IMG/VR virus record: IMGVR_UViG_3300025016_000004
Reading direction: 5' to 3' (one strand)
DNA: 64,000 nucleotides
DNA from: a virus
Lineage: Duplodnaviria > Caudoviricetes
Part shown: in pieces, positions 1 through 64,000 of the stretch
How the letters are laid out: the number at the start of each line of letters is the position of its first letter
Numbering within the stretch: position 1 is the stretch's first letter
Notes under the pieces: model-generated
Databases searched by the model: none
Told to the model about the DNA's origin: nothing
The model's input: the letters and a program-made list of their open reading frames with translations, nothing else
Translations under genes and position numbers: made by a program

Positions 1-374
1 TAATTTTTAAACCCTAATGCCAATGATTTTTCAGTTGGATGTTTAATAACTTCCCGCATATTGGAAATTCCAATAATATTACCTGTGGTTTTATTTATAT
101 AATATTTCATACCGTAAAGATAATAAACATCTTTATTTAAAAGTTCTATAAATTCAAATTTTTCATCACCCATACCATTATCAATTAGATAATCAGAAAT
201 TCCTTCAATGGAATTATCCTCATTAGATAATTCAACGTCAAATTGATGTTCAATTTCGGGGGCTCCATCCTTTATTACTGCTGAATAAGTGGAAACCGTT
301 TTATGTCCTGTGGTTTCTTCAAACCCATCAATGTCTTGTAGTTCTTTTTTAACTACATAATATAATTTTTTCAT
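1..374 (-). CDS. hypothetical protein, runs off the left edge of the window
   Basis: Hand translation from ATG at 374 (MKKLYYVVKKELQDIDGFEE...) stays open to base 1; not in the ORF track because it has no stop in the window. Confidence 0.5.
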   Translation of the reverse strand, partial: MKKLYYVVKKELQDIDGFEETTGHKTVSTYSAVIKDGAPEIEHQFDVELSNEDNSIEGISDYLIDNGMGDEKFEFIELLNKDVYYLYGMKYYINKTTGNIIGISNMREVIKHPTEKSLALGFKN

Positions 375-503
375 AACATTATAGTTTTATTAGTTAAACA
401 TAAGCAAATATAAAACAATATTTTGATATATCCTAATTATAATTAATCTATCTAATATAAAATTATTTTTACCTTATTCCCGTACACATTTGTGTATATG
501 ATT

Positions 504-785
504 CTAAGCCCAACCCTCTTTGACGATTGTAGGTCTATTATCAATGTATTTCCAATGTTCCCACCATTCACCCCATTGTCCTCGTTTTGAACGTACAACA
601 CACACCCCTTCATCACTAATATCATCCTTACATATTTCAGGTAGCTCTTTTTTAAGCTCCGCATATGTATTAAATTGCTTGGTGATATACTTTGATACTC
701 TTGGTTTAGTATATTGACTCGAATTAAGCCAATTACGTAAAGAGTTTGCTGTTAAGTATGATACTTGTGGTTTAAATCTACTCAT
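504..785 (-). CDS. hypothetical protein
   Basis: 93-aa ORF on the coding strand of the early cluster; its ATG overlaps the stop of the upstream small ORF. Confidence 0.6.
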   Translation of the reverse strand: MSRFKPQVSYLTANSLRNWLNSSQYTKPRVSKYITKQFNTYAELKKELPEICKDDISDEGVCVVRSKRGQWGEWWEHWKYIDNRPTIVKEGWA

Positions 786-885
786 CGATTTCTAAATTAT
801 GTTTTTTGATTACATGATTTTTAACCGCATCATAATCTGCTTGACTAGGTTTAAATTCTCTTAAATCTTTAAATGTTAAAGCCAT
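778..885 (-). CDS. small hypothetical protein (35 aa, MALTFKDLREFKPSQ...)
   Basis: Hand translation; directly downstream of TATCTTTG promoter (913-920) and AAAACAAAAC leader. Confidence 0.5.
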   Translation of the reverse strand: MALTFKDLREFKPSQADYDAVKNHVIKKHNLEIDE

Positions 886-977
886 AATATGATTGTTTTG
901 TTTTATTTAAGTCAAAGATACGAATAATAAATGAATCTACCAAATATAATTTAGTTAAAATGAAAATTAATATGGTT

Positions 978-1073
978 AAAAAAAAATAAAGTAGGTTGGA
1001 GTCGTTTTATGACGAACACGGGTACCGTGGAGTCTACTCTTCCTGATGCTTTTGACATCAACGCCCGTCTTCC
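978..1073 (-). ncRNA. candidate small RNA, copy 1 of GGGCG...GGAAGAGTAGACTCC..ACCTAC family
   Basis: Own promoter (1078-1085), no conserved ORF, hairpins TGATG/CATCA and CACGG/CCGTG, ends in T9. Confidence 0.55.
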
Positions 1074-1129
1074 ATAACAAAGATACAACAAAAAAATGAA
1101 CCCACCAAATAAATGATGGGTTATTTTAT

Positions 1130-1447
1130 CTAAAATGTAAAAACCTCATCTGATAATGAAAAACTAATAACACCATTTGTATTAACCCTACTTTTAATAA
1201 GACGTTTAATAGCACTTTGTAAACTAGCTATCGTTTTATATTTTTCAGAATTAACACCCTTATTAGTCCTAGTGTAAAGATTAGCACCAAATGAACTTAA
1301 TTTACAATCAACACCATGTCTATCTTTTAAAACAAGTGAAAATACATAAGGTTTATCTGATAAATGAACATTGATTTGGCTTTTTGCTTCATATAACTCA
1401 TTAAGTGTTATATTTAAGTCTTTGATGTTTTGAACTGTTGTTTCCAT
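1130..1447 (-). CDS. hypothetical protein, paralog of 4457..4774
   Basis: 105 aa; shares blocks HLSDK, CKLSSFGANL, TRTNKGVNSEKY, EVFTF with the paralog; promoter cassette upstream. Confidence 0.8.
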   Translation of the reverse strand: METTVQNIKDLNITLNELYEAKSQINVHLSDKPYVFSLVLKDRHGVDCKLSSFGANLYTRTNKGVNSEKYKTIASLQSAIKRLIKSRVNTNGVISFSLSDEVFTF

Positions 1448-1510
1448 GATTGTAATGTTTTGTTTTATTTAAATCAAAGATACAACAAATAAATGAAACC
1501 ACCAAATAAA

Positions 1511-1537
1511 AAAGCAACTATTTTCATAGTTGCCTTT
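1511..1537 (-). terminator. intrinsic terminator-like hairpin GCAACTA/TAGTTGC
   Basis: Stem followed by a T-run on minus; the same stem recurs at 7276-7294. Confidence 0.6.
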
Positions 1538-1564
1538 CCCTAAACAAAATACAATAATCACATA

Positions 1565-1852
1565 TTAATCTAAATCTATTTCACCATCAACAACTTTTTG
1601 CCAAAAGTTCTGACTGTTTTTAAATGTACCTTTTGTACCAGCTTTTAAAACATCTCTACTTGGTAATTGATTACCGTAATAATCAAATGTAAATTTCTTT
1701 GGTAACATACACGCACCACTTTCTAATAAATTCATTGCGTTTTTACCGACACTACCTTCAAATTTCCAAATCTGACCACTATTAATTTGTTCTTGTATTT
1801 CAGTATAACCATGAAGTTTCTGTAATTGTTTAATTTTGATAAATGTTAACAT
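1565..1852 (-). CDS. hypothetical protein
   Basis: 95-aa ORF with promoter cassette at 1874. Confidence 0.75.
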   Translation of the reverse strand: MLTFIKIKQLQKLHGYTEIQEQINSGQIWKFEGSVGKNAMNLLESGACMLPKKFTFDYYGNQLPSRDVLKAGTKGTFKNSQNFWQKVVDGEIDLD

Positions 1853-1905
1853 AATGTTTTGTTTTATTTAAATCAAAGATAAGACAAATAATTCAGACTA
1901 CCAAA

Positions 1906-2157
1906 TTATAAATGAGTTATATATCCACAGTCTAAACATTCAATATATGGTTTACCACCTTCTGTAACTGCTACACTTTCATTAGGTAATAACATCCAAC
2001 GAGGTTTATCATTACGGCAACCTGGGCATTCACCATTATTGTTACCTAAACGTTCTTTTAAAGTAGGCATATTTTTAGTTCCTACTAGGTGAGGGTAAAC
2101 GTCATTTAAGACGTTACCCTTAACCTTTTTAAGTATAGTTTTATAAAATGTAGCCAT
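1906..2157 (-). CDS. zinc-ribbon-like protein
   Basis: CPGC...CLDC motif pair; stop/start overlap with upstream gene. Confidence 0.65.
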   Translation of the reverse strand: MATFYKTILKKVKGNVLNDVYPHLVGTKNMPTLKERLGNNNGECPGCRNDKPRWMLLPNESVAVTEGGKPYIECLDCGYITHL

Positions 2158-2411
2158 TAGTCCAATAGTGTATAATATTCAGACGGATATAATTTTCTGA
2201 ATAATGTTAATGCTTGTTGCGTTTTTGTAAAGTGACTTAATGCTTCACACCCTTTTATGAAGTCGTGCAATGCAACACCTCTAGGTTCTAATTCACATGA
2301 TTCTTCAGAATATGGATTTGTAATTTTTTCTTTAACAGTTGAAGTTCTGTCATAACTCAATGAAGCGAATAAATCTTCATCTCTTTTGCTTAATTTTACT
2401 TTTATTGCCAT
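2157..2411 (-). CDS. hypothetical protein (start moved to MAIKVKL)
   Basis: ATG at 2411 follows promoter 2429 and AAAACAATC leader. Confidence 0.75.
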   Translation of the reverse strand: MAIKVKLSKRDEDLFASLSYDRTSTVKEKITNPYSEESCELEPRGVALHDFIKGCEALSHFTKTQQALTLFRKLYPSEYYTLLD

Positions 2412-2482
2412 GATTGTTTTATTTAAATCAAAGATACGAATAATAAATGTAACTACCAAATAAATTATGAATTTTATGTGGT

Positions 2483-2932
2483 TTAATTTTTGTTATTACT
2501 ATCTAACCTTTTTTGAATATGATTAAATATTTGCTCAATATCGGTAATTATTTCAGTTTTTAAGTTAAAACCGTGTGTATCATAACCACCTTTAGGGCCT
2601 ATTAATTCTCCTGTTTCAAATGAGATTACACCTTTGGTTAAATCTTCTGGAACGAATGTAACCGATGCAATGATTTCACCGTCTTTATCTTTACCAAACA
2701 TTGGTACTCTGTATTTCAAACCCATTGTAGCCATTCTTTCATCCCAAATTAAAAACGGAAATTTAATTTTAACAGCGTTCATTATTGGTTTTATTAAAAC
2801 GGAACCCCACCAAGCTTTATCCCTAATACACTCTATCTTATCTTCATGTCTTTCAATGATACGTTTTAAACGTGTAATTTCTTGTTGATGTTTAACATAG
2901 GTTAAACTTGATTGTGTTATGATATTATCCAT
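2483..2932 (-). CDS. hypothetical protein
   Basis: 149-aa ORF with promoter cassette at 2961. Confidence 0.75.
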   Translation of the reverse strand: MDNIITQSSLTYVKHQQEITRLKRIIERHEDKIECIRDKAWWGSVLIKPIMNAVKIKFPFLIWDERMATMGLKYRVPMFGKDKDGEIIASVTFVPEDLTKGVISFETGELIGPKGGYDTHGFNLKTEIITDIEQIFNHIQKRLDSNNKN

Positions 2933-3025
2933 GATTGTAATTGTTTTGTTTTATTTAAATCAAAGATACAACAAAAGAATGAACCCACCAAATAAATGAT
3001 GGATTATTTTTAATTTATTTTAAAA

Positions 3026-3745
3026 TTAATGTTTCATGATATAAACATCCTTTTTATTACCTCGCTTAATGCCATTACAAAGTCCACAGGCAATACACGT
3101 GAGGTTTTTTTGATTTTCTTTACTTGCGGGACAATTAACTGCATTAAGTACCTTAAAATCGCTTATTTTACTTTCAGCTACAAAGAAAGAACGAAAATTT
3201 AAAACATTTGCTTTTTTACGTTCTATTTCAGTATGTGTAGATGCCATTAAAAAATGATTATAAGTCTTAAATTGTGGTTTATTCCATTGGTGAGTATAAC
3301 CTGTTGTTTTATCGCTTAAATTACTTAAGGTTTTAACAACATTTAAGGGCATTAAAATTGGCTCGCCATACGCACCAAAACGAATTAAATCAATTTTATT
3401 AGTAAATTTAACTTTATTAATAAAGGCATTAAAATCATTTTCATTAAATTCCTTAATGGTATGTAATTTTTTATTTAGACTTCTTAACATAGAGTTTAAC
3501 CCTAAATTTTGTAACCCTTTATGTGTATAACAACCACCACTTTTACCGTTGTTTTGGTTATATGATAAAGGGCAATCTAAACAACTAACTTTATCATTTG
3601 TTAAACTCATTTCAATAACTTGGTTAATTGAAAAATGATACGTTTGCACAACATAACCAATACCAATTTTACTATTTTGTGAAACTTTTGCGTTTAATAC
3701 ATTAACACTATCTTTTAATCGGTAAATGTATTTAATATCTTTCAT
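3026..3745 (-). CDS. Cys-rich Fe-S/radical-SAM-like phage protein
   Basis: CLDCP...GGCY cluster, RFGAYGEP, GYTHQW, C-terminal CPAS...CIACGLC; start MKDIKY after promoter 3772. Confidence 0.55.
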   Translation of the reverse strand: MKDIKYIYRLKDSVNVLNAKVSQNSKIGIGYVVQTYHFSINQVIEMSLTNDKVSCLDCPLSYNQNNGKSGGCYTHKGLQNLGLNSMLRSLNKKLHTIKEFNENDFNAFINKVKFTNKIDLIRFGAYGEPILMPLNVVKTLSNLSDKTTGYTHQWNKPQFKTYNHFLMASTHTEIERKKANVLNFRSFFVAESKISDFKVLNAVNCPASKENQKNLTCIACGLCNGIKRGNKKDVYIMKH

Positions 3746-3842
3746 TCTAATGTGATTTGTTTTATTCCATACAAATGTAAACATTATAAATGAATTTACC
3801 AAATTTATTTTAAATAAAATGAAAATTTAACATTTAATATAT

Positions 3843-3899
3843 AAAAAAATAAAGGTAGATTGGAGTCTACTTCTCATCTTTTCTCGATTGCTTTTTGAT
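3843..3899 (-). ncRNA. candidate small RNA, copy 2 (divergent)
   Basis: TATCTTTA promoter 3904-3911; core GAAGTAGACTCCAATCTACC then T-run; no ORF. Confidence 0.45.
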
Positions 3900-3954
3900 A
3901 TAGTAAAGATACAAAAAATAAATGAATCTACCAAATTTAATTAAAATAAATTAT

Positions 3955-4010
3955 AAAAAAATATAAGGTAGGCTAGAGTTTACTCTTCCACCCGTTAGGC
4001 TCGCCCTTCG
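3955..4010 (-). ncRNA. candidate small RNA, copy 3
   Basis: Promoter 4014-4021; GGGCG, short hairpin, GGAAGAGTAAACTCTAGCCTACC, T-run. Confidence 0.5.
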
Positions 4011-4065
4011 GTACAAAGATAAGAAAAAAAATAACCCCGCCAAATAAATGGTGAGGTTTTTTAAA

Positions 4066-4380
4066 TTAATTTAATCTAATATTGTCAATTTCATCTTTAC
4101 CAATATATTGATTAGAACCACCTGTCCAATCTTTATAATGTTTTGTTGTTCTAAATAACAATTTATCATAATCAAAGTGTCGAGTGTCTGAACAACTCAT
4201 ATAATAAGTTTGACCACTTGGTGAAGTGAATAAAATTGTGAAATAATAGAATCCATAAGACTTATCAATATCGGTACAACCTTTAGCAATTAGTAACTTA
4301 CCAATACGATTCATTTCTTTTTTAGCCCATGACTTCCATGTGTTTGATAAGTCTGAACCAGAATAATTTTTACGTGCCAT
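4066..4380 (-). CDS. hypothetical phage protein (YMSCSDTR...FRT..KDWTGGSN)
   Basis: 104-aa ORF with promoter cassette at 4405. Confidence 0.75.
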   Translation of the reverse strand: MARKNYSGSDLSNTWKSWAKKEMNRIGKLLIAKGCTDIDKSYGFYYFTILFTSPSGQTYYMSCSDTRHFDYDKLLFRTTKHYKDWTGGSNQYIGKDEIDNIRLN

Positions 4381-4456
4381 GATTATTTTGTTTTAATTAT
4401 AATTCAAAGATACAACAAATAAATGAAACCACCAAATTAATGGTGGTTTATTTTAT

Positions 4457-4774
4457 CTAAAATGTAAAAACCTCATTAGATAAGGAAAATGTGATTTCCC
4501 CATTACTATCAACTTTATTTTTAATTTCACGTTTAAGAGCGGTTTGTAATGCCCCTAATGAACTGTATTTTTCTGAATTAACACCCTTGTTAGTTCTAGT
4601 CCAAAGGTTAGCACCAAAGGAACTCAATTTACAATTAACTCCACGCCTATCTTTTAATATTACAGAAAAAACAAATGATTTATCTGATAAGTGTAAATTA
4701 ATTTGTTTCTTACCCTCATATAAATCTTCAAGTGAAATATTTAAGGCTCTAAGGTTATTTACTGTATTTTCCAT
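4457..4774 (-). CDS. hypothetical protein, paralog of 1130..1447
   Basis: 105 aa, colinear with paralog; promoter cassette at 4797. Confidence 0.8.
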   Translation of the reverse strand: MENTVNNLRALNISLEDLYEGKKQINLHLSDKSFVFSVILKDRRGVNCKLSSFGANLWTRTNKGVNSEKYSSLGALQTALKREIKNKVDSNGEITFSLSNEVFTF

Positions 4775-4921
4775 GATTGTTTTGTTTTATTTAATTCAAA
4801 GATACAACAAATAATCCACACTACCAAATATTATTGCATAAAAAAGGTGGAAAATCACCCCCACCTTTACAAAACAAAACATAATCACACCCCTCTTTGA
4901 AGTATTTGATGAGGGGAACGC

Positions 4922-5148
4922 TTATTCTTTCAGGGATTTAAACACCCTTTTACCATTTTCAGTTAGTCTGTACCAATTCAGTACTCGTCCAGTTTCATTG
5001 GTACTGCAAACCAATATATTTTTTTGGATTAATGATTTAACCTCACTTGGAAATGCTAACATCAATAACCGTGTATCTAAATCTCCTTTGTGAAATTCAT
5101 TTAACCGTCTTCTTTTAAAACTTCTTTTTCGTTGCTAGTAAATTTCAT
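4922..5148 (-). CDS. winged-helix-like protein split by a -1 frame change near 5113-5119
   Basis: MKFTSNEKEVLK in frame 0 stops after 15 aa; the -1 frame continues RRLNEF...WYRLTENGKRVFKSLKE*; T TTA AAA heptamer at the junction. Confidence 0.45.
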
Positions 5149-5309
5149 TAATATCGTTTTTTATGTTTAGACTTTCGACTATATGATTTTTCCGATTGAT
5201 GAACTTTTTCTTTTGCTGGCCAACCACCATTTTTTTCAAGTTCCATCTCACGGGATGCTTTACGCATCGCAATGTATTGTTGCTCTTTGGTTATTACTCC
5301 GATTTTCAT
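5148..5309 (-). CDS. small basic protein (53 aa, MKIGVITKEQQYIAMRKASREMELE...)
   Basis: Hand translation; promoter 5331 with AACAAAACAAATCACA leader; TAATG overlap with next gene. Confidence 0.7.
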   Translation of the reverse strand: MKIGVITKEQQYIAMRKASREMELEKNGGWPAKEKVHQSEKSYSRKSKHKKRY

Positions 5310-5363
5310 TGTGATTTGTTTTGTTCTCTACAAAGATAAAACAAATAAATGAACTATGCAACT

Positions 5364-5609
5364 TTATTTTAATAATTCAGGTCTTAATCTTTTTATTGAT
5401 TTTACATCAGCTTTTGTCAAGTTACTATTTTTCTTATTAAAACAACAGTTACCAAACATATCAGTTCTATACTCGTTGTTACCATGACATTGAATTATAA
5501 CACCTATTTCCCCATTTTGCTTTACAACTTCACCTAATATAAACTTATCCTTTTTACTTGGATTATTTTCATATTCAAATAACCTATATTCATTATGATT
5601 AACTACCAT
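5364..5609 (-). CDS. hypothetical protein
   Basis: 81-aa ORF coupled to the upstream stop. Confidence 0.6.
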   Translation of the reverse strand: MVVNHNEYRLFEYENNPSKKDKFILGEVVKQNGEIGVIIQCHGNNEYRTDMFGNCCFNKKNSNLTKADVKSIKRLRPELLK

Positions 5610-5836
5610 TACACGAATCTATTTATATCGTTACCCACTAATTCTTTACATCTTTGGCCAAAATCAAAATCATCCATTAACATTAAGTTATCTTTAGTTT
5701 CCTTATCAAACCAAAATGATACACCCTCACCTTTAGTGTTTTCTAAAAGAATGCCATTTGTTACATTATATAACCCTTTAGCCATACCGTCACCTTCATT
5801 TAATTTGAATTGTCCTATTTGTCTTAATACTTTCAT
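5609..5836 (-). CDS. hypothetical protein (start MKVLRQIG)
   Basis: ATG at 5836 after promoter 5861. Confidence 0.7.
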   Translation of the reverse strand: MKVLRQIGQFKLNEGDGMAKGLYNVTNGILLENTKGEGVSFWFDKETKDNLMLMDDFDFGQRCKELVGNDINRFV

Positions 5837-5884
5837 AATCTTGATTTGTTTTGTTCTATACAAAGATACAACTAATAAATGAAA

Positions 5885-6082
5885 CTACCTAATATATTTA
5901 AATGTTTTTTCAAATGTTTTACCATCGAATACCACACCATATACTAATATCTCTCTATCACCCTCATTCGATAGCTCTATTGAACGATATTCCTTGTTAG
6001 GCTCAAAGGTATCGGTTTTCGTTTTAAGAGGTTCTGAACCTCTTAAAACTACTAACCCATGTTTTCTTATTGTTTCACTCAT
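5885..6082 (-). CDS. hypothetical protein
   Basis: 65 aa, ATGA overlap with 6079..6309. Confidence 0.6.
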   Translation of the reverse strand: MSETIRKHGLVVLRGSEPLKTKTDTFEPNKEYRSIELSNEGDREILVYGVVFDGKTFEKTFKYIR

Positions 6083-6309
6083 GATTGAATAGAATCTTTA
6101 AGTTGTTTTTGTGTTGGTGCTTTCCAATTAAGGATTTGACCTGTTTTCACATCAATATCAAATTCGATATAATCCCCATAATGTTCTTCTGGAAAATAAT
6201 CTGGTACATAATTATCTCTCTCCCCAACTTTTACATTTTTTTCATCAAGAAAAGTTATGTGACATAAGTCAGATGTTTTACCACAAAGTTTAATTGTTTT
6301 AATCGCCAT
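6079..6309 (-). CDS. hypothetical phage protein (YVPDYFPEEHYGDYIEFDID..TGQILNW)
   Basis: 76-aa ORF with promoter cassette at 6334. Confidence 0.75.
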   Translation of the reverse strand: MAIKTIKLCGKTSDLCHITFLDEKNVKVGERDNYVPDYFPEEHYGDYIEFDIDVKTGQILNWKAPTQKQLKDSIQS

Positions 6310-6361
6310 GATTGTTTTGTTTTATGTTCTATACAAAGATAAGAATAATATTCGATATAAC

Positions 6362-6754
6362 CTAATTATTGTTAACTTTTATTTCAATATTCCAATTAAG
6401 TTTTTTAATTCCTATGCTAAATATATAAACCGTATAAACAAAATTAGACCACTCAAATTTTAAATAAAATGCAAACCATGTCCATGATAAAAACGTTAGT
6501 GTTAAACTCCTAGACGTTGGTTTACTTGCTGGAATAGTAACGTTATGCCACCCTGTTGCACCACCTCTCGGACCTCTTTTTTGAACCGATTTACTATAAG
6601 GTTTTTTAACCCCATTGGTATAATACCAAATGTCAATTATATAACGCTTAATATACTCGTTAATATACTTCCAAAATGATGCTTTGTAATCTTTACGGTA
6701 TCCAAATTGATTATTAAAGAATATTTGATACCAAGTTAATTTTATTGCTTCCAT
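6362..6754 (-). CDS. hypothetical protein
   Basis: 130-aa ORF in operon-like run. Confidence 0.6.
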   Translation of the reverse strand: MEAIKLTWYQIFFNNQFGYRKDYKASFWKYINEYIKRYIIDIWYYTNGVKKPYSKSVQKRGPRGGATGWHNVTIPASKPTSRSLTLTFLSWTWFAFYLKFEWSNFVYTVYIFSIGIKKLNWNIEIKVNNN

Positions 6755-6759
6755 AATTG

Positions 6760-7041
6760 TTATTGTCTTGTTATATCAAAGGTACGAAATCTTTTTGATT
6801 TAACCAAATCTAAATCTACTTTTTTTAACCATTGAGCTGTGGTTCTTGTGAACACATCACCACATTTACCATTTGAATCAATTGTGACCAACTCATGAAA
6901 AATCCTATCATCATCATCTCGCCAACCCATTTTTAATTCAACTTGAGTTCCAATTCGATTAACCTTGCCATATACTGGCTCTCTATCCTTCTCTTCAGGA
7001 TATGGGTTAAACTCTACAATATCTCCTATTTTAATTCTCAT
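6760..7041 (-). CDS. hypothetical SH3-like protein
   Basis: Starts MRIKIGDIVEF, a KOW/SH3-like pattern. Confidence 0.55.
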   Translation of the reverse strand: MRIKIGDIVEFNPYPEEKDREPVYGKVNRIGTQVELKMGWRDDDDRIFHELVTIDSNGKCGDVFTRTTAQWLKKVDLDLVKSKRFRTFDITRQ

Positions 7042-7214
7042 GATATTAATTCGATTTTACCATTAAACATTCTAGCTTTTTTAATAGCTTCACCTCTTGT
7101 ATATTCCATAATTTCACCATTACCAAATGCATTACCTAAATAACCCTCAATGATTTGGCTGGGTTTTGCGTTATGAGTTTCATTTAATTTAACTCTATAA
7201 TAATTTGTTTTCAT
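7038..7214 (-). CDS. small hypothetical protein (58 aa, MKTNYYRVKLNE...)
   Basis: Hand translation; promoter 7237; ATGA overlap with next gene. Confidence 0.65.
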   Translation of the reverse strand: MKTNYYRVKLNETHNAKPSQIIEGYLGNAFGNGEIMEYTRGEAIKKARMFNGKIELIS

Positions 7215-7347
7215 GATTGTTTTGTTTTATTTAAATCAAAGATACAACAATTATTCGATACTACCAAATAAAAAAGCAACTAGAAATAGTTGCTTTTAAA
7301 AAGCGATGTTGCCATCCCCACTCCACGCAATTATACTTTTTGAAAGT

Positions 7348-7440
7348 TTAGTGTTTCCACGCTTGGTTAACTGTTCCCATTTCCCAACCTGTGAAAATAT
7401 CTTTGATTTTTCTTGCTACCGCTTTTAGTATTCGTTTCAT
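7348..7440 (-). CDS. very small protein (30 aa, MKRILKAVARKIKDIFTGWE...)
   Basis: Hand translation; directly after promoter 7461. Confidence 0.4.
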   Translation of the reverse strand: MKRILKAVARKIKDIFTGWEMGTVNQAWKH

Positions 7441-7499
7441 ATGTAAGGGATTAATTACCCCAAAGATACAACATTATTTTGAGATATGCAAATAAAATC

Positions 7500-7808
7500 T
7501 TATTTCTTTCTATCTGCGAAAATTTTATCTAATCTTTTTTGACCTTCAATCTGCGCATTAACTTCCTTTGCAGTCATTAAATGTGCGTATGGAAATCGAT
7601 ACGCATCACCCAATGGTAAATGAATTAACCCTAACGGTCGCATTTGCAATACCATATATTCAGCATAACCATCTGCCACTGGAAATCTAATAATCTCACC
7701 TGAATTCTTTCCTGTGTAACCCTTTGATTTGATGTACTTTCTTAAGGCTTCCTTAAAATCTTCTTCATCTTTAAACCATTTATCACGGTTAAAGTTAGCG
7801 AAATCCAT
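7500..7808 (-). CDS. conserved phage-type protein (GEIIRFPVADGYAEYMV...LIHLPLGDAY)
   Basis: 102-aa ORF after promoter 7865. Confidence 0.75.
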   Translation of the reverse strand: MDFANFNRDKWFKDEEDFKEALRKYIKSKGYTGKNSGEIIRFPVADGYAEYMVLQMRPLGLIHLPLGDAYRFPYAHLMTAKEVNAQIEGQKRLDKIFADRKK

Positions 7809-7896
7809 CTTTGGTAATTTAACGCTTTTTGGTACTCCATAAATGTTTTTGTTTTTCGTTTATACAAAGATAATAATAATATTTGAATTATGCAAA

Positions 7897-8148
7897 TTAA
7901 GGTAATTTATACGCTATCTTAAAAAATACTACATTACCATTAACGTTTAATGAATATAAACGCATATGTTTTCCAATTCCACCAATTGGATTTAATTTAT
8001 TTAAACGTGATTGTGACTTCTCATTAAATACAGGATTATCATTGATAACCCTCGCTTTATTCCCGATGACTTCAAGACTGTATCTTTTTGGATAAGACGT
8101 CTTAAAATTAAAATCTTTGTAAATAATGATGTTTCTGAATGTTTTCAT
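7897..8148 (-). CDS. hypothetical protein (start MKTFRNII)
   Basis: ATG at 8148 after promoter 8171. Confidence 0.65.
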   Translation of the reverse strand: MKTFRNIIIYKDFNFKTSYPKRYSLEVIGNKARVINDNPVFNEKSQSRLNKLNPIGGIGKHMRLYSLNVNGNVVFFKIAYKLP

Positions 8149-8370
8149 GATTGAATTATCTTGTTCTCTACAAAGATACAAAATTATTAGATAACACAAA
8201 TGTGTACAGAGATTTGGATAATTTAAAAATTGTCCTTATCTTTGTAAATAATGATGTTTCTGAATGTTTTCATGATTGAATTATCTTGTTCTCTACAAAG
8301 ATACAAAATTATTAGATAACACAAATGTGTACAGAGATTTGGATAATTTAAAAATTGTCCTTATCTTTGT
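8113..8370. repeat. exact 125-bp tandem duplication bounded by ATCTTTGT microhomology
   Basis: ATCTTTGT at 8113, 8238, 8363; the two units are identical. Confidence 0.95.
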
Positions 8371-8553
8371 TTTAAATAAAAAATAACCATTTAAAAAATA
8401 TTCATCTGTGTAATCTAATCCAGCTCTTTGCCAAATAAATGTAACCCACGCTTTTGATACACCTAAAACCCTTGCCGTACTTACATTGGTCATCTTACCA
8501 AAACAACTTAAAATTTGTTTTGTCTTACGACTCCTATAATCTATACTAGGCAT
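8293..8553 (-). pseudogene. HTH-like protein whose C-terminus is replaced by inverted-repeat sequence
   Basis: NVSTARVLGVSKAWVTFIW helix-turn-helix pattern; from base 8386 it reads through the repeat (YFLFKTKIRTIF..., also seen in spurious ORF 9465..9647). Confidence 0.55.
8299..8386 (+). repeat. 88-bp perfect inverted repeat, left arm (right arm 9548..9635)
   Basis: Base-by-base reverse-complement identity. Confidence 0.95.
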
Positions 8554-8747
8554 TAATCTTTGGTTATTGTTTGTGAATACTCTAAGTCAATTGTAGTATC
8601 TTTATGTTGCATACCAGCAAAGCGATTCTGTCTATGCGTTTCAACCACTTGGTGACTTCCTTGTGGCTTCCAACCTTGCTCAATGTGGTCTTGAATTGTA
8701 GCACTCAAACCACTTGCACTTCGACTTGTTAATATCTTATATTGCAT
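8553..8747 (-). CDS. DUF1737-like protein
   Basis: YKIL...L...IQ..IEQGWKPQG...YSQ pattern; similar to 13694..13885. Confidence 0.6.
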   Translation of the reverse strand: MQYKILTSRSASGLSATIQDHIEQGWKPQGSHQVVETHRQNRFAGMQHKDTTIDLEYSQTITKD

Positions 8748-8752
8748 GGTTT

Positions 8753-8899
8753 TTAATTTAAGTAAATTGTAACGTGTTCAACTCTAATGATATTAGGGTT
8801 TTGATAACTTGGACAAGACATTAAACCTCTCATGATAGCATTACATTCTTGTATCATAATACTTCTTTGTTCGTCTTTGTAAAGTTCTTGTTCGCTCAT
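8753..8899 (-). CDS. small hypothetical protein (start MSEQELYK)
   Basis: ATG at 8899 after promoter 8927. Confidence 0.55.
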   Translation of the reverse strand: MSEQELYKDEQRSIMIQECNAIMRGLMSCPSYQNPNIIRVEHVTIYLN

Positions 8900-8939
8900 G
8901 ATTTCTTTTGTTTTGTTTGTTCTATTCAAAGATACAACA

Positions 8940-17189: not shown

Positions 17190-17936
17190 GTGGGGTTATA
17201 TAAAATATATAAATCGGTATTAACTGAAGGTAATGTTGAAAAATGTATTACCTTATTTGGCAACGAGTTATTTGGTGATGAATTAGGTGGTACAGAAAAG
17301 AACACGCCAATTGAAAATAGGTATAGTGATGAGATTTCTGATTTCACTGATAACATGTATGGTGAAGAATTAAAGCCTGAATTCATGAATATGATTAAAA
17401 CCTTAAAGGCTTGTATGGGTCAGTATTCCGAAGTTTTAATACCAGAAGAAACTCGTGTTTTTAGGGGTACAATGATACCGTTGAAATATTTTGTTAAGAA
17501 CAAAGAAATTATTAATCTTGAAGGTGGTGGTAATAAGTATAATTATAAGGCTAAGAGTAAGGTTCAAAGCTGGACTGTAAATCATCAAATAGCCAATAAA
17601 TTTGGTGATAATTCACAATTAAATAGGTATGCTAAACAAATTAATGTTGATGATTACGATTCCCCAATAAAGCGTAAAGAATTATTAAATGATTTAATTT
17701 CAGAGAATTTATATTTAGGGTTTCGTTTAACTTATAACACCACTATCAACGATTTTTTATTTAAATCAAAATATTTAAATCGATTATCACATAATGGTGA
17801 TGAAGATGAGATAATTAGGGTTACTAATGGGCCTATTATTGTTGACGCTTATTTAAAAACTGGCGTTGGCACTGATTTTAATGGTTTAAGTTTCAATTTA
17901 ATTAAATTAATCAACTTGGCCATATTGGGTAAATAA
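17190..17936 (+). CDS. ADP-ribosyltransferase-like protein (R-S-E clade), possibly virion-packaged
   Basis: VFRG, SWT...ANKF, EDE in the expected order; N-terminal VLTE motif. Confidence 0.5.
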   Translation: MGLYKIYKSVLTEGNVEKCITLFGNELFGDELGGTEKNTPIENRYSDEISDFTDNMYGEELKPEFMNMIKTLKACMGQYSEVLIPEETRVFRGTMIPLKYFVKNKEIINLEGGGNKYNYKAKSKVQSWTVNHQIANKFGDNSQLNRYAKQINVDDYDSPIKRKELLNDLISENLYLGFRLTYNTTINDFLFKSKYLNRLSHNGDEDEIIRVTNGPIIVDAYLKTGVGTDFNGLSFNLIKLINLAILGK

Positions 17937-18413
17937 CTATATTTGTTCAAACGTTTTTGAGTTATATATTTTAAATTCTTTAAAGAATTTCCATCTTGGT
18001 ACCAGCCATCCTTTGGTGTTAGAATTTGAATCTCCAGAGAAGTTTTTAAAGATAAGGTTTTGTTTATTATCTTCAATTAATTTTATAACATCTTTGGTTT
18101 TTATGTACCAGATTTCGTCAAGGTATTTATAATAAGTAACAAACCATTCGGCTTCCGTCACCATAACTCCAGAATCTTTACCTCTACATTCAACTTCTAC
18201 GAATATATTTCCAGTGTCATAAGTCGGTTTGCAGAAGAAATCGGTCTTAATTTCGTATTTTATCTTACGACCATTTCTTTCTATAAGAGCATCATATCGC
18301 TTATCATTATTTTTATGTATCAGGGTTCCCCCAAGTTTTTTTAGATGTTCTATTACGACATTTTCGCCCTTTTCACCCTCGTTTAAGTCCTTATTAAAAT
18401 CATAGTGTGCCAT
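17937..18413 (-). CDS. PD-(D/E)xK-like nuclease
   Basis: G..GE..V, YD, YEIKTD, TGNIFVE, SG...TEAEW; promoter at 18430. Confidence 0.65.
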   Translation of the reverse strand: MAHYDFNKDLNEGEKGENVVIEHLKKLGGTLIHKNNDKRYDALIERNGRKIKYEIKTDFFCKPTYDTGNIFVEVECRGKDSGVMVTEAEWFVTYYKYLDEIWYIKTKDVIKLIEDNKQNLIFKNFSGDSNSNTKGWLVPRWKFFKEFKIYNSKTFEQI

Positions 18414-18491
18414 AGATAAATTTTAATTCAAAGATAACGATTTTTAGAAAAAAGTCAAGCTATTTATAGTATAAGAAACCTATAATACTCT

Positions 18492-18770
18492 ATGAAACTG
18501 AGACCAAATGACTACACAACGATATCATACAAAATATTTTTAATTATAATGATATTGGCTCAAGCCCATTTAATATTATGTCACGTAAATGAATTACATT
18601 TGGTAGGCGAGATAATTAGCTGTGCGTTATTAGTTTATTTAGTGTTTAGGTTTTATTTATTAAATAAGTTAAGTGTTGAAGCTCAACACTTGTCACTGAC
18701 ATTACATCAATTCTTACAAAAGGATAAGAAACAGTGTGATGATTGTAAAAAGAATTGTGATAAATGTTAA
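18492..18770 (+). CDS. two-TM membrane protein with Cys-rich tail
   Basis: Two hydrophobic segments, C-terminal CDDCKKNCDKC. Confidence 0.55.
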   Translation: MKLRPNDYTTISYKIFLIIMILAQAHLILCHVNELHLVGEIISCALLVYLVFRFYLLNKLSVEAQHLSLTLHQFLQKDKKQCDDCKKNCDKC

Positions 18771-19042
18771 AGTTTGAGCGATTTGACATAATTACGGACC
18801 AATGGTTCGACATCGGTTTGGTTAAATCCAAACACATAACAAACAGTTTCAATGATATCAGAAGTGATAGATTCATGACTAATTTGGCCAGTATTAATTT
18901 GATAGATTTTTCTATCCTGTCTCACATACCCGCTAGGGGTTATGATGACACGCATCCATTTGGCCTTGTCACCTCTAATCCTTTTGATTGGAAATTTTTG
19001 TTTAATAAATTTCGTAATAACTTTTTTAGTTTTTTCGTCCAT
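18767..19042 (-). CDS. hypothetical protein
   Basis: 91 aa after late-type motif at 19051. Confidence 0.6.
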   Translation of the reverse strand: MDEKTKKVITKFIKQKFPIKRIRGDKAKWMRVIITPSGYVRQDRKIYQINTGQISHESITSDIIETVCYVFGFNQTDVEPLVRNYVKSLKL

Positions 19043-19094
19043 AGTTATTAATAAATATTTGTTTATATTGAATAAATTTAGTATCTTTGTAACA

Positions 19095-19421
19095 ATGAAA
19101 CGAATTCCTTTAAATTATTACGTTAATTTATTTATTACTGGGGAATGCATTAAGTACTACAAAAACTATAATACGAAGGGCACATCAAGTGATTGTTTTT
19201 CTTGGTTTGGTTATGTAGAGACATACATTAAAAGTAATAGTAAGCTTCCAGCAACGATAGAGTTGTTAATTGTGAAGTTAAATAGAGATTTGGCTGACGT
19301 TTATGGGTTTAACCCAGATAAGGCCATGGAATGTATTATCAATTATTTTGTTAATACCAATTATAAGAATTACCTAGATTTCGTTATGATACGTAATGAA
19401 TATTTAGAAAACAAAAATTAA
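19095..19421 (+). CDS. hypothetical protein (start MKRIPLNY, probably leaderless)
   Basis: ATG 5 nt after TATCTTTG (19082-19089). Confidence 0.55.
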   Translation: MKRIPLNYYVNLFITGECIKYYKNYNTKGTSSDCFSWFGYVETYIKSNSKLPATIELLIVKLNRDLADVYGFNPDKAMECIINYFVNTNYKNYLDFVMIRNEYLENKN

Positions 19422-19436
19422 AAAACAAATTAAATT

Positions 19437-19754
19437 ATGACACAAGAAGTCACAAGCGAAAGTTTTGATTCGCTTTTAAAAGAAAAAGAAGTATTAGTAG
19501 TAGATTTTTGGGCACCATGGTGTGGACCATGTAAGACATTAGGGCCGATTATAGAGTCGATTCAGAATGAAACCAAAGATGAAAACGTTAAAGTAATAAA
19601 AGTAAATGTTGACGAACACAGCGATTTAGCTGCTAGGTATGGTGTTAGGAGCATTCCTACAGTGATGTATTTCAAAGCTGGTAAGTTAGTTGATAGGTCT
19701 GTAGGTATTAGGCCAAAAACAGAAATAGAAGGTATTATTAATAGTTTAAAGTAA
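19437..19754 (+). CDS. trxA: thioredoxin
   Basis: VVDFWAPWCGPCK, VNVDE, YGVRSIPT. Confidence 0.95.
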   Translation: MTQEVTSESFDSLLKEKEVLVVDFWAPWCGPCKTLGPIIESIQNETKDENVKVIKVNVDEHSDLAARYGVRSIPTVMYFKAGKLVDRSVGIRPKTEIEGIINSLK

Positions 19755-19775
19755 CTTAACCTAATTTATGCTATT

Positions 19776-19802
19776 AAAACCCTCCTAAAGAGGGTTTTTT
19801 TT
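19776..19802 (+). terminator. intrinsic terminator
   Basis: AAAACCCTC/GAGGGTTTT stem plus T-run. Confidence 0.75.
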
Positions 19803-19825
19803 AGTTTATATGTATATTTATTAGT

Positions 19826-20161
19826 ATGAGCAAAAAATTAATTATAACGGAGCGTCAATTCAGGGCCATCAAGAATCACATTGATGAGACTGTGGCTAAT
19901 ATCAGATTAAGAAATAGAATACATGAATTTCTTCAAGCTGACTATGAGCCTAGTGGTGGTGTTGAAGAGTTAGCCAATGAGTTTTACCCAAAGGCTTTAA
20001 TCAAGAAAAAAATCAATGGTGAAGTGATTACGCCAGAGGCGTTATATAAATATATGCAGCATAAATTTGTTGGTGTTGATAAGTCGATATTAAAAGATTG
20101 TTTAGAAGGTTGGTATAATGGGGATTATAACAAAGAGACTGGTATGCGAAAAAGAAAATAA
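19826..20161 (+). CDS. hypothetical protein with KKLIITERQF N-terminal motif
   Basis: 111 aa; late-type motif; terminator hairpin at ~20182-20221. Confidence 0.7.
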   Translation: MSKKLIITERQFRAIKNHIDETVANIRLRNRIHEFLQADYEPSGGVEELANEFYPKALIKKKINGEVITPEALYKYMQHKFVGVDKSILKDCLEGWYNGDYNKETGMRKRK

Positions 20162-20295
20162 TTATTATTGAATAATATTAAAAGCCTATCTTCTAAGTCT
20201 CAGAATGATAGGTTTTTTTTTGGAAATTTAATATTAATTTTACATAGTTTGCGGGCTAGTTTCGATATTTATAAATAACATAAAAAGGTAATATT

Positions 20296-20625
20296 ATGAG
20301 AGTAACAAACAAAAACCTTACTATCTTGGGAGATAAATTTTCAGGTAGAATTCACAAAGCTTTTAGAAGCAGTTCAATCAATAAATTTTATAGCAACATT
20401 GAAATCGACAGGATGATAACCTATAACGAAATTTTAGGTGAGTTTATTGATTTAGGAAATTATGATTTATATGAAGAGTTTGAAACCAGACTTATAAATG
20501 GGGAAAACCCAAACGTTATATTAGAATCGATTCTAATCAGAGACGAGAATAAAGCAACTTTAGGATATCTTTTAGCCACCGTTCAATATTATATTGATAG
20601 TGACATAACAAAAATATTCATATAA
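20296..20625 (+). CDS. hypothetical protein
   Basis: 109 aa after late-type motif. Confidence 0.65.
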   Translation: MRVTNKNLTILGDKFSGRIHKAFRSSSINKFYSNIEIDRMITYNEILGEFIDLGNYDLYEEFETRLINGENPNVILESILIRDENKATLGYLLATVQYYIDSDITKIFI

Positions 20626-20674
20626 AGTTGTTTTTTACAAAAAATTTATATATCTTTGCACTTTAAAGACTAAC

Positions 20675-22147
20675 ATGATTGATGTTGTGACAAAGGAAAA
20701 AACGCCAATTAAACGAATTGAATTTCTGGCGAAGAAATTTGATGTGTTTGATGATGAAGAATTTAGTGAAATATTTTCAGGTGGAATTACTATTGCTGAT
20801 AATAATGGTCATTTAACCAATCAGAATTTAGCAATTCGAACTGGAGATGATATTTATGGTGTTCATACATGGAATGAGCGTAAATATAAGAACACTGGTG
20901 AGTTTGTTGTTGGTAAAGTAAGGGTTTATGAGGGTGTATTCATAAAGATGGTTCAATCGGACCCAACTGGCCATAAGGAGTATGTACAATGGATGCTAAC
21001 AACGTTTGTTAGGTTTATTAAAGAAGGTAAAAAAGGTGAAGCAATTAGGTTTGCTTCTGAGGATTTGGATGTTGCGGCAGAATATTTAGAAATATTTCAT
21101 TCTGTAAAGAATAAACCTAAATTTAAATCGATGTGTGCTGGTAATTCAGCATTCAAAGATATAAGCGACCCATCGAACATCAATCAATATAGGGATTTAT
21201 CACATTTATTTGATGCGGTTGACCCATATATTGATAAGAATGCTAGTAAACTTGAAAAGGATATTAGGATTCTAACCAAGTTAGGACATGGTAAGATACC
21301 ATATGAAGATAGAAGGGTGATGGTTTTTATACCTAAGACTATTAAAGCTAGTAGATTATTTGCTAACTTTACTAGATGGTGTACAACAAGTAATAAATCG
21401 ACTTTTGAAAGTTATGCTCATAAGTTAACGTCAAAGAAGACTAAAGCGCATTTGTATATAATCATACCGAAGACGTATTTGTTGCAAGATGATGACCCTA
21501 AAAAGACTCATGAGTTGTATCAATTTCATTTTGAACAAGCGCAATTTATGAATAAGGCTGATAGGAGTGTTAGTGGTGACATGAATTCTCTTATTAGAGA
21601 TAATGTTGGTTTGGCTGATTATTTTTATGATTTGTTAATAGATTTTGCTAGGGCATCTCATAAAAATTATCAACAAAATGTATATGTTACAGCGTTAAGA
21701 AAATTTGGTTTTGCAGATATTACATTTGAAGTAATGCCGCCTGATACTGAAGAAATTTGTATTTTGAAAGAGAATTTAGGTGGAATGAAAAGTGTTGGGA
21801 AATTTAAAAATGCTTATAGTATAATTCTAAGGGGTTGTACTATAACTGAAATTCCTGAGAGTATTGGAGAGTTAGAAAAATTGGGGAATTTGTCAATCCC
21901 TTATAATAATTTAACGAAACTACCGAGTAGTATTAGTAAATTAAAAAATTTGACAGTAATAAATATTTCTGGTAATTATATAAAAGAGATACCAGAAACG
22001 ATAAAAGAATTAGATTTGTCTAACGGTGGTAGTTTGGAGTACTTATCTTATGGTAAAGGCTTTCTCAGTGATGAGTTAGTATCGAAGCTAAAAATATGGT
22101 TACCAAACACTATTATTAATGAATTTAAAGGACTTCTAAACCAATAA
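20675..22147 (+). CDS. leucine-rich-repeat protein with PcfJ-like WCT region
   Basis: C-terminal LxxLxLxxNxLxxLPxxIxxL repeats; TRWCTT and YQFHFE upstream; promoter at 20651. Confidence 0.7.
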   Translation: MIDVVTKEKTPIKRIEFLAKKFDVFDDEEFSEIFSGGITIADNNGHLTNQNLAIRTGDDIYGVHTWNERKYKNTGEFVVGKVRVYEGVFIKMVQSDPTGHKEYVQWMLTTFVRFIKEGKKGEAIRFASEDLDVAAEYLEIFHSVKNKPKFKSMCAGNSAFKDISDPSNINQYRDLSHLFDAVDPYIDKNASKLEKDIRILTKLGHGKIPYEDRRVMVFIPKTIKASRLFANFTRWCTTSNKSTFESYAHKLTSKKTKAHLYIIIPKTYLLQDDDPKKTHELYQFHFEQAQFMNKADRSVSGDMNSLIRDNVGLADYFYDLLIDFARASHKNYQQNVYVTALRKFGFADITFEVMPPDTEEICILKENLGGMKSVGKFKNAYSIILRGCTITEIPESIGELEKLGNLSIPYNNLTKLPSSISKLKNLTVINISGNYIKEIPETIKELDLSNGGSLEYLSYGKGFLSDELVSKLKIWLPNTIINEFKGLLNQ

Positions 22148-22211
22148 GAATATTACCCTCTTTATATTTTTATTTGTTTAGTTATAATTAAATAAATAAA
22201 AATTAGAAAAC

Positions 22212-22742
22212 ATGGAATTAGAAAACATGGAATGGAAGAGGGTGAACCACGGAAAACTTGGTATGCCATTAATTGATTATTTGGAAAAAATAATTGATGA
22301 ACAAAATGAATTAGGTAGAAAACTTAAAATTTGTGTAGGTACTGATTCACAAAAAAATGGCAAAGGGTTTAAATACGCTACAGCTATTATTATTGAGATG
22401 AAACAACCTATGGGTATGCATTATGGTAAAATGGAATACAAAGGGTTGGGTGCTATGGTAGTTTATGGTGTTTTTCATGAAAAACGTAGACCTTCAATCA
22501 AAGAAAGAATGCTTAAAGAGGTGCAAATGTCAATAAACGTATGTTTCCATATACTTGATTTAATCGAGTTATATGACATTGACATGGAAATACATGCCGA
22601 TGTGAATCCAAACCCAATGTGGGCTTCTAACATTGCGTTTACGGAGGTTGTAGGTTTCTGTAAAGGTATGAGTTTTACTTATAAAACAAAACCGTTTGCG
22701 TATGCCGCAAGTTCGGGAGCTGACAGGTTGTGTACCAGATAG
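22212..22742 (+). CDS. RNase H-like protein (YkuK/DUF458 family)
   Basis: ICVGTDSQ, YATAI, MLKEVQMS, EIHADVN, KPFAYAASSGAD. Confidence 0.75.
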   Translation: MELENMEWKRVNHGKLGMPLIDYLEKIIDEQNELGRKLKICVGTDSQKNGKGFKYATAIIIEMKQPMGMHYGKMEYKGLGAMVVYGVFHEKRRPSIKERMLKEVQMSINVCFHILDLIELYDIDMEIHADVNPNPMWASNIAFTEVVGFCKGMSFTYKTKPFAYAASSGADRLCTR

Positions 22743-23202
22743 TTACGAATTTAAAACACCCATTAGGGTGTTTTTTTATATAATAATTGTCTTCTGCACA
22801 GGTAGCTGCATACTTATATATAAAAACGGTTCAACCGAAGAATATGACTCAACTAATTTAGTGATTAAAAAAGAATATTTAGCTTGGAAATGGTTTCTGG
22901 GTCTACTTTTAACATTGATTCCATTTATAAATATTATTGGATTTCCTTATGTTATTTATAGAGGTGTTGTGAATATTACAAGTAAATACACCAACGTAAA
23001 TGAATTATATACTAATACTATTAAAGTTCGTGATAGGAGATATAATAGTGGTTATAGAAATGAGCTTGTCACTAAAAATAGAGTGGTTAAATTATTAAAA
23101 ACTGATGATGAACTTAAGTTCACTAAAATAAAGGGTATTGGTTATTTAGTTATTGCGTTATTTTATATACCATTAGGTTTATACCTCTATTTAAATAAAT
23201 AA
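22696..23202 (+). CDS. membrane protein (start uncertain)
   Basis: Several hydrophobic segments. Confidence 0.55.
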   Translation: MRMPQVRELTGCVPDSYEFKTPIRVFFYIIIVFCTGSCILIYKNGSTEEYDSTNLVIKKEYLAWKWFLGLLLTLIPFINIIGFPYVIYRGVVNITSKYTNVNELYTNTIKVRDRRYNSGYRNELVTKNRVVKLLKTDDELKFTKIKGIGYLVIALFYIPLGLYLYLNK

Positions 23203-23211
23203 CTATATTAG

Positions 23212-23457
23212 ATGCATATGCCGCCTCAAGTGGCGCAGATAATTTATGTCATGGTGGATAAAGAATGGATTGATATTAATGATGAGTCACCGATATGGTA
23301 TAAACCCGTATTAGTGTATTGTGCAAGTAATGGTCATATGGTTGTTGCTTGGAAGCATACTGATGGTGAAGAAATAGATTTTACAGTGTTTGACACTGAT
23401 ATTATTTTAACTGAAGAGGTTACTCATTGGCAATATTTACCAGAATCACCTAAATAG
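23212..23457 (+). CDS. DUF551-like protein
   Basis: WIDIN..SP...PVLV...VTHWQYLPESP. Confidence 0.7.
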   Translation: MHMPPQVAQIIYVMVDKEWIDINDESPIWYKPVLVYCASNGHMVVAWKHTDGEEIDFTVFDTDIILTEEVTHWQYLPESPK

Positions 23458-23516
23458 TTTATATTTTTAGTATTTTTGTTTGTTTTTGATATATTTATTA
23501 TTAAATAAATGAAGTC

Positions 23517-23732
23517 ATGACAAACAAAAATATTAAAACTGTAAAAATACAAGAAAACAAATTAGTTGACTTGATTAATGATATTGTTGAAAAAACAATT
23601 CTTGAGATGAAGTTAGTTCCAGCTAAAAAAGCTCTTAAAACCAAAAAAATTACCGTAACAGAATCTCAATTAAGAGAATTACAAGCTAAAGGTGCTAAAA
23701 TTAATAGTATCGTTAAAAAAAAAAGTAATTAA
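23517..23732 (+). CDS. basic protein with KIQENKLVDLI / KITVTESQL motifs
   Basis: 71 aa, ends in an A10 run. Confidence 0.7.
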   Translation: MTNKNIKTVKIQENKLVDLINDIVEKTILEMKLVPAKKALKTKKITVTESQLRELQAKGAKINSIVKKKSN

Positions 23733-23762
23733 CGAGGTTCAAAGTTATAACCAAAAAAGGTT

Positions 23763-23897
23763 ATGAGCGTTGCTAAAAAAGCTAAAGAAATTGTTCCTGA
23801 TGCATATGATGAATTATATGAATTAATGATTGCATACGGGGAACAAATCCCAGCAAGTAGAGTTAACAACATCCTAGCCAATTACGATTTATTGTAA
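23763..23897 (+). CDS. small ORF, possible continuation of 23517 (MSVAKKAKEIVPD...)
   Basis: Hand translation; same frame as 23517; terminator at 23903-23927. Confidence 0.45.
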   Translation: MSVAKKAKEIVPDAYDELYELMIAYGEQIPASRVNNILANYDLL

Positions 23898-23965
23898 ATA
23901 AAAAGACTAACTTTCGTTAGTCTTTTTATATTTACTTCTCTCCCATCACCCCTTATATTTCCAGT

Positions 23966-25735
23966 ATGGAAATAAAAATTATAGAAAAACTACAAAAGGA
24001 TGGCAAAGTTTTAACTTCAATAGTTAATCAAAATGAATTTACTAAAGCCGCAGAGAAGGCATTTGATTGTAAAACAGATGGTTACAGTACTTTTACGTCA
24101 TGGGGCATGCCTACCAACTTACCTAAAAAATACAATATTGGTGTAATATATGGTGCTTCTGGATGTTTAGGTTTAGGCACTAAAGTATTAATGTATAATA
24201 ATACATTTAAAAATATTGAAGATGTTATTGAAGGTGATGTATTAATGGGCCCCGATTCAACGCCTAGAAATGTAATTAAATTAATTAGAGGGGTTGGACA
24301 AATGTATTGGGTTCGTCAAAATAAAGGGTTTGATTATAGAGTTAATGAAACTCATGTTTTATCTTTAAAAAATAGAAGAGGTATTACGATTAGAAAACAA
24401 ATTAATAATATAAGGAAAACAATAAATTATTACCCACCAGATGAAAATAAAATTATTAATATAAGTGTTAAGGAATTTATACAAAAAAGTAAAAATTTTA
24501 AAACAATTATGAAGGGTTATAAAAGTAATTTAATACAATATAAAAATGATAACTCCGAATTAACAATAAATCCATATTTTTTAGGTTTATGGTTAGGTGA
24601 TGGCGATTCAAATGGTTTGACCATTACTAATATAGATGCTGAAGTTTTAGGTTTTATTAAAAATTATTCAATTACCTTAAATTTAAAGTGTAGTATTAAA
24701 GTAAATGAAAATGGGGTTTCTAGATGTTTAATTAATAATGGTAATATAGGTAAAAATAAATCTAACAATTTATTAAATAATTTTAAACTATATAATTTAA
24801 TAAATAATAAACATATACCAATTAATTATTTATCTAGTTCAGAAAATAATAGGTTAGAGTTACTAGCTGGTCTATTAGATACTGATGGAAGTTACCATAC
24901 TAAAAAAAATTGTTTTGAAATAACACAAAAAAATAGTGTATTAAGCGCACAAATAGCTCAATTAGCTAGGAGTTTAGGGTTTTATGTTAGTAATAACAAA
25001 TCTATACGAAAAATTAAATCAATAGGTTTTGAGGCACTTTATAATAGAATACATATATTTGGTGATTTAGATAGAATACCAACTAAAATAAAAAGAAAGC
25101 AAGCTAAAAAATCTAGTAGAAAATGTAATTGGTTGGTAACTGGAATTAAAATAGAAAAAGACATTGTTGATAATTTTTACGGATTTCAATTAGATGGGGA
25201 TAATTTATTTTTATTAGAGGATTTAACAGTTACCCATAATAGTGGTAAATCTACATTGCTTAAAAACTTTGGTTCCGAGCCTAATTATAGTTGGGATTGT
25301 AATGAAGCTATAATATCTCATTTTGATAACCCTGATGAAGCTATCAACAAATTAAGTGCTGTTGGATTAAATTCTATTCCAAGTTGGTATAAACCGTATA
25401 ACGTTTTATCTAATGGTGAGAAGTTTAGAGCCGATTTAAGCCGCTCAATTAGAGATAACGCTATAATAGATGAATTTACGTCTGTAGTCGATAGAAACGT
25501 AGCAAAAGCAGCTTCAATGGCCTTATCCAAGTATATTAAAAACAATAATATTCAAAATGTGGTGTTGGCAACCTGTCATGAGGATGTTTTAGAATGGTTG
25601 GAACCTGATTGGGTTATTAATACGAATACAGGGGAGGTGTATGACGGAAATTTTATCAAAGGCCAGACATCAATATCGAAATATATCGAACAAAGTATAG
25701 TGTCTGGCCAATGTTTAAAGACCATCACTATTTAG
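23966..25735 (+). CDS. ABC-type ATPase with intein in the P-loop
   Basis: After splicing GASG|SGKST; LSNGEKFR signature, IIDEFTSVVDR Walker B, LATCH switch. Confidence 0.85.
   Translation: MEIKIIEKLQKDGKVLTSIVNQNEFTKAAEKAFDCKTDGYSTFTSWGMPTNLPKKYNIGVIYGASGCLGLGTKVLMYNNTFKNIEDVIEGDVLMGPDSTPRNVIKLIRGVGQMYWVRQNKGFDYRVNETHVLSLKNRRGITIRKQINNIRKTINYYPPDENKIINISVKEFIQKSKNFKTIMKGYKSNLIQYKNDNSELTINPYFLGLWLGDGDSNGLTITNIDAEVLGFIKNYSITLNLKCSIKVNENGVSRCLINNGNIGKNKSNNLLNNFKLYNLINNKHIPINYLSSSENNRLELLAGLLDTDGSYHTKKNCFEITQKNSVLSAQIAQLARSLGFYVSNNKSIRKIKSIGFEALYNRIHIFGDLDRIPTKIKRKQAKKSSRKCNWLVTGIKIEKDIVDNFYGFQLDGDNLFLLEDLTVTHNSGKSTLLKNFGSEPNYSWDCNEAIISHFDNPDEAINKLSAVGLNSIPSWYKPYNVLSNGEKFRADLSRSIRDNAIIDEFTSVVDRNVAKAASMALSKYIKNNNIQNVVLATCHEDVLEWLEPDWVINTNTGEVYDGNFIKGQTSISKYIEQSIVSGQCLKTITI
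24164..25240 (+). mobile_element. intein (359 aa) with LAGLIDADG endonuclease
   Basis: C1 LGLGT..., VNETH, FLGLWLGDG and LAGLLDTDG, ends VTHN, +1 Ser. Confidence 0.95.
25648..25709 (+). other. candidate -1 programmed frameshift signal
   Basis: A AAT TTT heptamer 25648-25654, 6-nt spacer, 9-bp stem GGCCAGACA(25661)/TGTCTGGCC(25709). Confidence 0.7.
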
Positions 25736-26136
25736 ACGCTAATATATCTAAAGCCAGTTGTTGTTGGGTTGGTGTTTGGAATGGGCATATTGTTTGTTTC
25801 GGTGCTAGTATGACTATGCCATCAGGAACATTAAAGAACGCATGGCGAGGCCATAGGACTGTTGTGTTACCTGATTATCAAGGTATGGGTATTGGTGTTA
25901 GGTTTTCTGATGCGATAGCTCAGATTCATATTGAAGAAGGTAAACGTTATTTCTCTAGAACAGCACACCCACGAATGATTTATTATAGAGAACATTCTGA
26001 ATTATGGAAACCAACTAGTAAACATAAAAAATTACGAAGTGATATTACGCATAAAAATATATTTAATAATCATTATGCTGATAATAAAAGAGTGTGTGGA
26101 AGTTTCGAGTATATCGGATTAAAAAAATCTATCTAA
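25654..26136 (+). CDS. GNAT acetyltransferase domain (-1 frame, likely fused to the ATPase)
   Basis: Frame open from YQRPDINIEIY; W..FKDHHYL, RTVVLPDYQGMGIG acetyl-CoA motif. Confidence 0.8.
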   Translation, partial: YQRPDINIEIYRTKYSVWPMFKDHHYLDANISKASCCWVGVWNGHIVCFGASMTMPSGTLKNAWRGHRTVVLPDYQGMGIGVRFSDAIAQIHIEEGKRYFSRTAHPRMIYYREHSELWKPTSKHKKLRSDITHKNIFNNHYADNKRVCGSFEYIGLKKSI

Positions 26137-26160
26137 TATGAAATTTAAATCTACCATATT

Positions 26161-26361
26161 TTAAATTGGTAAGATAATATCGTTAGAGTTAGTTAATGAT
26201 TTAAAATTACCATTTCTAAATAAATCTCTAGCAAGTTCTCTAGCCATTGGTAAGGTTTTAACTTTAATTTTTAAAGAATCACCTTCAATATCTTTATTAA
26301 CTCTATTTTTTGTTACTATATAGTGTAACACTTCTCTTCTAGTAATTGCGTTTGTACTCAT
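26161..26361 (-). CDS. hypothetical protein (start MSTNAIT)
   Basis: Part of minus-strand operon. Confidence 0.5.
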   Translation of the reverse strand: MSTNAITRREVLHYIVTKNRVNKDIEGDSLKIKVKTLPMARELARDLFRNGNFKSLTNSNDIILPI

Positions 26362-26369
26362 AATTTTAA

Positions 26370-26651
26370 TTAGGTTCCATTTGCGAACCAATATATTGTT
26401 TTACATTCATGACATTTATGATATTCGACCCAATTTGCGCCATGTCCCATGTCATTGCTATATTCATAATAATTATAATATTTTGGCCATCGTTCACCAA
26501 AAACCTCGTATTTATAAGGATTTTCAAATAAGCCATTGTCTGGTGGCTCTTCTTCACACTTTGGGCAACAAAATGAATGACCTTTAACTTCAATAGCTTG
26601 GTCCTTCAACCATTGCGGTGTTTTAGGGTTATCTTTTTTAATTAAATCCAT
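26370..26651 (-). CDS. zinc-finger protein
   Basis: CCPKC...CHEC. Confidence 0.6.
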   Translation of the reverse strand: MDLIKKDNPKTPQWLKDQAIEVKGHSFCCPKCEEEPPDNGLFENPYKYEVFGERWPKYYNYYEYSNDMGHGANWVEYHKCHECKTIYWFANGT

Positions 26652-27109
26652 TAATTATATTTTTCAATCTCCGATACAATTTTTTCGTAAACATCATCTT
26701 GAAGATTATTGTGTAACGTATCCCATTCACGTTTAAGTGTTTTAATTTCAGATATTACCTCAATAACTTTATCAGCGGCATCATATGCTTCACTAACTTT
26801 ATCCCCATTTTCAACATCGCTAAATCTAAACCTCTTTAATGTGTTGACGTATTTATTGAATTCTTTCTTGATAAAGGTTTGTAAATCCTCATAATCATCC
26901 TTTTCTTCAACCCATTTTCTAGGTTCATTTTCTGAATCCCATAGAATTTCATTACCAAATTTAATCCAACAATAATAACCACTGGTTTCGTAAGTAAAAC
27001 GAGACATCATTTTAAAATTAGATTTAATGTGGAACACACCAGCACTATAATTATCAATTTCTTCGTTTAAGTTGTTTAAAATATCGTTAATATTATTTAT
27101 ATTTATCAT
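26651..27109 (-). CDS. hypothetical protein
   Basis: 152 aa, translationally coupled. Confidence 0.65.
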   Translation of the reverse strand: MININNINDILNNLNEEIDNYSAGVFHIKSNFKMMSRFTYETSGYYCWIKFGNEILWDSENEPRKWVEEKDDYEDLQTFIKKEFNKYVNTLKRFRFSDVENGDKVSEAYDAADKVIEVISEIKTLKREWDTLHNNLQDDVYEKIVSEIEKYN

Positions 27110-27110
27110 A

Positions 27111-27365
27111 TTATTCTAAATTAGTTATAAATTGTTTTAATTTATCAGCTTCAATAATACTTAATTTTTTTGAAGCCGAAATTGCATTTATCATTAATTT
27201 TTCATCATAATTTAGTAGTTCTTTAAAAAACTCAGTTTTTACGGTTTGGCTATATTTATTAAGCCTACTCATCATTTCACGCATTAAACCTTCATCACTA
27301 ACTTCACTAATGTATTCATCGATATAAACATTAGCTGTACATTGAATTTCGATTTCTTTACTCAT
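27111..27365 (-). CDS. hypothetical protein
   Basis: 84 aa. Confidence 0.6.
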   Translation of the reverse strand: MSKEIEIQCTANVYIDEYISEVSDEGLMREMMSRLNKYSQTVKTEFFKELLNYDEKLMINAISASKKLSIIEADKLKQFITNLE

Positions 27366-27366
27366 T

Positions 27367-27693
27367 TTAATCTTCTATTAACACCAAATTATAATCTTTG
27401 GCAACTTTAGTTAATATTATTTTTAATTTATCAATAACATTATCTATTTGAGTGCCATCATTTTTACTAGTCATGAAGTACCGTTCCCATAACCAACCTC
27501 TTAATTCACTCAAGTTATCAAAATCATGAATTATTTTATTTTTTTTCTTTAAATTATCTAATAAAAGATAAGAATAGCTTGGAATATCAATGCTTGATGA
27601 TAATTCAACAAAGGAATAACCATTTTCAGTCTTAACCCACACTTCTAAATCCAATAAATTATCTCCTTTTTCATTTCTAAGATATAGCGTCAT
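27367..27693 (-). CDS. hypothetical protein
   Basis: 108 aa. Confidence 0.6.
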   Translation of the reverse strand: MTLYLRNEKGDNLLDLEVWVKTENGYSFVELSSSIDIPSYSYLLLDNLKKKNKIIHDFDNLSELRGWLWERYFMTSKNDGTQIDNVIDKLKIILTKVAKDYNLVLIED

Positions 27694-28130
27694 TCTTCAT
27701 TAAAATTTTCTTGATGTCTCATAAAATTCAACAACAATTTAGTTATATTTTCATTGCCAGAAGGGTTAGCACTATGCACAGTCCATTGTGGTAACGTTTT
27801 TTTATAATCTAAGCAATAGTCAATAAGCATTTTGGCACAATCCATACCAGTTTTTTCTTTAAACTGCTGTTCACTAGCCCAAACATGATAATCATTATAT
27901 CTATCTTCGGGTGTATAATGTTCATCTGCCAAATCATGGTCAAAAGATATTCTATCTGGAAGCCCATGATTATAAATCCATAGTTCAAATTCATTATATG
28001 ATTTCACCCATATGATTTCACCCTCATTTAAATAATCAGGTGCATATTTTTGAATCCAAATGTTATTAGCGAATGGGTCTCTAATATCATCCAGCCACAT
28101 CAGAACTCTTTTTTTCATTTTCTCTTCCAT
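27690..28130 (-). CDS. cyclic-phosphate-processing receiver-like domain protein
   Basis: MWLDDIRDP, WVKSY.EF, ISFDHDL, KTGMDCAK, VHSANPSG. Confidence 0.7.
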   Translation of the reverse strand: MEEKMKKRVLMWLDDIRDPFANNIWIQKYAPDYLNEGEIIWVKSYNEFELWIYNHGLPDRISFDHDLADEHYTPEDRYNDYHVWASEQQFKEKTGMDCAKMLIDYCLDYKKTLPQWTVHSANPSGNENITKLLLNFMRHQENFNEE

Positions 28131-28192
28131 GTTTTTTTTATAAATAGGTCTTTAAAATATTAAAAATTCGCTAACAAACACCAATGAAATTT

Positions 28193-28405
28193 TTACTCAT
28201 TATCTACAATCCAACGATTTAATAATTTACCATCCATAATTGGGAAAAAATCAGCATCACCCATATCATCAATTGGTACTTCAAAATAAACAACATACCC
28301 ATTATTAATTGATGTTTCGTAATATGCCACACCTTTTCTAATCATTAATAATGAAGCTTCAGGTTTTTCCTTATATAAAGCTTTTTTAATTTCTATATTT
28401 GTCAT
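28193..28405 (-). CDS. hypothetical protein
   Basis: 70 aa. Confidence 0.6.
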   Translation of the reverse strand: MTNIEIKKALYKEKPEASLLMIRKGVAYYETSINNGYVVYFEVPIDDMGDADFFPIMDGKLLNRWIVDNE

Positions 28406-28406
28406 T

Positions 28407-28919
28407 TTATTTAATTGGTTTTAAAAACATCATTATTTTATTTTTACCTTCCATTTTTGGCAACGATTCAGGTGTGCCTATTCCTAATTCAGCGATATCT
28501 ACTGATATTTTCAAGAGCAATTCTTGACCTTTATCTTTAAAGATATGCTCACGGCCCTTGAAGAATACGAATATTTTAACTTTATGCCCTTTATTTAAAA
28601 ATTTAACAATGTTACCAAATTTAGTTGCCAAATCATTTTCATCAGTGTTAGGCCTGAGCCTTATCGCTTTTAATTTTGGTGTTTTTTGTGGTTTAACAAT
28701 TTTATCTTTTTTAAAGACAAATTTGTTATAATCCATTAACTTACAGACTGGAGTCTCTTTACCTTCGTCTACCATCACTAAATCTAGGTTCAAATCATCA
28801 GCTAAATTCATAGCTTCTTTAATTCCATAGATACCCCTTTCAACATTATTACCAACCAACATTACTTTAGGATGCCTAATTTGGTTATTGGTTTTGTGTT
28901 GTTCTTTTTGCTTTTTCAC
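28407..28919 (-). CDS. infC: translation initiation factor IF-3 homolog
   Basis: NNQIRHPKV.LVG, EA..LA....LDLV, PVCKLMDYNKF, IRLRP.T.END, FL.KG.KVK...FKGRE, P.MEG....M.L.P; GTG start. Confidence 0.85.
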   Translation of the reverse strand: MKKQKEQHKTNNQIRHPKVMLVGNNVERGIYGIKEAMNLADDLNLDLVMVDEGKETPVCKLMDYNKFVFKKDKIVKPQKTPKLKAIRLRPNTDENDLATKFGNIVKFLNKGHKVKIFVFFKGREHIFKDKGQELLLKISVDIAELGIGTPESLPKMEGKNKIMMFLKPIK

Positions 28920-29038
28920 TAATTTTTAGTCTTGATTTCTTTGCCATCTTTATAAGTAGTAATTTTAATATTATTACCTTTGGAATACTTAAGGCTTATT
29001 ACCCAATCTAAAGTTACTTCAATACTACTTTTTGTCAT
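28919..29038 (-). CDS. small ORF (39 aa)
   Basis: Hand translation; stop overlaps infC start. Confidence 0.4.
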   Translation of the reverse strand: MTKSSIEVTLDWVISLKYSKGNNIKITTYKDGKEIKTKN

Positions 29039-29041
29039 GTG

Positions 29042-29203
29042 TTAAAATAAATTAAAAATATTAATACGGTCAATATAAATTCGTTCCGCATAATCACTAT
29101 TACCAGTGTCGGTCCACTTTATCATATAAAGTTTTTGTCTTTCGGTATCATAATACACTTGATTATCTCTATTAGGTATCATTCCTTCTGGTAAGTTTTT
29201 CAT
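29042..29203 (-). CDS. small ORF (53 aa, MKNLPEGMIP...)
   Basis: Hand translation; fills operon gap. Confidence 0.45.
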   Translation of the reverse strand: MKNLPEGMIPNRDNQVYYDTERQKLYMIKWTDTGNSDYAERIYIDRINIFNLF

Positions 29204-29205
29204 AT

Positions 29206-29556
29206 TTAGAATCCTTTATAAGTTTGATTAGAGAATCTAGCTTCTTCAGCAAAGCTTGCTTTATCCAATACATAGTATTCAAACTCTTGTTTGGTTAAAT
29301 CAACATTTTCATTGATTTCCCATTCAAATAGTTTAATAATTTCCTCATATTTGTGAGCGTTATTAACAGGTTTAATTAAATGTAATGAAATGTTAAAATC
29401 ACCTGAATCAATTTTATCTTTCAATTCAACTAATTGTTTATTAACTTCTTCGATGTAAGCTTCTACAGCTTCATCATAATCTTTAATATGCGCTTCTTTG
29501 TTAGTTTTAAGAGTTTCAATCAATTTTGTCTTACTAATAGTTACAATTCTACTCAT
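29206..29556 (-). CDS. hypothetical phage protein (helical)
   Basis: 116 aa; L...LKTNKE.H..DY.EA pattern. Confidence 0.7.
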   Translation of the reverse strand: MSRIVTISKTKLIETLKTNKEAHIKDYDEAVEAYIEEVNKQLVELKDKIDSGDFNISLHLIKPVNNAHKYEEIIKLFEWEINENVDLTKQEFEYYVLDKASFAEEARFSNQTYKGF

Positions 29557-29642
29557 GTTCTTTTAAATTTATACGCAATATAACCAAAAAAAAACGATAT
29601 AAACAAGTTATACCGTAATTTTTTTTAAAATATTTCTATAAA

Positions 29643-30350
29643 TTAATGACCTCTATTTAAAATTAGATAGTTTGGAGAGATTCTAGTAAAACCTAGTTTA
29701 TTCCAAAACGCAATCCCTTCTGGTTTTGGTGCTACAATCAATGAATTAATTTCTTTGAATGTGCCCCATAAAGATTTAACTGCTTCGTTGATAATATAAA
29801 TCGTTTCATAATCTTTTTTGAATTTAATACCAACTATTTCTAAGGTTTTTTCAGCATTAGCTGGTTTAACCATAAGAATTCCAGCATTACGGTCATTATA
29901 TTCAACCAATATGCTAATACTTTCAGGGGTTTCATCAGTAATTTTTAATTCTGTTTGTTCCCTAAGCATTCTTTTAATCATTGGTTTTAATGATTCTGTC
30001 ATTTTCTTTTCAGCCTTTTTCAATTCTTCATAATAATCTATGAATTCATAGATATGGTCAGATGCGATTTCCTTAGCAAGTTCTTTACTATCGGTATGCT
30101 CCATTTCTATTTTAACACCTTTAGCTATGGCTTTTTTAATTACATCTACGGTAGTATTATGCTTTTTCGCAATATCTTCAATAGATTTTTTATCAGCTAA
30201 ACCGCCTTTGATTTTATCAGACTCATTGACATTTGCGTGTAGTGCCGCTAAATATTTTTTAATATCGCCTTTAGTGCAACCAACTTTTGTACCACCATCT
30301 TTTTTATAAACGCAATATTCATTACCAACTTTTTTATATGTATATGGCAT
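29643..30350 (-). CDS. DUF5661-like protein with GNAT-like C-terminus
   Basis: KGVKIEMEHT...AKEIASDH..E..DYY..L; C-terminal AFWNKLGF. Confidence 0.6.
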   Translation of the reverse strand: MPYTYKKVGNEYCVYKKDGGTKVGCTKGDIKKYLAALHANVNESDKIKGGLADKKSIEDIAKKHNTTVDVIKKAIAKGVKIEMEHTDSKELAKEIASDHIYEFIDYYEELKKAEKKMTESLKPMIKRMLREQTELKITDETPESISILVEYNDRNAGILMVKPANAEKTLEIVGIKFKKDYETIYIINEAVKSLWGTFKEINSLIVAPKPEGIAFWNKLGFTRISPNYLILNRGH

Positions 30351-30390
30351 AATACTTTTTATTATAAATATGTTATTAATGTATAATAGT

Positions 30391-30540
30391 TATATGACTT
30401 GGGTCAAACACCATTCTTACGGTTGATTTAATTGAACCACCCTCATAGGAATCCAATACCCCTATAACATCAATATAATCAAAACCAAACCATTCACCTA
30501 ATACGGCAACAACATCTGTTTTAAGGCCAGAATCAGTTTT
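30391..30540 (-). pseudogene. headless C-terminal gene fragment abutting the TnpB remnant
   Basis: KTDSGLKTDVVAVLGEWFGFDY... with no start codon; truncated at the TnpB junction. Confidence 0.3.
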
Positions 30541-30542
30541 TT

Positions 30543-31030
30543 GAGAAAATTGCAAGTTGTAGATTAGATACCTTACATAAAGTTAGTAGAGAGCTTGTTG
30601 AATCTTACGATTTAATAAGTATCGAAGATTTGAATGTAAAAGGTATGATTAAAAACCACAAACTATCCAAGCATATTGCTGATGCAAGTTGGGGTAATTT
30701 TGTAACACTTCTTCAATACAAATGTGATTGGTATGGTAAAGAACTTGTAAAAGTTAATCGTTTCTATCCATCATCAAAAACGTGTGGGGATTGTGGTTGG
30801 ATAAATGAAAATTTAAAACTTTCAGATAGGGAATGGACTTGTAATTCTTGTGGTGTAATACACGATAGAGATGTTAATGCAAGTATAAATATCTTAAAAG
30901 AAGGTTTAAAAATATATCGGCAGGGACTGTCGATTACAAAGGTGGAGAGTAAATCAGACTTTGGCAACAAAGCACGCTCTATGAAACCAGAAGCCCATCC
31001 CATCGCCTTTGGCGTGGGTGGGTAGTTCAC
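30543..31030 (+). mobile_element. tnpB: 5'-truncated IS200/IS605-family TnpB with intact right end
   Basis: EKIASCR, IEDLNVKGM (RuvC-II), PSSKTCGDCG...WTCNSCG zinc finger, HDRDVNA (RuvC-III); RuvC-I absent; subterminal hairpin 30993-31022 ending GTTCAC. Confidence 0.85.
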
Positions 31031-32244
31031 TCAGTAATTTTGGCCGTTATACCATCTTTTATGGAGTAAGATAATTTTATGGTTCCACCATCTTTAAGCT
31101 CACCATCCATAACAGCATCTGTTATAGGGTCTTCTACATATTTTTGAATCGCTCTTTTTAGTGGCCTAGCACCATATTCTTTATGATAACCTTCTTTGGC
31201 GATAAAATCCATTGCGGATTTATTAATAATTAATTTGTAATTTAATTCGGCTATACGGTCTTTAACTTCTTTAATTTCATTCTTGATGATAACACCAATA
31301 TTTTCTTCACTAAGTGAGTTGAAAATGATTGTTTCATCGATTCTATTTAAGAATTCAGGTTTGAATTTATCTTTTAATGCTTTCTGAATGATACTTTTAG
31401 CCCTATTTTCTTCATCAACAATAGTATTTTTAGTGGCATAACCAATACCACTACCAAATTGTGATAATTCTTTAACCCCAATATTTGAGGTCATGATAAT
31501 CAAACAGTTCTTAAAGTCTACTTTCCTATCATTGCTATCAGTTAAATGACCTTCATCTAATAATTGTAATAATAAATTGAATACATCATCGTGGGCTTTT
31601 TCAATTTCATCAAATAGAATAACTGAATATGGTTTACGTCTAACAGCTTCAGTTAATTTACCACCTTCACCGTAACCGACATAGCCTGGAGGTGCACCAA
31701 TTAATTTAGACATTGAGTGTTTTTCCATGTATTCTGACATATCAACACGAATCATTGAATCTTCGTCACCAAATACGTGTGCAGCTAACACTTTAGATAA
31801 AAAAGTATTATGTGACAAAATACCGTTGGTATAATATCTTCGATTAGACCCTTCTTTAAGTTCAAGGTCATACATAACTTCTTCGTACCCTAAATTAGTC
31901 ACTTCAATGACTTCAGATTCACCTAAAATACCATCTTGTTCAACAAGTATTTTATCACCCATATTTAAATTTTTAACAAAAACTTCCTCCATATCGTCTT
32001 TATAAAATACAATATGGTTATCAGCACATTTAAGTTCTTTTCCATCACTTAATTTAAGATGATATATTTCGTATGGAATTGTTTCATGTAGTGCTTCTAT
32101 ATCAACCCAACCGTTAGGTGTTTCAACTTCATATTCACTTACCTGAGTTGATTTGGTGATTTTCTTCAATGAATTAAATTCATCTTTATCAAATAATAAA
32201 ACATTATTACTAACCCTTTTTTTTATTTCCTCAATTCTATCCAT
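31027..32244 (-). CDS. clpC: ClpC C-terminal half fused to the C-fragment of a split intein
   Basis: 146-aa IntC then TFLSKVLA, RVDMSEYMEKH, IGAPPGYVGY, LFDEIEKAH, KPEFLNRID, YGARPL; own promoter TATATTTG at 32271. Confidence 0.9.
   Translation of the reverse strand: MDRIEEIKKRVSNNVLLFDKDEFNSLKKITKSTQVSEYEVETPNGWVDIEALHETIPYEIYHLKLSDGKELKCADNHIVFYKDDMEEVFVKNLNMGDKILVEQDGILGESEVIEVTNLGYEEVMYDLELKEGSNRRYYTNGILSHNTFLSKVLAAHVFGDEDSMIRVDMSEYMEKHSMSKLIGAPPGYVGYGEGGKLTEAVRRKPYSVILFDEIEKAHDDVFNLLLQLLDEGHLTDSNDRKVDFKNCLIIMTSNIGVKELSQFGSGIGYATKNTIVDEENRAKSIIQKALKDKFKPEFLNRIDETIIFNSLSEENIGVIIKNEIKEVKDRIAELNYKLIINKSAMDFIAKEGYHKEYGARPLKRAIQKYVEDPITDAVMDGELKDGGTIKLSYSIKDGITAKITE
31807..32244 (-). mobile_element. 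split intein C-fragment (146 aa)
   Basis: EVETPNGW, block B KCADNH, block F MYDLEL, block G ILSHN, +1 Thr. Confidence 0.9.
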
Positions 32245-32342
32245 TTATTTTTATTTTTATGTTAATAACGCAAATATATAATTTATTTTTAATTAAACAA
32301 AATTATTTATACTTATTCTTTTAATTTTATTTATTAATTGAG

Positions 32343-32681
32343 TTATATTAATTTAAGCTTCTCTTTTAATTTATTAAATTCTTTTCTACCACTAATCAAT
32401 CTACATATTTTAGGTTTTATTCTAATGGTATCACCCAAATCTTCTGTTTCTATATCCAAATCTAAAATTATGTTAAACAAATCACCTAAATAATCTTTAT
32501 TTATATCAACCCAAGGGTATGGTAACCCATAATTTTTATGACCCCAACAAGATGCTTCAGTACCTATCCCATTATAATTTAAAATGACAACTAATTCTCG
32601 AACACCCTCATCAATCCTCATACCCAACCCATCGGTTATGATTTTCGACTTATCATCAATTTTTTTATATCTTTCATCCAT
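32343..32681 (-). CDS. small protein with IDE.V..LV..LN..G..T..SC.GH motif (Tyw3-like fold, tentative)
   Basis: Motif resemblance only; lies between the clpC halves. Confidence 0.5.
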   Translation of the reverse strand: MDERYKKIDDKSKIITDGLGMRIDEGVRELVVILNYNGIGTEASCWGHKNYGLPYPWVDINKDYLGDLFNIILDLDIETEDLGDTIRIKPKICRLISGRKEFNKLKEKLKLI

Positions 32682-32724
32682 AATTAAAATTTTTTATATT
32701 CACGTACATACAATAAAGATATCT

Positions 32725-33897
32725 TTATTTTTTTAAGAAGTTGACACATTTATTTATTACCTCTTCTTTATTATTTTTATAATCGTATTCACTAACATGT
32801 AATACTTCATAACAGGATTCTAATATCATTTTATCTCTTTTTTCTTCTCTTAATGAATTTTCTGGTGTACTTCTATGGTAATATGTTCCATCAAACTCAA
32901 TAATTCTTCCAGTCGTTTTATCAAAAAAGTCAGGTAATATTACACCGTTTAACAATGATAATCGATATTCATTATTTTTACCACTATCATCTTTAACACC
33001 TTTATCATATGTTGCGAAATAAATTTCATAATTTGGTGGAAATTCTTTGGTTTCCAATATTTCCCAAAATAATTTTTGTGAAACTTTACTAAAATTATTT
33101 CTTTTATAGTTAGTTAACCATTTAATTTGTCTATCGTTAAATCGTTTTAAACCAGCTTCTTCACCGTATTTTTGAATACAAATTTCTAAGCTAAACGTTG
33201 TTTGCCGTTCAATTACTTTAACTTTAGATTGTCTATAATTAAAACCCCTTTCAATCCAATATTCAATATTTGTTGGGGTTAGTCTTTTTTCAAAATTAAC
33301 ATGTTTAGCAGCATTTATTTGGTTTTTACTGACCATATCTTTAGCATCATTTTCAGAAAACCCTTTATTAACCCAAAAATCAATATTTGCTGGTGTTAAA
33401 CAAAGACGTTTTATTTCTTCTTCACTATAACCTTTATGAGCTAACCTTTTTTTAGATTTGCCATGGCGAATTTTAACACATTTAGATGATTTTTGTTGTT
33501 GTTTAGAAATTTCATTAATTGCTTCTTCTTTAGAATAACCTTTATTAACCCAATATTCTCCACATAAACGATTTCTTTGTTTAAGTTCAAGATTTCGTTT
33601 TTCTAATTCATTCAAAGCACTGTCTTTACCCCATCCACGTTCCAAAAAATACTTTAATTCACCCCATTTTTTTGTTTTAAAACCATAGTTTTTGACTAAC
33701 CACCCACGCATCAAAGAATATGAAATAATACCATCATCTTCTTTTAATTTAACCATAAGGTTTTCCATTTCCAATTTTATGCTCTCATTCTCAAAACGTA
33801 TATTTTTATCTAATTTTAAAACGTAATTTTTAAAAGTTTCAAAATCTGGAAAAACTTCATTTACTTCTTTAACTCCTTTACTTGTTTTTATCTTCAT
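32725..33897 (-). CDS. free-standing Vsr-like (EDxHD/DUF559-type) homing endonuclease
   Basis: C-terminal PDF...IIEFDGTYYH...RD...VLHVSE; N-terminal YW..KG(Y/F)S..EA repeats; late-type motif at 33913. Confidence 0.7.
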   Translation of the reverse strand: MKIKTSKGVKEVNEVFPDFETFKNYVLKLDKNIRFENESIKLEMENLMVKLKEDDGIISYSLMRGWLVKNYGFKTKKWGELKYFLERGWGKDSALNELEKRNLELKQRNRLCGEYWVNKGYSKEEAINEISKQQQKSSKCVKIRHGKSKKRLAHKGYSEEEIKRLCLTPANIDFWVNKGFSENDAKDMVSKNQINAAKHVNFEKRLTPTNIEYWIERGFNYRQSKVKVIERQTTFSLEICIQKYGEEAGLKRFNDRQIKWLTNYKRNNFSKVSQKLFWEILETKEFPPNYEIYFATYDKGVKDDSGKNNEYRLSLLNGVILPDFFDKTTGRIIEFDGTYYHRSTPENSLREEKRDKMILESCYEVLHVSEYDYKNNKEEVINKCVNFLKK

Positions 33898-33957
33898 GAT
33901 ATCTATTTTATAATAAATATCATGAAGTTTTAAAAAGTTCGGATTAATTGGTGTTGG

Positions 33958-36858
33958 TTAATGTTTTATTTTATCCATCAATTGGTTTATATTCATTTTT
34001 TCAATTAAATTAGTTCTTTTATTCCTTACAACTATCTCAGTATCAGCGGTAAAACATTTACCTACACCAGTTGGGCCTAAGAAGATAAATGAACCAATTG
34101 GTTTTTGACCACTTCTAATACCTAACCTACTACGTCTAATTGCTTTAGAAATCTTTTTAACGGCTTCATCTTGCCCTATAATATCTTTTTTTAAATCATC
34201 TTCAAGGGTTTTAAGGCTATTACTTTCAGTGGTTGTTAATTTAGTCAATGGTATTCCAGTCATAGTTGAAATTACTGTTTCTACCATATCTGAAGTGATA
34301 ATTGTACGTTTTTTTTCGTTTTTTGCTTCCCAATTATACATCAATTCATCAACTTTAATCTCATATTCCTTACGTCTATCTCTTAACATTGCGGCATCCT
34401 CAAAATCTTGTTTATTGATGATTTCTTTCATCTTTTCTTTGAGTTTCTGGATTTCAAGTTTTAATTCCTTAATTTCAATTGGAAGTTTGATATCAATATT
34501 GGTTGATGCACCAACTTCATCTAATATATCAATAGCTTTATCAGGCATTGCTCTATCAGAAATATACCTATCGGCCAATTTAACCATTAATTCAATAATT
34601 TCATTATCATAACTAACATTGTGATAAGTTTCGTAATTTTCTTTTATGTTTTTTAGAATCGTAACAGTTTCAAGTAAACTAGGTTCGTTAATTAATACTT
34701 GTTGAAATCTTCTGGTTAATGCACCATCCGTTTCAATATTTTCTCTAAATTCATCTAATGTTGTGGCACCAATTACTTGGATTTCACCTCTAGCCAACGC
34801 TGGTTTGAATATATTTGATGCGTCTAATGAACCTGATGCGTTACCCGCACCTACAAGTGTATGTAATTCATCAATGAAAAGGATGATATCAGGATTATCT
34901 TTTAATTCAGTTAGAATAACTTTCATTCTTTCTTCGAATTGGCCTCGATATTTAGTTCCAGCAACGATTGAAGCTAGGTCTAGTGCGTAAATCTTTTTAC
35001 CTAATAAGGGTTTTGGCGCATCACCTGAGTTTATCAATAGGGCTAACCCTTCAACTATTGATGTGTTATGTGTTACAATATAATTATCTGTAATATATAA
35101 ATGATAATCATCTTCAACCATTATACATTTAGACTCCTTTCGTCCAATTAACTCTATTTTAACAATATTATTCTTAAGTGTTTTAGAATATTGATAATTA
35201 CTTGATACCTTTTCTTTTTTTCTCTTTAATAAAAATAAATTTTTTGGTGAATGGTATCTAATAGTTAAAATATATGACACTTGACCTAATTTTTTAACAC
35301 CTTTATATGTATAAGAAGTTTGTTTATCGCTTATTTTTGCTATACCACCAATAGACCAAATTAATTCTTGTATGTCTTTAATTAATTGGTAACTAGCACT
35401 TGAATATTGTAATGTACCACTATTGGTTACAGTCCCATAAGAATCCATTAAACCTTGTATGAGAGATATTTTTTGGGATAATGAACCGTTTTTATATTTT
35501 TCTGGGATAAATTTATTATTGGCTTTAGTTTCAGTTAAGTTCAATAAATCAGTCTCCCCCAATAATGGGTGTATTCTATCATTTTTATAATATCTAGTTC
35601 TATCTTCAATTAATTTATCTTCGGATAAATTAATTCTAAACGTATTTGTTTTTATCCCATCACCATTTATATTTAATTTATAATCTGACCCAATTAATTC
35701 CTCAACAGTTTCAGGTATTTCAATATCATCAGTGGTAAGTGAAAGTTCGTATTTACCAAAATGACCATCACCTAATAATAACCCCATTAAATAAGGGTCA
35801 ATAATATAATCTAAATCTTTACCCCTATTTATATTTTCAGACACCAAAGGTAATTTTAACCTATAATTAGTATTTTCAATTTTATTTTTAATATCAACTG
35901 TATTAAGAATAGACCAAGATTTTTTTCTTTCTTTACCTACTGGCATACCATAAACTTTCCATAAATGCTCACCACAAGCTTCAGTGCTTCTGCCATCTTT
36001 AAATGTCATTCTATAAATATCCTTTACGCCTTGTGGGTAAACCCCAATTATTTTAGTAGTTTTACCTTCTGGAGTTAACACAAAATCACCGACACTTATT
36101 TCACCCATAGTTGTCCAACCATTAGGTGTTAATATTTTAGCGTCAAGTGGTTGGGCTTTACCAACGCCAGGTTCGCCAATCAATACAGGGTTGTTCTTTT
36201 TACGTCTTGCTAAGATTGCTGTAACCCTTTTAATTTCATTTTCACGCCCAACTACAGGGTCTATTTTATTTTCAGTTGCATTTTTTGATATATCTATACA
36301 GAATCCATCCAATGCTGGCGTTTTAGACGAAGCTTCAATTGTTGGTCCTCTTCGTTTTTTAGGGTTTAAAGGAGAATTTTCAAAATCCTCATGTGGAATA
36401 TTTGCTTCATTGGTAGGTTCATTCATATCTGACATAAGTTTCGTTTTAAATATTTTATAATTTAGGTTAAGTTTTATTAACATTTTTTGTGCCATACATT
36501 TGGTTCTTAATAACGCTAACATAATATGTGCCTCATTAAGTACAGAATCTTTCATCCTATCACGTTCTCTTTGCATTTCTTCAACTATAAATTTAGTTTC
36601 AGGGCTAGGCAATATTTCATTACTTGATGAGTATGCTCGATTATTATTTATAATACTATTGGTTAAGTGGGTGCTTAACTCTTCGAACAATCCATCAACA
36701 TCAAAATGTAATTTACGAAGAACGGAAACAACCACATTATGGTCATGCAGAATGATAGACATAAGGATATGTTCGGGCCTAAATTTATTATCTTCATAAT
36801 CTTTAGCCTGATATATCGCTTGTTGCATCAACTCCTTGGCTGTTTTGGTCATCTCCAT
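33958..36858 (-). CDS. clpC: ClpC N-terminal half (N-domain, AAA1 with intein, UVR coil, AAA2 Walker A) ending in split-intein N-fragment
   Basis: [74 protein letters not shown]|CFTADT; promoter at 36883. Confidence 0.92.
33961..34056 (-). mobile_element. split intein N-fragment (32 aa)
   Basis: [32 protein letters not shown] directly after Walker A Lys. Confidence 0.88.
35065..36156 (-). mobile_element. class 3-type intein (364 aa, Ala1) with degenerate LAGLIDADG
   Basis: Starts AQPLDAK; Trp in block B (EHLW), Cys in block F (KCIMV), Thr in block G (VTHN); second motif GLMDSYG. Confidence 0.9.
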
Positions 36859-36970
36859 AGAATAATTAGTTTAATTTTTATACAAAGATACTAAAAAATT
36901 TTCAATAAACAAGTTGTTTTTTTATATTTTTTGTAGTATAATTGCGTAATAAAGTAAAACACAATTAATT

Positions 36971-37399
36971 ATGTTATTAAAAAGAATTGTAAATGGTGAT
37001 ATTGTAAAAGGAATTTACAAGTCATCGAACATTTTGGTTTCAGAATATAACCAAGCAAACAATGATTTAATCGTAGTCTTTAAATACGGTGGTAAGTATA
37101 AATACAACAATGTACCTAAAACTGATTTCACCAGATTTGAAATGGCTGATAGTCAAGGTGAAGTCTTAAATTCACATATCAAAAAATACACATTTGAAAA
37201 TTTAGGTAAAGTTGATACTAAGCTACTTCTTGAAAGTGTTCAAGAGGCTGTGAAAGAAAATCTAAAAGATTATCAAGGTGTTATTATTTCTGCAATGAAA
37301 GGGATGACAACTGATTGGGATGGTTCAATCTTCGATGATGATAAACTTACGAAAGTAAAAGAATTTATTAAACTTTATGATGATAAAAAAGCTGAATAG
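36971..37399 (+). CDS. KTSC-domain protein
   Basis: SSNI...Y......L.V.FK.G..Y.Y..VP...F..ADSQG. Confidence 0.75.
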   Translation: MLLKRIVNGDIVKGIYKSSNILVSEYNQANNDLIVVFKYGGKYKYNNVPKTDFTRFEMADSQGEVLNSHIKKYTFENLGKVDTKLLLESVQEAVKENLKDYQGVIISAMKGMTTDWDGSIFDDDKLTKVKEFIKLYDDKKAE

Positions 37400-37787
37400 T
37401 TGGCATTGCCAATATCTTAAAGACGAATTTATGTACTATCTAACAGAGTCTGACCCTGAAGATGGTATTATTTGTGAACATTTTTTTAATACATTTAGTG
37501 AACTTGAAATGTTTGTTATTAAGAATCGAATTCCAGTGTTTCTACCTGAGAATGTGAATGTTGGTGATATTGAGCATGAACACGAATTCTATCTTGGGCA
37601 ACAAGGTCTTACTGTTTTTGAATTTAAGTCACTTGTGAGTATGTATGAGGGAGACCTTAAAGGGAAAATGTTTAAGGCTCAATATAAAATGACCTTGGAG
37701 TTTATACGGTATGCCTCAGAAGAGGCATTGGGTGCCATGTTAAAGCAAATGTTAACTGATTTAGATAATCATATTAAAAAGAAATAA
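37377..37787 (+). CDS. hypothetical protein
   Basis: 136 aa; start uncertain. Confidence 0.55.
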   Translation: MMIKKLNSWHCQYLKDEFMYYLTESDPEDGIICEHFFNTFSELEMFVIKNRIPVFLPENVNVGDIEHEHEFYLGQQGLTVFEFKSLVSMYEGDLKGKMFKAQYKMTLEFIRYASEEALGAMLKQMLTDLDNHIKKK

Positions 37788-37790
37788 ATT

Positions 37791-38084
37791 ATGGGCAAAA
37801 TACCTGAAATTAATATTATTTTAAAGGAAATGATGGTTAAAGGGGGTGATGTTGTTTTTACAAATAAAAGTTTTTACGATAGGACTAATTTATTTGGTAA
37901 ATTAAAAATGATTTGGCGTTGGTATTGGACTGAAAGTGAAACTAAACCTTGGTTAGCTTATCTTAATACAAGAATTAAAATAAAATGGGAACCAGAATTA
38001 GCTCAAGATTTAAATGTGTTTCATAATCCTGACGCTGAATCTGAATTAATTCAATTATTAGAGAAAGAAATAATAGATGGGTAG
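37791..38084 (+). CDS. small protein carrying a major-capsid-protein-like segment
   Basis: WEPELAQDLNVFHNPDAESELIQLL is identical at 16 of 25 positions to the MCP segment WSPELAQDVSAFHNIDAEAELTAML (56440 on). Confidence 0.75.
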   Translation: MGKIPEINIILKEMMVKGGDVVFTNKSFYDRTNLFGKLKMIWRWYWTESETKPWLAYLNTRIKIKWEPELAQDLNVFHNPDAESELIQLLEKEIIDG

Positions 38085-38443
38085 TTAACTTCATTGATGA
38101 TTATAAGGGTATTCAACCATACGCTGTTAAAACTGTAACCAAATCTAAATTAATTGATGGTTCTTGGTCTAATATTATAATTACTCTTTATGACCTTATT
38201 GGCCCATCAACGACTCAAGCATTAATGGATGGTATTCGTTCTGAATGGCAAATTAATTATAGAGAAATTCCACACATCAAATATAAATTAAATATGCTTG
38301 ACCCAACAGGCGCGGTTGTAGAAGAATGGTTAATTACTGGTAAATTAAAAGAAGTTGATTTTGGAGATTTAGATTATGTTAATACTGAAATTACAGAAAT
38401 TAAACTTTTAATTGAACCTATTAGTGTTATTTTAAATTATTAA
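38045..38443 (+). CDS. T4 gp19 tail-tube-like protein without an upstream ATG
   Basis: Frame open from 38045: NRWVVNF, GIQPYAVK, W..I.ITLYD.IGPSTTQALMD, LDPTGAVVEEW, DFGDLDY; first ATG only at 38225. Confidence 0.6.
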   Translation: MNSIIRERNNRWVVNFIDDYKGIQPYAVKTVTKSKLIDGSWSNIIITLYDLIGPSTTQALMDGIRSEWQINYREIPHIKYKLNMLDPTGAVVEEWLITGKLKEVDFGDLDYVNTEITEIKLLIEPISVILNY

Positions 38444-38544
38444 TAATTTAAAAAAATAATTAAAAAATAATGGCCTGACTTTAAAATTACTATAAAAAGG
38501 GTTTTTTGTAAGTTTTTCTATATTTATATATAAAAAGATTTTGT

Positions 38545-38775
38545 ATGAATATAATGAATAATGTGATACACCCATCAGCTAGTGCTGATTTCACTGGTTA
38601 CACATATACGAAGGTATATGCTGGTGCTATTGCAACTCCAACAATTAATGGTACTTCAGTAGCAATGGCCGCTGGACATACCATTGATATTCTTGTACAA
38701 TCTATTTCTGGTACAGCTAATGTATATGTATTAGGGTATAAAAAAATTATAGCACCTTCGGTGATAAACGGATAA
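38545..38775 (+). CDS. small beta-rich putative virion protein
   Basis: 76 aa, first gene after late-type motif 38520. Confidence 0.6.
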   Translation: MNIMNNVIHPSASADFTGYTYTKVYAGAIATPTINGTSVAMAAGHTIDILVQSISGTANVYVLGYKKIIAPSVING

Positions 38776-38794
38776 AATAAATTAACAGTTAAAA

Positions 38795-39514
38795 ATGGAA
38801 AAGAATAATAATATTAGACCAGTTGGTTTAAAAGGAAATGACCAAGTAAACAGGATGCGTTCATTAATGGGAATGACACCTATTCATGAAAATACAAAAA
38901 CTTCAGTTGTTGAACTAACTAAAATGGGTCCTGATGGTATGGTTTATGGTATCGTTAGAGAAAACCATAAATATTTTATTAAAATAACTAATAAAAAACA
39001 AAATTTAGTTGCTGAAGATTTTATGTACATCGGTGGTTTGAAAAACAAAACCGAAAAAGCATATGATAGCTATTCTCAAGCTACTAAACAATTAAATCTT
39101 AAATTTTTAAGTCTTAATGAAGCTTTGGGTAAAACTGAACAAATCAATGTCTTAAAAAATGATAATTTATTAGCTGAACAATTTGATGCTTATCCTGAAA
39201 GCCCAAAAGGAAGTCAACCAGACAAACCATTAGGAACCGTTAAAGAAATGGGGAAAAATGATGGTCATGAAAAAGAAATTATTGGTGATGAAGGTGAAGA
39301 AGGAAACCCTGATGTTGACACTCCACCTGTTGTAGAAGAAGATGAAGAAATCACTGAAGAAGATGGTGTTGAATTAACTGAATCTGAAAAAGCTATCGAT
39401 AATATTATTCGTGAGTTAAGGGGTGATGTATTAACCGAAAACCAAAAACTTAGTATTTCTACAGCGATTAAAAAAATCCAAGAAGGCGAACAAAGCTCAA
39501 AAAAAAAAGTATAG
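38795..39514 (+). CDS. acidic head-module protein ending SKKKV
   Basis: 239 aa, several LxE motifs; ends in an A10 run. Confidence 0.75.
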   Translation: MEKNNNIRPVGLKGNDQVNRMRSLMGMTPIHENTKTSVVELTKMGPDGMVYGIVRENHKYFIKITNKKQNLVAEDFMYIGGLKNKTEKAYDSYSQATKQLNLKFLSLNEALGKTEQINVLKNDNLLAEQFDAYPESPKGSQPDKPLGTVKEMGKNDGHEKEIIGDEGEEGNPDVDTPPVVEEDEEITEEDGVELTESEKAIDNIIRELRGDVLTENQKLSISTAIKKIQEGEQSSKKKV

Positions 39515-41052
39515 TTGAACTTGATAATATTTCAGGTCAAGAAAATATAGGATACCATGATAGACTAAATAAAGTCTATGGTGATATCCCTAATATTATT
39601 GGTTTACATTTTGGTGAGAAGTCAAAAGAATTAACTGGTAAACTACACACAGCTGTTAATAACAGCGATTTCCAAGGTCAAAATAATGTTAGTTGGAGCG
39701 TAAATTATGAAGATGGTTTAATCCTTCGTGGTTATTACGGTAAAAATGGTCGTACTATTAGTGTATGGGCTAAATACTATTCATTCAGTATGGAAAGTGC
39801 TATTGAAGTTTGTAAATTAATTGGTAAATTAATTGGGATGTGGGGTATGGATGCTTCAGAAATCAATTCTCACGTTTCAGAAATAGTAAAAGCTTTAACA
39901 GGTGAGTATAACACTGACCTAGATGTTATTTTAGAGTCAAAAAAATTAGCTGAAACCAAATTTAAACTTAAATTAGATAACCCATCACCTGAGCCACAAG
40001 CTCCAGATATGGGTACTCCAGCTTCAGGTGATGAATTCGGTGGCGATATTCCAAGTGAAGAACCTATGGATGGTGGTTTTGGTGGTGAAGAAACACCTTC
40101 AAGTGAAAAGCCATTTGATGATGAGCCATTCGATGCTGGCGTTGAGGCTGATGAAGATGCAAGTCCAGAAAAATACATACAACAATTATCAGGTAAATTA
40201 GGTCAAAGCTTAAGAAAATACACTGAAGATATGGGCGCACCTGACTATGATTTAGAAAAATTCGCAATCAATTCTGTATTGTCCGCAACCAACTCTGGTG
40301 AAATGGACCAAGAAGACCAATCAGACATCATACAAAAAGTCAAATCATCAACTACTGATGGGACTGGTAAGAAAAATGACGAGCCAGAAACAGCTGATGA
40401 CGGAACTAATGACGAAGCTAATGGTGATGAAGAAGGTTTAGATTTAAGTGGAATCGACATGGAAGAAAGCCATAATTCAAATGCCAATAAAAAAACTGTA
40501 TTTCAAGACCCTACTTTAGGTGTTAAAGATGATGGAATGGAAGAAAATAAGTATTTAAACTTGGAAAATATTAAAAAAAGTAGTAACATTGTAGATAAAC
40601 AAATAATTAAGAAAATGCTTAAAGAAAGTCTAACTACAATTGAGCCACAGGTTAAGCCACAGGTTAAGCCAAGTGTTGCTCCTACTAGAAGAGCTAAACC
40701 TTATAGAATCATTCCTGAACAATTGCCTGACCCAAAGCCAAAAGCTGAAAAAAAAAAGGGTGATGCGACATTCATAAAAGATTCTGGGTTTTCAGAAGAT
40801 GGAAATTCGGTAACTATTAAATTTGATGTTGAAGGTCAACCAAATAGATTTGTCGCTAATTTTATCAATTCTGGCGAAGTGTTGGAGAAACCTAAAGCTT
40901 ATGATGAACCGTATGTTTACGCATACGAAACAGAGAATATAATGCCTAATGGTAAACAATATTATGTAGAAATAGCTAAATTTGGCCATCAAGAAAATCC
41001 TGATGCCCCAATATTTATTGATGGTGATATTCCTGTAATACACGAAGTTTAA
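39502..41052 (+). CDS. acidic Pro-rich head-module protein; frame open ~96 codons before the first ATG (likely -1 extension of 38795)
   Basis: -1 frame open from the A10 run (SIVELDNISG...) straight into MESAIEV at 39790. Confidence 0.7.
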   Translation, partial: KKSIVELDNISGQENIGYHDRLNKVYGDIPNIIGLHFGEKSKELTGKLHTAVNNSDFQGQNNVSWSVNYEDGLILRGYYGKNGRTISVWAKYYSFSMESAIEVCKLIGKLIGMWGMDASEINSHVSEIVKALTGEYNTDLDVILESKKLAETKFKLKLDNPSPEPQAPDMGTPASGDEFGGDIPSEEPMDGGFGGEETPSSEKPFDDEPFDAGVEADEDASPEKYIQQLSGKLGQSLRKYTEDMGAPDYDLEKFAINSVLSATNSGEMDQEDQSDIIQKVKSSTTDGTGKKNDEPETADDGTNDEANGDEEGLDLSGIDMEESHNSNANKKTVFQDPTLGVKDDGMEENKYLNLENIKKSSNIVDKQIIKKMLKESLTTIEPQVKPQVKPSVAPTRRAKPYRIIPEQLPDPKPKAEKKKGDATFIKDSGFSEDGNSVTIKFDVEGQPNRFVANFINSGEVLEKPKAYDEPYVYAYETENIMPNGKQYYVEIAKFGHQENPDAPIFIDGDIPVIHEV

Positions 41053-41053
41053 G

Positions 41054-41470
41054 ATGAATGAGTTATATTTAATATATGTACATGAGATTGGATTCGACCA
41101 TGAAGATAAATACTTCTATGAATTCATTTTTAGTGACAGTATAGAAAATATTGATGCTGAAGGGTGGGACTCTTATCCAGCATCAGGAAATCCTAGCGCA
41201 CCTACGGGTGACTTGGTTAAAGAAGTTGGTAAAATAGAACTTGATGGAAATTTAATTGTTGCACAAAACAATGAACAATTTTCAATGTGGGATGCTACCG
41301 ATGGAATTATACCTTTAGCTTGGGAAAATATAGATGGTATGGAAGAATACCCAGAAAAAAGATTAGTATTTCCTTTTGGGATATCATTGACAGCCGTTAA
41401 TGATATATTATATGAAAGGGATATCAGAATAACATTTAAAAAAGGATTAAAAAATGTCAAACAAAAGTAA
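41054..41470 (+). CDS. hypothetical protein
   Basis: 138 aa in head operon. Confidence 0.7.
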   Translation: MNELYLIYVHEIGFDHEDKYFYEFIFSDSIENIDAEGWDSYPASGNPSAPTGDLVKEVGKIELDGNLIVAQNNEQFSMWDATDGIIPLAWENIDGMEEYPEKRLVFPFGISLTAVNDILYERDIRITFKKGLKNVKQK

Positions 41471-41954
41471 ATTAAAAGAAAATAGCGGGCTTAATCTTAG
41501 CGTTAGTAAGGCAGATTATAAAGATAACGAGCAAACATTAGATAACGCTGTTGGTACTGATGGTTCAATAACTATTTCAAATAAACCTAAAGGGGTTGGG
41601 ATGACAACAGAATCTGATGTAAATGAGTCAATGAATGGTAATTCAGAACAACAAGCTTTTTTTGCTGGGTTAATTGAAGGTAATAGTTCACATGAAGGTA
41701 CTTTTGTTGGTGAGATGAGTAAAAATAGATTAGCTTTAATGGCTTGGGAGCGTTACAAATCGAATCAACTACCAGAAATTCCAGATGAAGAAAGGTTTGA
41801 AAGAGGTAATGAATATGGAATTAGAGGTGAGAGTTTTGATAAATTAATGGAAGATTTAAAAAAATCTAGTGCACCAAAAATTAAAATCAATGAAACTATC
41901 AACCCAAGAATTAAGAAATCAGATTTAATAAATTATATTAAAAACAAAAAATAA
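41454..41954 (+). CDS. hypothetical protein (IKKSDLINYI motif)
   Basis: 166 aa in head operon. Confidence 0.7.
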   Translation: MSNKSKLKENSGLNLSVSKADYKDNEQTLDNAVGTDGSITISNKPKGVGMTTESDVNESMNGNSEQQAFFAGLIEGNSSHEGTFVGEMSKNRLALMAWERYKSNQLPEIPDEERFERGNEYGIRGESFDKLMEDLKKSSAPKIKINETINPRIKKSDLINYIKNKK

Positions 41955-43180
41955 TGTCAAATAAATATAGAGCACTTGCTATTAAATCTTTAAGTAAACC
42001 TAAAAAGAAAGGTAAGTTATTCGAAAGTAGAATGTCATACGATGACGCTCACAAAGAACGAATGGCACCAGCTTTAGAAAGACAACTTAGAGAAAAAACA
42101 CATTCATTAGGTAAGCACCCAGCTTTTCCTGATGATGATGAAAGTAACTTTGAAGAAAAGTTAATGTCTAAACGTTTTAAAGATGTTTTAAAGGCATTTA
42201 AAAGGCATCACGGTGTTGAAGAAATTAATGTTGATGAATTCTTAAGTGGGCAAGCTGATTTAATGAGACAAATTATTAAATTAGAACATAAACATGAAGA
42301 TGAGTTAATTGAAATGGCTATCAATATGGTTAGAGAAGAATTTGATGTAACTGAAGAAGATGTTATCATAGAAGCTAAATTTACTACTGATATGTCTTTA
42401 AATAAAGATATAAACAAATTAAAAATCAACCCAACAACAAATATTGAATTTGATAATCACGATGAGTTCGTTCAAGCTAATAAAGAAGTATATAAACGTA
42501 GAATGGTTAATGCTTTGATACAAGGTTCAGCTAAGAAAACAAACCATATGTTCCATATGATTGATGCAGAATTACAAGAATTAGAACCAATGTTACCTAA
42601 CTTGTACGCTAAATTAATGAGTGCCGCTGATTATATGTATATGGTTCAAGATGACCATAAACCTAGAATGATTGGTGGGATTGTAAACGTTGAATTTCCT
42701 AAGAGTGAGGGTGATATACCTAAAATCATTGTAGAGGCTATGACGTTGCCTGTATTGATTCATGAGATAGTTAAAGGTGTTATGGAGATACTTTCATATC
42801 ATGGTTTACCAAAAGACCCTAAAATCGCTCAATTTGTAATTGATAAAGCTGATTTTATGGCCGCTGAAAGTTGGGATATGAGATTAGGCCCACCAATTTG
42901 GGAAGCGTTTGCAGAATCAATTCCAGCGGAAGATTTTGGGTTAAAACATCATGTATATGTTGAATTGGTATCATTACCAGTTGATGAATTTAATAAAGCG
43001 TTGAAAGAAATTCTTATGGGTACTAGAGCTGGTAAAGCTAAGGTCGAAGAGATGTTGGAAAACGTTAAAGATGAATTAAAAAATGATGAATTTGATAATG
43101 CTATGGCTATGTTAAGTGATGATGATTACTTTGGGTCTGAAGATTTAGATAACTTAAATGACGAAGATTGGTTCATGTAA
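41954..43180 (+). CDS. hypothetical protein upstream of terminase
   Basis: 408 aa, followed by terminator at 43201-43229. Confidence 0.8.
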   Translation: MSNKYRALAIKSLSKPKKKGKLFESRMSYDDAHKERMAPALERQLREKTHSLGKHPAFPDDDESNFEEKLMSKRFKDVLKAFKRHHGVEEINVDEFLSGQADLMRQIIKLEHKHEDELIEMAINMVREEFDVTEEDVIIEAKFTTDMSLNKDINKLKINPTTNIEFDNHDEFVQANKEVYKRRMVNALIQGSAKKTNHMFHMIDAELQELEPMLPNLYAKLMSAADYMYMVQDDHKPRMIGGIVNVEFPKSEGDIPKIIVEAMTLPVLIHEIVKGVMEILSYHGLPKDPKIAQFVIDKADFMAAESWDMRLGPPIWEAFAESIPAEDFGLKHHVYVELVSLPVDEFNKALKEILMGTRAGKAKVEEMLENVKDELKNDEFDNAMAMLSDDDYFGSEDLDNLNDEDWFM

Positions 43181-43200
43181 CCATAATATATTTAGTTTAC

Positions 43201-43229
43201 GAGGGCACCTTTAAAGTGCCCTTTTTTTG
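43201..43229 (+). terminator. intrinsic terminator
   Basis: AGGGCAC/GTGCCCT stem plus T-run. Confidence 0.75.
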
Positions 43230-43277
43230 TTTTTAGGCATTTATAGCCACTTTTAGTATATTTATATATAAAAAAGT

Positions 43278-45140
43278 ATGCTTACAGCTGGTGAAGTATT
43301 AGAGGAATATGGTAAATGCCTAATGGACCCTTGCTATGCGATTACCGAATTTTTAAAAACATTCGATAAAACGCAAGAAGGTTTTGTGCCTTTTAAATTA
43401 TTCCCAAAACAAGTTGAAATTGTTGAAGCTTATAGAAATCATAGGTTCACAATGGTTACTAAACCTAGACAGGCTGGCGTATCTACTACAACAGCGGCCT
43501 ATGCTTCAGTTATATCAGTTTTTGCTGACCCTAACAACCCTGAACATATATTAATCCTTGCCAACAAACAAGACATGGCCTTTGAATTCTTGGATAAAAT
43601 TAAAGACTTTATTGTTCAATTTCCAAGATGGGTGTGGGGCTCTGATTATTATGGTACACCTGAAAAGGAAAGTAAATCAATATTCTCGACAGAATCTAAA
43701 AAAGAACTTAAATTACCTAACGGTAGTAGGATTAAAGCTGTTGCTACATCTAAAAACGCATTAAGGGGCTTCACACCTACTTGGTTAATTATGGATGAAG
43801 CTGCCTTCATCGATAATGGTGCGGTAACCTATACAACAGCGTTAACAGCTTTAGGTACTGGTGGTCGTGTTTCTTTAGTTTCTACACCTAACGGTTACGA
43901 TGAATTATATCATAAAACATATGAACAAGCAAAAAGTGGTGATAATGATTACCATGTAGTTGAAATGAAATGGTATCAAGACCCACGATACACCACAAAT
44001 CAAAATTCAAAACTAAGAGATTTAGTTTGGATTAATGAAGAAGATGAGACTGATATAATAAAAGAAGTTAAGTACATAAATTTCGGTGATTCTGAAGAAA
44101 CCGTTGAAGGTGTTTATGGTCATTATGAAGATATGATTAGAAAGGGTTATAAACCTAGTTCAAGTTGGTACGTTAGTATGTGTAGGGGTATGAACAATAA
44201 TAAACGTATGATTGCTCAAGAGCTTGATGTATCGTTTATTGGTTCTGGTGGTAACGTTATTGACACCAAAGATATTCAAAGACAGGAAAAATTATTTGTT
44301 ACTGAACCTAATTGGATTGAAAACGATGAGTTTGGTGAGATTTGGTTATGGGAAAAACCAATTGCTGGTCATCAATATATTTTATCTGCCGATGTTGCTA
44401 GAGGTGATGGGGAAGATTATTCAACCATTATCATATTAGATTTCACTACAATGACTCAAGTCATGGAATTTAGAGCTAAATTACAATCTGATTTATTAGG
44501 TTATGTAGTTGATAAATGGGCTAGAATTTATGAAGCTTTGGTTGTGGTTGATATTACTGGTGGTATTGGAGTTGGAACTGTTAATAAATGTATGGAAATT
44601 GGTACACCTAATTTATATTATGGTGAAACAACTAACAAACCACTTGATAAGAAAACTAATAAGGTTAAATTTGAGAGTGATGAAGGTAAGTATCCAGGTT
44701 TTAACTGTTCGGCTGGGCTTAGAACGCCAGTAGTTGCTCGTTTTGAAATGATGATTAGAACTATGGGTGTTAAAGTTCGTTCTAGGAGATTAATTTCAGA
44801 AATGAATACATTCGTATTTAAAAACGGTAGAGCTGACCATCAAGATGGATTTCACGATGATTTAATTATGGCTATGGCTTATGCATTGTGGGTAGCTGAA
44901 TATTCATTTAAAAAATTAGCTGTAGCTAAAGAGAAAACTAAAGCAATGTTAAGCGCATGGTCAATAAATAACGCTGGTAATAGAGCACCTAGTGATGGTT
45001 ATATTAGTGACGCTTTCATTTCTAAGACAGATAGACAGAAAAAAGTAACAGCTAAACAGCCTAAATTCACACCACAGGTTGCAAAAAATATGCAAGACCC
45101 TACAGGTAAATACATGTGGTTATTTAGTGGTAGTAGATAA
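43278..45140 (+). CDS. terL: terminase large subunit (T4 gp17-like)
   Basis: Q-motif LFPKQ, KPRQAGVST, WLIMDEAAF Walker B, STPNG, SADVARGDGEDYS RNase H, HDDLIMA. Confidence 0.93.
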   Translation: MLTAGEVLEEYGKCLMDPCYAITEFLKTFDKTQEGFVPFKLFPKQVEIVEAYRNHRFTMVTKPRQAGVSTTTAAYASVISVFADPNNPEHILILANKQDMAFEFLDKIKDFIVQFPRWVWGSDYYGTPEKESKSIFSTESKKELKLPNGSRIKAVATSKNALRGFTPTWLIMDEAAFIDNGAVTYTTALTALGTGGRVSLVSTPNGYDELYHKTYEQAKSGDNDYHVVEMKWYQDPRYTTNQNSKLRDLVWINEEDETDIIKEVKYINFGDSEETVEGVYGHYEDMIRKGYKPSSSWYVSMCRGMNNNKRMIAQELDVSFIGSGGNVIDTKDIQRQEKLFVTEPNWIENDEFGEIWLWEKPIAGHQYILSADVARGDGEDYSTIIILDFTTMTQVMEFRAKLQSDLLGYVVDKWARIYEALVVVDITGGIGVGTVNKCMEIGTPNLYYGETTNKPLDKKTNKVKFESDEGKYPGFNCSAGLRTPVVARFEMMIRTMGVKVRSRRLISEMNTFVFKNGRADHQDGFHDDLIMAMAYALWVAEYSFKKLAVAKEKTKAMLSAWSINNAGNRAPSDGYISDAFISKTDRQKKVTAKQPKFTPQVAKNMQDPTGKYMWLFSGSR

Positions 45141-45199
45141 TAAATAAATTACTATTGATTAATATCAAAAATTTAGTATAATATATAAAAGATTAAAAA

Positions 45200-48100
45200 A
45201 TGACACAACAAAAGTTAACAGTATTTCAAAAACTAGGTAATGTTTTTGGTAAAGATGGGTTAAACCCACATGTTAAAAAAACCAACAAATATTCGTTAGG
45301 TAATAGTGAGTTACTTAAAACTCAAGATAAAGGTGAGTTTGAAGTTGCTAAATTACAAGCGCAACAAAATAAGTATTTACTTAATCAATGGCAAAAAGTT
45401 GATGGTGAATTATATCAACAAGCTATCCATTATGAAACAACAAGAATTGGTTCATATTCTGATTTTGAAACTATGGAATTCTATCCAGAAATTTCAGCTA
45501 CTTTAGATATTTTCATGGAAGAATCAACAACACCAAATGATAAGGGTGATGTAATCAATGTATATTCAGGTAGTAAACGTGTTAAAAGAATATTGGAAGA
45601 TTTATTAATCAATAGATTAGATATTCACACATCTTTACCTATGTGGACCAGAAACCTTCCCGTAAGAGAGGATAGTATAATTCCATTATTGGATGGAACT
45701 GAGGTAACTATTAAAGATTTATCCAAAATAATTAAAAATGGTGAAGAAGTTTGGTCTTATGCAATTCAAGATAATACCAAGGCGATTGTACCAAGTAAAA
45801 TTATTTGGTGTGACCTTACAAGAAAGAATAGTGAATTATTTAGAGTGACCTTTGATGATGGGACGCATATTGATACCACACCAGACCATGAGTATATGCT
45901 TAGGGACGGTTCATTCAAGAGAGCTGACCAGTTGAGTAAGGGGCAGTCGTTGATGCCGTTTTATACTAGAAAAAGTGAAAAGAAAAAAGATTGCATAGAT
46001 GGTTATGAAAAAGTTTATAACCCATCAACTGGTAAGTATAAATTTACACATTCTATGGTTTCACATCAGTGTGTCCGAGATTTGGATTATGAAAAATCTA
46101 TTGGGTGTCAATTTGATACTCACCACGTAGATTTTAATAAATTGAATAATGACCCACGTAATTTAAATAGAATGACGCATTCTGACCACTTTAAATTACA
46201 TGTTAAACATTTTGATAAAATATTAGGTTCACCAGAGGTTATTAAAAAAAGAATGGATGGGATTGATAAATACTTAAGGTCTGATGAGAGAAAAGAACGA
46301 CTTTCTTTAGAAATGAGTGGAATTTACCCAAAATATTTCGAAGAATATAATAATAGTGAGTTACATAGCGAACATAATTTAACCAATTGGAAATCTGGTG
46401 AGTTCATACAAAAAACTAAAAAAGGTATGACGATTGAACTAACAGATGGGTGTTTAAATTATATTTCTGATTTAATTATTAAATCAGATAAATTCATCCC
46501 TATTAGTAAATTATCCAAATTATTAAAAGGTGATGATAAATTTATAGAATTATTTAAAATAAATTATAGATTAAGAAAGGATATTACTAAATCAATTAAC
46601 AAAACCACTTTAAATAAAAATTTAATTAGAAAGATTGGTTTGAATTACTTTGACTATGTATCATCAATTAACCCAAGTTTAGTGTTAGATAAGGGTTACA
46701 TAAAAGCTAAATCAATTAGTTTAGGTAGAAAAAAAGAAAAGGTTTTACTAAATCATAAAGTGGTTTCTGTTGTTAAATTAACTGAAACTTCTGATGTATA
46801 TTGTTTAGAGGCAGTTGGTCCAAATGGTGAAAGTGATAGACATAATTTCCCAATTTGTAGTAAAGATTCTAATAATCAACATACTAGAGGTGGTGTATTT
46901 TTGTCCAACTGTAAATATGGGGATAATTTTGTTCATTTAAATATAGACCAAACTGCTGGTATCATAGGTGCTAGACAATTACCTAATTTTGAGATAGAGC
47001 GTAGAGAAAATGATATTCAAGGTATTATATCACAATCTCAGTTAGAGGGGGTTAATGCTGATGAAGGTAAAAATAAAACTAGATTCTTTTGGAAGGGTAG
47101 GGATATTACATTTAATTCTTGGCAAATAGCTCACTTTAGATTATTAGGTGATGATAGAAAATTACCTTATGGAACTTGTTTAAAAGGTGATACTAGAATT
47201 AATACCATCGATGGGGTTAAAGAAATTTCGGAAATTAAAAAAGGTGATATAGTTTATAGTTTTAACATTAAGACACAGTCTATAGAATCATCACCAGTTT
47301 TAGATACGATAAATTCTGGTAAAAAAGAATGTTTTAGAATTGGTAGTAGACACAATTTTGTTGATGCCTCTAAAGAACATAAAATATTAATATTAGAAAA
47401 TGATGAGTTTATTTATAAAAATGTGTTAGATTTAAAATTAGGTGATTTATTAGTAATTAATAAAAATGAAAAAACTAAAGAACTTATTAAAATAGATAAA
47501 AGTAAACCAAATGATAATAAAAATGGGTGGTCTAATGATATGGATTTATTTCCAGATTATGTAAATGAAGATTTTGCACAATTATTTGGCTTTTTAATTG
47601 GCGATGGATGGGTAAATCACACAGTAAATACGGTATCTTTTGTCTTAGGTGAGGATGAAGAAACAAATGAATATTACATAAATTTATTAAAAAAATTCAG
47701 TGGTGGTAATCCTAGAGTTGTAAATAATGGTAATCAAGTAGTTTTATCATCTAAATTATTATCAACAATTTTAGAAAGGATGGGATTCAAAGGAAAGTCA
47801 TACGAAAAAAGATTACCAAAATGGATTTACAATACAACCCCTGAAATACAAAAATCATTACTAGCTGGTTTAATGGATGCCGATGGTTGGTGGACTAAAG
47901 ATGAGTGGGTTGTTGGTTGTCATATTGAATTGAATAATGAACAATTAATTAAAGATTTAAAGATATTATTACAACGAATTGGTTATAAGTCTGGGTCAAT
48001 TAGAAGTAGGGTTAGAAAATCCCCAATTATTGAAGGTCGTGAAATTAAAAATGTTAGAGAAAGTTTTATGATAACATTTTTTGATTCATATTTAACCCAA

Positions 48101-49531
48101 ATGAAAAAATATGAAAATAGTAATAGGTTATTGGATAACTATATATTAGAGCCGATTACTATAATTGAAAGTATTGGTGAATTTGAGACATTCGATATTT
48201 ATGTGGAAAATGAAAATCATAATTTTTATGCTAATAATATTGTGGTTCATAATAGTTTCTTAGAAAAAGCAAGACGTATCTGGAAACAATTGATATTGGC
48301 TGAAGATGCTATGCTTGTTTATCGTGTAACTAGAGCACCAGAAAGACGTGTATATAAAATATTTGTTGGTAACATTGATAATGAGGATATTCCTGCTTAC
48401 GTAGATGAAATTGCAAATAGATTTAAACGTTCTCCACTTATTGACCCACAAACTGGTCAAATGGATTTAAGATACAATCAATTAGGTATTGACCAAGATA
48501 TTTTCGTTCCAACAAGAAGTGAAGATGCGGCCACACCAATTGATACCCTTCCAGGTGCGCAAAACTTAGACCAAATCGCTGATATTGAATACTTACAAAG
48601 AAAATTATTCACAGCGTTAAGAGTTCCAAAAACATTTTTAGGTTTTGAGGAACCAACAGGTGAGGGTAAAAACCTTGCATTGCAAGATATTAGATTCTCA
48701 AGAACTATAAACAGAATTCAACAAGCAATGCTTCACGAATTAAATAAAATTGCGATTATCCATTTATACTTAATGGGCTTCCATGATGATATAGATAATT
48801 TCACATTAACGCTTAATAACCCATCAACTCAAGCTGAAATGCTTAAGATTGAACATACTGCGGCTAAAGTAACTCTTTACAAAGATGCTGTAGCTGATGC
48901 TGGTAACGGTTTTGGTGCTATGTCAATGACTAGAGCTAAAAGAGAAATCTTAGGTTGGAGTGATGATGAAATTAAGCAAGATTTACTTGAACAAAGAATT
49001 GAAAAGGCTGCGGCTGCTGAATTAGAAAACACTGCTAATGTAATTAAAAATACTGGTGTATTTGATAGAGTAGATAGAGTTTATGGTGATATGGAAATGG
49101 CTAAAATCGGTGGTCAAGTTGATGAAGAAGGTAATGCTGCTGGTGAATCTGGTGGTAGTGCTGGAGGTGGTGGCGGCTTTGGTGGCGGCTTCGATGCTGG
49201 TGAATTAGATTTGGGTGATGAAGAAATTGATACTGAAGGTGAAGAAGGGTTAGGTGAAATTGGGGGTGAAGAAGGATTAGGTGGACCTGAAGCTGGACCT
49301 GAAGATACTACAACTGAAGAAGGTACAACTAAAAAAGGTAGATTAATCAATGAAACGGTTAATAAAAAACCTAAAGACATTTCTACTAAAAAGTACTTAG
49401 AACTGTTAAATGAAAGTGTTAGTGAAGATGATAAGAACAACAACGAAATCACTAAGATTTACGATAAATCCATCAAATTTAATGATGATTTAAATTCAAT
49501 GATTAATGAAATAGATTCGAAATTGGGATAA
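45200..49531 (+). CDS. portal protein (T4 gp20-like) with two inteins
   Basis: Exteins YPEISATLDI, WTRNL|CKYGDNF, IAHFRLLGD..LPYGT|SFLEKARRIWKQL..AEDAM..YR..RAPERR, LPGAQNL. Confidence 0.93.
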   Translation: MTQQKLTVFQKLGNVFGKDGLNPHVKKTNKYSLGNSELLKTQDKGEFEVAKLQAQQNKYLLNQWQKVDGELYQQAIHYETTRIGSYSDFETMEFYPEISATLDIFMEESTTPNDKGDVINVYSGSKRVKRILEDLLINRLDIHTSLPMWTRNLPVREDSIIPLLDGTEVTIKDLSKIIKNGEEVWSYAIQDNTKAIVPSKIIWCDLTRKNSELFRVTFDDGTHIDTTPDHEYMLRDGSFKRADQLSKGQSLMPFYTRKSEKKKDCIDGYEKVYNPSTGKYKFTHSMVSHQCVRDLDYEKSIGCQFDTHHVDFNKLNNDPRNLNRMTHSDHFKLHVKHFDKILGSPEVIKKRMDGIDKYLRSDERKERLSLEMSGIYPKYFEEYNNSELHSEHNLTNWKSGEFIQKTKKGMTIELTDGCLNYISDLIIKSDKFIPISKLSKLLKGDDKFIELFKINYRLRKDITKSINKTTLNKNLIRKIGLNYFDYVSSINPSLVLDKGYIKAKSISLGRKKEKVLLNHKVVSVVKLTETSDVYCLEAVGPNGESDRHNFPICSKDSNNQHTRGGVFLSNCKYGDNFVHLNIDQTAGIIGARQLPNFEIERRENDIQGIISQSQLEGVNADEGKNKTRFFWKGRDITFNSWQIAHFRLLGDDRKLPYGTCLKGDTRINTIDGVKEISEIKKGDIVYSFNIKTQSIESSPVLDTINSGKKECFRIGSRHNFVDASKEHKILILENDEFIYKNVLDLKLGDLLVINKNEKTKELIKIDKSKPNDNKNGWSNDMDLFPDYVNEDFAQLFGFLIGDGWVNHTVNTVSFVLGEDEETNEYYINLLKKFSGGNPRVVNNGNQVVLSSKLLSTILERMGFKGKSYEKRLPKWIYNTTPEIQKSLLAGLMDADGWWTKDEWVVGCHIELNNEQLIKDLKILLQRIGYKSGSIRSRVRKSPIIEGREIKNVRESFMITFFDSYLTQMKKYENSNRLLDNYILEPITIIESIGEFETFDIYVENENHNFYANNIVVHNSFLEKARRIWKQLILAEDAMLVYRVTRAPERRVYKIFVGNIDNEDIPAYVDEIANRFKRSPLIDPQTGQMDLRYNQLGIDQDIFVPTRSEDAATPIDTLPGAQNLDQIADIEYLQRKLFTALRVPKTFLGFEEPTGEGKNLALQDIRFSRTINRIQQAMLHELNKIAIIHLYLMGFHDDIDNFTLTLNNPSTQAEMLKIEHTAAKVTLYKDAVADAGNGFGAMSMTRAKREILGWSDDEIKQDLLEQRIEKAAAAELENTANVIKNTGVFDRVDRVYGDMEMAKIGGQVDEEGNAAGESGGSAGGGGGFGGGFDAGELDLGDEEIDTEGEEGLGEIGGEEGLGGPEAGPEDTTTEEGTTKKGRLINETVNKKPKDISTKKYLELLNESVSEDDKNNNEITKIYDKSIKFNDDLNSMINEIDSKLG
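45659..46909 (+). mobile_element. non-canonical intein (417 aa): Pro1, block-F Cys, HNH endonuclease insert
   Basis: PVREDSIIPLLDG aligns to CLxxDTxIPLLDG; TTPDH block B; THHVDFNKLNNDPRNL HNH; VYCLE; ends FLSN, +1 Cys. Confidence 0.85.
47177..48253 (+). mobile_element. intein (359 aa) with LAGLIDADG endonuclease
   Basis: CLKGDT, ASKEH, FGFLIGDG and LAGLMDADG, FDIYV, VVHN, +1 Ser. Confidence 0.95.
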
Positions 49532-49579
49532 TAATTGTTTTTATATTAATTATAACATATTTATTATAAAAAAGGAACA

Positions 49580-50359
49580 ATGCAAAATTTTGGACAAATA
49601 AATGAGACTTTTAAGAATATACTAGTTGATAGTATAATCACAAAAGACAAAAAAGGTAAAAGTGTTTTCAAAGCTTATGTTAAAGCTTTGAAAGAAAACA
49701 AAATATTAAAAACCCAATATTCGGTTTACCAAAAATTAGAAAATAAAGTCAATGTTGCTAACGAAGAAGAACGTTCAGCAATATTTGTTGAAGAGTGTAT
49801 TTCTATGTTACAAAAATTAGGTAGAGATAATATAGTTGAAACTAACAATAAATTGGTTAATTTTCTAAAGAAAAATGGTTATAAGGTTTATGCTGATGAA
49901 TATGATTTCAAATCACTTCATGAGCATATAAACAATGTGGCTTTTTTAGAAAGAAATGTTAAAAATGTTAATACTATAGTTGAATCTAAAATGTTCATTA
50001 AAAGCTTTTCAAATTTAACTGAGAAAAAAGAATATAAAGTGGTTGAGCCTTATTCAAATAAAATGCTATTACCATTATTGAAGAATAAATTCAATGAAAA
50101 ATACGCTAATTTAAGTGAATTAGAAAAGAAAGTAATTAAATTAAGTATTAATGGTACGGATAGTGATAAAAAGGAATTATATTCTGGAACTATTAAAGAA
50201 TGTGTAGCGTTGGTAAATGAACAACTTAAAGAATGTTCTATAAACCAAAAAGACACTTTATTACAAGTAAAAGATAAGTTATTAAGATATAACTTTAATT
50301 TAGATAACTTTGCATCAGAAATGAGTGAAATGAATTATTTAAAAACAACATTAAATTAA
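49580..50359 (+). CDS. helical head-module protein
   Basis: 259 aa between portal and protease; late-type motif. Confidence 0.75.
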   Translation: MQNFGQINETFKNILVDSIITKDKKGKSVFKAYVKALKENKILKTQYSVYQKLENKVNVANEEERSAIFVEECISMLQKLGRDNIVETNNKLVNFLKKNGYKVYADEYDFKSLHEHINNVAFLERNVKNVNTIVESKMFIKSFSNLTEKKEYKVVEPYSNKMLLPLLKNKFNEKYANLSELEKKVIKLSINGTDSDKKELYSGTIKECVALVNEQLKECSINQKDTLLQVKDKLLRYNFNLDNFASEMSEMNYLKTTLN

Positions 50360-50362
50360 AAA

Positions 50363-50659
50363 ATGAATTTTTTATTACAAACTGGTGTTGCGCCAGAAAT
50401 ACTATCTTGGCTAGTACAACAAGCACCAGTTATTGTTGTAATGGGAGCTGCTATTTATTGGTTAGCTAAAAAATTAAATAAAGCTGAAACTGATAAAGAC
50501 GATTTAGCAAAAGATGTTATCAAATTAACAACTTTATGGGAAGAAAAAAGTGATAAAATTGATGCTAAAAGTGATAAAATCGATGAACGTAATCTAAAAC
50601 TAACTGAACAGATTTTAGAATTACTTCGGGATATTAAATTAATAGTGAGTAAACAATAA
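50363..50659 (+). CDS. single-TM coiled-coil protein, holin-like (BhlA/UviB type, tentative)
   Basis: One N-terminal TM then charged helix. Confidence 0.45.
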   Translation: MNFLLQTGVAPEILSWLVQQAPVIVVMGAAIYWLAKKLNKAETDKDDLAKDVIKLTTLWEEKSDKIDAKSDKIDERNLKLTEQILELLRDIKLIVSKQ

Positions 50660-50660
50660 A

Positions 50661-51161
50661 ATGAAAAGTATAATCGATAGATTTTTTCCAGAGAAAAACG
50701 AAAATTACACAAAAGCTATATATGGTCTTGCAAACTTTAAGAAAAGTTTTGATGGTTTCGTTATTGCATTTCCAGATATAACTCCTAATGAAATTATGTT
50801 TGTTAAGGAGAAATGGGAAGAGTTACCTAAAAGTATTTCTAATGGTGTTAAAATTATGGCACTTAGTTTTATTGATGATTATAAAACACTATTGACTTCT
50901 TATAACCCTAATTCTTATGTTATGCCACACAAACATGATGAAGAATTTGAATACGGTTTAGTTATTAAAGGTGAATTGATTGATAAGTTTACAGGCAATC
51001 GTTACAAGGTTGGTGATAGATATGAGTTTGAACCAAAACAACTACACTATTTATGTTCAACCCAAAGAGGTTGTTTGGTATATTCTACATTAAGTGTTAA
51101 TAGCGGGCCAGACGAATTACCAATAACAAAAGACGTAAAAAAAATACTTTCTTACATATAA
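50661..51161 (+). CDS. cupin-domain protein
   Basis: PHKHDEEFEYGLVIKGEL and GD...FEPKQLH. Confidence 0.7.
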   Translation: MKSIIDRFFPEKNENYTKAIYGLANFKKSFDGFVIAFPDITPNEIMFVKEKWEELPKSISNGVKIMALSFIDDYKTLLTSYNPNSYVMPHKHDEEFEYGLVIKGELIDKFTGNRYKVGDRYEFEPKQLHYLCSTQRGCLVYSTLSVNSGPDELPITKDVKKILSYI

Positions 51162-51247
51162 CTAGCATATTTTCAGTCGTTAACAACTATTACTAAATTA
51201 TAAATACCTGGTTTTATGGTCGTTAGACCACTTGACTTTTAGCCAAG

Positions 51248-51733
51248 ATGTCGTATATTTGTAGCATGAGATATAATAGAGGAACAGAAGTAACATTAGA
51301 CAAGTTTAAATCATTAAACGTTGTTATTGGGTCAATTGATAAGTATAACCCAAAAACTTTATACATTAGAATTAGTGGTTGGGGTAACCCAATTAATTAT
51401 TATGAAAATAATGACTATAAAGTCATAATAAGAAATTTCGATAAAAAAATTAGAAGTTGTTTATTTAGAGAATTAAACTCAGATTTTAATAAAACCATGA
51501 CTATGGTTGATTTAGATATGAGGGATTCTGGCATTGTTGATAATAAATCCAGTTTCATGAGTTGCGAAATAACCTTATTTCAAACAAATAATTATTTGTT
51601 AGATTCTGAAGATATATCTAAAGAACTTAATCGGGTAATTAAACTTGTATTAAAGGATGTATTCGAAAATAACAATCATTTCAAATTTTTTAAGAAAAAA
51701 AAGTCAGCAAAAGAATTATTAATTAAAGCCTAA
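51248..51733 (+). CDS. hypothetical protein
   Basis: 161 aa; terminator-like hairpin 51727-51754. Confidence 0.7.
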   Translation: MSYICSMRYNRGTEVTLDKFKSLNVVIGSIDKYNPKTLYIRISGWGNPINYYENNDYKVIIRNFDKKIRSCLFRELNSDFNKTMTMVDLDMRDSGIVDNKSSFMSCEITLFQTNNYLLDSEDISKELNRVIKLVLKDVFENNNHFKFFKKKKSAKELLIKA

Positions 51734-51790
51734 TCATAAAGATTAGGTTTTTTTATGTTTATTAGCATATTTATTGAGAAAGAGTATAAT

Positions 51791-53605
51791 ATGTCAGATG
51801 AATATAAAATAATTAGAGGGGGTAAAACTGGTACGGGTTTACTTATAGAGGGTGACGCTGGTTTTATCGAACCTAATGATTTAAGAAATAGACCATTCAT
51901 TAATGAGGTTAGTAAGATAGGTAGTACTAGTCAAATTATGATTGAACCCCTTATATTATTTGTTGTATTACAAAAATATGGAGTTGAGAATAGAAACGGT
52001 AGAATTTACCCAGAACACATATTAAAGAGAGAAGCTAAAAACTACGAAGAGCTTATCAGAAATAGATTGGCCATTGGCGAATGCGTTCCAAAGGGTACTG
52101 AAATTTTCACGGAAAATGGTTGGGTAGAAATTCAAGATATGAATGTTGGTGATAATATATTCACTTTAAATGTCGAAAATAATCAATTGGAGATACAACC
52201 AGTTATTAGAACTACCAATAAGAAATATGAGGATGATATGATTCATATATATAATTCATCATCATTGGATATGTTAGTAACTAAAAAACATAAAATAGTT
52301 TTATGGGATAGAAATGATAAACCATACATATTAACCGCTGAAGAATTATATGATAAAATAAATAAAAATGATTCTAGAATATCACATTCATATATTAGAA
52401 ATTCTGGTGAATGGGTTGGTGATGATGTTACACATATTAACATACCTAACTCTAATTATTCAATTGATGCAGAATTATGGGCGAAATTTTTAGGTATATT
52501 CCTAGCCGATGGTCATTGTTCTGGAACTAGAGGTGGTCAAATAAAAAATGCTGTTATTATTACTCAAGTAAAAGATAAATCATCTTTAAAGGTTATTGAA
52601 ATGTTAGATGAATTACCTTTTGAATATTCAATTAGTGATGATAGACAATATATAATTTATGATGAAGCATTACATAAATTTTTATTTGAATTAGGTAATT
52701 CAGAGGAAAAATTTATACCTAACTACGCTAAAAATTGGAATGTTGGGTTATTAAACACTCTATTAGATTGGATGCTTTTGGGTGATGGTAGGAATAGAAC
52801 TGACAGAAATGGTAACTTGATGAAAGAATATTATACGATTTCAGATAAACTTTCGGAAGATGTTTTTGAGGTTATGCTCAAAATATCAAATGGTGCGACA
52901 TTTAACAAACGAATTCAAGAAGATAGGTATATTACCGACACTAAATTTATTACTGAAGAAGTTGAAGTTGATGGGATGTTAGAGTTAATTAAAAGGGAAG
53001 TTAAAGTTAAAAGATTAATTAAAGCTATTAATTCAAAACCTTTACATATAATATCAGAAAGACGTGCTAAAGGTATCACGTTAGATACTAGATTTACTAA
53101 AGCTGAAAAAGTACCGTTTAATGATAATGTTTATTGTGTTACAGTTAACAATGGAACTTGGTTAATGAGATATAATGGGAAAATTTCTTGGACACATAAT
53201 AGTGACCACCCAGAATCATCAGTAATTTCAAACAGTAGAGTTTCACACGAAATCAAAAAAATTTGGTGGGAAGGTCATACGCTTGTTGGTGAAATAGAAA
53301 TCATTATGTCACCTGGTTTTATCAATCAAGGAATCATTTCTTGTGAAGGTGACCAAATAGCTAATATGCTAAGAAAAGGAATTCGTGTTGGTGTATCTTC
53401 AAGAGGTGTTGGTTCACTAGAAGAAGTTGCTGGTAAATTATTGGTGCAAGATGATTTTGAATTAATTTGTTGGGATATTGTGACTAGTCCTAGTACTCCA
53501 GGCTCATATATGTTTAACAAAAGGTCTGACGCTCAGCCATTTATGGAAGGTGAAGAAAAGGGAAAAGACCTATTAATAGATAAATTAAATAAATTTTTAC
53601 TATAA
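51791..53605 (+). CDS. prohead protease (T4 gp21-like) with intein
   Basis: ENRNGRIYP, AIGE|SDHP, VGVSSRGVGS, FELICWDIV..PST. Confidence 0.93.
   Translation: MSDEYKIIRGGKTGTGLLIEGDAGFIEPNDLRNRPFINEVSKIGSTSQIMIEPLILFVVLQKYGVENRNGRIYPEHILKREAKNYEELIRNRLAIGECVPKGTEIFTENGWVEIQDMNVGDNIFTLNVENNQLEIQPVIRTTNKKYEDDMIHIYNSSSLDMLVTKKHKIVLWDRNDKPYILTAEELYDKINKNDSRISHSYIRNSGEWVGDDVTHINIPNSNYSIDAELWAKFLGIFLADGHCSGTRGGQIKNAVIITQVKDKSSLKVIEMLDELPFEYSISDDRQYIIYDEALHKFLFELGNSEEKFIPNYAKNWNVGLLNTLLDWMLLGDGRNRTDRNGNLMKEYYTISDKLSEDVFEVMLKISNGATFNKRIQEDRYITDTKFITEEVEVDGMLELIKREVKVKRLIKAINSKPLHIISERRAKGITLDTRFTKAEKVPFNDNVYCVTVNNGTWLMRYNGKISWTHNSDHPESSVISNSRVSHEIKKIWWEGHTLVGEIEIIMSPGFINQGIISCEGDQIANMLRKGIRVGVSSRGVGSLEEVAGKLLVQDDFELICWDIVTSPSTPGSYMFNKRSDAQPFMEGEEKGKDLLIDKLNKFLL
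52082..53200 (+). mobile_element. intein (373 aa) with LAGLIDADG-type domain
   Basis: CVPKGTEIFTENGW, VTKKH, FLGIFLADG and MLLGDG, VYCVTV, WTHN, +1 Ser. Confidence 0.93.
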
Positions 53606-53740
53606 ATATTTTTAATAAATTACGAAAATTTAAGTTTTTTTTACTTAAATCAGGTATTTTAAGAAAATAACACATATTTATTAAGTAAACGTATGATTTT
53701 TATTATACACAATTATAAAACAGCTTAAAAAACAAAAGAA

Positions 53741-55279
53741 ATGGCAGACAAGAAAAAGTCTATTATAGAAGAAGCACTAGCGGAATTTAGCCTTATTGAG
53801 GAAACATTAAATTCAAATGCTAAAGAAATACTTCGTTCCGTTGCGAAAGAAGAAATTACAAGCACGCTAAACGAATCCTTATACGAAGATGAGGATGAAT
53901 ACGATATCGAAGATATCGATAATGTTGACGGAGAACCTGAAATGGGTTCTGATGTTGACACATTACCAGTTGATGATGCTTCAGATGCTGCACCAGATTT
54001 CGGTGGAGAAGAAGAAGGCTCTGAAGAACTTGGATTAGATAGTATTGGAATGGACACTGGAGAAGAAGACTTAAGTCTTGAACCAGAAGAAGGTAGCGAG
54101 GACTACGGATTAGACATGACTAGTGCATCAGACGAGGAAGTTATCTCAGTTTACAAAAAATTAAGCGGAGAAGACGAAATAGAAGTTGTATCATCACAAG
54201 AAGTAATAATAAAAGACCCAGTATCAGGGGCAGAATACAACGTTAAAATGAACGGTGGTGGTGCAGACGAAAGTCTTATCGACCAAGGTGAAATGGATGT
54301 TGATGATTTTGAACCAGAAGCTGAAATGGAACCAGAAATGGGTGCTGAGCCAGAAGCTGATTTTGGCGTTGAAGACGCTGAAGAAGAAGCTGGTGAAGAA
54401 GAAGCTGAAGAAACTGAGGAAGAAGAAGACGAGGATTTAGGAGAAGCCGTTGTTTATGAAATTGAATTATCTGAGGAAGATGAGATTGCAGAAGACATTA
54501 TAAGAGGCAAAGGTCACGATAAAGAGTTAGTTAATACTGCTGCGCCTAATTCAGGTGATATCGAAGGACAAAAAGCTCCTGAAGACAAAGATTCGGGTGA
54601 TAATCTTGAAGGTGGATTTGATGATGATGCTCAAAACGGAAGTGGAGACAATCACGCAAAACACATCATGGAAGATGAAACAATAGAAGAATCAGAAGAA
54701 GTAATTGATGAGGAAGATGTTGTTGAAGGTGAGGAAGCTATCGAAGAAAAAATCTCTACTAATAGAGTTCGTACAAATCAAGCTGGTGGTGACTTAACTG
54801 ACATTACTGGTCCAGGCGGAAAACTTGGCCGTAAAGACGAAAGCGTTAGCAAGAAAAAACTAATCGAGGCTGTTAAAAAATACAACACCTTATTAAGTGA
54901 AGCTAAAACTCTTAAAGCTGAAAATGAAACTTTCAAAAAAGCTTTAAAAGATTTCAGAAAAACAATTACTGAAACAGCTGTATTTAATATTAACTTAACT
55001 CACGCTACTAAATTATTCTTAGAACACTCAACTACTAGTGAAGAGAAAAAGAATATTTTAACTAGATTTGACGAACAAGTTAGTACTATTGAAGAGTCTA
55101 AAAAACTTTATAAAACAATCAACTCTGAATTAGGTAATAAAATACCTATGAACGAATCAGTTGAGAATAAATTAGTGTCTGAGCAAAAATCAGGTCAATC
55201 ATCTCAAATTAACGAGACAGTGGCTTATATAGACCCAGCACAAAAAAGAGTTCTTGATTTAATAAACAGAACTAAATAA
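53741..55279 (+). CDS. prohead scaffold/core protein (gp22-like)
   Basis: Very acidic; between protease and MCP; LNES/MNES/INET motifs. Confidence 0.8.
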   Translation: MADKKKSIIEEALAEFSLIEETLNSNAKEILRSVAKEEITSTLNESLYEDEDEYDIEDIDNVDGEPEMGSDVDTLPVDDASDAAPDFGGEEEGSEELGLDSIGMDTGEEDLSLEPEEGSEDYGLDMTSASDEEVISVYKKLSGEDEIEVVSSQEVIIKDPVSGAEYNVKMNGGGADESLIDQGEMDVDDFEPEAEMEPEMGAEPEADFGVEDAEEEAGEEEAEETEEEEDEDLGEAVVYEIELSEEDEIAEDIIRGKGHDKELVNTAAPNSGDIEGQKAPEDKDSGDNLEGGFDDDAQNGSGDNHAKHIMEDETIEESEEVIDEEDVVEGEEAIEEKISTNRVRTNQAGGDLTDITGPGGKLGRKDESVSKKKLIEAVKKYNTLLSEAKTLKAENETFKKALKDFRKTITETAVFNINLTHATKLFLEHSTTSEEKKNILTRFDEQVSTIEESKKLYKTINSELGNKIPMNESVENKLVSEQKSGQSSQINETVAYIDPAQKRVLDLINRTK

Positions 55280-55314
55280 TAATAAAAGATTAAAAAAAAT
55301 TAAAATATAAAATT

Positions 55315-57114
55315 ATGTCAAATTTTTTAACTTCAGGTCAAGTTGGTAATATCGGACTTAACCATATGAAACAAGTGAGAGAAAATACTATCAACAAGTG
55401 GGATAGTTTAGGATTCTTAGATGGTCTTAAAGGTCATGTAAAAGAAAACATCGCTCAATTATATGAGAACGAAGCTTCTCATTTATTAAACGAATCAACT
55501 GACGCTTCTAGCTCAGGTTCTTTCGAAACAGTGGTATTCCCTATCGTTAGGAGAGTATTCTCTAAATTATTAGCAAATGATATTGTATCTGTACAAGCTA
55601 TGAATATGCCAATTGGTAAATTATTCTTCTTCGTACCTCAAACATCTGCTAGGTATGACAACGTAACTAATACTTACGGTGACCCTCACAAAGATGGTTC
55701 ACAATATTCTGCACACACTTCAATGGGTGCTGATGGTCTTCCATTAGTAAGAAACGCTTCTACAGGTTATGCTGTAACTGACTATTTAGCTAAAAACTTA
55801 TATGATATTTACTATAATGACGGATTATTTGATGCGTCTAAAGGTGCTATCACTATTAAAGTTGGCTCTGGTAACTTAGTGGTTTTATCTGCTAGTGGTA
55901 CTTACAGTGCTGCTGGTGCTTTAAGTACTCTTCCAACTGCAACTGATGGGTCTTTAAGAAACGCAATTTTACAAGTTTCTGGATTTAGCTCAACAGCTAA
56001 AGGTAGATTAACTGGTCCAGATGGTAACCAAATGGATACTGAATCTTTCTTAGCTTCTTTAAAAGTAACTTCTACAGTTGCTTTAAATGACCAAGATGGT
56101 AATGCTATCATTGCTGCTGCTGGTGAAGTTCCTTTCAGATTAGTAACTCAAAAATATGGTAAAGGTATCGTTTCTTACGATGACATTTGCGATGTTAACG
56201 GTGTTATCTACTTAGAATTAGATATGACTCACCCAGTAGATGCTGCTGGTACATCAACTTATGATGGTTATGTTGGTCTTGACGCAACAGGTGCTACCGT
56301 ATCTGGTTTAACAGCTAGTAACTTCCCAGTTTCTTGGGCAGAATATGCTACATTAGAACTTGAAACTGAAATGGGAGAAGTATCTTTCAAATTAGATGAA
56401 GTTGTTGTTTCTGTTGAAGAAAGAAAATTGAGAGCTACATGGTCTCCAGAATTAGCACAAGATGTTAGTGCATTCCACAACATTGACGCTGAAGCTGAAT
56501 TAACTGCTATGTTATCTGAGCAAGTTGCTGCTGAAATCGATAGAGAAATCTTAAGAGACATCAGAAAAGCCGCTGCATGGCAATTGAGATGGGATTGGAA
56601 CGGATGGAGAAAAGCTTCTCTAGCTGCTAATGCTTATACTCAAAAAGACTGGAATCAAACTTTAATTACTAAAGTTAACCAAATTTCAGCACAAATCCAT
56701 AAATCTACTCTTAGAGGTGGTGCAAACTTCATCGTGGTTTCTTCTGAAATCTCTGCTGTGTTTGACGATTTAGAATACTTCCACGTATCTGATGCATCTC
56801 CAGAGCAAGACCAATATAATATGGGTATCGAGAAAATCGGTTCATTAAGCGGAAGATACCAAGTGTATCGTGACCCTTATGCTCCATCTTGGTCACTTAT
56901 TATGGGACATAAAGGTAAATCATTGTTAGACACTGGTTACATCTACGCACCTTACGTGCCAATGCAACTTACACCTACAATGTACAACCCATTCAACTTT
57001 GCACCAGTAAAAGGTATTATGACTCGTTATGCGAAAAAAATTGTTAACAACAGATTTTATGGGGCTGTAAGAGTTGATGGTCTACAAACATTCAACATTA
57101 ACGAATTAAGATAA
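55315..57114 (+). CDS. major capsid protein (T4 gp23-like)
   Basis: VFPIVRRVF, VSVQAM..P.G..F, RKLRATWSPELAQD, EAEL...LSEQ...EIDREI, F.PVKGIMTRYA. Confidence 0.95.
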   Translation: MSNFLTSGQVGNIGLNHMKQVRENTINKWDSLGFLDGLKGHVKENIAQLYENEASHLLNESTDASSSGSFETVVFPIVRRVFSKLLANDIVSVQAMNMPIGKLFFFVPQTSARYDNVTNTYGDPHKDGSQYSAHTSMGADGLPLVRNASTGYAVTDYLAKNLYDIYYNDGLFDASKGAITIKVGSGNLVVLSASGTYSAAGALSTLPTATDGSLRNAILQVSGFSSTAKGRLTGPDGNQMDTESFLASLKVTSTVALNDQDGNAIIAAAGEVPFRLVTQKYGKGIVSYDDICDVNGVIYLELDMTHPVDAAGTSTYDGYVGLDATGATVSGLTASNFPVSWAEYATLELETEMGEVSFKLDEVVVSVEERKLRATWSPELAQDVSAFHNIDAEAELTAMLSEQVAAEIDREILRDIRKAAAWQLRWDWNGWRKASLAANAYTQKDWNQTLITKVNQISAQIHKSTLRGGANFIVVSSEISAVFDDLEYFHVSDASPEQDQYNMGIEKIGSLSGRYQVYRDPYAPSWSLIMGHKGKSLLDTGYIYAPYVPMQLTPTMYNPFNFAPVKGIMTRYAKKIVNNRFYGAVRVDGLQTFNINELR

Positions 57115-57138
57115 TATCTTAAGCTCGTATGAAAATAC

Positions 57139-57168
57139 AAAAGGTCTAGATTTTCTAGACTTTTTTTA
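57139..57168 (+). terminator. terminator after MCP (bidirectional shape)
   Basis: AAAGGTCTAGA/TCTAGACTTT stem with T-run. Confidence 0.7.
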
Positions 57169-57217
57169 TTTTATAAAAGAACCATAATTTCGATTATTTA
57201 CTTGACTTTCAATATAT

Positions 57218-57376
57218 TTATAAAGGAGCGTAAAACCCATTAAGTTTCATATCATATAGTTGACCTAAAACTGTTTGTTCTTGTGTTGCGGCTAATTCTT
57301 TAGCTTTTTTAATTTCAGAACTATCGCAAGAAAATAGTAAAGAAAAGATTGTTAATACTAATAAGATTTTTTTCAT
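57218..57376 (-). CDS. small lipoprotein (52 aa)
   Basis: MKKILLVLTIFSLLFS|C lipobox by hand translation. Confidence 0.55.
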   Translation of the reverse strand: MKKILLVLTIFSLLFSCDSSEIKKAKELAATQEQTVLGQLYDMKLNGFYAPL

Positions 57377-57449
57377 AATATTTAATATTTTATTAATAAT
57401 CGTAATTGTTCACTGGCCGCAAAATATGTGTCTATTTTATCTTTTGTCA

Positions 57450-57677
57450 TTACTTAGCTTCTTTAATCAGCGTATAACGAGCATATCTTACATCGTCACC
57501 AAATTTATTCTTACCAGTTTCAGTTGTAGATGTAATTACATGACCATCTTTCTTAAGTTGAAAAATAGTTGCAGCTAATCTGGTGTTACCCAATTTATTA
57601 AAAGCATACCATGGACTAATTGACCCATGACCTCTCATTGCATCTAATACTCGTTGTTTTTGCGTTACTTTTGACAT
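57450..57677 (-). CDS. helix-turn-helix protein (HTH_39-like)
   Basis: TQKQRVLD....G.IS...A......RLAATI..LK..G..I; promoter at 57700. Confidence 0.75.
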   Translation of the reverse strand: MSKVTQKQRVLDAMRGHGSISPWYAFNKLGNTRLAATIFQLKKDGHVITSTTETGKNKFGDDVRYARYTLIKEAK

Positions 57678-57733
57678 AAATTTTTAAATTAATATTCTAC
57701 AAATATAAGGATAATATTTTACTTATCCAAATT

Positions 57734-57889
57734 TTAATCAACTCTTTTTTTAATTATCTGAAATACCATATCTTCAACCTCTTTTTTAATGTCATCTTCA
57801 AGGTTATACCACCAATCATCAAACCCACTTCTATCACATAGTGCGTCAAATATTTCTGCAACCGTTTTTTTTATTTCTCTATTTTTCAT
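57734..57889 (-). CDS. small ORF (51 aa)
   Basis: Hand translation MKNREIKKTVAEIFDALCDRSGFDDWW... Confidence 0.5.
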   Translation of the reverse strand: MKNREIKKTVAEIFDALCDRSGFDDWWYNLEDDIKKEVEDMVFQIIKKRVD

Positions 57890-58008
57890 TTAATTTATCT
57901 TTTATTAAATCCAATTTCCTATTTTCCATTTGATTTATTAAACTCAATGATTTAGTTATTGGGTTATTCTCAACCCAGAATTTAGCTCTTTTTAATTCAA
58001 GAGTTACT

Positions 58009-59028
58009 TCACTCAGTGACATTTCTTTGATTCTCATAATATTTTATAGTTTCAACCATACCTTCCTCAAAGTTTTTTTCAGGTTTCCAATTAAGGTTTG
58101 TTTGTAGTTTATTTGAATTGATTGCATATCTTAAATCATGACCCTTTCTATCTGTAACAAACTCTATTGGCATAGGGATATTGAAATTGTGGGGACCCTT
58201 CAAAAATATTTGATACTGTGCACTTATTTTTCTGATTAATTCAATATTAGTCATTTCATTATCACCACCAACATTATATGTTTGGCCAGTTTTACCATTA
58301 TGAAATATTTCGTCAATGGCTGTTACATGGTCACCAACCCATAACCAATCTCTTACGTTTTCACCTTTACCATAAACTGGTATCTTCTCACCATCCATTA
58401 ATTTATTGATAACAACTGGTATCAATTTTTCTTTATGTTGGTGTGGACCATAATTGTTTGAGCAGTTAGATATTGTTACATTCATGTTATACGTTCTACC
58501 ATAAGCTCTCACAAAGTGGTCAGAAGCCGCTTTAGAAGCCGAATAAGGTGAACTGGGGTCATAAGGCGTTGATTCACTGAAAGGGGCTTCATCAAGCTCT
58601 AAATCACCGTAAACTTCATCAGTTGAAACATGATGGAATCTATTATCTGAACCTTCACCCCAAAATTCTTTTGCAACATTTAATAAATTAACCGTTCCCA
58701 TAACGTTGGTATCAACAAATATGTTAGGGGTTAATATTGAATTATCTACGTGAGATTCTGCGGCCAAATGGATTATATCGGTAATATCATGTAATTTGAA
58801 TAAATGAGTTACTAATTCAGTATCCCTAATATCACCTTTACAAAAAAATATATTTTCTTTCCACCCAACTCTATTACCTTCAACATGCATTATGTTGTGA
58901 ATATTAGAAGCATAAGTTAGTAAATCTAAAACTACAAATTTATAGTTTGGGTATTTATCTGTGAAGAAGTTAACAACGTGGGAACCTATAAACCCAGCTC
59001 CACCTGTTATTAATATTGTTTTTTTCAT
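58009..59028 (-). CDS. rmlB: dTDP-glucose 4,6-dehydratase
   Basis: TGGAGFIGS, LDLLTYA, HLAAESHVD, HVSTDEVYG, YSASKAASD, CSNNYGP, GENVRDW, DRKGHDLRY. Confidence 0.95.
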   Translation of the reverse strand: MKKTILITGGAGFIGSHVVNFFTDKYPNYKFVVLDLLTYASNIHNIMHVEGNRVGWKENIFFCKGDIRDTELVTHLFKLHDITDIIHLAAESHVDNSILTPNIFVDTNVMGTVNLLNVAKEFWGEGSDNRFHHVSTDEVYGDLELDEAPFSESTPYDPSSPYSASKAASDHFVRAYGRTYNMNVTISNCSNNYGPHQHKEKLIPVVINKLMDGEKIPVYGKGENVRDWLWVGDHVTAIDEIFHNGKTGQTYNVGGDNEMTNIELIRKISAQYQIFLKGPHNFNIPMPIEFVTDRKGHDLRYAINSNKLQTNLNWKPEKNFEEGMVETIKYYENQRNVTE

Positions 59029-59168
59029 TATTTAAATGGGTTATATTTTTCTTTCAAATTTTCAATAAAGGTCATCTTAGATTCAAAAAAACCTACTTTC
59101 CATGAAATATAAATCGTTATTAATGCTATTATTCCGAAGATGATATATTTTAAATTCTTTTTATTCAT
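59028..59168 (-). CDS. small membrane protein (46 aa)
   Basis: Hand translation, one TM; TAATG overlap with rmlB. Confidence 0.45.
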   Translation of the reverse strand: MNKKNLKYIIFGIIALITIYISWKVGFFESKMTFIENLKEKYNPFK

Positions 59169-59263
59169 ATTTCAGTAAATTATTTACAATTATACACAAA
59201 AAAAGGGGAAAAACAAAATTTCCCCTTTTAATTTATATCGTAATTAACTATTATTATTTAATT

Positions 59264-60178
59264 TTATAATTTTCTACCACATTTTGAGCAGAAATTATCT
59301 TTAGCTTTCGCTTTTGCACCACAATTGGTACAGTAAGATTTGTGTAAATCTTGTGTTTCCACATTTTTTTGTGAAATCGGTAATAGTTTATAAGAAACTC
59401 TATGAAATGCATATGTTTCAAATTCAATGTTTACCGTTTGGAATTTTTGATTTGACTGAGCACCTTGCTCCACTCTACCTGTTTCAATCTTTTTGGCAGA
59501 CCTTAATACACTTTTAAGCTTTTTTTCTGAAGGTTGACCTAAAGATGTTGATTTAAAAGCGTCTGGTATTTGAGGTTGTGGTGCGAAATCGTTAGATAAA
59601 CTACCTTGTGACATCATATCTAATGTCGCTGTACTTGAATATAGGGCATTTGTACTAACAGTAGTGCTAGTATTACCAAATGCTACACCATTTGTTGTTG
59701 TAGTATGAGCATACCCGCCACTTGAAGTACCATCAGAATAGGTCCATGTTGGGCCTGAGAATGGAGTCCAAGTAGTACTATTACCAGAATTTATAAAAAT
59801 AGGGTTTAATTTTGTGGTTTGTTCTTTATAGAACAAAACTTCAACATCACCATTATCTCTAATAGCTTGTTTTACTTCATCACCACCTGATACTTCATAG
59901 GTATCAAATTTAAATTTCTTATCTATATCAAAATACCTATCAAGAAATACACGCTCACCAGGTCTCAACACCAATCCACTTTGTGAAATTAGTTTGTTGT
60001 TCAACTTGATTTTGGCTAAAACCTTATCGGTTGTTGGATTGAATAATTCAATTTGGAATTGACTTGATTTATGTAAATAATACACAGGTATTTCATTTTT
60101 TTTATCATATTGTTTAATTCTACTTTTATTTATTGCTAAATAAGCTGTAGGTTCATTATTTTTCATTATATTTTTCAT
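59264..60178 (-). CDS. beta-rich protein with C-terminal zinc ribbon
   Basis: IELFNPT, LVLRPGERVFL.RY, ETGRVEQG..S.Q.F, CTNCG...FCSKCG. Confidence 0.75.
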   Translation of the reverse strand: MKNIMKNNEPTAYLAINKSRIKQYDKKNEIPVYYLHKSSQFQIELFNPTTDKVLAKIKLNNKLISQSGLVLRPGERVFLDRYFDIDKKFKFDTYEVSGGDEVKQAIRDNGDVEVLFYKEQTTKLNPIFINSGNSTTWTPFSGPTWTYSDGTSSGGYAHTTTTNGVAFGNTSTTVSTNALYSSTATLDMMSQGSLSNDFAPQPQIPDAFKSTSLGQPSEKKLKSVLRSAKKIETGRVEQGAQSNQKFQTVNIEFETYAFHRVSYKLLPISQKNVETQDLHKSYCTNCGAKAKAKDNFCSKCGRKL

Positions 60179-61005
60179 TTTTTTAAATTTTTATATTTCC
60201 AAATAAACCCATAAGATGTTCTTGCTTTATTATTACAACACATCCAAATATTACCTACAGATAAATTTAACGCTTTCGAAGCTATTCCAGCTGAATCCCA
60301 TTCAGTTATTAAATTCATTTCTAAATCATATTGTAATACAGGTTTAGATTTTTTATTATTTTTACCACTATTTGCGGAACCAATTTTTTGTTTATGCTCG
60401 TTTGTTAGAGTTTTACCTAACATTGGTCCTAACCCAAAATGTGGATTTTTATTACCTCTTTTAGCTTCAGACATTTTTTGTTTTGATTCTTCTGAATGTT
60501 TTTTATTGAAAAAGGGGTTAGTTTTATCTTTACTAATTTCTAAATTAGAAGATTCATTAATAAAATATTGATTTTCGTCTTTATTTAATAAAGTTTTTGT
60601 TAATATTATGTGATGACCTTTTAAGTTAGATTTTAATTTAGCTTCAGACATTTTTTGTTTTGATTCTTCTGAAAATTTAAAACCAAGAGTAGACCCCGCA
60701 ATCCCACTAATATTATAACCAATGTTTTTGTCACAAACATTTAAATTATCAATAAATGTTTGTTCTTCCATTAATAATAAATTTTTTTCTGGTTTAACTT
60801 CTAAAATAGGTTTGAATTCAAAAGAAGTTTCACCATATTTATTCCAAGCATTTTGTAAATGTGAGTTGGGATGCTTATTTTTACGCAATAATTTTTTATG
60901 GTCATTAAATCTTATTTTAAAATTTTTTGTTGACCCAATATATAATTTATGGTTATTTAAATTAATTATTTTATAAACACCTGATTTGTATTCTATTTTT
61001 TTCAT
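60175..61005 (-). CDS. GIY-YIG homing endonuclease with NUMOD3 repeats and NUMOD1/IENR tail
   Basis: SGVYKIINL...YIGS, R...H, EQ; SEESKQKMSEAK twice; KPVLQY...W.S...A....I..CC; late-type motif 61020. Confidence 0.9.
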   Translation of the reverse strand: MKKIEYKSGVYKIINLNNHKLYIGSTKNFKIRFNDHKKLLRKNKHPNSHLQNAWNKYGETSFEFKPILEVKPEKNLLLMEEQTFIDNLNVCDKNIGYNISGIAGSTLGFKFSEESKQKMSEAKLKSNLKGHHIILTKTLLNKDENQYFINESSNLEISKDKTNPFFNKKHSEESKQKMSEAKRGNKNPHFGLGPMLGKTLTNEHKQKIGSANSGKNNKKSKPVLQYDLEMNLITEWDSAGIASKALNLSVGNIWMCCNNKARTSYGFIWKYKNLKK

Positions 61006-61026
61006 AATATTATTTTTATATAAATA

Positions 61027-61194
61027 TTAAATTAAATAGAAGTATTCAACCCTAATGGGGTTTAAAATTAATAAAATTTTTTGAAGATAGTAAGTCGGAA
61101 TATTTGACTTATTGTTATACATTTTTACTCTACCTTTGTTGATAGCAAGAGTCGCTGTTGGGTTAGGATTACCCACCTTTACATTTGTTTTCAT
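61027..61194 (-). pseudogene. orphan 5' copy of the 59264..60178 gene
   Basis: PTATLAINKGRVKMYNNKSNIPTYYLQK versus PTAYLAINKSRIKQYDKKNEIPVYYLHK. Confidence 0.75.
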
Positions 61195-61217
61195 AATTAC
61201 TTTTAATTTTTAATTAT

Positions 61218-61277
61218 GTACCAATCTTTTTGTTACCGAAATAACTCCAAAGCCGTTTATCGACTCAAGACCAATAC
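61218..61277 (-). ncRNA. candidate structured 5' leader (three-way junction)
   Basis: 11-bp closing stem with G-U pairs, AGTCG/CGGCT hairpin, GTTAT-TTCG-GTAAC tetraloop hairpin. Confidence 0.5.
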
Positions 61278-61395
61278 GTATTGTTAATCACGTTATATAA
61301 GTAAATATATGAAATCTAAAAAAAACGTCAAGTTTTTTTAAAAAAATAATCTATTTATTATATGTCTCTTGGCTTAGAAATAAGGTTTTTAAAGC

Positions 61396-61560
61396 TTAAT
61401 AAGTTTTGGTAAAATTATCACACCCAACGTGATTTCCATTAATAAAGAAAAATTTACAACGTATTTTTTTTACGTTATTATCCGCTTTATTGAAAGTATT
61501 ACAATATTGCTTAATGGGGCAATCTTTGTTAGTACATTTTATATTATCCTTTTCTTTCAT
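61396..61560 (-). CDS. small Cys-rich protein (54 aa)
   Basis: KCTNKDCPIKQYC...C by hand translation. Confidence 0.5.
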   Translation of the reverse strand: MKEKDNIKCTNKDCPIKQYCNTFNKADNNVKKIRCKFFFINGNHVGCDNFTKTY

Positions 61561-62965
61561 CTACTTGGCTAGTAATGTCAAAACTAATTATATTTTTAGT
61601 TGTGGTCACTTCGTAGCTTGATGTTGCTTTAACATCTAAGTAGTATCTATTTGGAACAAGACTTGCAGTATCCAATAGGAAATAATTATAATTGAAGGCT
61701 AATTCAACTGGTGTGTAATCAATTACAGTATATTCAGCTTTACCTTCCTTAACATATAATCTATATTCTAAAGAATCTAAAACCTCTTGTTGATTAACAG
61801 TATACGGAATTCTAGCCATAACCCTAACCTTTCTAATATCACCTCTATTAATTTTTTCACCATCTTTTATTCCTGATACATTAAATGTGTAATTTTTAGG
61901 TATTGACGAATCTGACCCTATTTTATAGTATTCGTCAGCTGATTTCAATTCAAATTCTAATTCAGCGTTTGGTCTGGTAACGCCATTGATGGTAATTCCA
62001 CTCCAAATATCTTCGTATAATACACATCCTACTGGTGTAGTTGGTACCAATAATTGAATTGAGTATACACCTTTGGTTTCATGAGTAATATCAGCACCCG
62101 TAAATGCAGAAACTACATCACCTAAATTATCTAATATTGTAACACCCATACCTGACATAGAATCAACATTGGTTGGGACGCCACCGACATTAACATATAG
62201 GTATAATTTATTAAGCTTATCTAAATAAAAATTACCTCTGTTATCAAGAATGGTATTATTATATCTAGATTCTACATAAGGTTCGTAAAAAGTTTGTGTA
62301 TGTCTGGTAAAGAAACCAACATATTTTAAATTGTCTTCAATAGCGTTTTCAAGTGCATCATCAAATGCTAAACCTAAACCATAATTTGTATCACCAGTTA
62401 AATATCCATTTACGATATCTGTAATGTCCATCTCAAGATTTTCATTACCATCTGCGAAGTGTTGTGTTACCAATGTAACTCCTGATGTTGCGCCAGTATA
62501 CACACCGCTACCACTTGGCCAGTTGGTACCAGTTTGAGCGTCAATCCAATTGGATGGTGCATCACTTAAAACAGTTGCATTAGAAGATGTGAAGTATTTT
62601 TGACCAGCAAAATCATAACCTATACCTTCGTCCCATTCTTGGTCAATAGCAAATAAATTTAAGTTGAAAGAACTTGTTCTATCTTTACCATCACCAGTCT
62701 CTTTACCCAATAATGAAGTATCGAAAGTGCTGGTATTGGTCATTCTAAGTGTATGGGTTAAACCAGTTAATTCTGGGTACATACCAGTATTATAAAATTC
62801 TTTTAATCTAGTAATATCAAAATGGAAGATATACCTAGTATATAGTGGGTTTTCCGTTAACCAAACCCCACCGTAAAATAGTTCGGCCACAGGGTTTTTA
62901 CCAGTGTTAACGTTTTGATTGTACACCAGTGTATTATTTTTATCAAAGTAACTTCTTACTACCAT
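61544..62965 (-). CDS. putative virion/baseplate protein (DNRLRE-like, beta-rich)
   Basis: WDEG.G, SNW...W..G pattern, Ig-like tail; next to baseplate hub gene; late-type motif. Confidence 0.55.
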   Translation of the reverse strand: MVVRSYFDKNNTLVYNQNVNTGKNPVAELFYGGVWLTENPLYTRYIFHFDITRLKEFYNTGMYPELTGLTHTLRMTNTSTFDTSLLGKETGDGKDRTSSFNLNLFAIDQEWDEGIGYDFAGQKYFTSSNATVLSDAPSNWIDAQTGTNWPSGSGVYTGATSGVTLVTQHFADGNENLEMDITDIVNGYLTGDTNYGLGLAFDDALENAIEDNLKYVGFFTRHTQTFYEPYVESRYNNTILDNRGNFYLDKLNKLYLYVNVGGVPTNVDSMSGMGVTILDNLGDVVSAFTGADITHETKGVYSIQLLVPTTPVGCVLYEDIWSGITINGVTRPNAELEFELKSADEYYKIGSDSSIPKNYTFNVSGIKDGEKINRGDIRKVRVMARIPYTVNQQEVLDSLEYRLYVKEGKAEYTVIDYTPVELAFNYNYFLLDTASLVPNRYYLDVKATSSYEVTTTKNIISFDITSQVDERKG

Positions 62966-62996
62966 TTCTCGCTTTTATAATAAATATCTAGTTTTT

Positions 62997-63938
62997 TTAA
63001 TTAATCTTTATATTTCTAGATAGTAATGATTCTAAGTTAAATTCCAATACTTTAGTTATATCATTAGAACCAGAAAGGTCTTGTGGTTTCATGCCTGGAT
63101 ATGGATGAACATGATTAATAAAAGCATTGATGAATAATTTCAAAAATTCCACTAAATTATCACCAAAAACCAATGGATGGGCATCTTTTATAATTTTTTG
63201 TATTTCTTTATCGGTAATCATAGAATCTTGGTCATTCAATCTAAATCTAGGGCTTCCATTCTTATGGGTTAATAAATTAATTTTATTACTAACAACATTT
63301 ACTACACCACCTAATTGATTATTTCTGGTATCATCAGATTCAGTTAAAACTACATCATGTTTAACTTGAATAAACGATGGGTTAATTGAATTAAATTTTG
63401 GTATATCTCCATTCCCTGTTGTAGAGTCAGATTGACCAGCTCTAATCAACACTTCCTTTTCTTTAAATATGATGTCAGAATTATTTCTACCTTGTATTGC
63501 TATTGTATCTAAATCTGGATATACACCTCGGTTTTCTGGTATAGTAAATGGTGCTGGTTTAGCTTGTTTAATTCCACTATTCAAAGTTGATTTTGCTGAA
63601 AATAAATCACTATCTTTTTGTAAATTTTGAGGTTGTGAAATAATAGGACCCAAATACATTCTATCAATATATGGGTTTTTCACGTCTGGTATGAAAATCA
63701 TAACCGTTTCACCTATTTTAGGTATAACATGAAAGAATTTTTGGAGCATAGGGAATGCATAGTTCAAATCACCATCTACCACAGGGTCATCTATGCCCGT
63801 TATACGTACTTTAATGCGATTTGCACCCACTTCATCATAATTTGATATAACTCTACCATAATAGAATACTGTGGTCTCTAATAGCTTACCAGAACCTTTA
63901 TTATATATACTACCACCACCGTATGCGTATTTACTCAT
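62997..63938 (-). CDS. baseplate hub/spike, gp5-like OB-fold
   Basis: GRV....D.....RIKVRI, AFPM......IPKIGE.V.I; C-terminal NHVHP metal-binding tip motif. Confidence 0.75.
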   Translation of the reverse strand: MSKYAYGGGSIYNKGSGKLLETTVFYYGRVISNYDEVGANRIKVRITGIDDPVVDGDLNYAFPMLQKFFHVIPKIGETVMIFIPDVKNPYIDRMYLGPIISQPQNLQKDSDLFSAKSTLNSGIKQAKPAPFTIPENRGVYPDLDTIAIQGRNNSDIIFKEKEVLIRAGQSDSTTGNGDIPKFNSINPSFIQVKHDVVLTESDDTRNNQLGGVVNVVSNKINLLTHKNGSPRFRLNDQDSMITDKEIQKIIKDAHPLVFGDNLVEFLKLFINAFINHVHPYPGMKPQDLSGSNDITKVLEFNLESLLSRNIKIN

Positions 63939-64000
63939 TATATTTACCCTCTTTTATTTAAAATCGCTTTACCTTTGGCATATTCAGCATCTAATTTATC

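Follow-up and report, generated by a model that had tools for sequence, protein, structure and literature searches.

A phage ClpC-type gene split within its second Walker A motif by a putative trans-splicing intein

The present analysis describes how a ClpC-type gene is arranged in a large phage, whose host is probably a member of the Bacteroidota. It is very probable that a ClpC-type gene has been split at the Walker A motif of its second AAA module (D2) by a mobile class 1 split intein, that the split is maintained by a Vsr-like endonuclease, and that the two halves are trans-spliced. The window, i.e. the whole stretch of DNA that was analysed, is 64,000 nucleotides long and all coordinates refer to it. 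The two halves of the gene and the parts of the split intein are as follows.

33958-36858, minus strand: N-half gene, 966 aa, from the ORF list and Pfam domains; Clp_N, the D1 AAA module with a cis intein, an M-domain/UVR-like coil, the start of D2 up to GPTGVGK, IntN and the stop codon
33961-34056, minus strand: IntN, 32 aa, block A only; its Cys1 follows the Walker A lysine immediately and corresponds to residue 935 of the N-half
31027-32244, minus strand: C-half gene, 405 aa; IntC and then the C-extein
31807-32244, minus strand: IntC, 146 aa; block B KCADNH (His77), block F MYDLEL (Asp126), block G SHN (Asn146)
31027-31806, minus strand: C-extein, 259 aa; Thr+1 (TFLSK) first, then the remainder of D2 (AAA_2), an IGY ClpP-type loop and ClpB_D2-small

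The N-half ends in ...FLGPTGVGK, which is followed by CFTADT...KIKH and the stop codon. A first-pass annotation had described an N-half ending in GPTGVGK plus a 32-aa IntN at 33961-34056, and a C-half opening with a 146-aa IntC (TPNGW, CADNH, MYDL, SHN) before TFLSKVLA, and both descriptions were found to be exact. Once IntN, IntC and a 364-aa intein in D1 are removed, 829 aa are left, which is the length that had been estimated, and GPTGVGK-TFLSK is restored. The gap between the halves measures 1713 nt and contains, on the same strand as the halves, the two ORFs noticed earlier (390 aa at 32725-33897 and 112 aa at 32343-32681).

Pfam searches on the halves identified Clp_N, AAA, AAA_lid_9, AAA_2 and ClpB_D2-small. 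The spliced protein would resemble the ClpC/ClpA class I Hsp100 proteins in having Clp_N, two AAA modules, AAA_lid_9, ClpB_D2-small and a short middle region. With respect to the ClpC features claimed for it, the GIGY loop is present, but the UVR coil is a weak match that scores 20.0 bits, the cutoff being 21.5. The ClpP-type tripeptide loop reads IGY, and relatives have [MLIV]GF. Unlike the ClpC/ClpA proteins, this one is phage-encoded. An intact relative, L005 (L numbers denote related loci), scored under the NCBIfam equivalog cutoffs for both ClpB (856 vs 1232) and ClpA (783 vs 993). No clpP was found within the window.

An intein is regarded as atypically split when IntN is roughly 15-40 aa long and IntC carries blocks B, F and G. 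In the Clp pair the break falls between blocks A and B; IntN has 32 aa, and IntC contains all three of these blocks. The catalytic positions of a class 1 intein are all present in the pair. Cysteine is the first intein residue here and in 8 of 8 related D2-split loci, and the Thr+1 that follows IntC supplies the T of the P-loop GK-T. Among the 120 homologous C-halves listed, MYDLEL is conserved in 120, KCADNH in 116 and GILSHN|T in 112, and Cys1, His77, Asp126, His145, Asn146 and Thr+1 are essentially invariant. The threonine position of block B is occupied by alanine (ADNH), while CatC has serine there. IntC opens with a clade-specific leader of some 26 aa, and the remainder of the HINT fold follows it.

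When the IntN-IntC complex was modelled, a score of 0.82 was obtained against 0.00 for the best control; of the 78 solved complexes 51 reached that mark, as did 2 of the 108 mismatched pairs. The partner pLDDT was at least 63 and the contact agreement between runs at least 68%. In the modelled interface residues 935-948 of the N-half (IntN) lie against blocks B, F and G of IntC. The model supports docking of IntN with IntC, although part of its pass may be memory, since like complexes have already been solved. From these features we infer that the clpC halves are rejoined by protein splicing.

Eight related viral loci have the same D2 split, and their IntN sequences are 28-36 aa long. As the Clp D2 split is common in metagenomic phages, it represents a family and not a singular oddity. 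Presence of the intein does not track the relatedness of the exteins: the closest extein relatives (L005 and L007, 85% identity) are uninterrupted, whereas L001-L003 carry the intein. With L001-L003 the identity is 76-78% for IntC and 61-64% for the flanking exteins, and this higher identity of IntC could reflect selection acting on the intein or, alternatively, a recent homing event.

Homology of the Clp intein extends beyond Clp proteins. IntC matched the engineered consensus CatC (6dsl_B) with an E value of 5.6e-8, and VidaL was also matched. The IntC family comprises 844 clusters at 50% identity; in the 150 hits listed the domain mostly starts within the first ~20 residues, and in most of them T or S comes next. 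TerL is the commonest of its exteins (34 of 98), DnaB-like helicases account for 16 of the 98 and Clp AAA_2 for 10, and the same intein family occurs at both Clp rings. The Clp pair is a sequence homologue of the AceL-, GOS- and Cat-TerL inteins and has KC[AS]DNH, YDL and YYTNGI[LV]SHN in common with CatC. Both are class 1 inteins with Cys1, a split after block A, a short IntN and an origin in phage metagenomes. The reported IntN/IntC sizes are 25/104 for AceL, 37/115 for GOS and 30/104 for Cat (PMC11766414). Unlike these TerL inteins, the Clp pair has a ClpC-type extein, Thr+1 and not Cys, and a longer IntC (146 aa) with its leader, and its splicing is a prediction. Taken together, block conservation, presence and absence in relatives, homology to the TerL inteins and the controlled docking model support the earlier proposal that the D2 Walker A is fractured by an atypically split intein.

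Most of the split inteins described by Dassa and colleagues are reportedly broken at the canonical endonuclease position and not after block A. Their fractured genes encode gp41, DnaE, NrdA/NrdJ, IMPDH, ligase and terminase (Dassa et al. 2009, PMC2677866), and a term search of the text of that paper found no mention of a Clp or chaperone host. The clpC locus resembles these fractured genes (PMC2677866) in its same-strand halves, putative free-standing Vsr-like endonuclease, 5'-leader hairpin and phage context, and differs from them in the additional 112-aa ORF of its gap. The following elements were identified in the gap.

32725-33897, minus strand: putative free-standing homing endonuclease gene, 390 aa; N-terminal helical repeats (EYWxNKG-type) and a C-terminal Vsr-like (EDxHD / I-Bth0305I-type) domain
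33892-33927, minus strand: RNA hairpin with a 16-bp stem, the 3' arm of which holds the endonuclease AUG (33897-33895)
32343-32681, minus strand: 112-aa ORF

Homologues of the 390-aa ORF sit in the gaps of six loci (L001, L002, L003, L006, L009 and L026), and in the alignment of the family D323, E334 and H341 are invariant. The top Foldseek match was I-Bth0305I (3r3p), which the C-terminal domain resembles in fold (prob 1.00, TMt 0.70; E only 0.055, from a model with a pLDDT of only 68), and the E. coli Vsr structures 1cw0 and 1vsr were also among the matches. Pfam matches to DUF559 and MTES_1575 were weak and below threshold, and a sequence-profile search gave no PDB match for this ORF. Its assignment as a Vsr-like homing endonuclease is tentative, as the model is of moderate quality and the Pfam matches are sub-threshold. 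I-Bth0305I is intron-encoded, whereas the gap endonuclease is free-standing within an intein split. The hairpin has an energy of -18.8 kcal/mol (z -8.2), and 0 of 200 shuffled sequences were as good. It is found also in L001, L002, L003 and L006, with changes that preserve pairing through G-U, and it probably limits translation of the endonuclease. The reading that an endonuclease gene lies in the gap is supported by the six other gaps, the predicted I-Bth0305I/Vsr-like fold and the 5' hairpin. The 112-aa ORF gave no Pfam or PHROG match. It was not found in the gaps of the related loci, and in a tblastn search against these loci it matched only L081, which is the same phage.

It had also been proposed that each clpC half has a promoter of its own, at 36883 and 32271, and our data agree with this prediction, as TTG-N19-TAnnTTTG precedes both starts.

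36883-36912, minus strand: N-half promoter-like element of the Bacteroidota -33/-7 type; TTG, 19 nt, TATCTTTG
32271-32300, minus strand: C-half promoter-like element; TTG, 19 nt, TATATTTG

The TAnnTTTG (-7) boxes are at 36883-36890 for the N-half and at 32271-32278 for the C-half, both on the minus strand, and their ends are separated from the respective ATG by 24 and 26 nt. Of all TAnnTTTG matches on the minus strand, 25 of 72 lie no more than 60 nt upstream of an ORF start, for which 5.6% of the positions are eligible.

The N-half is interrupted by a further intein in the P-loop of D1.

35065-36156, minus strand: 364-aa intein of class 3 that carries a LAGLIDADG homing endonuclease; it separates GEPGVGK from TSIVEGLA in the Walker A motif of D1

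The class 3 motif consists of no nucleophile at position 1 and a triplet of Trp (B:12), Cys (F:4) and Thr (G:5) (PMC5050341). The D1 intein has Ala1, Trp66 (B:12), Cys344 (F:4), Thr362 (G:5), a terminal HN and Thr+1, and the class 3 residues are invariant in four homologues (L008, L027, L030 and L031). Its best PDB match was 6bs8, a DnaB helicase intein (E 3.8e-10), which we take to be the DnaB1 intein of Mycobacterium smegmatis. The two are alike in their Ala start and aligned W, C and T columns; the D1 intein differs in its Clp D1 P-loop site, LAGLIDADG endonuclease and Thr+1.

The following course of events could be envisaged. A mobile class 1 intein would have entered clpC at GK|T of the second Walker A. 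The matching promoters would now drive the two halves, which would be translated separately, and IntN would dock into the near-complete HINT fold of IntC. A thioester would form at Cys1 and be attacked by Thr+1; cyclisation of Asn146 would then release an 829-aa unfoldase with an intact D2 P-loop. Splicing in cis would be needed as well, to remove the class 3 intein from the P-loop of D1. The hairpin over the start codon would hold the endonuclease down, and the endonuclease could cut intein-less alleles of clpC during co-infection and in this way spread the cassette.

It could be argued that no covalent ligation takes place: the intein fragments would either hold the halves together as a mere dimerisation handle or be inert, with each half acting on its own. 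Splicing itself is deduced from sequence and a model, the docking model speaks for association and not for catalysis, and the chemistry could be slowed by the alanine at block B position 7 and by Thr+1, threonine being generally slower as a +1 nucleophile than cysteine or serine. However, the break falls within the P-loop, with the lysine on one side and the threonine on the other, and without ligation the nucleotide pocket of D2 would have to accommodate a HINT domain of 178 residues. Ligation is presumably needed for ATPase function. The near-invariance of the catalytic residues over the 120 homologues listed would also be unexpected for a mere docking module. We regard association or separate action of the halves as unlikely. 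It is slightly less likely still that the locus is a decaying pseudogene, in which insertion of the endonuclease broke a cis intein and clpC function was lost. Selfish elements do abound in the window: besides the truncated TnpB gene that abuts the 3' end, it contains at least three other inserts that resemble inteins. Against such decay, both ORFs are intact and have a promoter each, and the split has been kept across diverged phages with its catalytic blocks conserved, even in L010, which lacks the endonuclease gene and in which the gap is only 42 nt. Moreover, a Clp ATPase counts among the shared core genes (24 genomes) that are listed for 25 large Bacteroidota phages (PMC12619734).

A continuous protein made with no protein splicing, owing to an assembly error or to repair at the level of RNA or translation (intron splicing, ribosomal bypass), is highly improbable. 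The 5.9-kb stretch was recovered on one contig, with zero differences, in each of four groundwater/aquifer runs; these runs may go back to a single sampling campaign, or the window itself may derive from them. The identical C-half had the same neighbours in 24 of 24 contigs read, and an assembly artefact was ruled out on these grounds. Two ORFs are encoded in the 1713-nt gap, and both edges code for intein halves that can be recognised as such and share the frame of the exteins, which removal at the RNA level would not require. Trans-splicing of the two clpC halves is the reading that we favour.

Selfish elements of this kind are known, but no previous report of one in this host protein was found, and the locus reveals no new mechanism. 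The first-pass annotation knew of no split intein in an Hsp100 chaperone, and in searches of the open literature we likewise found none described for Clp or Hsp100 ATPases. If the predicted splicing is true, an Hsp100/ClpC unfoldase joins the proteins that are kept in pieces and rejoined by trans-splicing. The split of the AceL/GOS-TerL type is also not confined to terminases, for the nearest members of the 844-cluster family lie after the P-loop GK of TerL, DnaB-like helicases and Clp rings. The locus further shows a core gene of large Bacteroidota phages that is heavily colonised by homing elements. That splicing gates the unfoldase activity, as was suggested earlier, is speculation. Assembly of the unfoldase as a regulated post-translational switch with two keys, D2 through trans-splicing and D1 through a class 3 intein with an internal cysteine, is doubtful; if true, it would mean that unfoldase activity is timed, or tied to redox or stress, during infection, which goes beyond simple parasitism.

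The pair had been put forward as a new short-N ligation tool. Its IntN (32 aa) is longer than those of AceL-TerL (25), Cat (30) and PolB16 OarG (15), and because of this, its homology to the TerL inteins and its Thr+1, its value for that purpose would be modest. Protein engineers could draw on the many natural variants of this family that have Cys1/Thr+1 or Cys1/Ser+1, and perhaps on naturally orthogonal pairs. In L004 the gene is in three pieces with two homologous split inteins, and as the middle piece has an IntC at one end and an IntN at the other, orthogonality within one intein family would be required. If so, L004 would need intein pairs whose orthogonality has evolved naturally.

It was found that the two minus-strand ORFs at 33958-36858 and 31027-32244 are, by their domain matches, parts of one Clp/Hsp100 ATPase. 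The first part (N-half) ends in one piece of a split intein (IntN) and the second (C-half) opens with the other piece (IntC), at the Walker A of the second AAA ring (D2); a further intein, the D1 insert, interrupts the Walker A of the first ring (D1). Once IntN, IntC and the D1 insert are taken out, 829 aa are left and the P-loops of both rings are restored. The coordinates and numbers of the first-pass annotation proved exact, since the ORF and intein anatomy in the window matches them when the ORFs, the intein edges and the 829-aa product are recomputed.

Features of the split clpC and of the gap between its halves
33958-36858, minus strand: N-half ORF, 966 aa, with Clp_N, AAA, AAA_lid_9 and a weak UVR match
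36156-35065, minus strand: D1 insert, 364 aa between GEPGVGK and TSIVEGLA in the first Walker A
34056-33961, minus strand: IntN, 32 residues right after GPTGVGK, Cys first, followed by the stop; end of the N-half
31027-32244, minus strand: C-half ORF, 405 aa, with AAA_2 and ClpB_D2-small
32244-31807, minus strand: IntC, 146 residues closing ...GILSHN, then TFLSKVLA; start of the C-half
32343-32681, minus strand: 112-aa ORF in the gap, family-less
36912-36883, minus strand: promoter-like element of the N-half, -7 box TATCTTTG; ends 24 nt before the start codon
32300-32271, minus strand: promoter-like element of the C-half, -7 box TATATTTG; ends 26 nt before the start codon

The architecture and length of the protein agree with ClpC/ClpA-type unfoldases. 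Its D2 loop IGY aligned to the [MLIV]GF of relatives, a position which we take to be that of the ClpP-docking tripeptide. The intact relative L005 falls below the NCBIfam ClpA and ClpB cutoffs and no clpP was found within the 64-kb window, because of which 'ClpC-like' is used here as a description and not as proven orthology.

IntN carries block A, while blocks B (KCADNH, His77), F (MYDLEL, Asp126) and G (SHN) are on IntC, and the +1 nucleophile is Thr. The intein is therefore split after block A, an atypical position. The best match of IntC was the engineered consensus atypical intein CatC (6dsl_B, E 5.6e-8), with weaker matches to VidaL, gp41-1 and the Pho RadA intein; a phmmer search of the PDB with the 32-aa IntN returned chance matches to haemagglutinin only. 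Cat is a consensus of GOS-TerL and AceL-TerL, and the IntN/IntC sizes are 30/104 in Cat, 37/115 in GOS-TerL and 25/104 in AceL-TerL, with Cys+1 in all (PMC11766414), whereas the ClpC intein has Thr+1 and sizes of 32/146. In PolB16 OarG the sizes are 15/168 (PMC10189870). A two-chain model of N-half 905-966 with C-half 1-160 scored 0.82 against 0.00 for the best control; 51 of 78 solved complexes attain this mark, as do 2 of 108 mismatched pairs. The pLDDT of the partners did not fall below 63, and the runs shared at least 68% of contacts. In the modelled interface IntN 935-948 packs against IntC 33-41, 71-78, 122-127 and 137-146, corresponding to blocks B, F and G. Since homologous complexes are solved, this result would indicate likeness to them and does not prove binding independently.

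With the C-half as query 8000 matches were obtained, the best 120 of which are C-halves of 399-698 aa starting with IntC. Among these best 120, KCADNH is present in 116, MYDLEL in all and GILSHN followed by T in 112. Eighty viral loci were fetched and classified; the gene is uninterrupted in 52, an Ala-initiated cis intein is present in D1 in 4, and the D2 split occurs as in the window in 8 (L001-L004, L006, L009-L011; IntN 28-36 aa). In L004 and L026 the D1 Walker A is the site of a homologous split intein, whose IntC is 63-66% identical to that of the window. By its exteins the window is closest to L005 and L007 (84-85% identity), both of which lack an intein at D1 and at D2; L001-L003 have exteins 61-64% and IntC 76-78% identical to those of the window; the D1 insert is 84-86% identical to the D1 inteins of L027, L030 and L031, three loci that share 63% C-extein identity with the window. 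Because of these values it can be said that intein presence and similarity do not track the relatedness of the host genes. Such decoupling would be the pattern expected of homing elements selected to remain splicing-competent.

Library-wide, a search with IntC alone gave 844 clusters at 50% identity, 435 of them at E <= 1e-10. In most of the 150 listed matches the IntC domain starts within the first ~20 residues of the protein, and the terminal motif was recognised in 126 of the 150, the next residue being T in 89 and S in 37. The exteins of the 98 nearest representatives are TerL (34), DnaB-like helicases (16) and Clp AAA_2 (10), the remainder including other AAA or ABC ATPases and a clamp loader. 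From these clusters and their exteins it follows that the split intein of ClpC forms one branch within a large P-loop-targeting family, the characterised members of which are TerL inteins. No second close copy of the D1 intein, IntC or the endonuclease was found in the window by tblastn.

A few relatives show other arrangements. In L004 (4041-9248) clpC is in three pieces, with homologous atypically split inteins in the D1 and D2 Walker A and a D1 gap of 57 nt. Its middle piece has IntC at the N-end and IntN at the C-end, therefore cross-reaction would cyclise or skip this piece; the layout would imply natural orthogonality inside one intein family. At the L026 locus (4243-8798) the split intein (IntC at 63% identity to that of the window) occupies the D1 Walker A and not that of D2, and the L026 gap endonuclease is, in its nuclease domain, the nearest relative of the one in the window; this suggests a jump between the two paralogous P-loops. 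L010 (5165-7720) retains the D2 split with a gap of 42 nt and without an endonuclease gene; it is a split that outlasted its own endonuclease. Some homologous C-halves (P0019, P0052, P0056 and P0097) have an extra conserved N-terminal domain of ~250 aa, in frame ahead of IntC, which would be removed along with the intein.

The 1713-nt gap holds a 390-aa and a 112-aa ORF, both on the strand of the clpC halves. Homologues of the 390-aa ORF (46-62% identity) lie in the gaps of L001, L002, L003, L006 and L009 and in the D1 gap of L026. The encoded protein combines helical repeats in its N-terminal region with a C-terminal domain in which D323, E334 and H341 are invariant. Pfam matches to DUF559 and MTES_1575 were both sub-threshold, the family profile found nothing among PDB sequences, and neither gap ORF had a match in PHROGs. 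An AlphaFold model of moderate quality (pLDDT 68) had as top Foldseek match the catalytic domain of I-Bth0305I (3r3p; prob 1.00, TMt 0.70, E 0.055), and E. coli Vsr was also among the matches. This predicted endonuclease would be of the same Vsr-like family that was reported in half of the fractured-gene loci of Dassa et al. (PMC2677866). Another feature in common with those fractured genes is a 5' hairpin on the endonuclease gene: in the window it has a 16-bp stem (33927-33892, -18.8 kcal/mol, z -8.2) with the endonuclease AUG in its 3' arm, and L001, L002, L003 and L006 have it too, their base changes preserving the pairing. The hairpin likely restrains endonuclease translation. For the 112-aa ORF neither a family nor a relative in the gaps of the other fetched loci was found, and an Atlas search gave unnamed clusters only; its Atlas model is confident (pLDDT 0.81).

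The window is phage DNA, encoding a T4-type large terminase, portal, prohead protease and major head protein at 43-57 kb. An assembly error is very unlikely because each of four groundwater/aquifer runs yielded the 5.9-kb clpC stretch within one contig and without a single difference, and the neighbouring genes are the same in 24 of 24 contigs read with an identical C-half; the four runs could stem from a single campaign or be those from which the window was derived. Contigs with the identical C-half reach 315 kb. Short joints in other contigs of those metagenomes (e.g. with 31755 to 34057 skipped) were set aside as evidence, their sides being 35 letters at 90% likeness; they look like uninterrupted clpC of other organisms.

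The anatomy, conservation, homology and mobility pattern of the split clpC are direct observations. As the catalytic residues are complete and invariant, the split lies inside the P-loop and the behaviour of the characterised homologues is known, we infer that the two halves would be joined by trans-splicing, that this would be needed for a working D2 site, and that an endonuclease could be driving the homing of the split-intein cassette. Low weight is given to the halves being used non-covalently, to clpC being a decaying pseudogene and to an RNA-level or assembly explanation of the break. Full-text searches of the open literature turned up no report of a Clp/Hsp100 ATPase with a split intein, and Dassa et al. 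(PMC2677866) mention none. It should be noted that each part has a precedent, as has the way in which they are arranged, and that the intein is homologous to characterised ones. With an IntN longer than those of existing tools and Thr at +1, it is of limited use for protein ligation. Its numerous natural variants and the three-piece gene of L004 with its two homologous split inteins may merit mining.

The Bacteroidota promoter consensus is TAnnTTTG with TTG upstream. TTG-N19-TAnnTTTG precedes the start codons of the N-half and C-half alike, which is consistent with the suggestion that each half has its own Bacteroidota-type promoter; these two are the only matches on the minus strand at 30-38 kb. 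The window has 48 such matches against 11 in shuffles, and 25 of 72 minus-strand TAnnTTTG boxes lie within 60 nt upstream of an ORF start against ~5.6% expected. Sigma-70 promoter and intrinsic terminator scans gave no enrichment in 30900-37000. The best DNA matches of the window are huge uncultured phages, and a survey of 25 large phage genomes with mostly predicted Bacteroidota hosts places Clp ATPase among shared core genes (24 genomes) (PMC12619734); a Bacteroidota host fits both. In addition, the box TATCTTTG occurs ~25 times on the minus strand at 400-10400, mostly 15-30 nt before small ORFs, and resembles a class of phage promoters (Bacteroidota -7 type) that would drive this block of small genes.

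The D1 insert has Ala as first residue and a LAGLIDADG endonuclease domain. In the PDB it is matched best by the DnaB helicase intein of 6bs8, with whose W, C and T its Trp66, Cys344 and Thr362 align, and these three are invariant in four homologues. Class 3 inteins are defined by a WCT signature, and the place between the Lys and Thr of the P-loop is a classic intein insertion point (PMC5050341); the D1 insert carries this class 3 signature. A contig of ~14 kb, with depth near that of the phage in 4 of 4 runs, matches the ends of the D1 intein only (35062-35103 and 36097-36140) with 1008 other bases between, which points to a related intein whose endonuclease core differs, located elsewhere in the phage or in a co-occurring relative.

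Other intein-like inserts were seen in the window. The T4-type portal (45200-49531, plus strand, 1443 aa) apparently has two intein-like inserts, one with Intein_splicing at aa 161-538 and HNH endonuclease PHROG matches within, the other with PT-HINT at 667-765 and LAGLIDADG at 884-952; the recognisable portal domain match is at aa 1015-1261. A 589-aa protein (23966-25735, plus strand) has a Hom_end_hint and LAGLIDADG intein (aa 67-352) in an ATPase-like host (phrog_11143); its similarity to the LAGLIDADG region of the D1 insert in clpC is only weak. A translation initiation factor IF3 (IF3_N and IF3_C domains) is phage-encoded at 28407-28919 on the minus strand. Adjoining the stop codon of the clpC C-half in convergent orientation is a TnpB/Cas12f-like C-terminal fragment (30630-31025, plus strand; TNB zinc-ribbon domain, E 8e-27), which looks like a truncated IS200/IS605-type remnant.

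Follow-up and report, generated by a model that had tools for sequence, protein, structure and literature searches.

Two short overlapping reading frames, lying between a Clp-type ATPase/KTSC-domain gene block and the head module of a large T4-related phage, carry what look like pieces of structural proteins outside the structural operon. The first is a frame of 97 codons (ORF1) that resembles the phage's own major capsid protein (MCP) over part of its length, and the second, in the -1 frame relative to it, resembles a tail-tube protein. Are these small frames functional mimics of capsid and tail proteins, the two halves of a recoded fusion, or the residue of a genetic accident? The evidence described below makes the last answer the probable one. 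In particular, the locus is likely to be a deletion or replacement scar, composed of a beheaded paralog of a tail-tube-fold gene (hereafter gp19l) and of a truncated chimeric orphan frame.

The locus and its setting

The window, that is, the whole stretch of 64,000 nucleotides that was analysed, has a GC content of 30% and contains a T4-type head module with large terminase, portal, prohead protease and MCP (Table 1). It belongs to a large, T4-related phage that is abundant in aquifers and groundwater and has a genome of roughly 315 kb. A nucleotide search with positions 36900-39600 against 50,697 phage records gave no match, and no RNA run is found among the sequencing runs listed for the stretch.

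Table 1. Positions of the features discussed in the text (window coordinates, unless preceded by the name of a related contig)
Feature	Position	Strand	Remark
KTSC-domain gene	36971-37399		5' of the head module, along with the Clp-type ATPase
g136 (136 aa)	37377-37787	+	last left-side gene conserved in relatives; tblastn, blastn, alignment
Patch of 274 nt	37790-38063	+	without counterpart in relatives
ORF1, chimeric orphan frame of 97 codons	37791-38084	+	ORF list, protein searches, codon usage
MCP-like 34 codons of ORF1	37971-38072	+	BLASTP; corresponds to own MCP residues 371-404
gp19l remnant, codons 47-172 of an accessory tail-tube-fold gene	38063-38443	+	-1 frame relative to ORF1
Right junction	38064	+	identity to L002 resumes: 36/36 nt, then high identity
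72-aa ORF from first in-frame ATG	38225-38443	+
Promoter-like motif TATATTTAT	38519-38527	+	ahead of g76
g76	38545-38775		next gene after the gp19l remnant
Motif occurrences	13151, 17159, 19813, 38519, 43257	+	ORFs 13164, 17190, 19826, 38545; terminase 43278
Large terminase	43278-45140
Portal, gp20-type, intein-bearing	45200-49531	+
Prohead protease	51755-53605
MCP, gp23-type, 599 aa	55315-57114
Genuine MCP segment resembling ORF1	56425-56526	+	nearly invariant across 75 related MCPs
Motif ahead of intact gp19l	L002:3650-3679; L004:5971-6000
thyA-like genes of relatives	L002:1788-3077; L004:4041-5414; L092 (G001) 6923-8020		L092: reverse strand
Bracket genes of the canonical tube in G004	L094:5929-7599; L094:8300-9847	-; +
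Peptidase_S74 fibre gene	L108:15912-19268; L190:1761-4853; L109:15912-18734		about 102,985-106,340 in window coordinates
DNA polymerase B/SNF2 region	L190:11188-19454		about 112,676-120,942 in window coordinates

The layout could be suspected to arise from a chimeric join or an indel introduced during assembly or sequencing. As far as contigs can show, this is refuted, and we assign it practically no probability: an independent ENA assembly is 100% identical to the window over 401 nt spanning both junctions, all sampled words of 37600-38600 are present in contigs of 24 groundwater/aquifer runs of 2017 (which may all stem from one campaign), and gene calls for ORF1 and for the 72-aa ORF of the tube-like frame, each without a single letter changed, appear on at least 62 contigs.

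Inteins and strain differences are found elsewhere in this phage. Specifically, the Clp-type frame of the window (33958-36858, minus strand, 966 aa) has an insertion of about 360 aa with LAGLIDADG matches, which the syntenic 604-aa gene of a related contig (L004:973-2787), an intein-free Clp allele, does not have. The portal frame, of 1443 aa, shows intein splicing-domain matches in two stretches, LAGLIDADG and a weak HINT match; gene order might have suggested a sheath for this frame, which is a T4 gp20-type portal instead. Weak intein matches occur in DNA polymerase B (1514 aa) and in an SNF2-type helicase (969 aa), and inteins of this phage are also present in the Clp, portal, DegT-type and other genes. 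In addition, a Peptidase_S74-bearing tail-fibre-like gene, located after a 1950-aa gene, has 1118 aa in one sample and 1030 aa in another; two independent assemblies break at this gene (NODE_210 ends and a JGI contig starts there), which looks population-variable. Strain differences are also observed between L106:11336-14087 and L107:10753-13570, with a LAGLIDADG-bearing gene of 757 versus 779 aa and an adjoining gene of 148 versus 116 aa.

The tail-tube-like frame and its intact relatives

The initial annotation had correctly read this frame as open from 38045 and without an ATG until 38225. The frame follows a TGA at 38042-44, and GTG and TTG are likewise missing from that interval. Its match to phrog_4542 ('tail tube protein') has an E of 1.9e-5, and at E<=1e-3 it retrieves 495 proteins of the tube family, many of them with PF06841. 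Neither the frame nor its close relatives match Pfam, and a PDB sequence search with the tube alignment returned no match. The fold was evaluated on P0002, a full-length relative with 94% identity, rather than on the fragment in the window: the model of P0002 (pLDDT 88.2) finds in Foldseek, among others, the T4 baseplate-tube, T4 gp19 (5w5f), AFP/PVC tubes and lambda V. The comparison of predicted structures that had been proposed for the two frames was thus positive for the tube relative, which matches the gp19 fold, and turned out otherwise for ORF1, as described below. In other words, gp19l belongs to the tube family by both sequence and fold; in the window, its domain is no longer complete, as the start codon and the (Y/F)EPK of strand 1 are lost.

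Intact gp19l genes of 155-172 aa, each with its own start, were found in four related contigs (L002, L004, L007 and G001), and a protein search retrieved three close full-length versions, one of 172 aa (94% identity) and two of 171 aa (76% and 74%). The order of genes in L004 is Clp-KTSC-g141-g102-thyA (457 aa)-g179-gp19l (171 aa)-g76-g239...terminase; L002 shows thyA-g184-gp19l, L007 shows gp19l-g76-g239, and G001, an IMG/VR record that shares 94% identity with the window in the MCP segment, shows KTSC-131 aa-123 aa-thyA (365 aa)-gp19l (155 aa)-73 aa. Accordingly, a thyA-like gene and small genes precede gp19l in three of the four relatives, while this block is absent throughout the 64-kb window. 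The thyA-like genes of the relatives (365-457 aa) are characterized by long variable insertions and C-terminal extensions.

Comparison with these relatives places the two junctions. On the left, g136 has 66% amino acid identity to the 141-aa gene of L004, and beyond about 37789 the window no longer shows homology to L004. The patch that follows stands for about 2.4 kb of L004, comprising the 102-aa gene, the thyA-like gene of 457 aa, the 179-aa gene, the promoter-like motif and gp19l codons 1-46. The right junction falls, out of frame, between the (Y/F)EPK and the RNNRW of the family, so that the remnant lacks start codon, first 46 codons and upstream motif. An N-terminal extension, MKNTPxNNGKDV, is common to gp19l family members down to 46% identity; since this extension is so widely shared and (Y/F)EPK is near-invariant, the intact state is ancestral and the state of the window derived. 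The relatives carry a single intact gene with its own ATG, and the layout of two frames is not conserved. Absence from relatives, or a frameshift in them, had been named in the initial annotation as the outcome that would count against its reading; this is what is found for ORF1, whereas for the tube-like frame the situation is reversed, with the relatives intact and the window broken.

The motif lost in the window is CATATTTATTAT, which is conserved about 25 nt ahead of intact gp19l in the relatives and is gone ahead of the remnant. It resembles TATATTTAT, which in the window precedes g76, the terminase and further genes. TATATTTAT or CATATTTAT lies 13-31 nt ahead of several gene starts in the window, and also ahead of intact gp19l in the relatives. 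The overall count of the motif (11 versus 7.4 expected) is not significant by itself and it is the placement that stands out; TATATTTAT/CATATTTAT is probably a phage promoter motif.

Downstream of the junction, the whole 126-residue core of gp19l is intact, with 94% identity to an intact relative. Compared with L002, it shows 8 replacement and 7 silent differences and a dN/dS of 0.29, no higher than between intact genes; this value would fit a very recent truncation, without proving loss of function. The window branch has 3 replacement and 1 silent changes and the L002 branch 2 and 3, counts that are too small for a test, and the ratio of 3:1 on the window branch hints at relaxed constraint. 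The core in the window would represent a fresh, not yet decayed pseudogene.

Can such a core still be expressed? One possibility is that ribosomes reach it from ORF1 through a -1 or +2 shift, the product being a fusion of about 217 aa whose N-terminal part is new, or that its translation begins at a non-AUG start near 38045-38065. The integrity of the core is in favour of this possibility, as is the overlap of 40 nt between ORF1 and the tube-like frame. However, a -1 shift fusing the two fragments, as had been suggested, finds neither an X_XXY_YYZ heptamer nor a homopolymer of at least five in the productive overlap (38045-38084), and the heptamers at 37820 and 38009 in ORF1 run into -1-frame stops. 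Furthermore, no Rfam element is matched, the conserved (Y/F)EP start of strand 1 is missing, the sole near-cognate candidates for a non-AUG start are ATT codons without supporting signal, and the layout is accounted for by a junction absent from relatives. Of the two features expected of a programmed -1 frameshift, that is, a slippery site in the overlap and a layout conserved in relatives, the locus shows neither. An alternative genetic code was rejected, as the -1 frame before 38045 has many TAA, TAG and TGA stops, and readthrough of the stop of ORF1, as read from the bases, would lengthen it by about 17 codons only. With stops, slippery sites, Rfam and start codons examined, no route to expression of the tube core was found, and we regard recoding or a non-AUG start as very unlikely.

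The 72-aa ORF, on the other hand, has an ATG, and its gene calls on many contigs would be compatible with expression of a half-domain that caps or poisons the tail tubes of competitors. Against this stand its start within the helix of the tube fold, with the last three strands only, the loss of the promoter-like motif of the parent gene, and the fact that no half-length family was met among the 495 tube matches, short ones left aside. Such a role is thus hardly to be expected, and the more general proposal of an interference with competing phages receives no support, the tube-like frame being the leftover of a gene that is whole in close relatives.

A different question is whether the parent gene was the structural tail tube of the phage, which, judging from the comparison of relatives, it probably was not. 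In the complete relative G004 (345 kb), thyA is directly followed by the g76 homolog and the gp19l slot is empty. The only tube-fold gene of G004 (162 aa) is of the canonical type, with the loops typical of gp19 proper; it lies 7 kb past a likely sheath gene of 819 aa (PF04984, below threshold) and its product is 35% identical to gp19l of G001. Five further complete relatives have one strong tube gene each, all close to that of G004, and across the best 80 of 401 relatives from metagenome contigs the canonical tube shows 86-92% identity. The gp19l sequences, six in all (the window, three close relatives and two relatives at 46-49%), form a separate clade with support 97/92. In short, gp19l does not behave as a sheath-adjacent, conserved core gene and is an optional accessory paralog beside the head module. 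Given the empty slot in G004 and the canonical tube near the likely sheath, gp19l looks dispensable; as it is optional, its loss should be tolerated, which fits the abundance of this phage.

The phage of the window presumably builds its tail tube from a canonical gene elsewhere in its genome. Exact-protein look-ups along contigs of the same phage, up to about position 122,700, met no canonical tube while passing a glycosylation island, tail-fibre-like genes of 1950 and 1118 aa, a gp13-like gene, DNA polymerase B and the SNF2 helicase. Among the 15 members listed for the 90% cluster of the G004 tube, none derives from the 314,960-nt contig, and the samples known to hold this phage are not among the best 80 of the 401 canonical-tube loci. 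In G004, two genes of about 515-556 aa flank the canonical tube gene, one on each side; they are transcribed divergently, away from the tube gene, and resemble each other at their N-termini. A 603-aa gene is found between sheath and tube.

ORF1, a chimeric orphan frame with a capsid-like segment

ORF1 is made of two kinds of DNA. Its first 91 codons are patch DNA, while the last six (KEIIDG) and the TAG stop derive from gp19l DNA and are out of frame with that gene. The stretch in which the initial annotation had counted 16 identities with the MCP of the phage over 25 positions was confirmed and corresponds to MCP residues about 377-401. BLASTP aligns ORF1 residues 61-94 to MCP residues 371-404 with 16/34 identities (47%; E 5e-11 pairwise, and 1.4e-8 when every ORF of the window is searched), and at the DNA level the match is 79% over 58 nt. 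The first 60 residues have no match in the MCP in any frame. The same 34 residues are weakly matched by Pfam Gp23 (PF07068; E 0.0025, 17.7 bits versus a cut-off of 24.4), only over positions 150-183 of the 376 of the model, and by phrog_138 (E 0.002). With a score below the gathering threshold, ORF1 does not qualify as a member of Gp23, and neither does it possess a complete HK97-type fold, since 34 of its 97 residues are similar and its models, from single-sequence AlphaFold and the ESM Atlas, have low confidence (pLDDT 48 and 0.39; no usable structural neighbour). The similarity is real homology, confined to a very small piece. This piece aligns to about residues 200-233 of mature T4 gp23, presumably where the E-loop strand of the HK97 fold ends and the spine helix begins.

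The capsid-like piece appears to be old. Across 75 related MCPs, the corresponding segment has a pN of 0.044 and a pS of 0.57, while ORF1 compared with related MCPs gives a pN of 0.33 and a pS of 0.53-0.80, that is, a replacement divergence 6-7 times that among real MCPs; the hallmark residues PELAQD, FHN, DAE and EL are kept. As synonymous sites are near saturation, the piece did not arise by a recent duplication of the phage's own MCP. The closest of 80 related MCP genes is 56% identical in amino acids and 79% in nucleotides, all of them being about equally distant, and T4 gp23 reaches about 44% by hand count; no donor was identified among the 80. The homology extends right up to the junction at 38064, which is consistent with the piece having been cut there. 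The alternative offered in the initial annotation, that the two frames are decayed duplicates, came closer to the truth than its other proposals, and needs correction on both pieces: the tube piece is a truncated accessory paralog and not a decayed copy of the structural tube, and the saturation of synonymous sites speaks against a recent duplicate of the MCP.

No relative of ORF1 has been met in any collection searched. Among 5.8 billion proteins it forms one cluster with a single member sequence, corresponding to its own exact copies; a search for relatives among longer proteins and an IMG/VR scan were likewise negative, and in five related phage records (one of them complete, of 345 kb) ORF1 matches the real MCP gene only. 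The IMG/VR scans with ORF1 and with the tube-like frame yielded no usable match; L001 was a chance match within a 2608-aa protein. The N-terminus of ORF1 (MGKIPEINII...) was also considered as a possible gp19l N-terminus and rejected, as alignment scores are at chance level: when its 5' DNA is compared with the first 140 nt of three gp19l genes, 12-57% of random windows score equal or higher. An intron or a structured RNA in the patch was discarded for want of any Rfam match at E<=1.

Despite its orphan status, ORF1 has coding character. The codon usage of the patch in the frame of ORF1 scores 0.46 on a stop-free model, on which nine spurious ORFs range from -0.42 to 0.13 and neighbouring genes from 0.10 to 0.51; this usage is of the coding type in both the capsid-like part and the remainder. 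In addition, ORF1 starts 3 nt past the stop of g136, a spacing typical of real genes here, and an open frame of 97 codons is unlikely to arise by chance in DNA of 30% GC. Coding-type score, tight spacing and long open frame together mean that ORF1 may still be translated and could function. The combination of a coding-type patch with an old capsid-like piece suggests that the source was probably a truncated, so far unsampled ORFan gene.

These observations also define how far a functional interpretation can go. ORF1 could be a living small ORFan gene of the variable slot that follows g136, whose capsid-derived helix segment acts on assembly or titrates a capsid sensor: its coding-type codon usage and tight spacing are what such a gene would show, and its frame has stayed open, with the hallmark residues kept, although synonymous sites relative to the MCP are near saturation. 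However, such a gene has no homolog except identical copies and is absent from the five relatives, its 3' end, with six codons and the stop, derives from gp19l DNA out of frame, and its capsid homology is cut at the junction. Moreover, its pN is far above that of real MCPs, its fold confidence is low, and the segment differs from the Gol region of T4 gp23 (PMC3014915). On balance we consider this unlikely. A still less probable variant, based on fully coding-like codon usage, on a frame intact despite saturation and on the kept polar hallmark residues, is that ORF1 or a longer parent gene was an old small protein built around the capsid-derived segment and maintained as a coding gene, for instance as a predicted capsid mimic modulating assembly or blunting capsid-sensing defence. 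As for a decoy directed at sensors of capsid or tail proteins, which the initial annotation had put forward, one would look for conservation across phages or an association with anti-defence functions; ORF1 is confined to one clonal population, is absent from every relative examined and ends in out-of-frame gp19l DNA, so that this proposal receives no support. ORF1 is most likely a truncated chimeric frame without function.

A probable recombination scar compared with known systems

A single event could account for both frames. The scar would sit in a variable slot flanked by the Clp/KTSC block on one side and the head module on the other. In the ancestor, this slot would have contained a small ORFan gene followed by a thyA-like gene, in some cases a further small gene, and finally gp19l, an accessory tube-fold paralog (155-172 aa) that has a promoter-like motif and a start of its own. 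One recombination would have fused the 5' portion of a coding sequence not sampled elsewhere, the present ORF1, to gp19l codon 47, out of frame. By doing so, it would have taken away the promoter motif of gp19l, its start codon, its N-terminal 46 residues and the (Y/F)EPK of the first strand and, in the same event, would have severed the capsid-like segment of the donor gene in mid-homology. The patch would thus be the 5' part of a real ORFan gene, in the slot occupied by the unrelated genes of 102 aa in L004 and 123 aa in G001, and the 3' part of this ORFan, with the rest of its capsid-derived segment, would have been lost in the event that beheaded gp19l. We infer that neither ORF1 nor any product of the remnant has a function.

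In terms of annotation, the best labels for the pair are truncated tube-fold paralog (pseudogene) and chimeric orphan ORF, and the two 'hypothetical proteins' should not be counted as structural mimics or recoding sites. More generally, large T4-related phages of the Bacteroidota type carry an optional second tube-fold gene beside the head module, which can be lost. Of broader interest is the source of this old, capsid-like fragment of coding sequence.

Three known systems are relevant to this locus. The first is Gol, a stretch of T4 gp23 that activates the Lit protease (PMC3014915). Like the segment of ORF1, it is a short stretch of a T4-type MCP, and Gol can act by itself; unlike it, Gol is situated within the first quarter of gp23, and in the MCP of this phage its counterpart is residues 72-105, while the piece in ORF1 corresponds to residues 371-404. 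At the level of titles and abstracts, the literature yielded no phage-encoded capsid-fragment decoy. The second system is T4 gp19 itself (PF06841; PDB 5w5f, 5iv5). The gp19l parent shares with it the tube fold (Foldseek probability 1.00, TM 0.5-0.57) and a detectable sequence similarity to gp19-type proteins; it differs in forming a clade without the canonical loops, in lying beside the head module and not the sheath, in being missing from a complete relative and, in the window, in being truncated and start-less.

The third comparison is with the hyperplastic regions of T4-type phages, in which insertion, deletion and replacement are known (Arbiol et al. 2010, PMC2839356; Comeau et al. 2014, PMC4122927; Petrov et al. 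2010, PMC2993671). As in those regions, a variable ORFan slot is here enclosed between conserved blocks, relatives differ by whole genes (thyA-like, small ORFans and gp19l), and promoter-like motifs stand ahead of the shuffled genes. A stem-loop cassette was not found at the junctions of the window. Unlike in T4-type cassette exchange, the right break lies inside a gene and leaves two truncated frames; as the break is within a gene, and not that of an intergenic cassette, the event looks like random illegitimate recombination. Scar events of this kind are already well known in T4-type phages.
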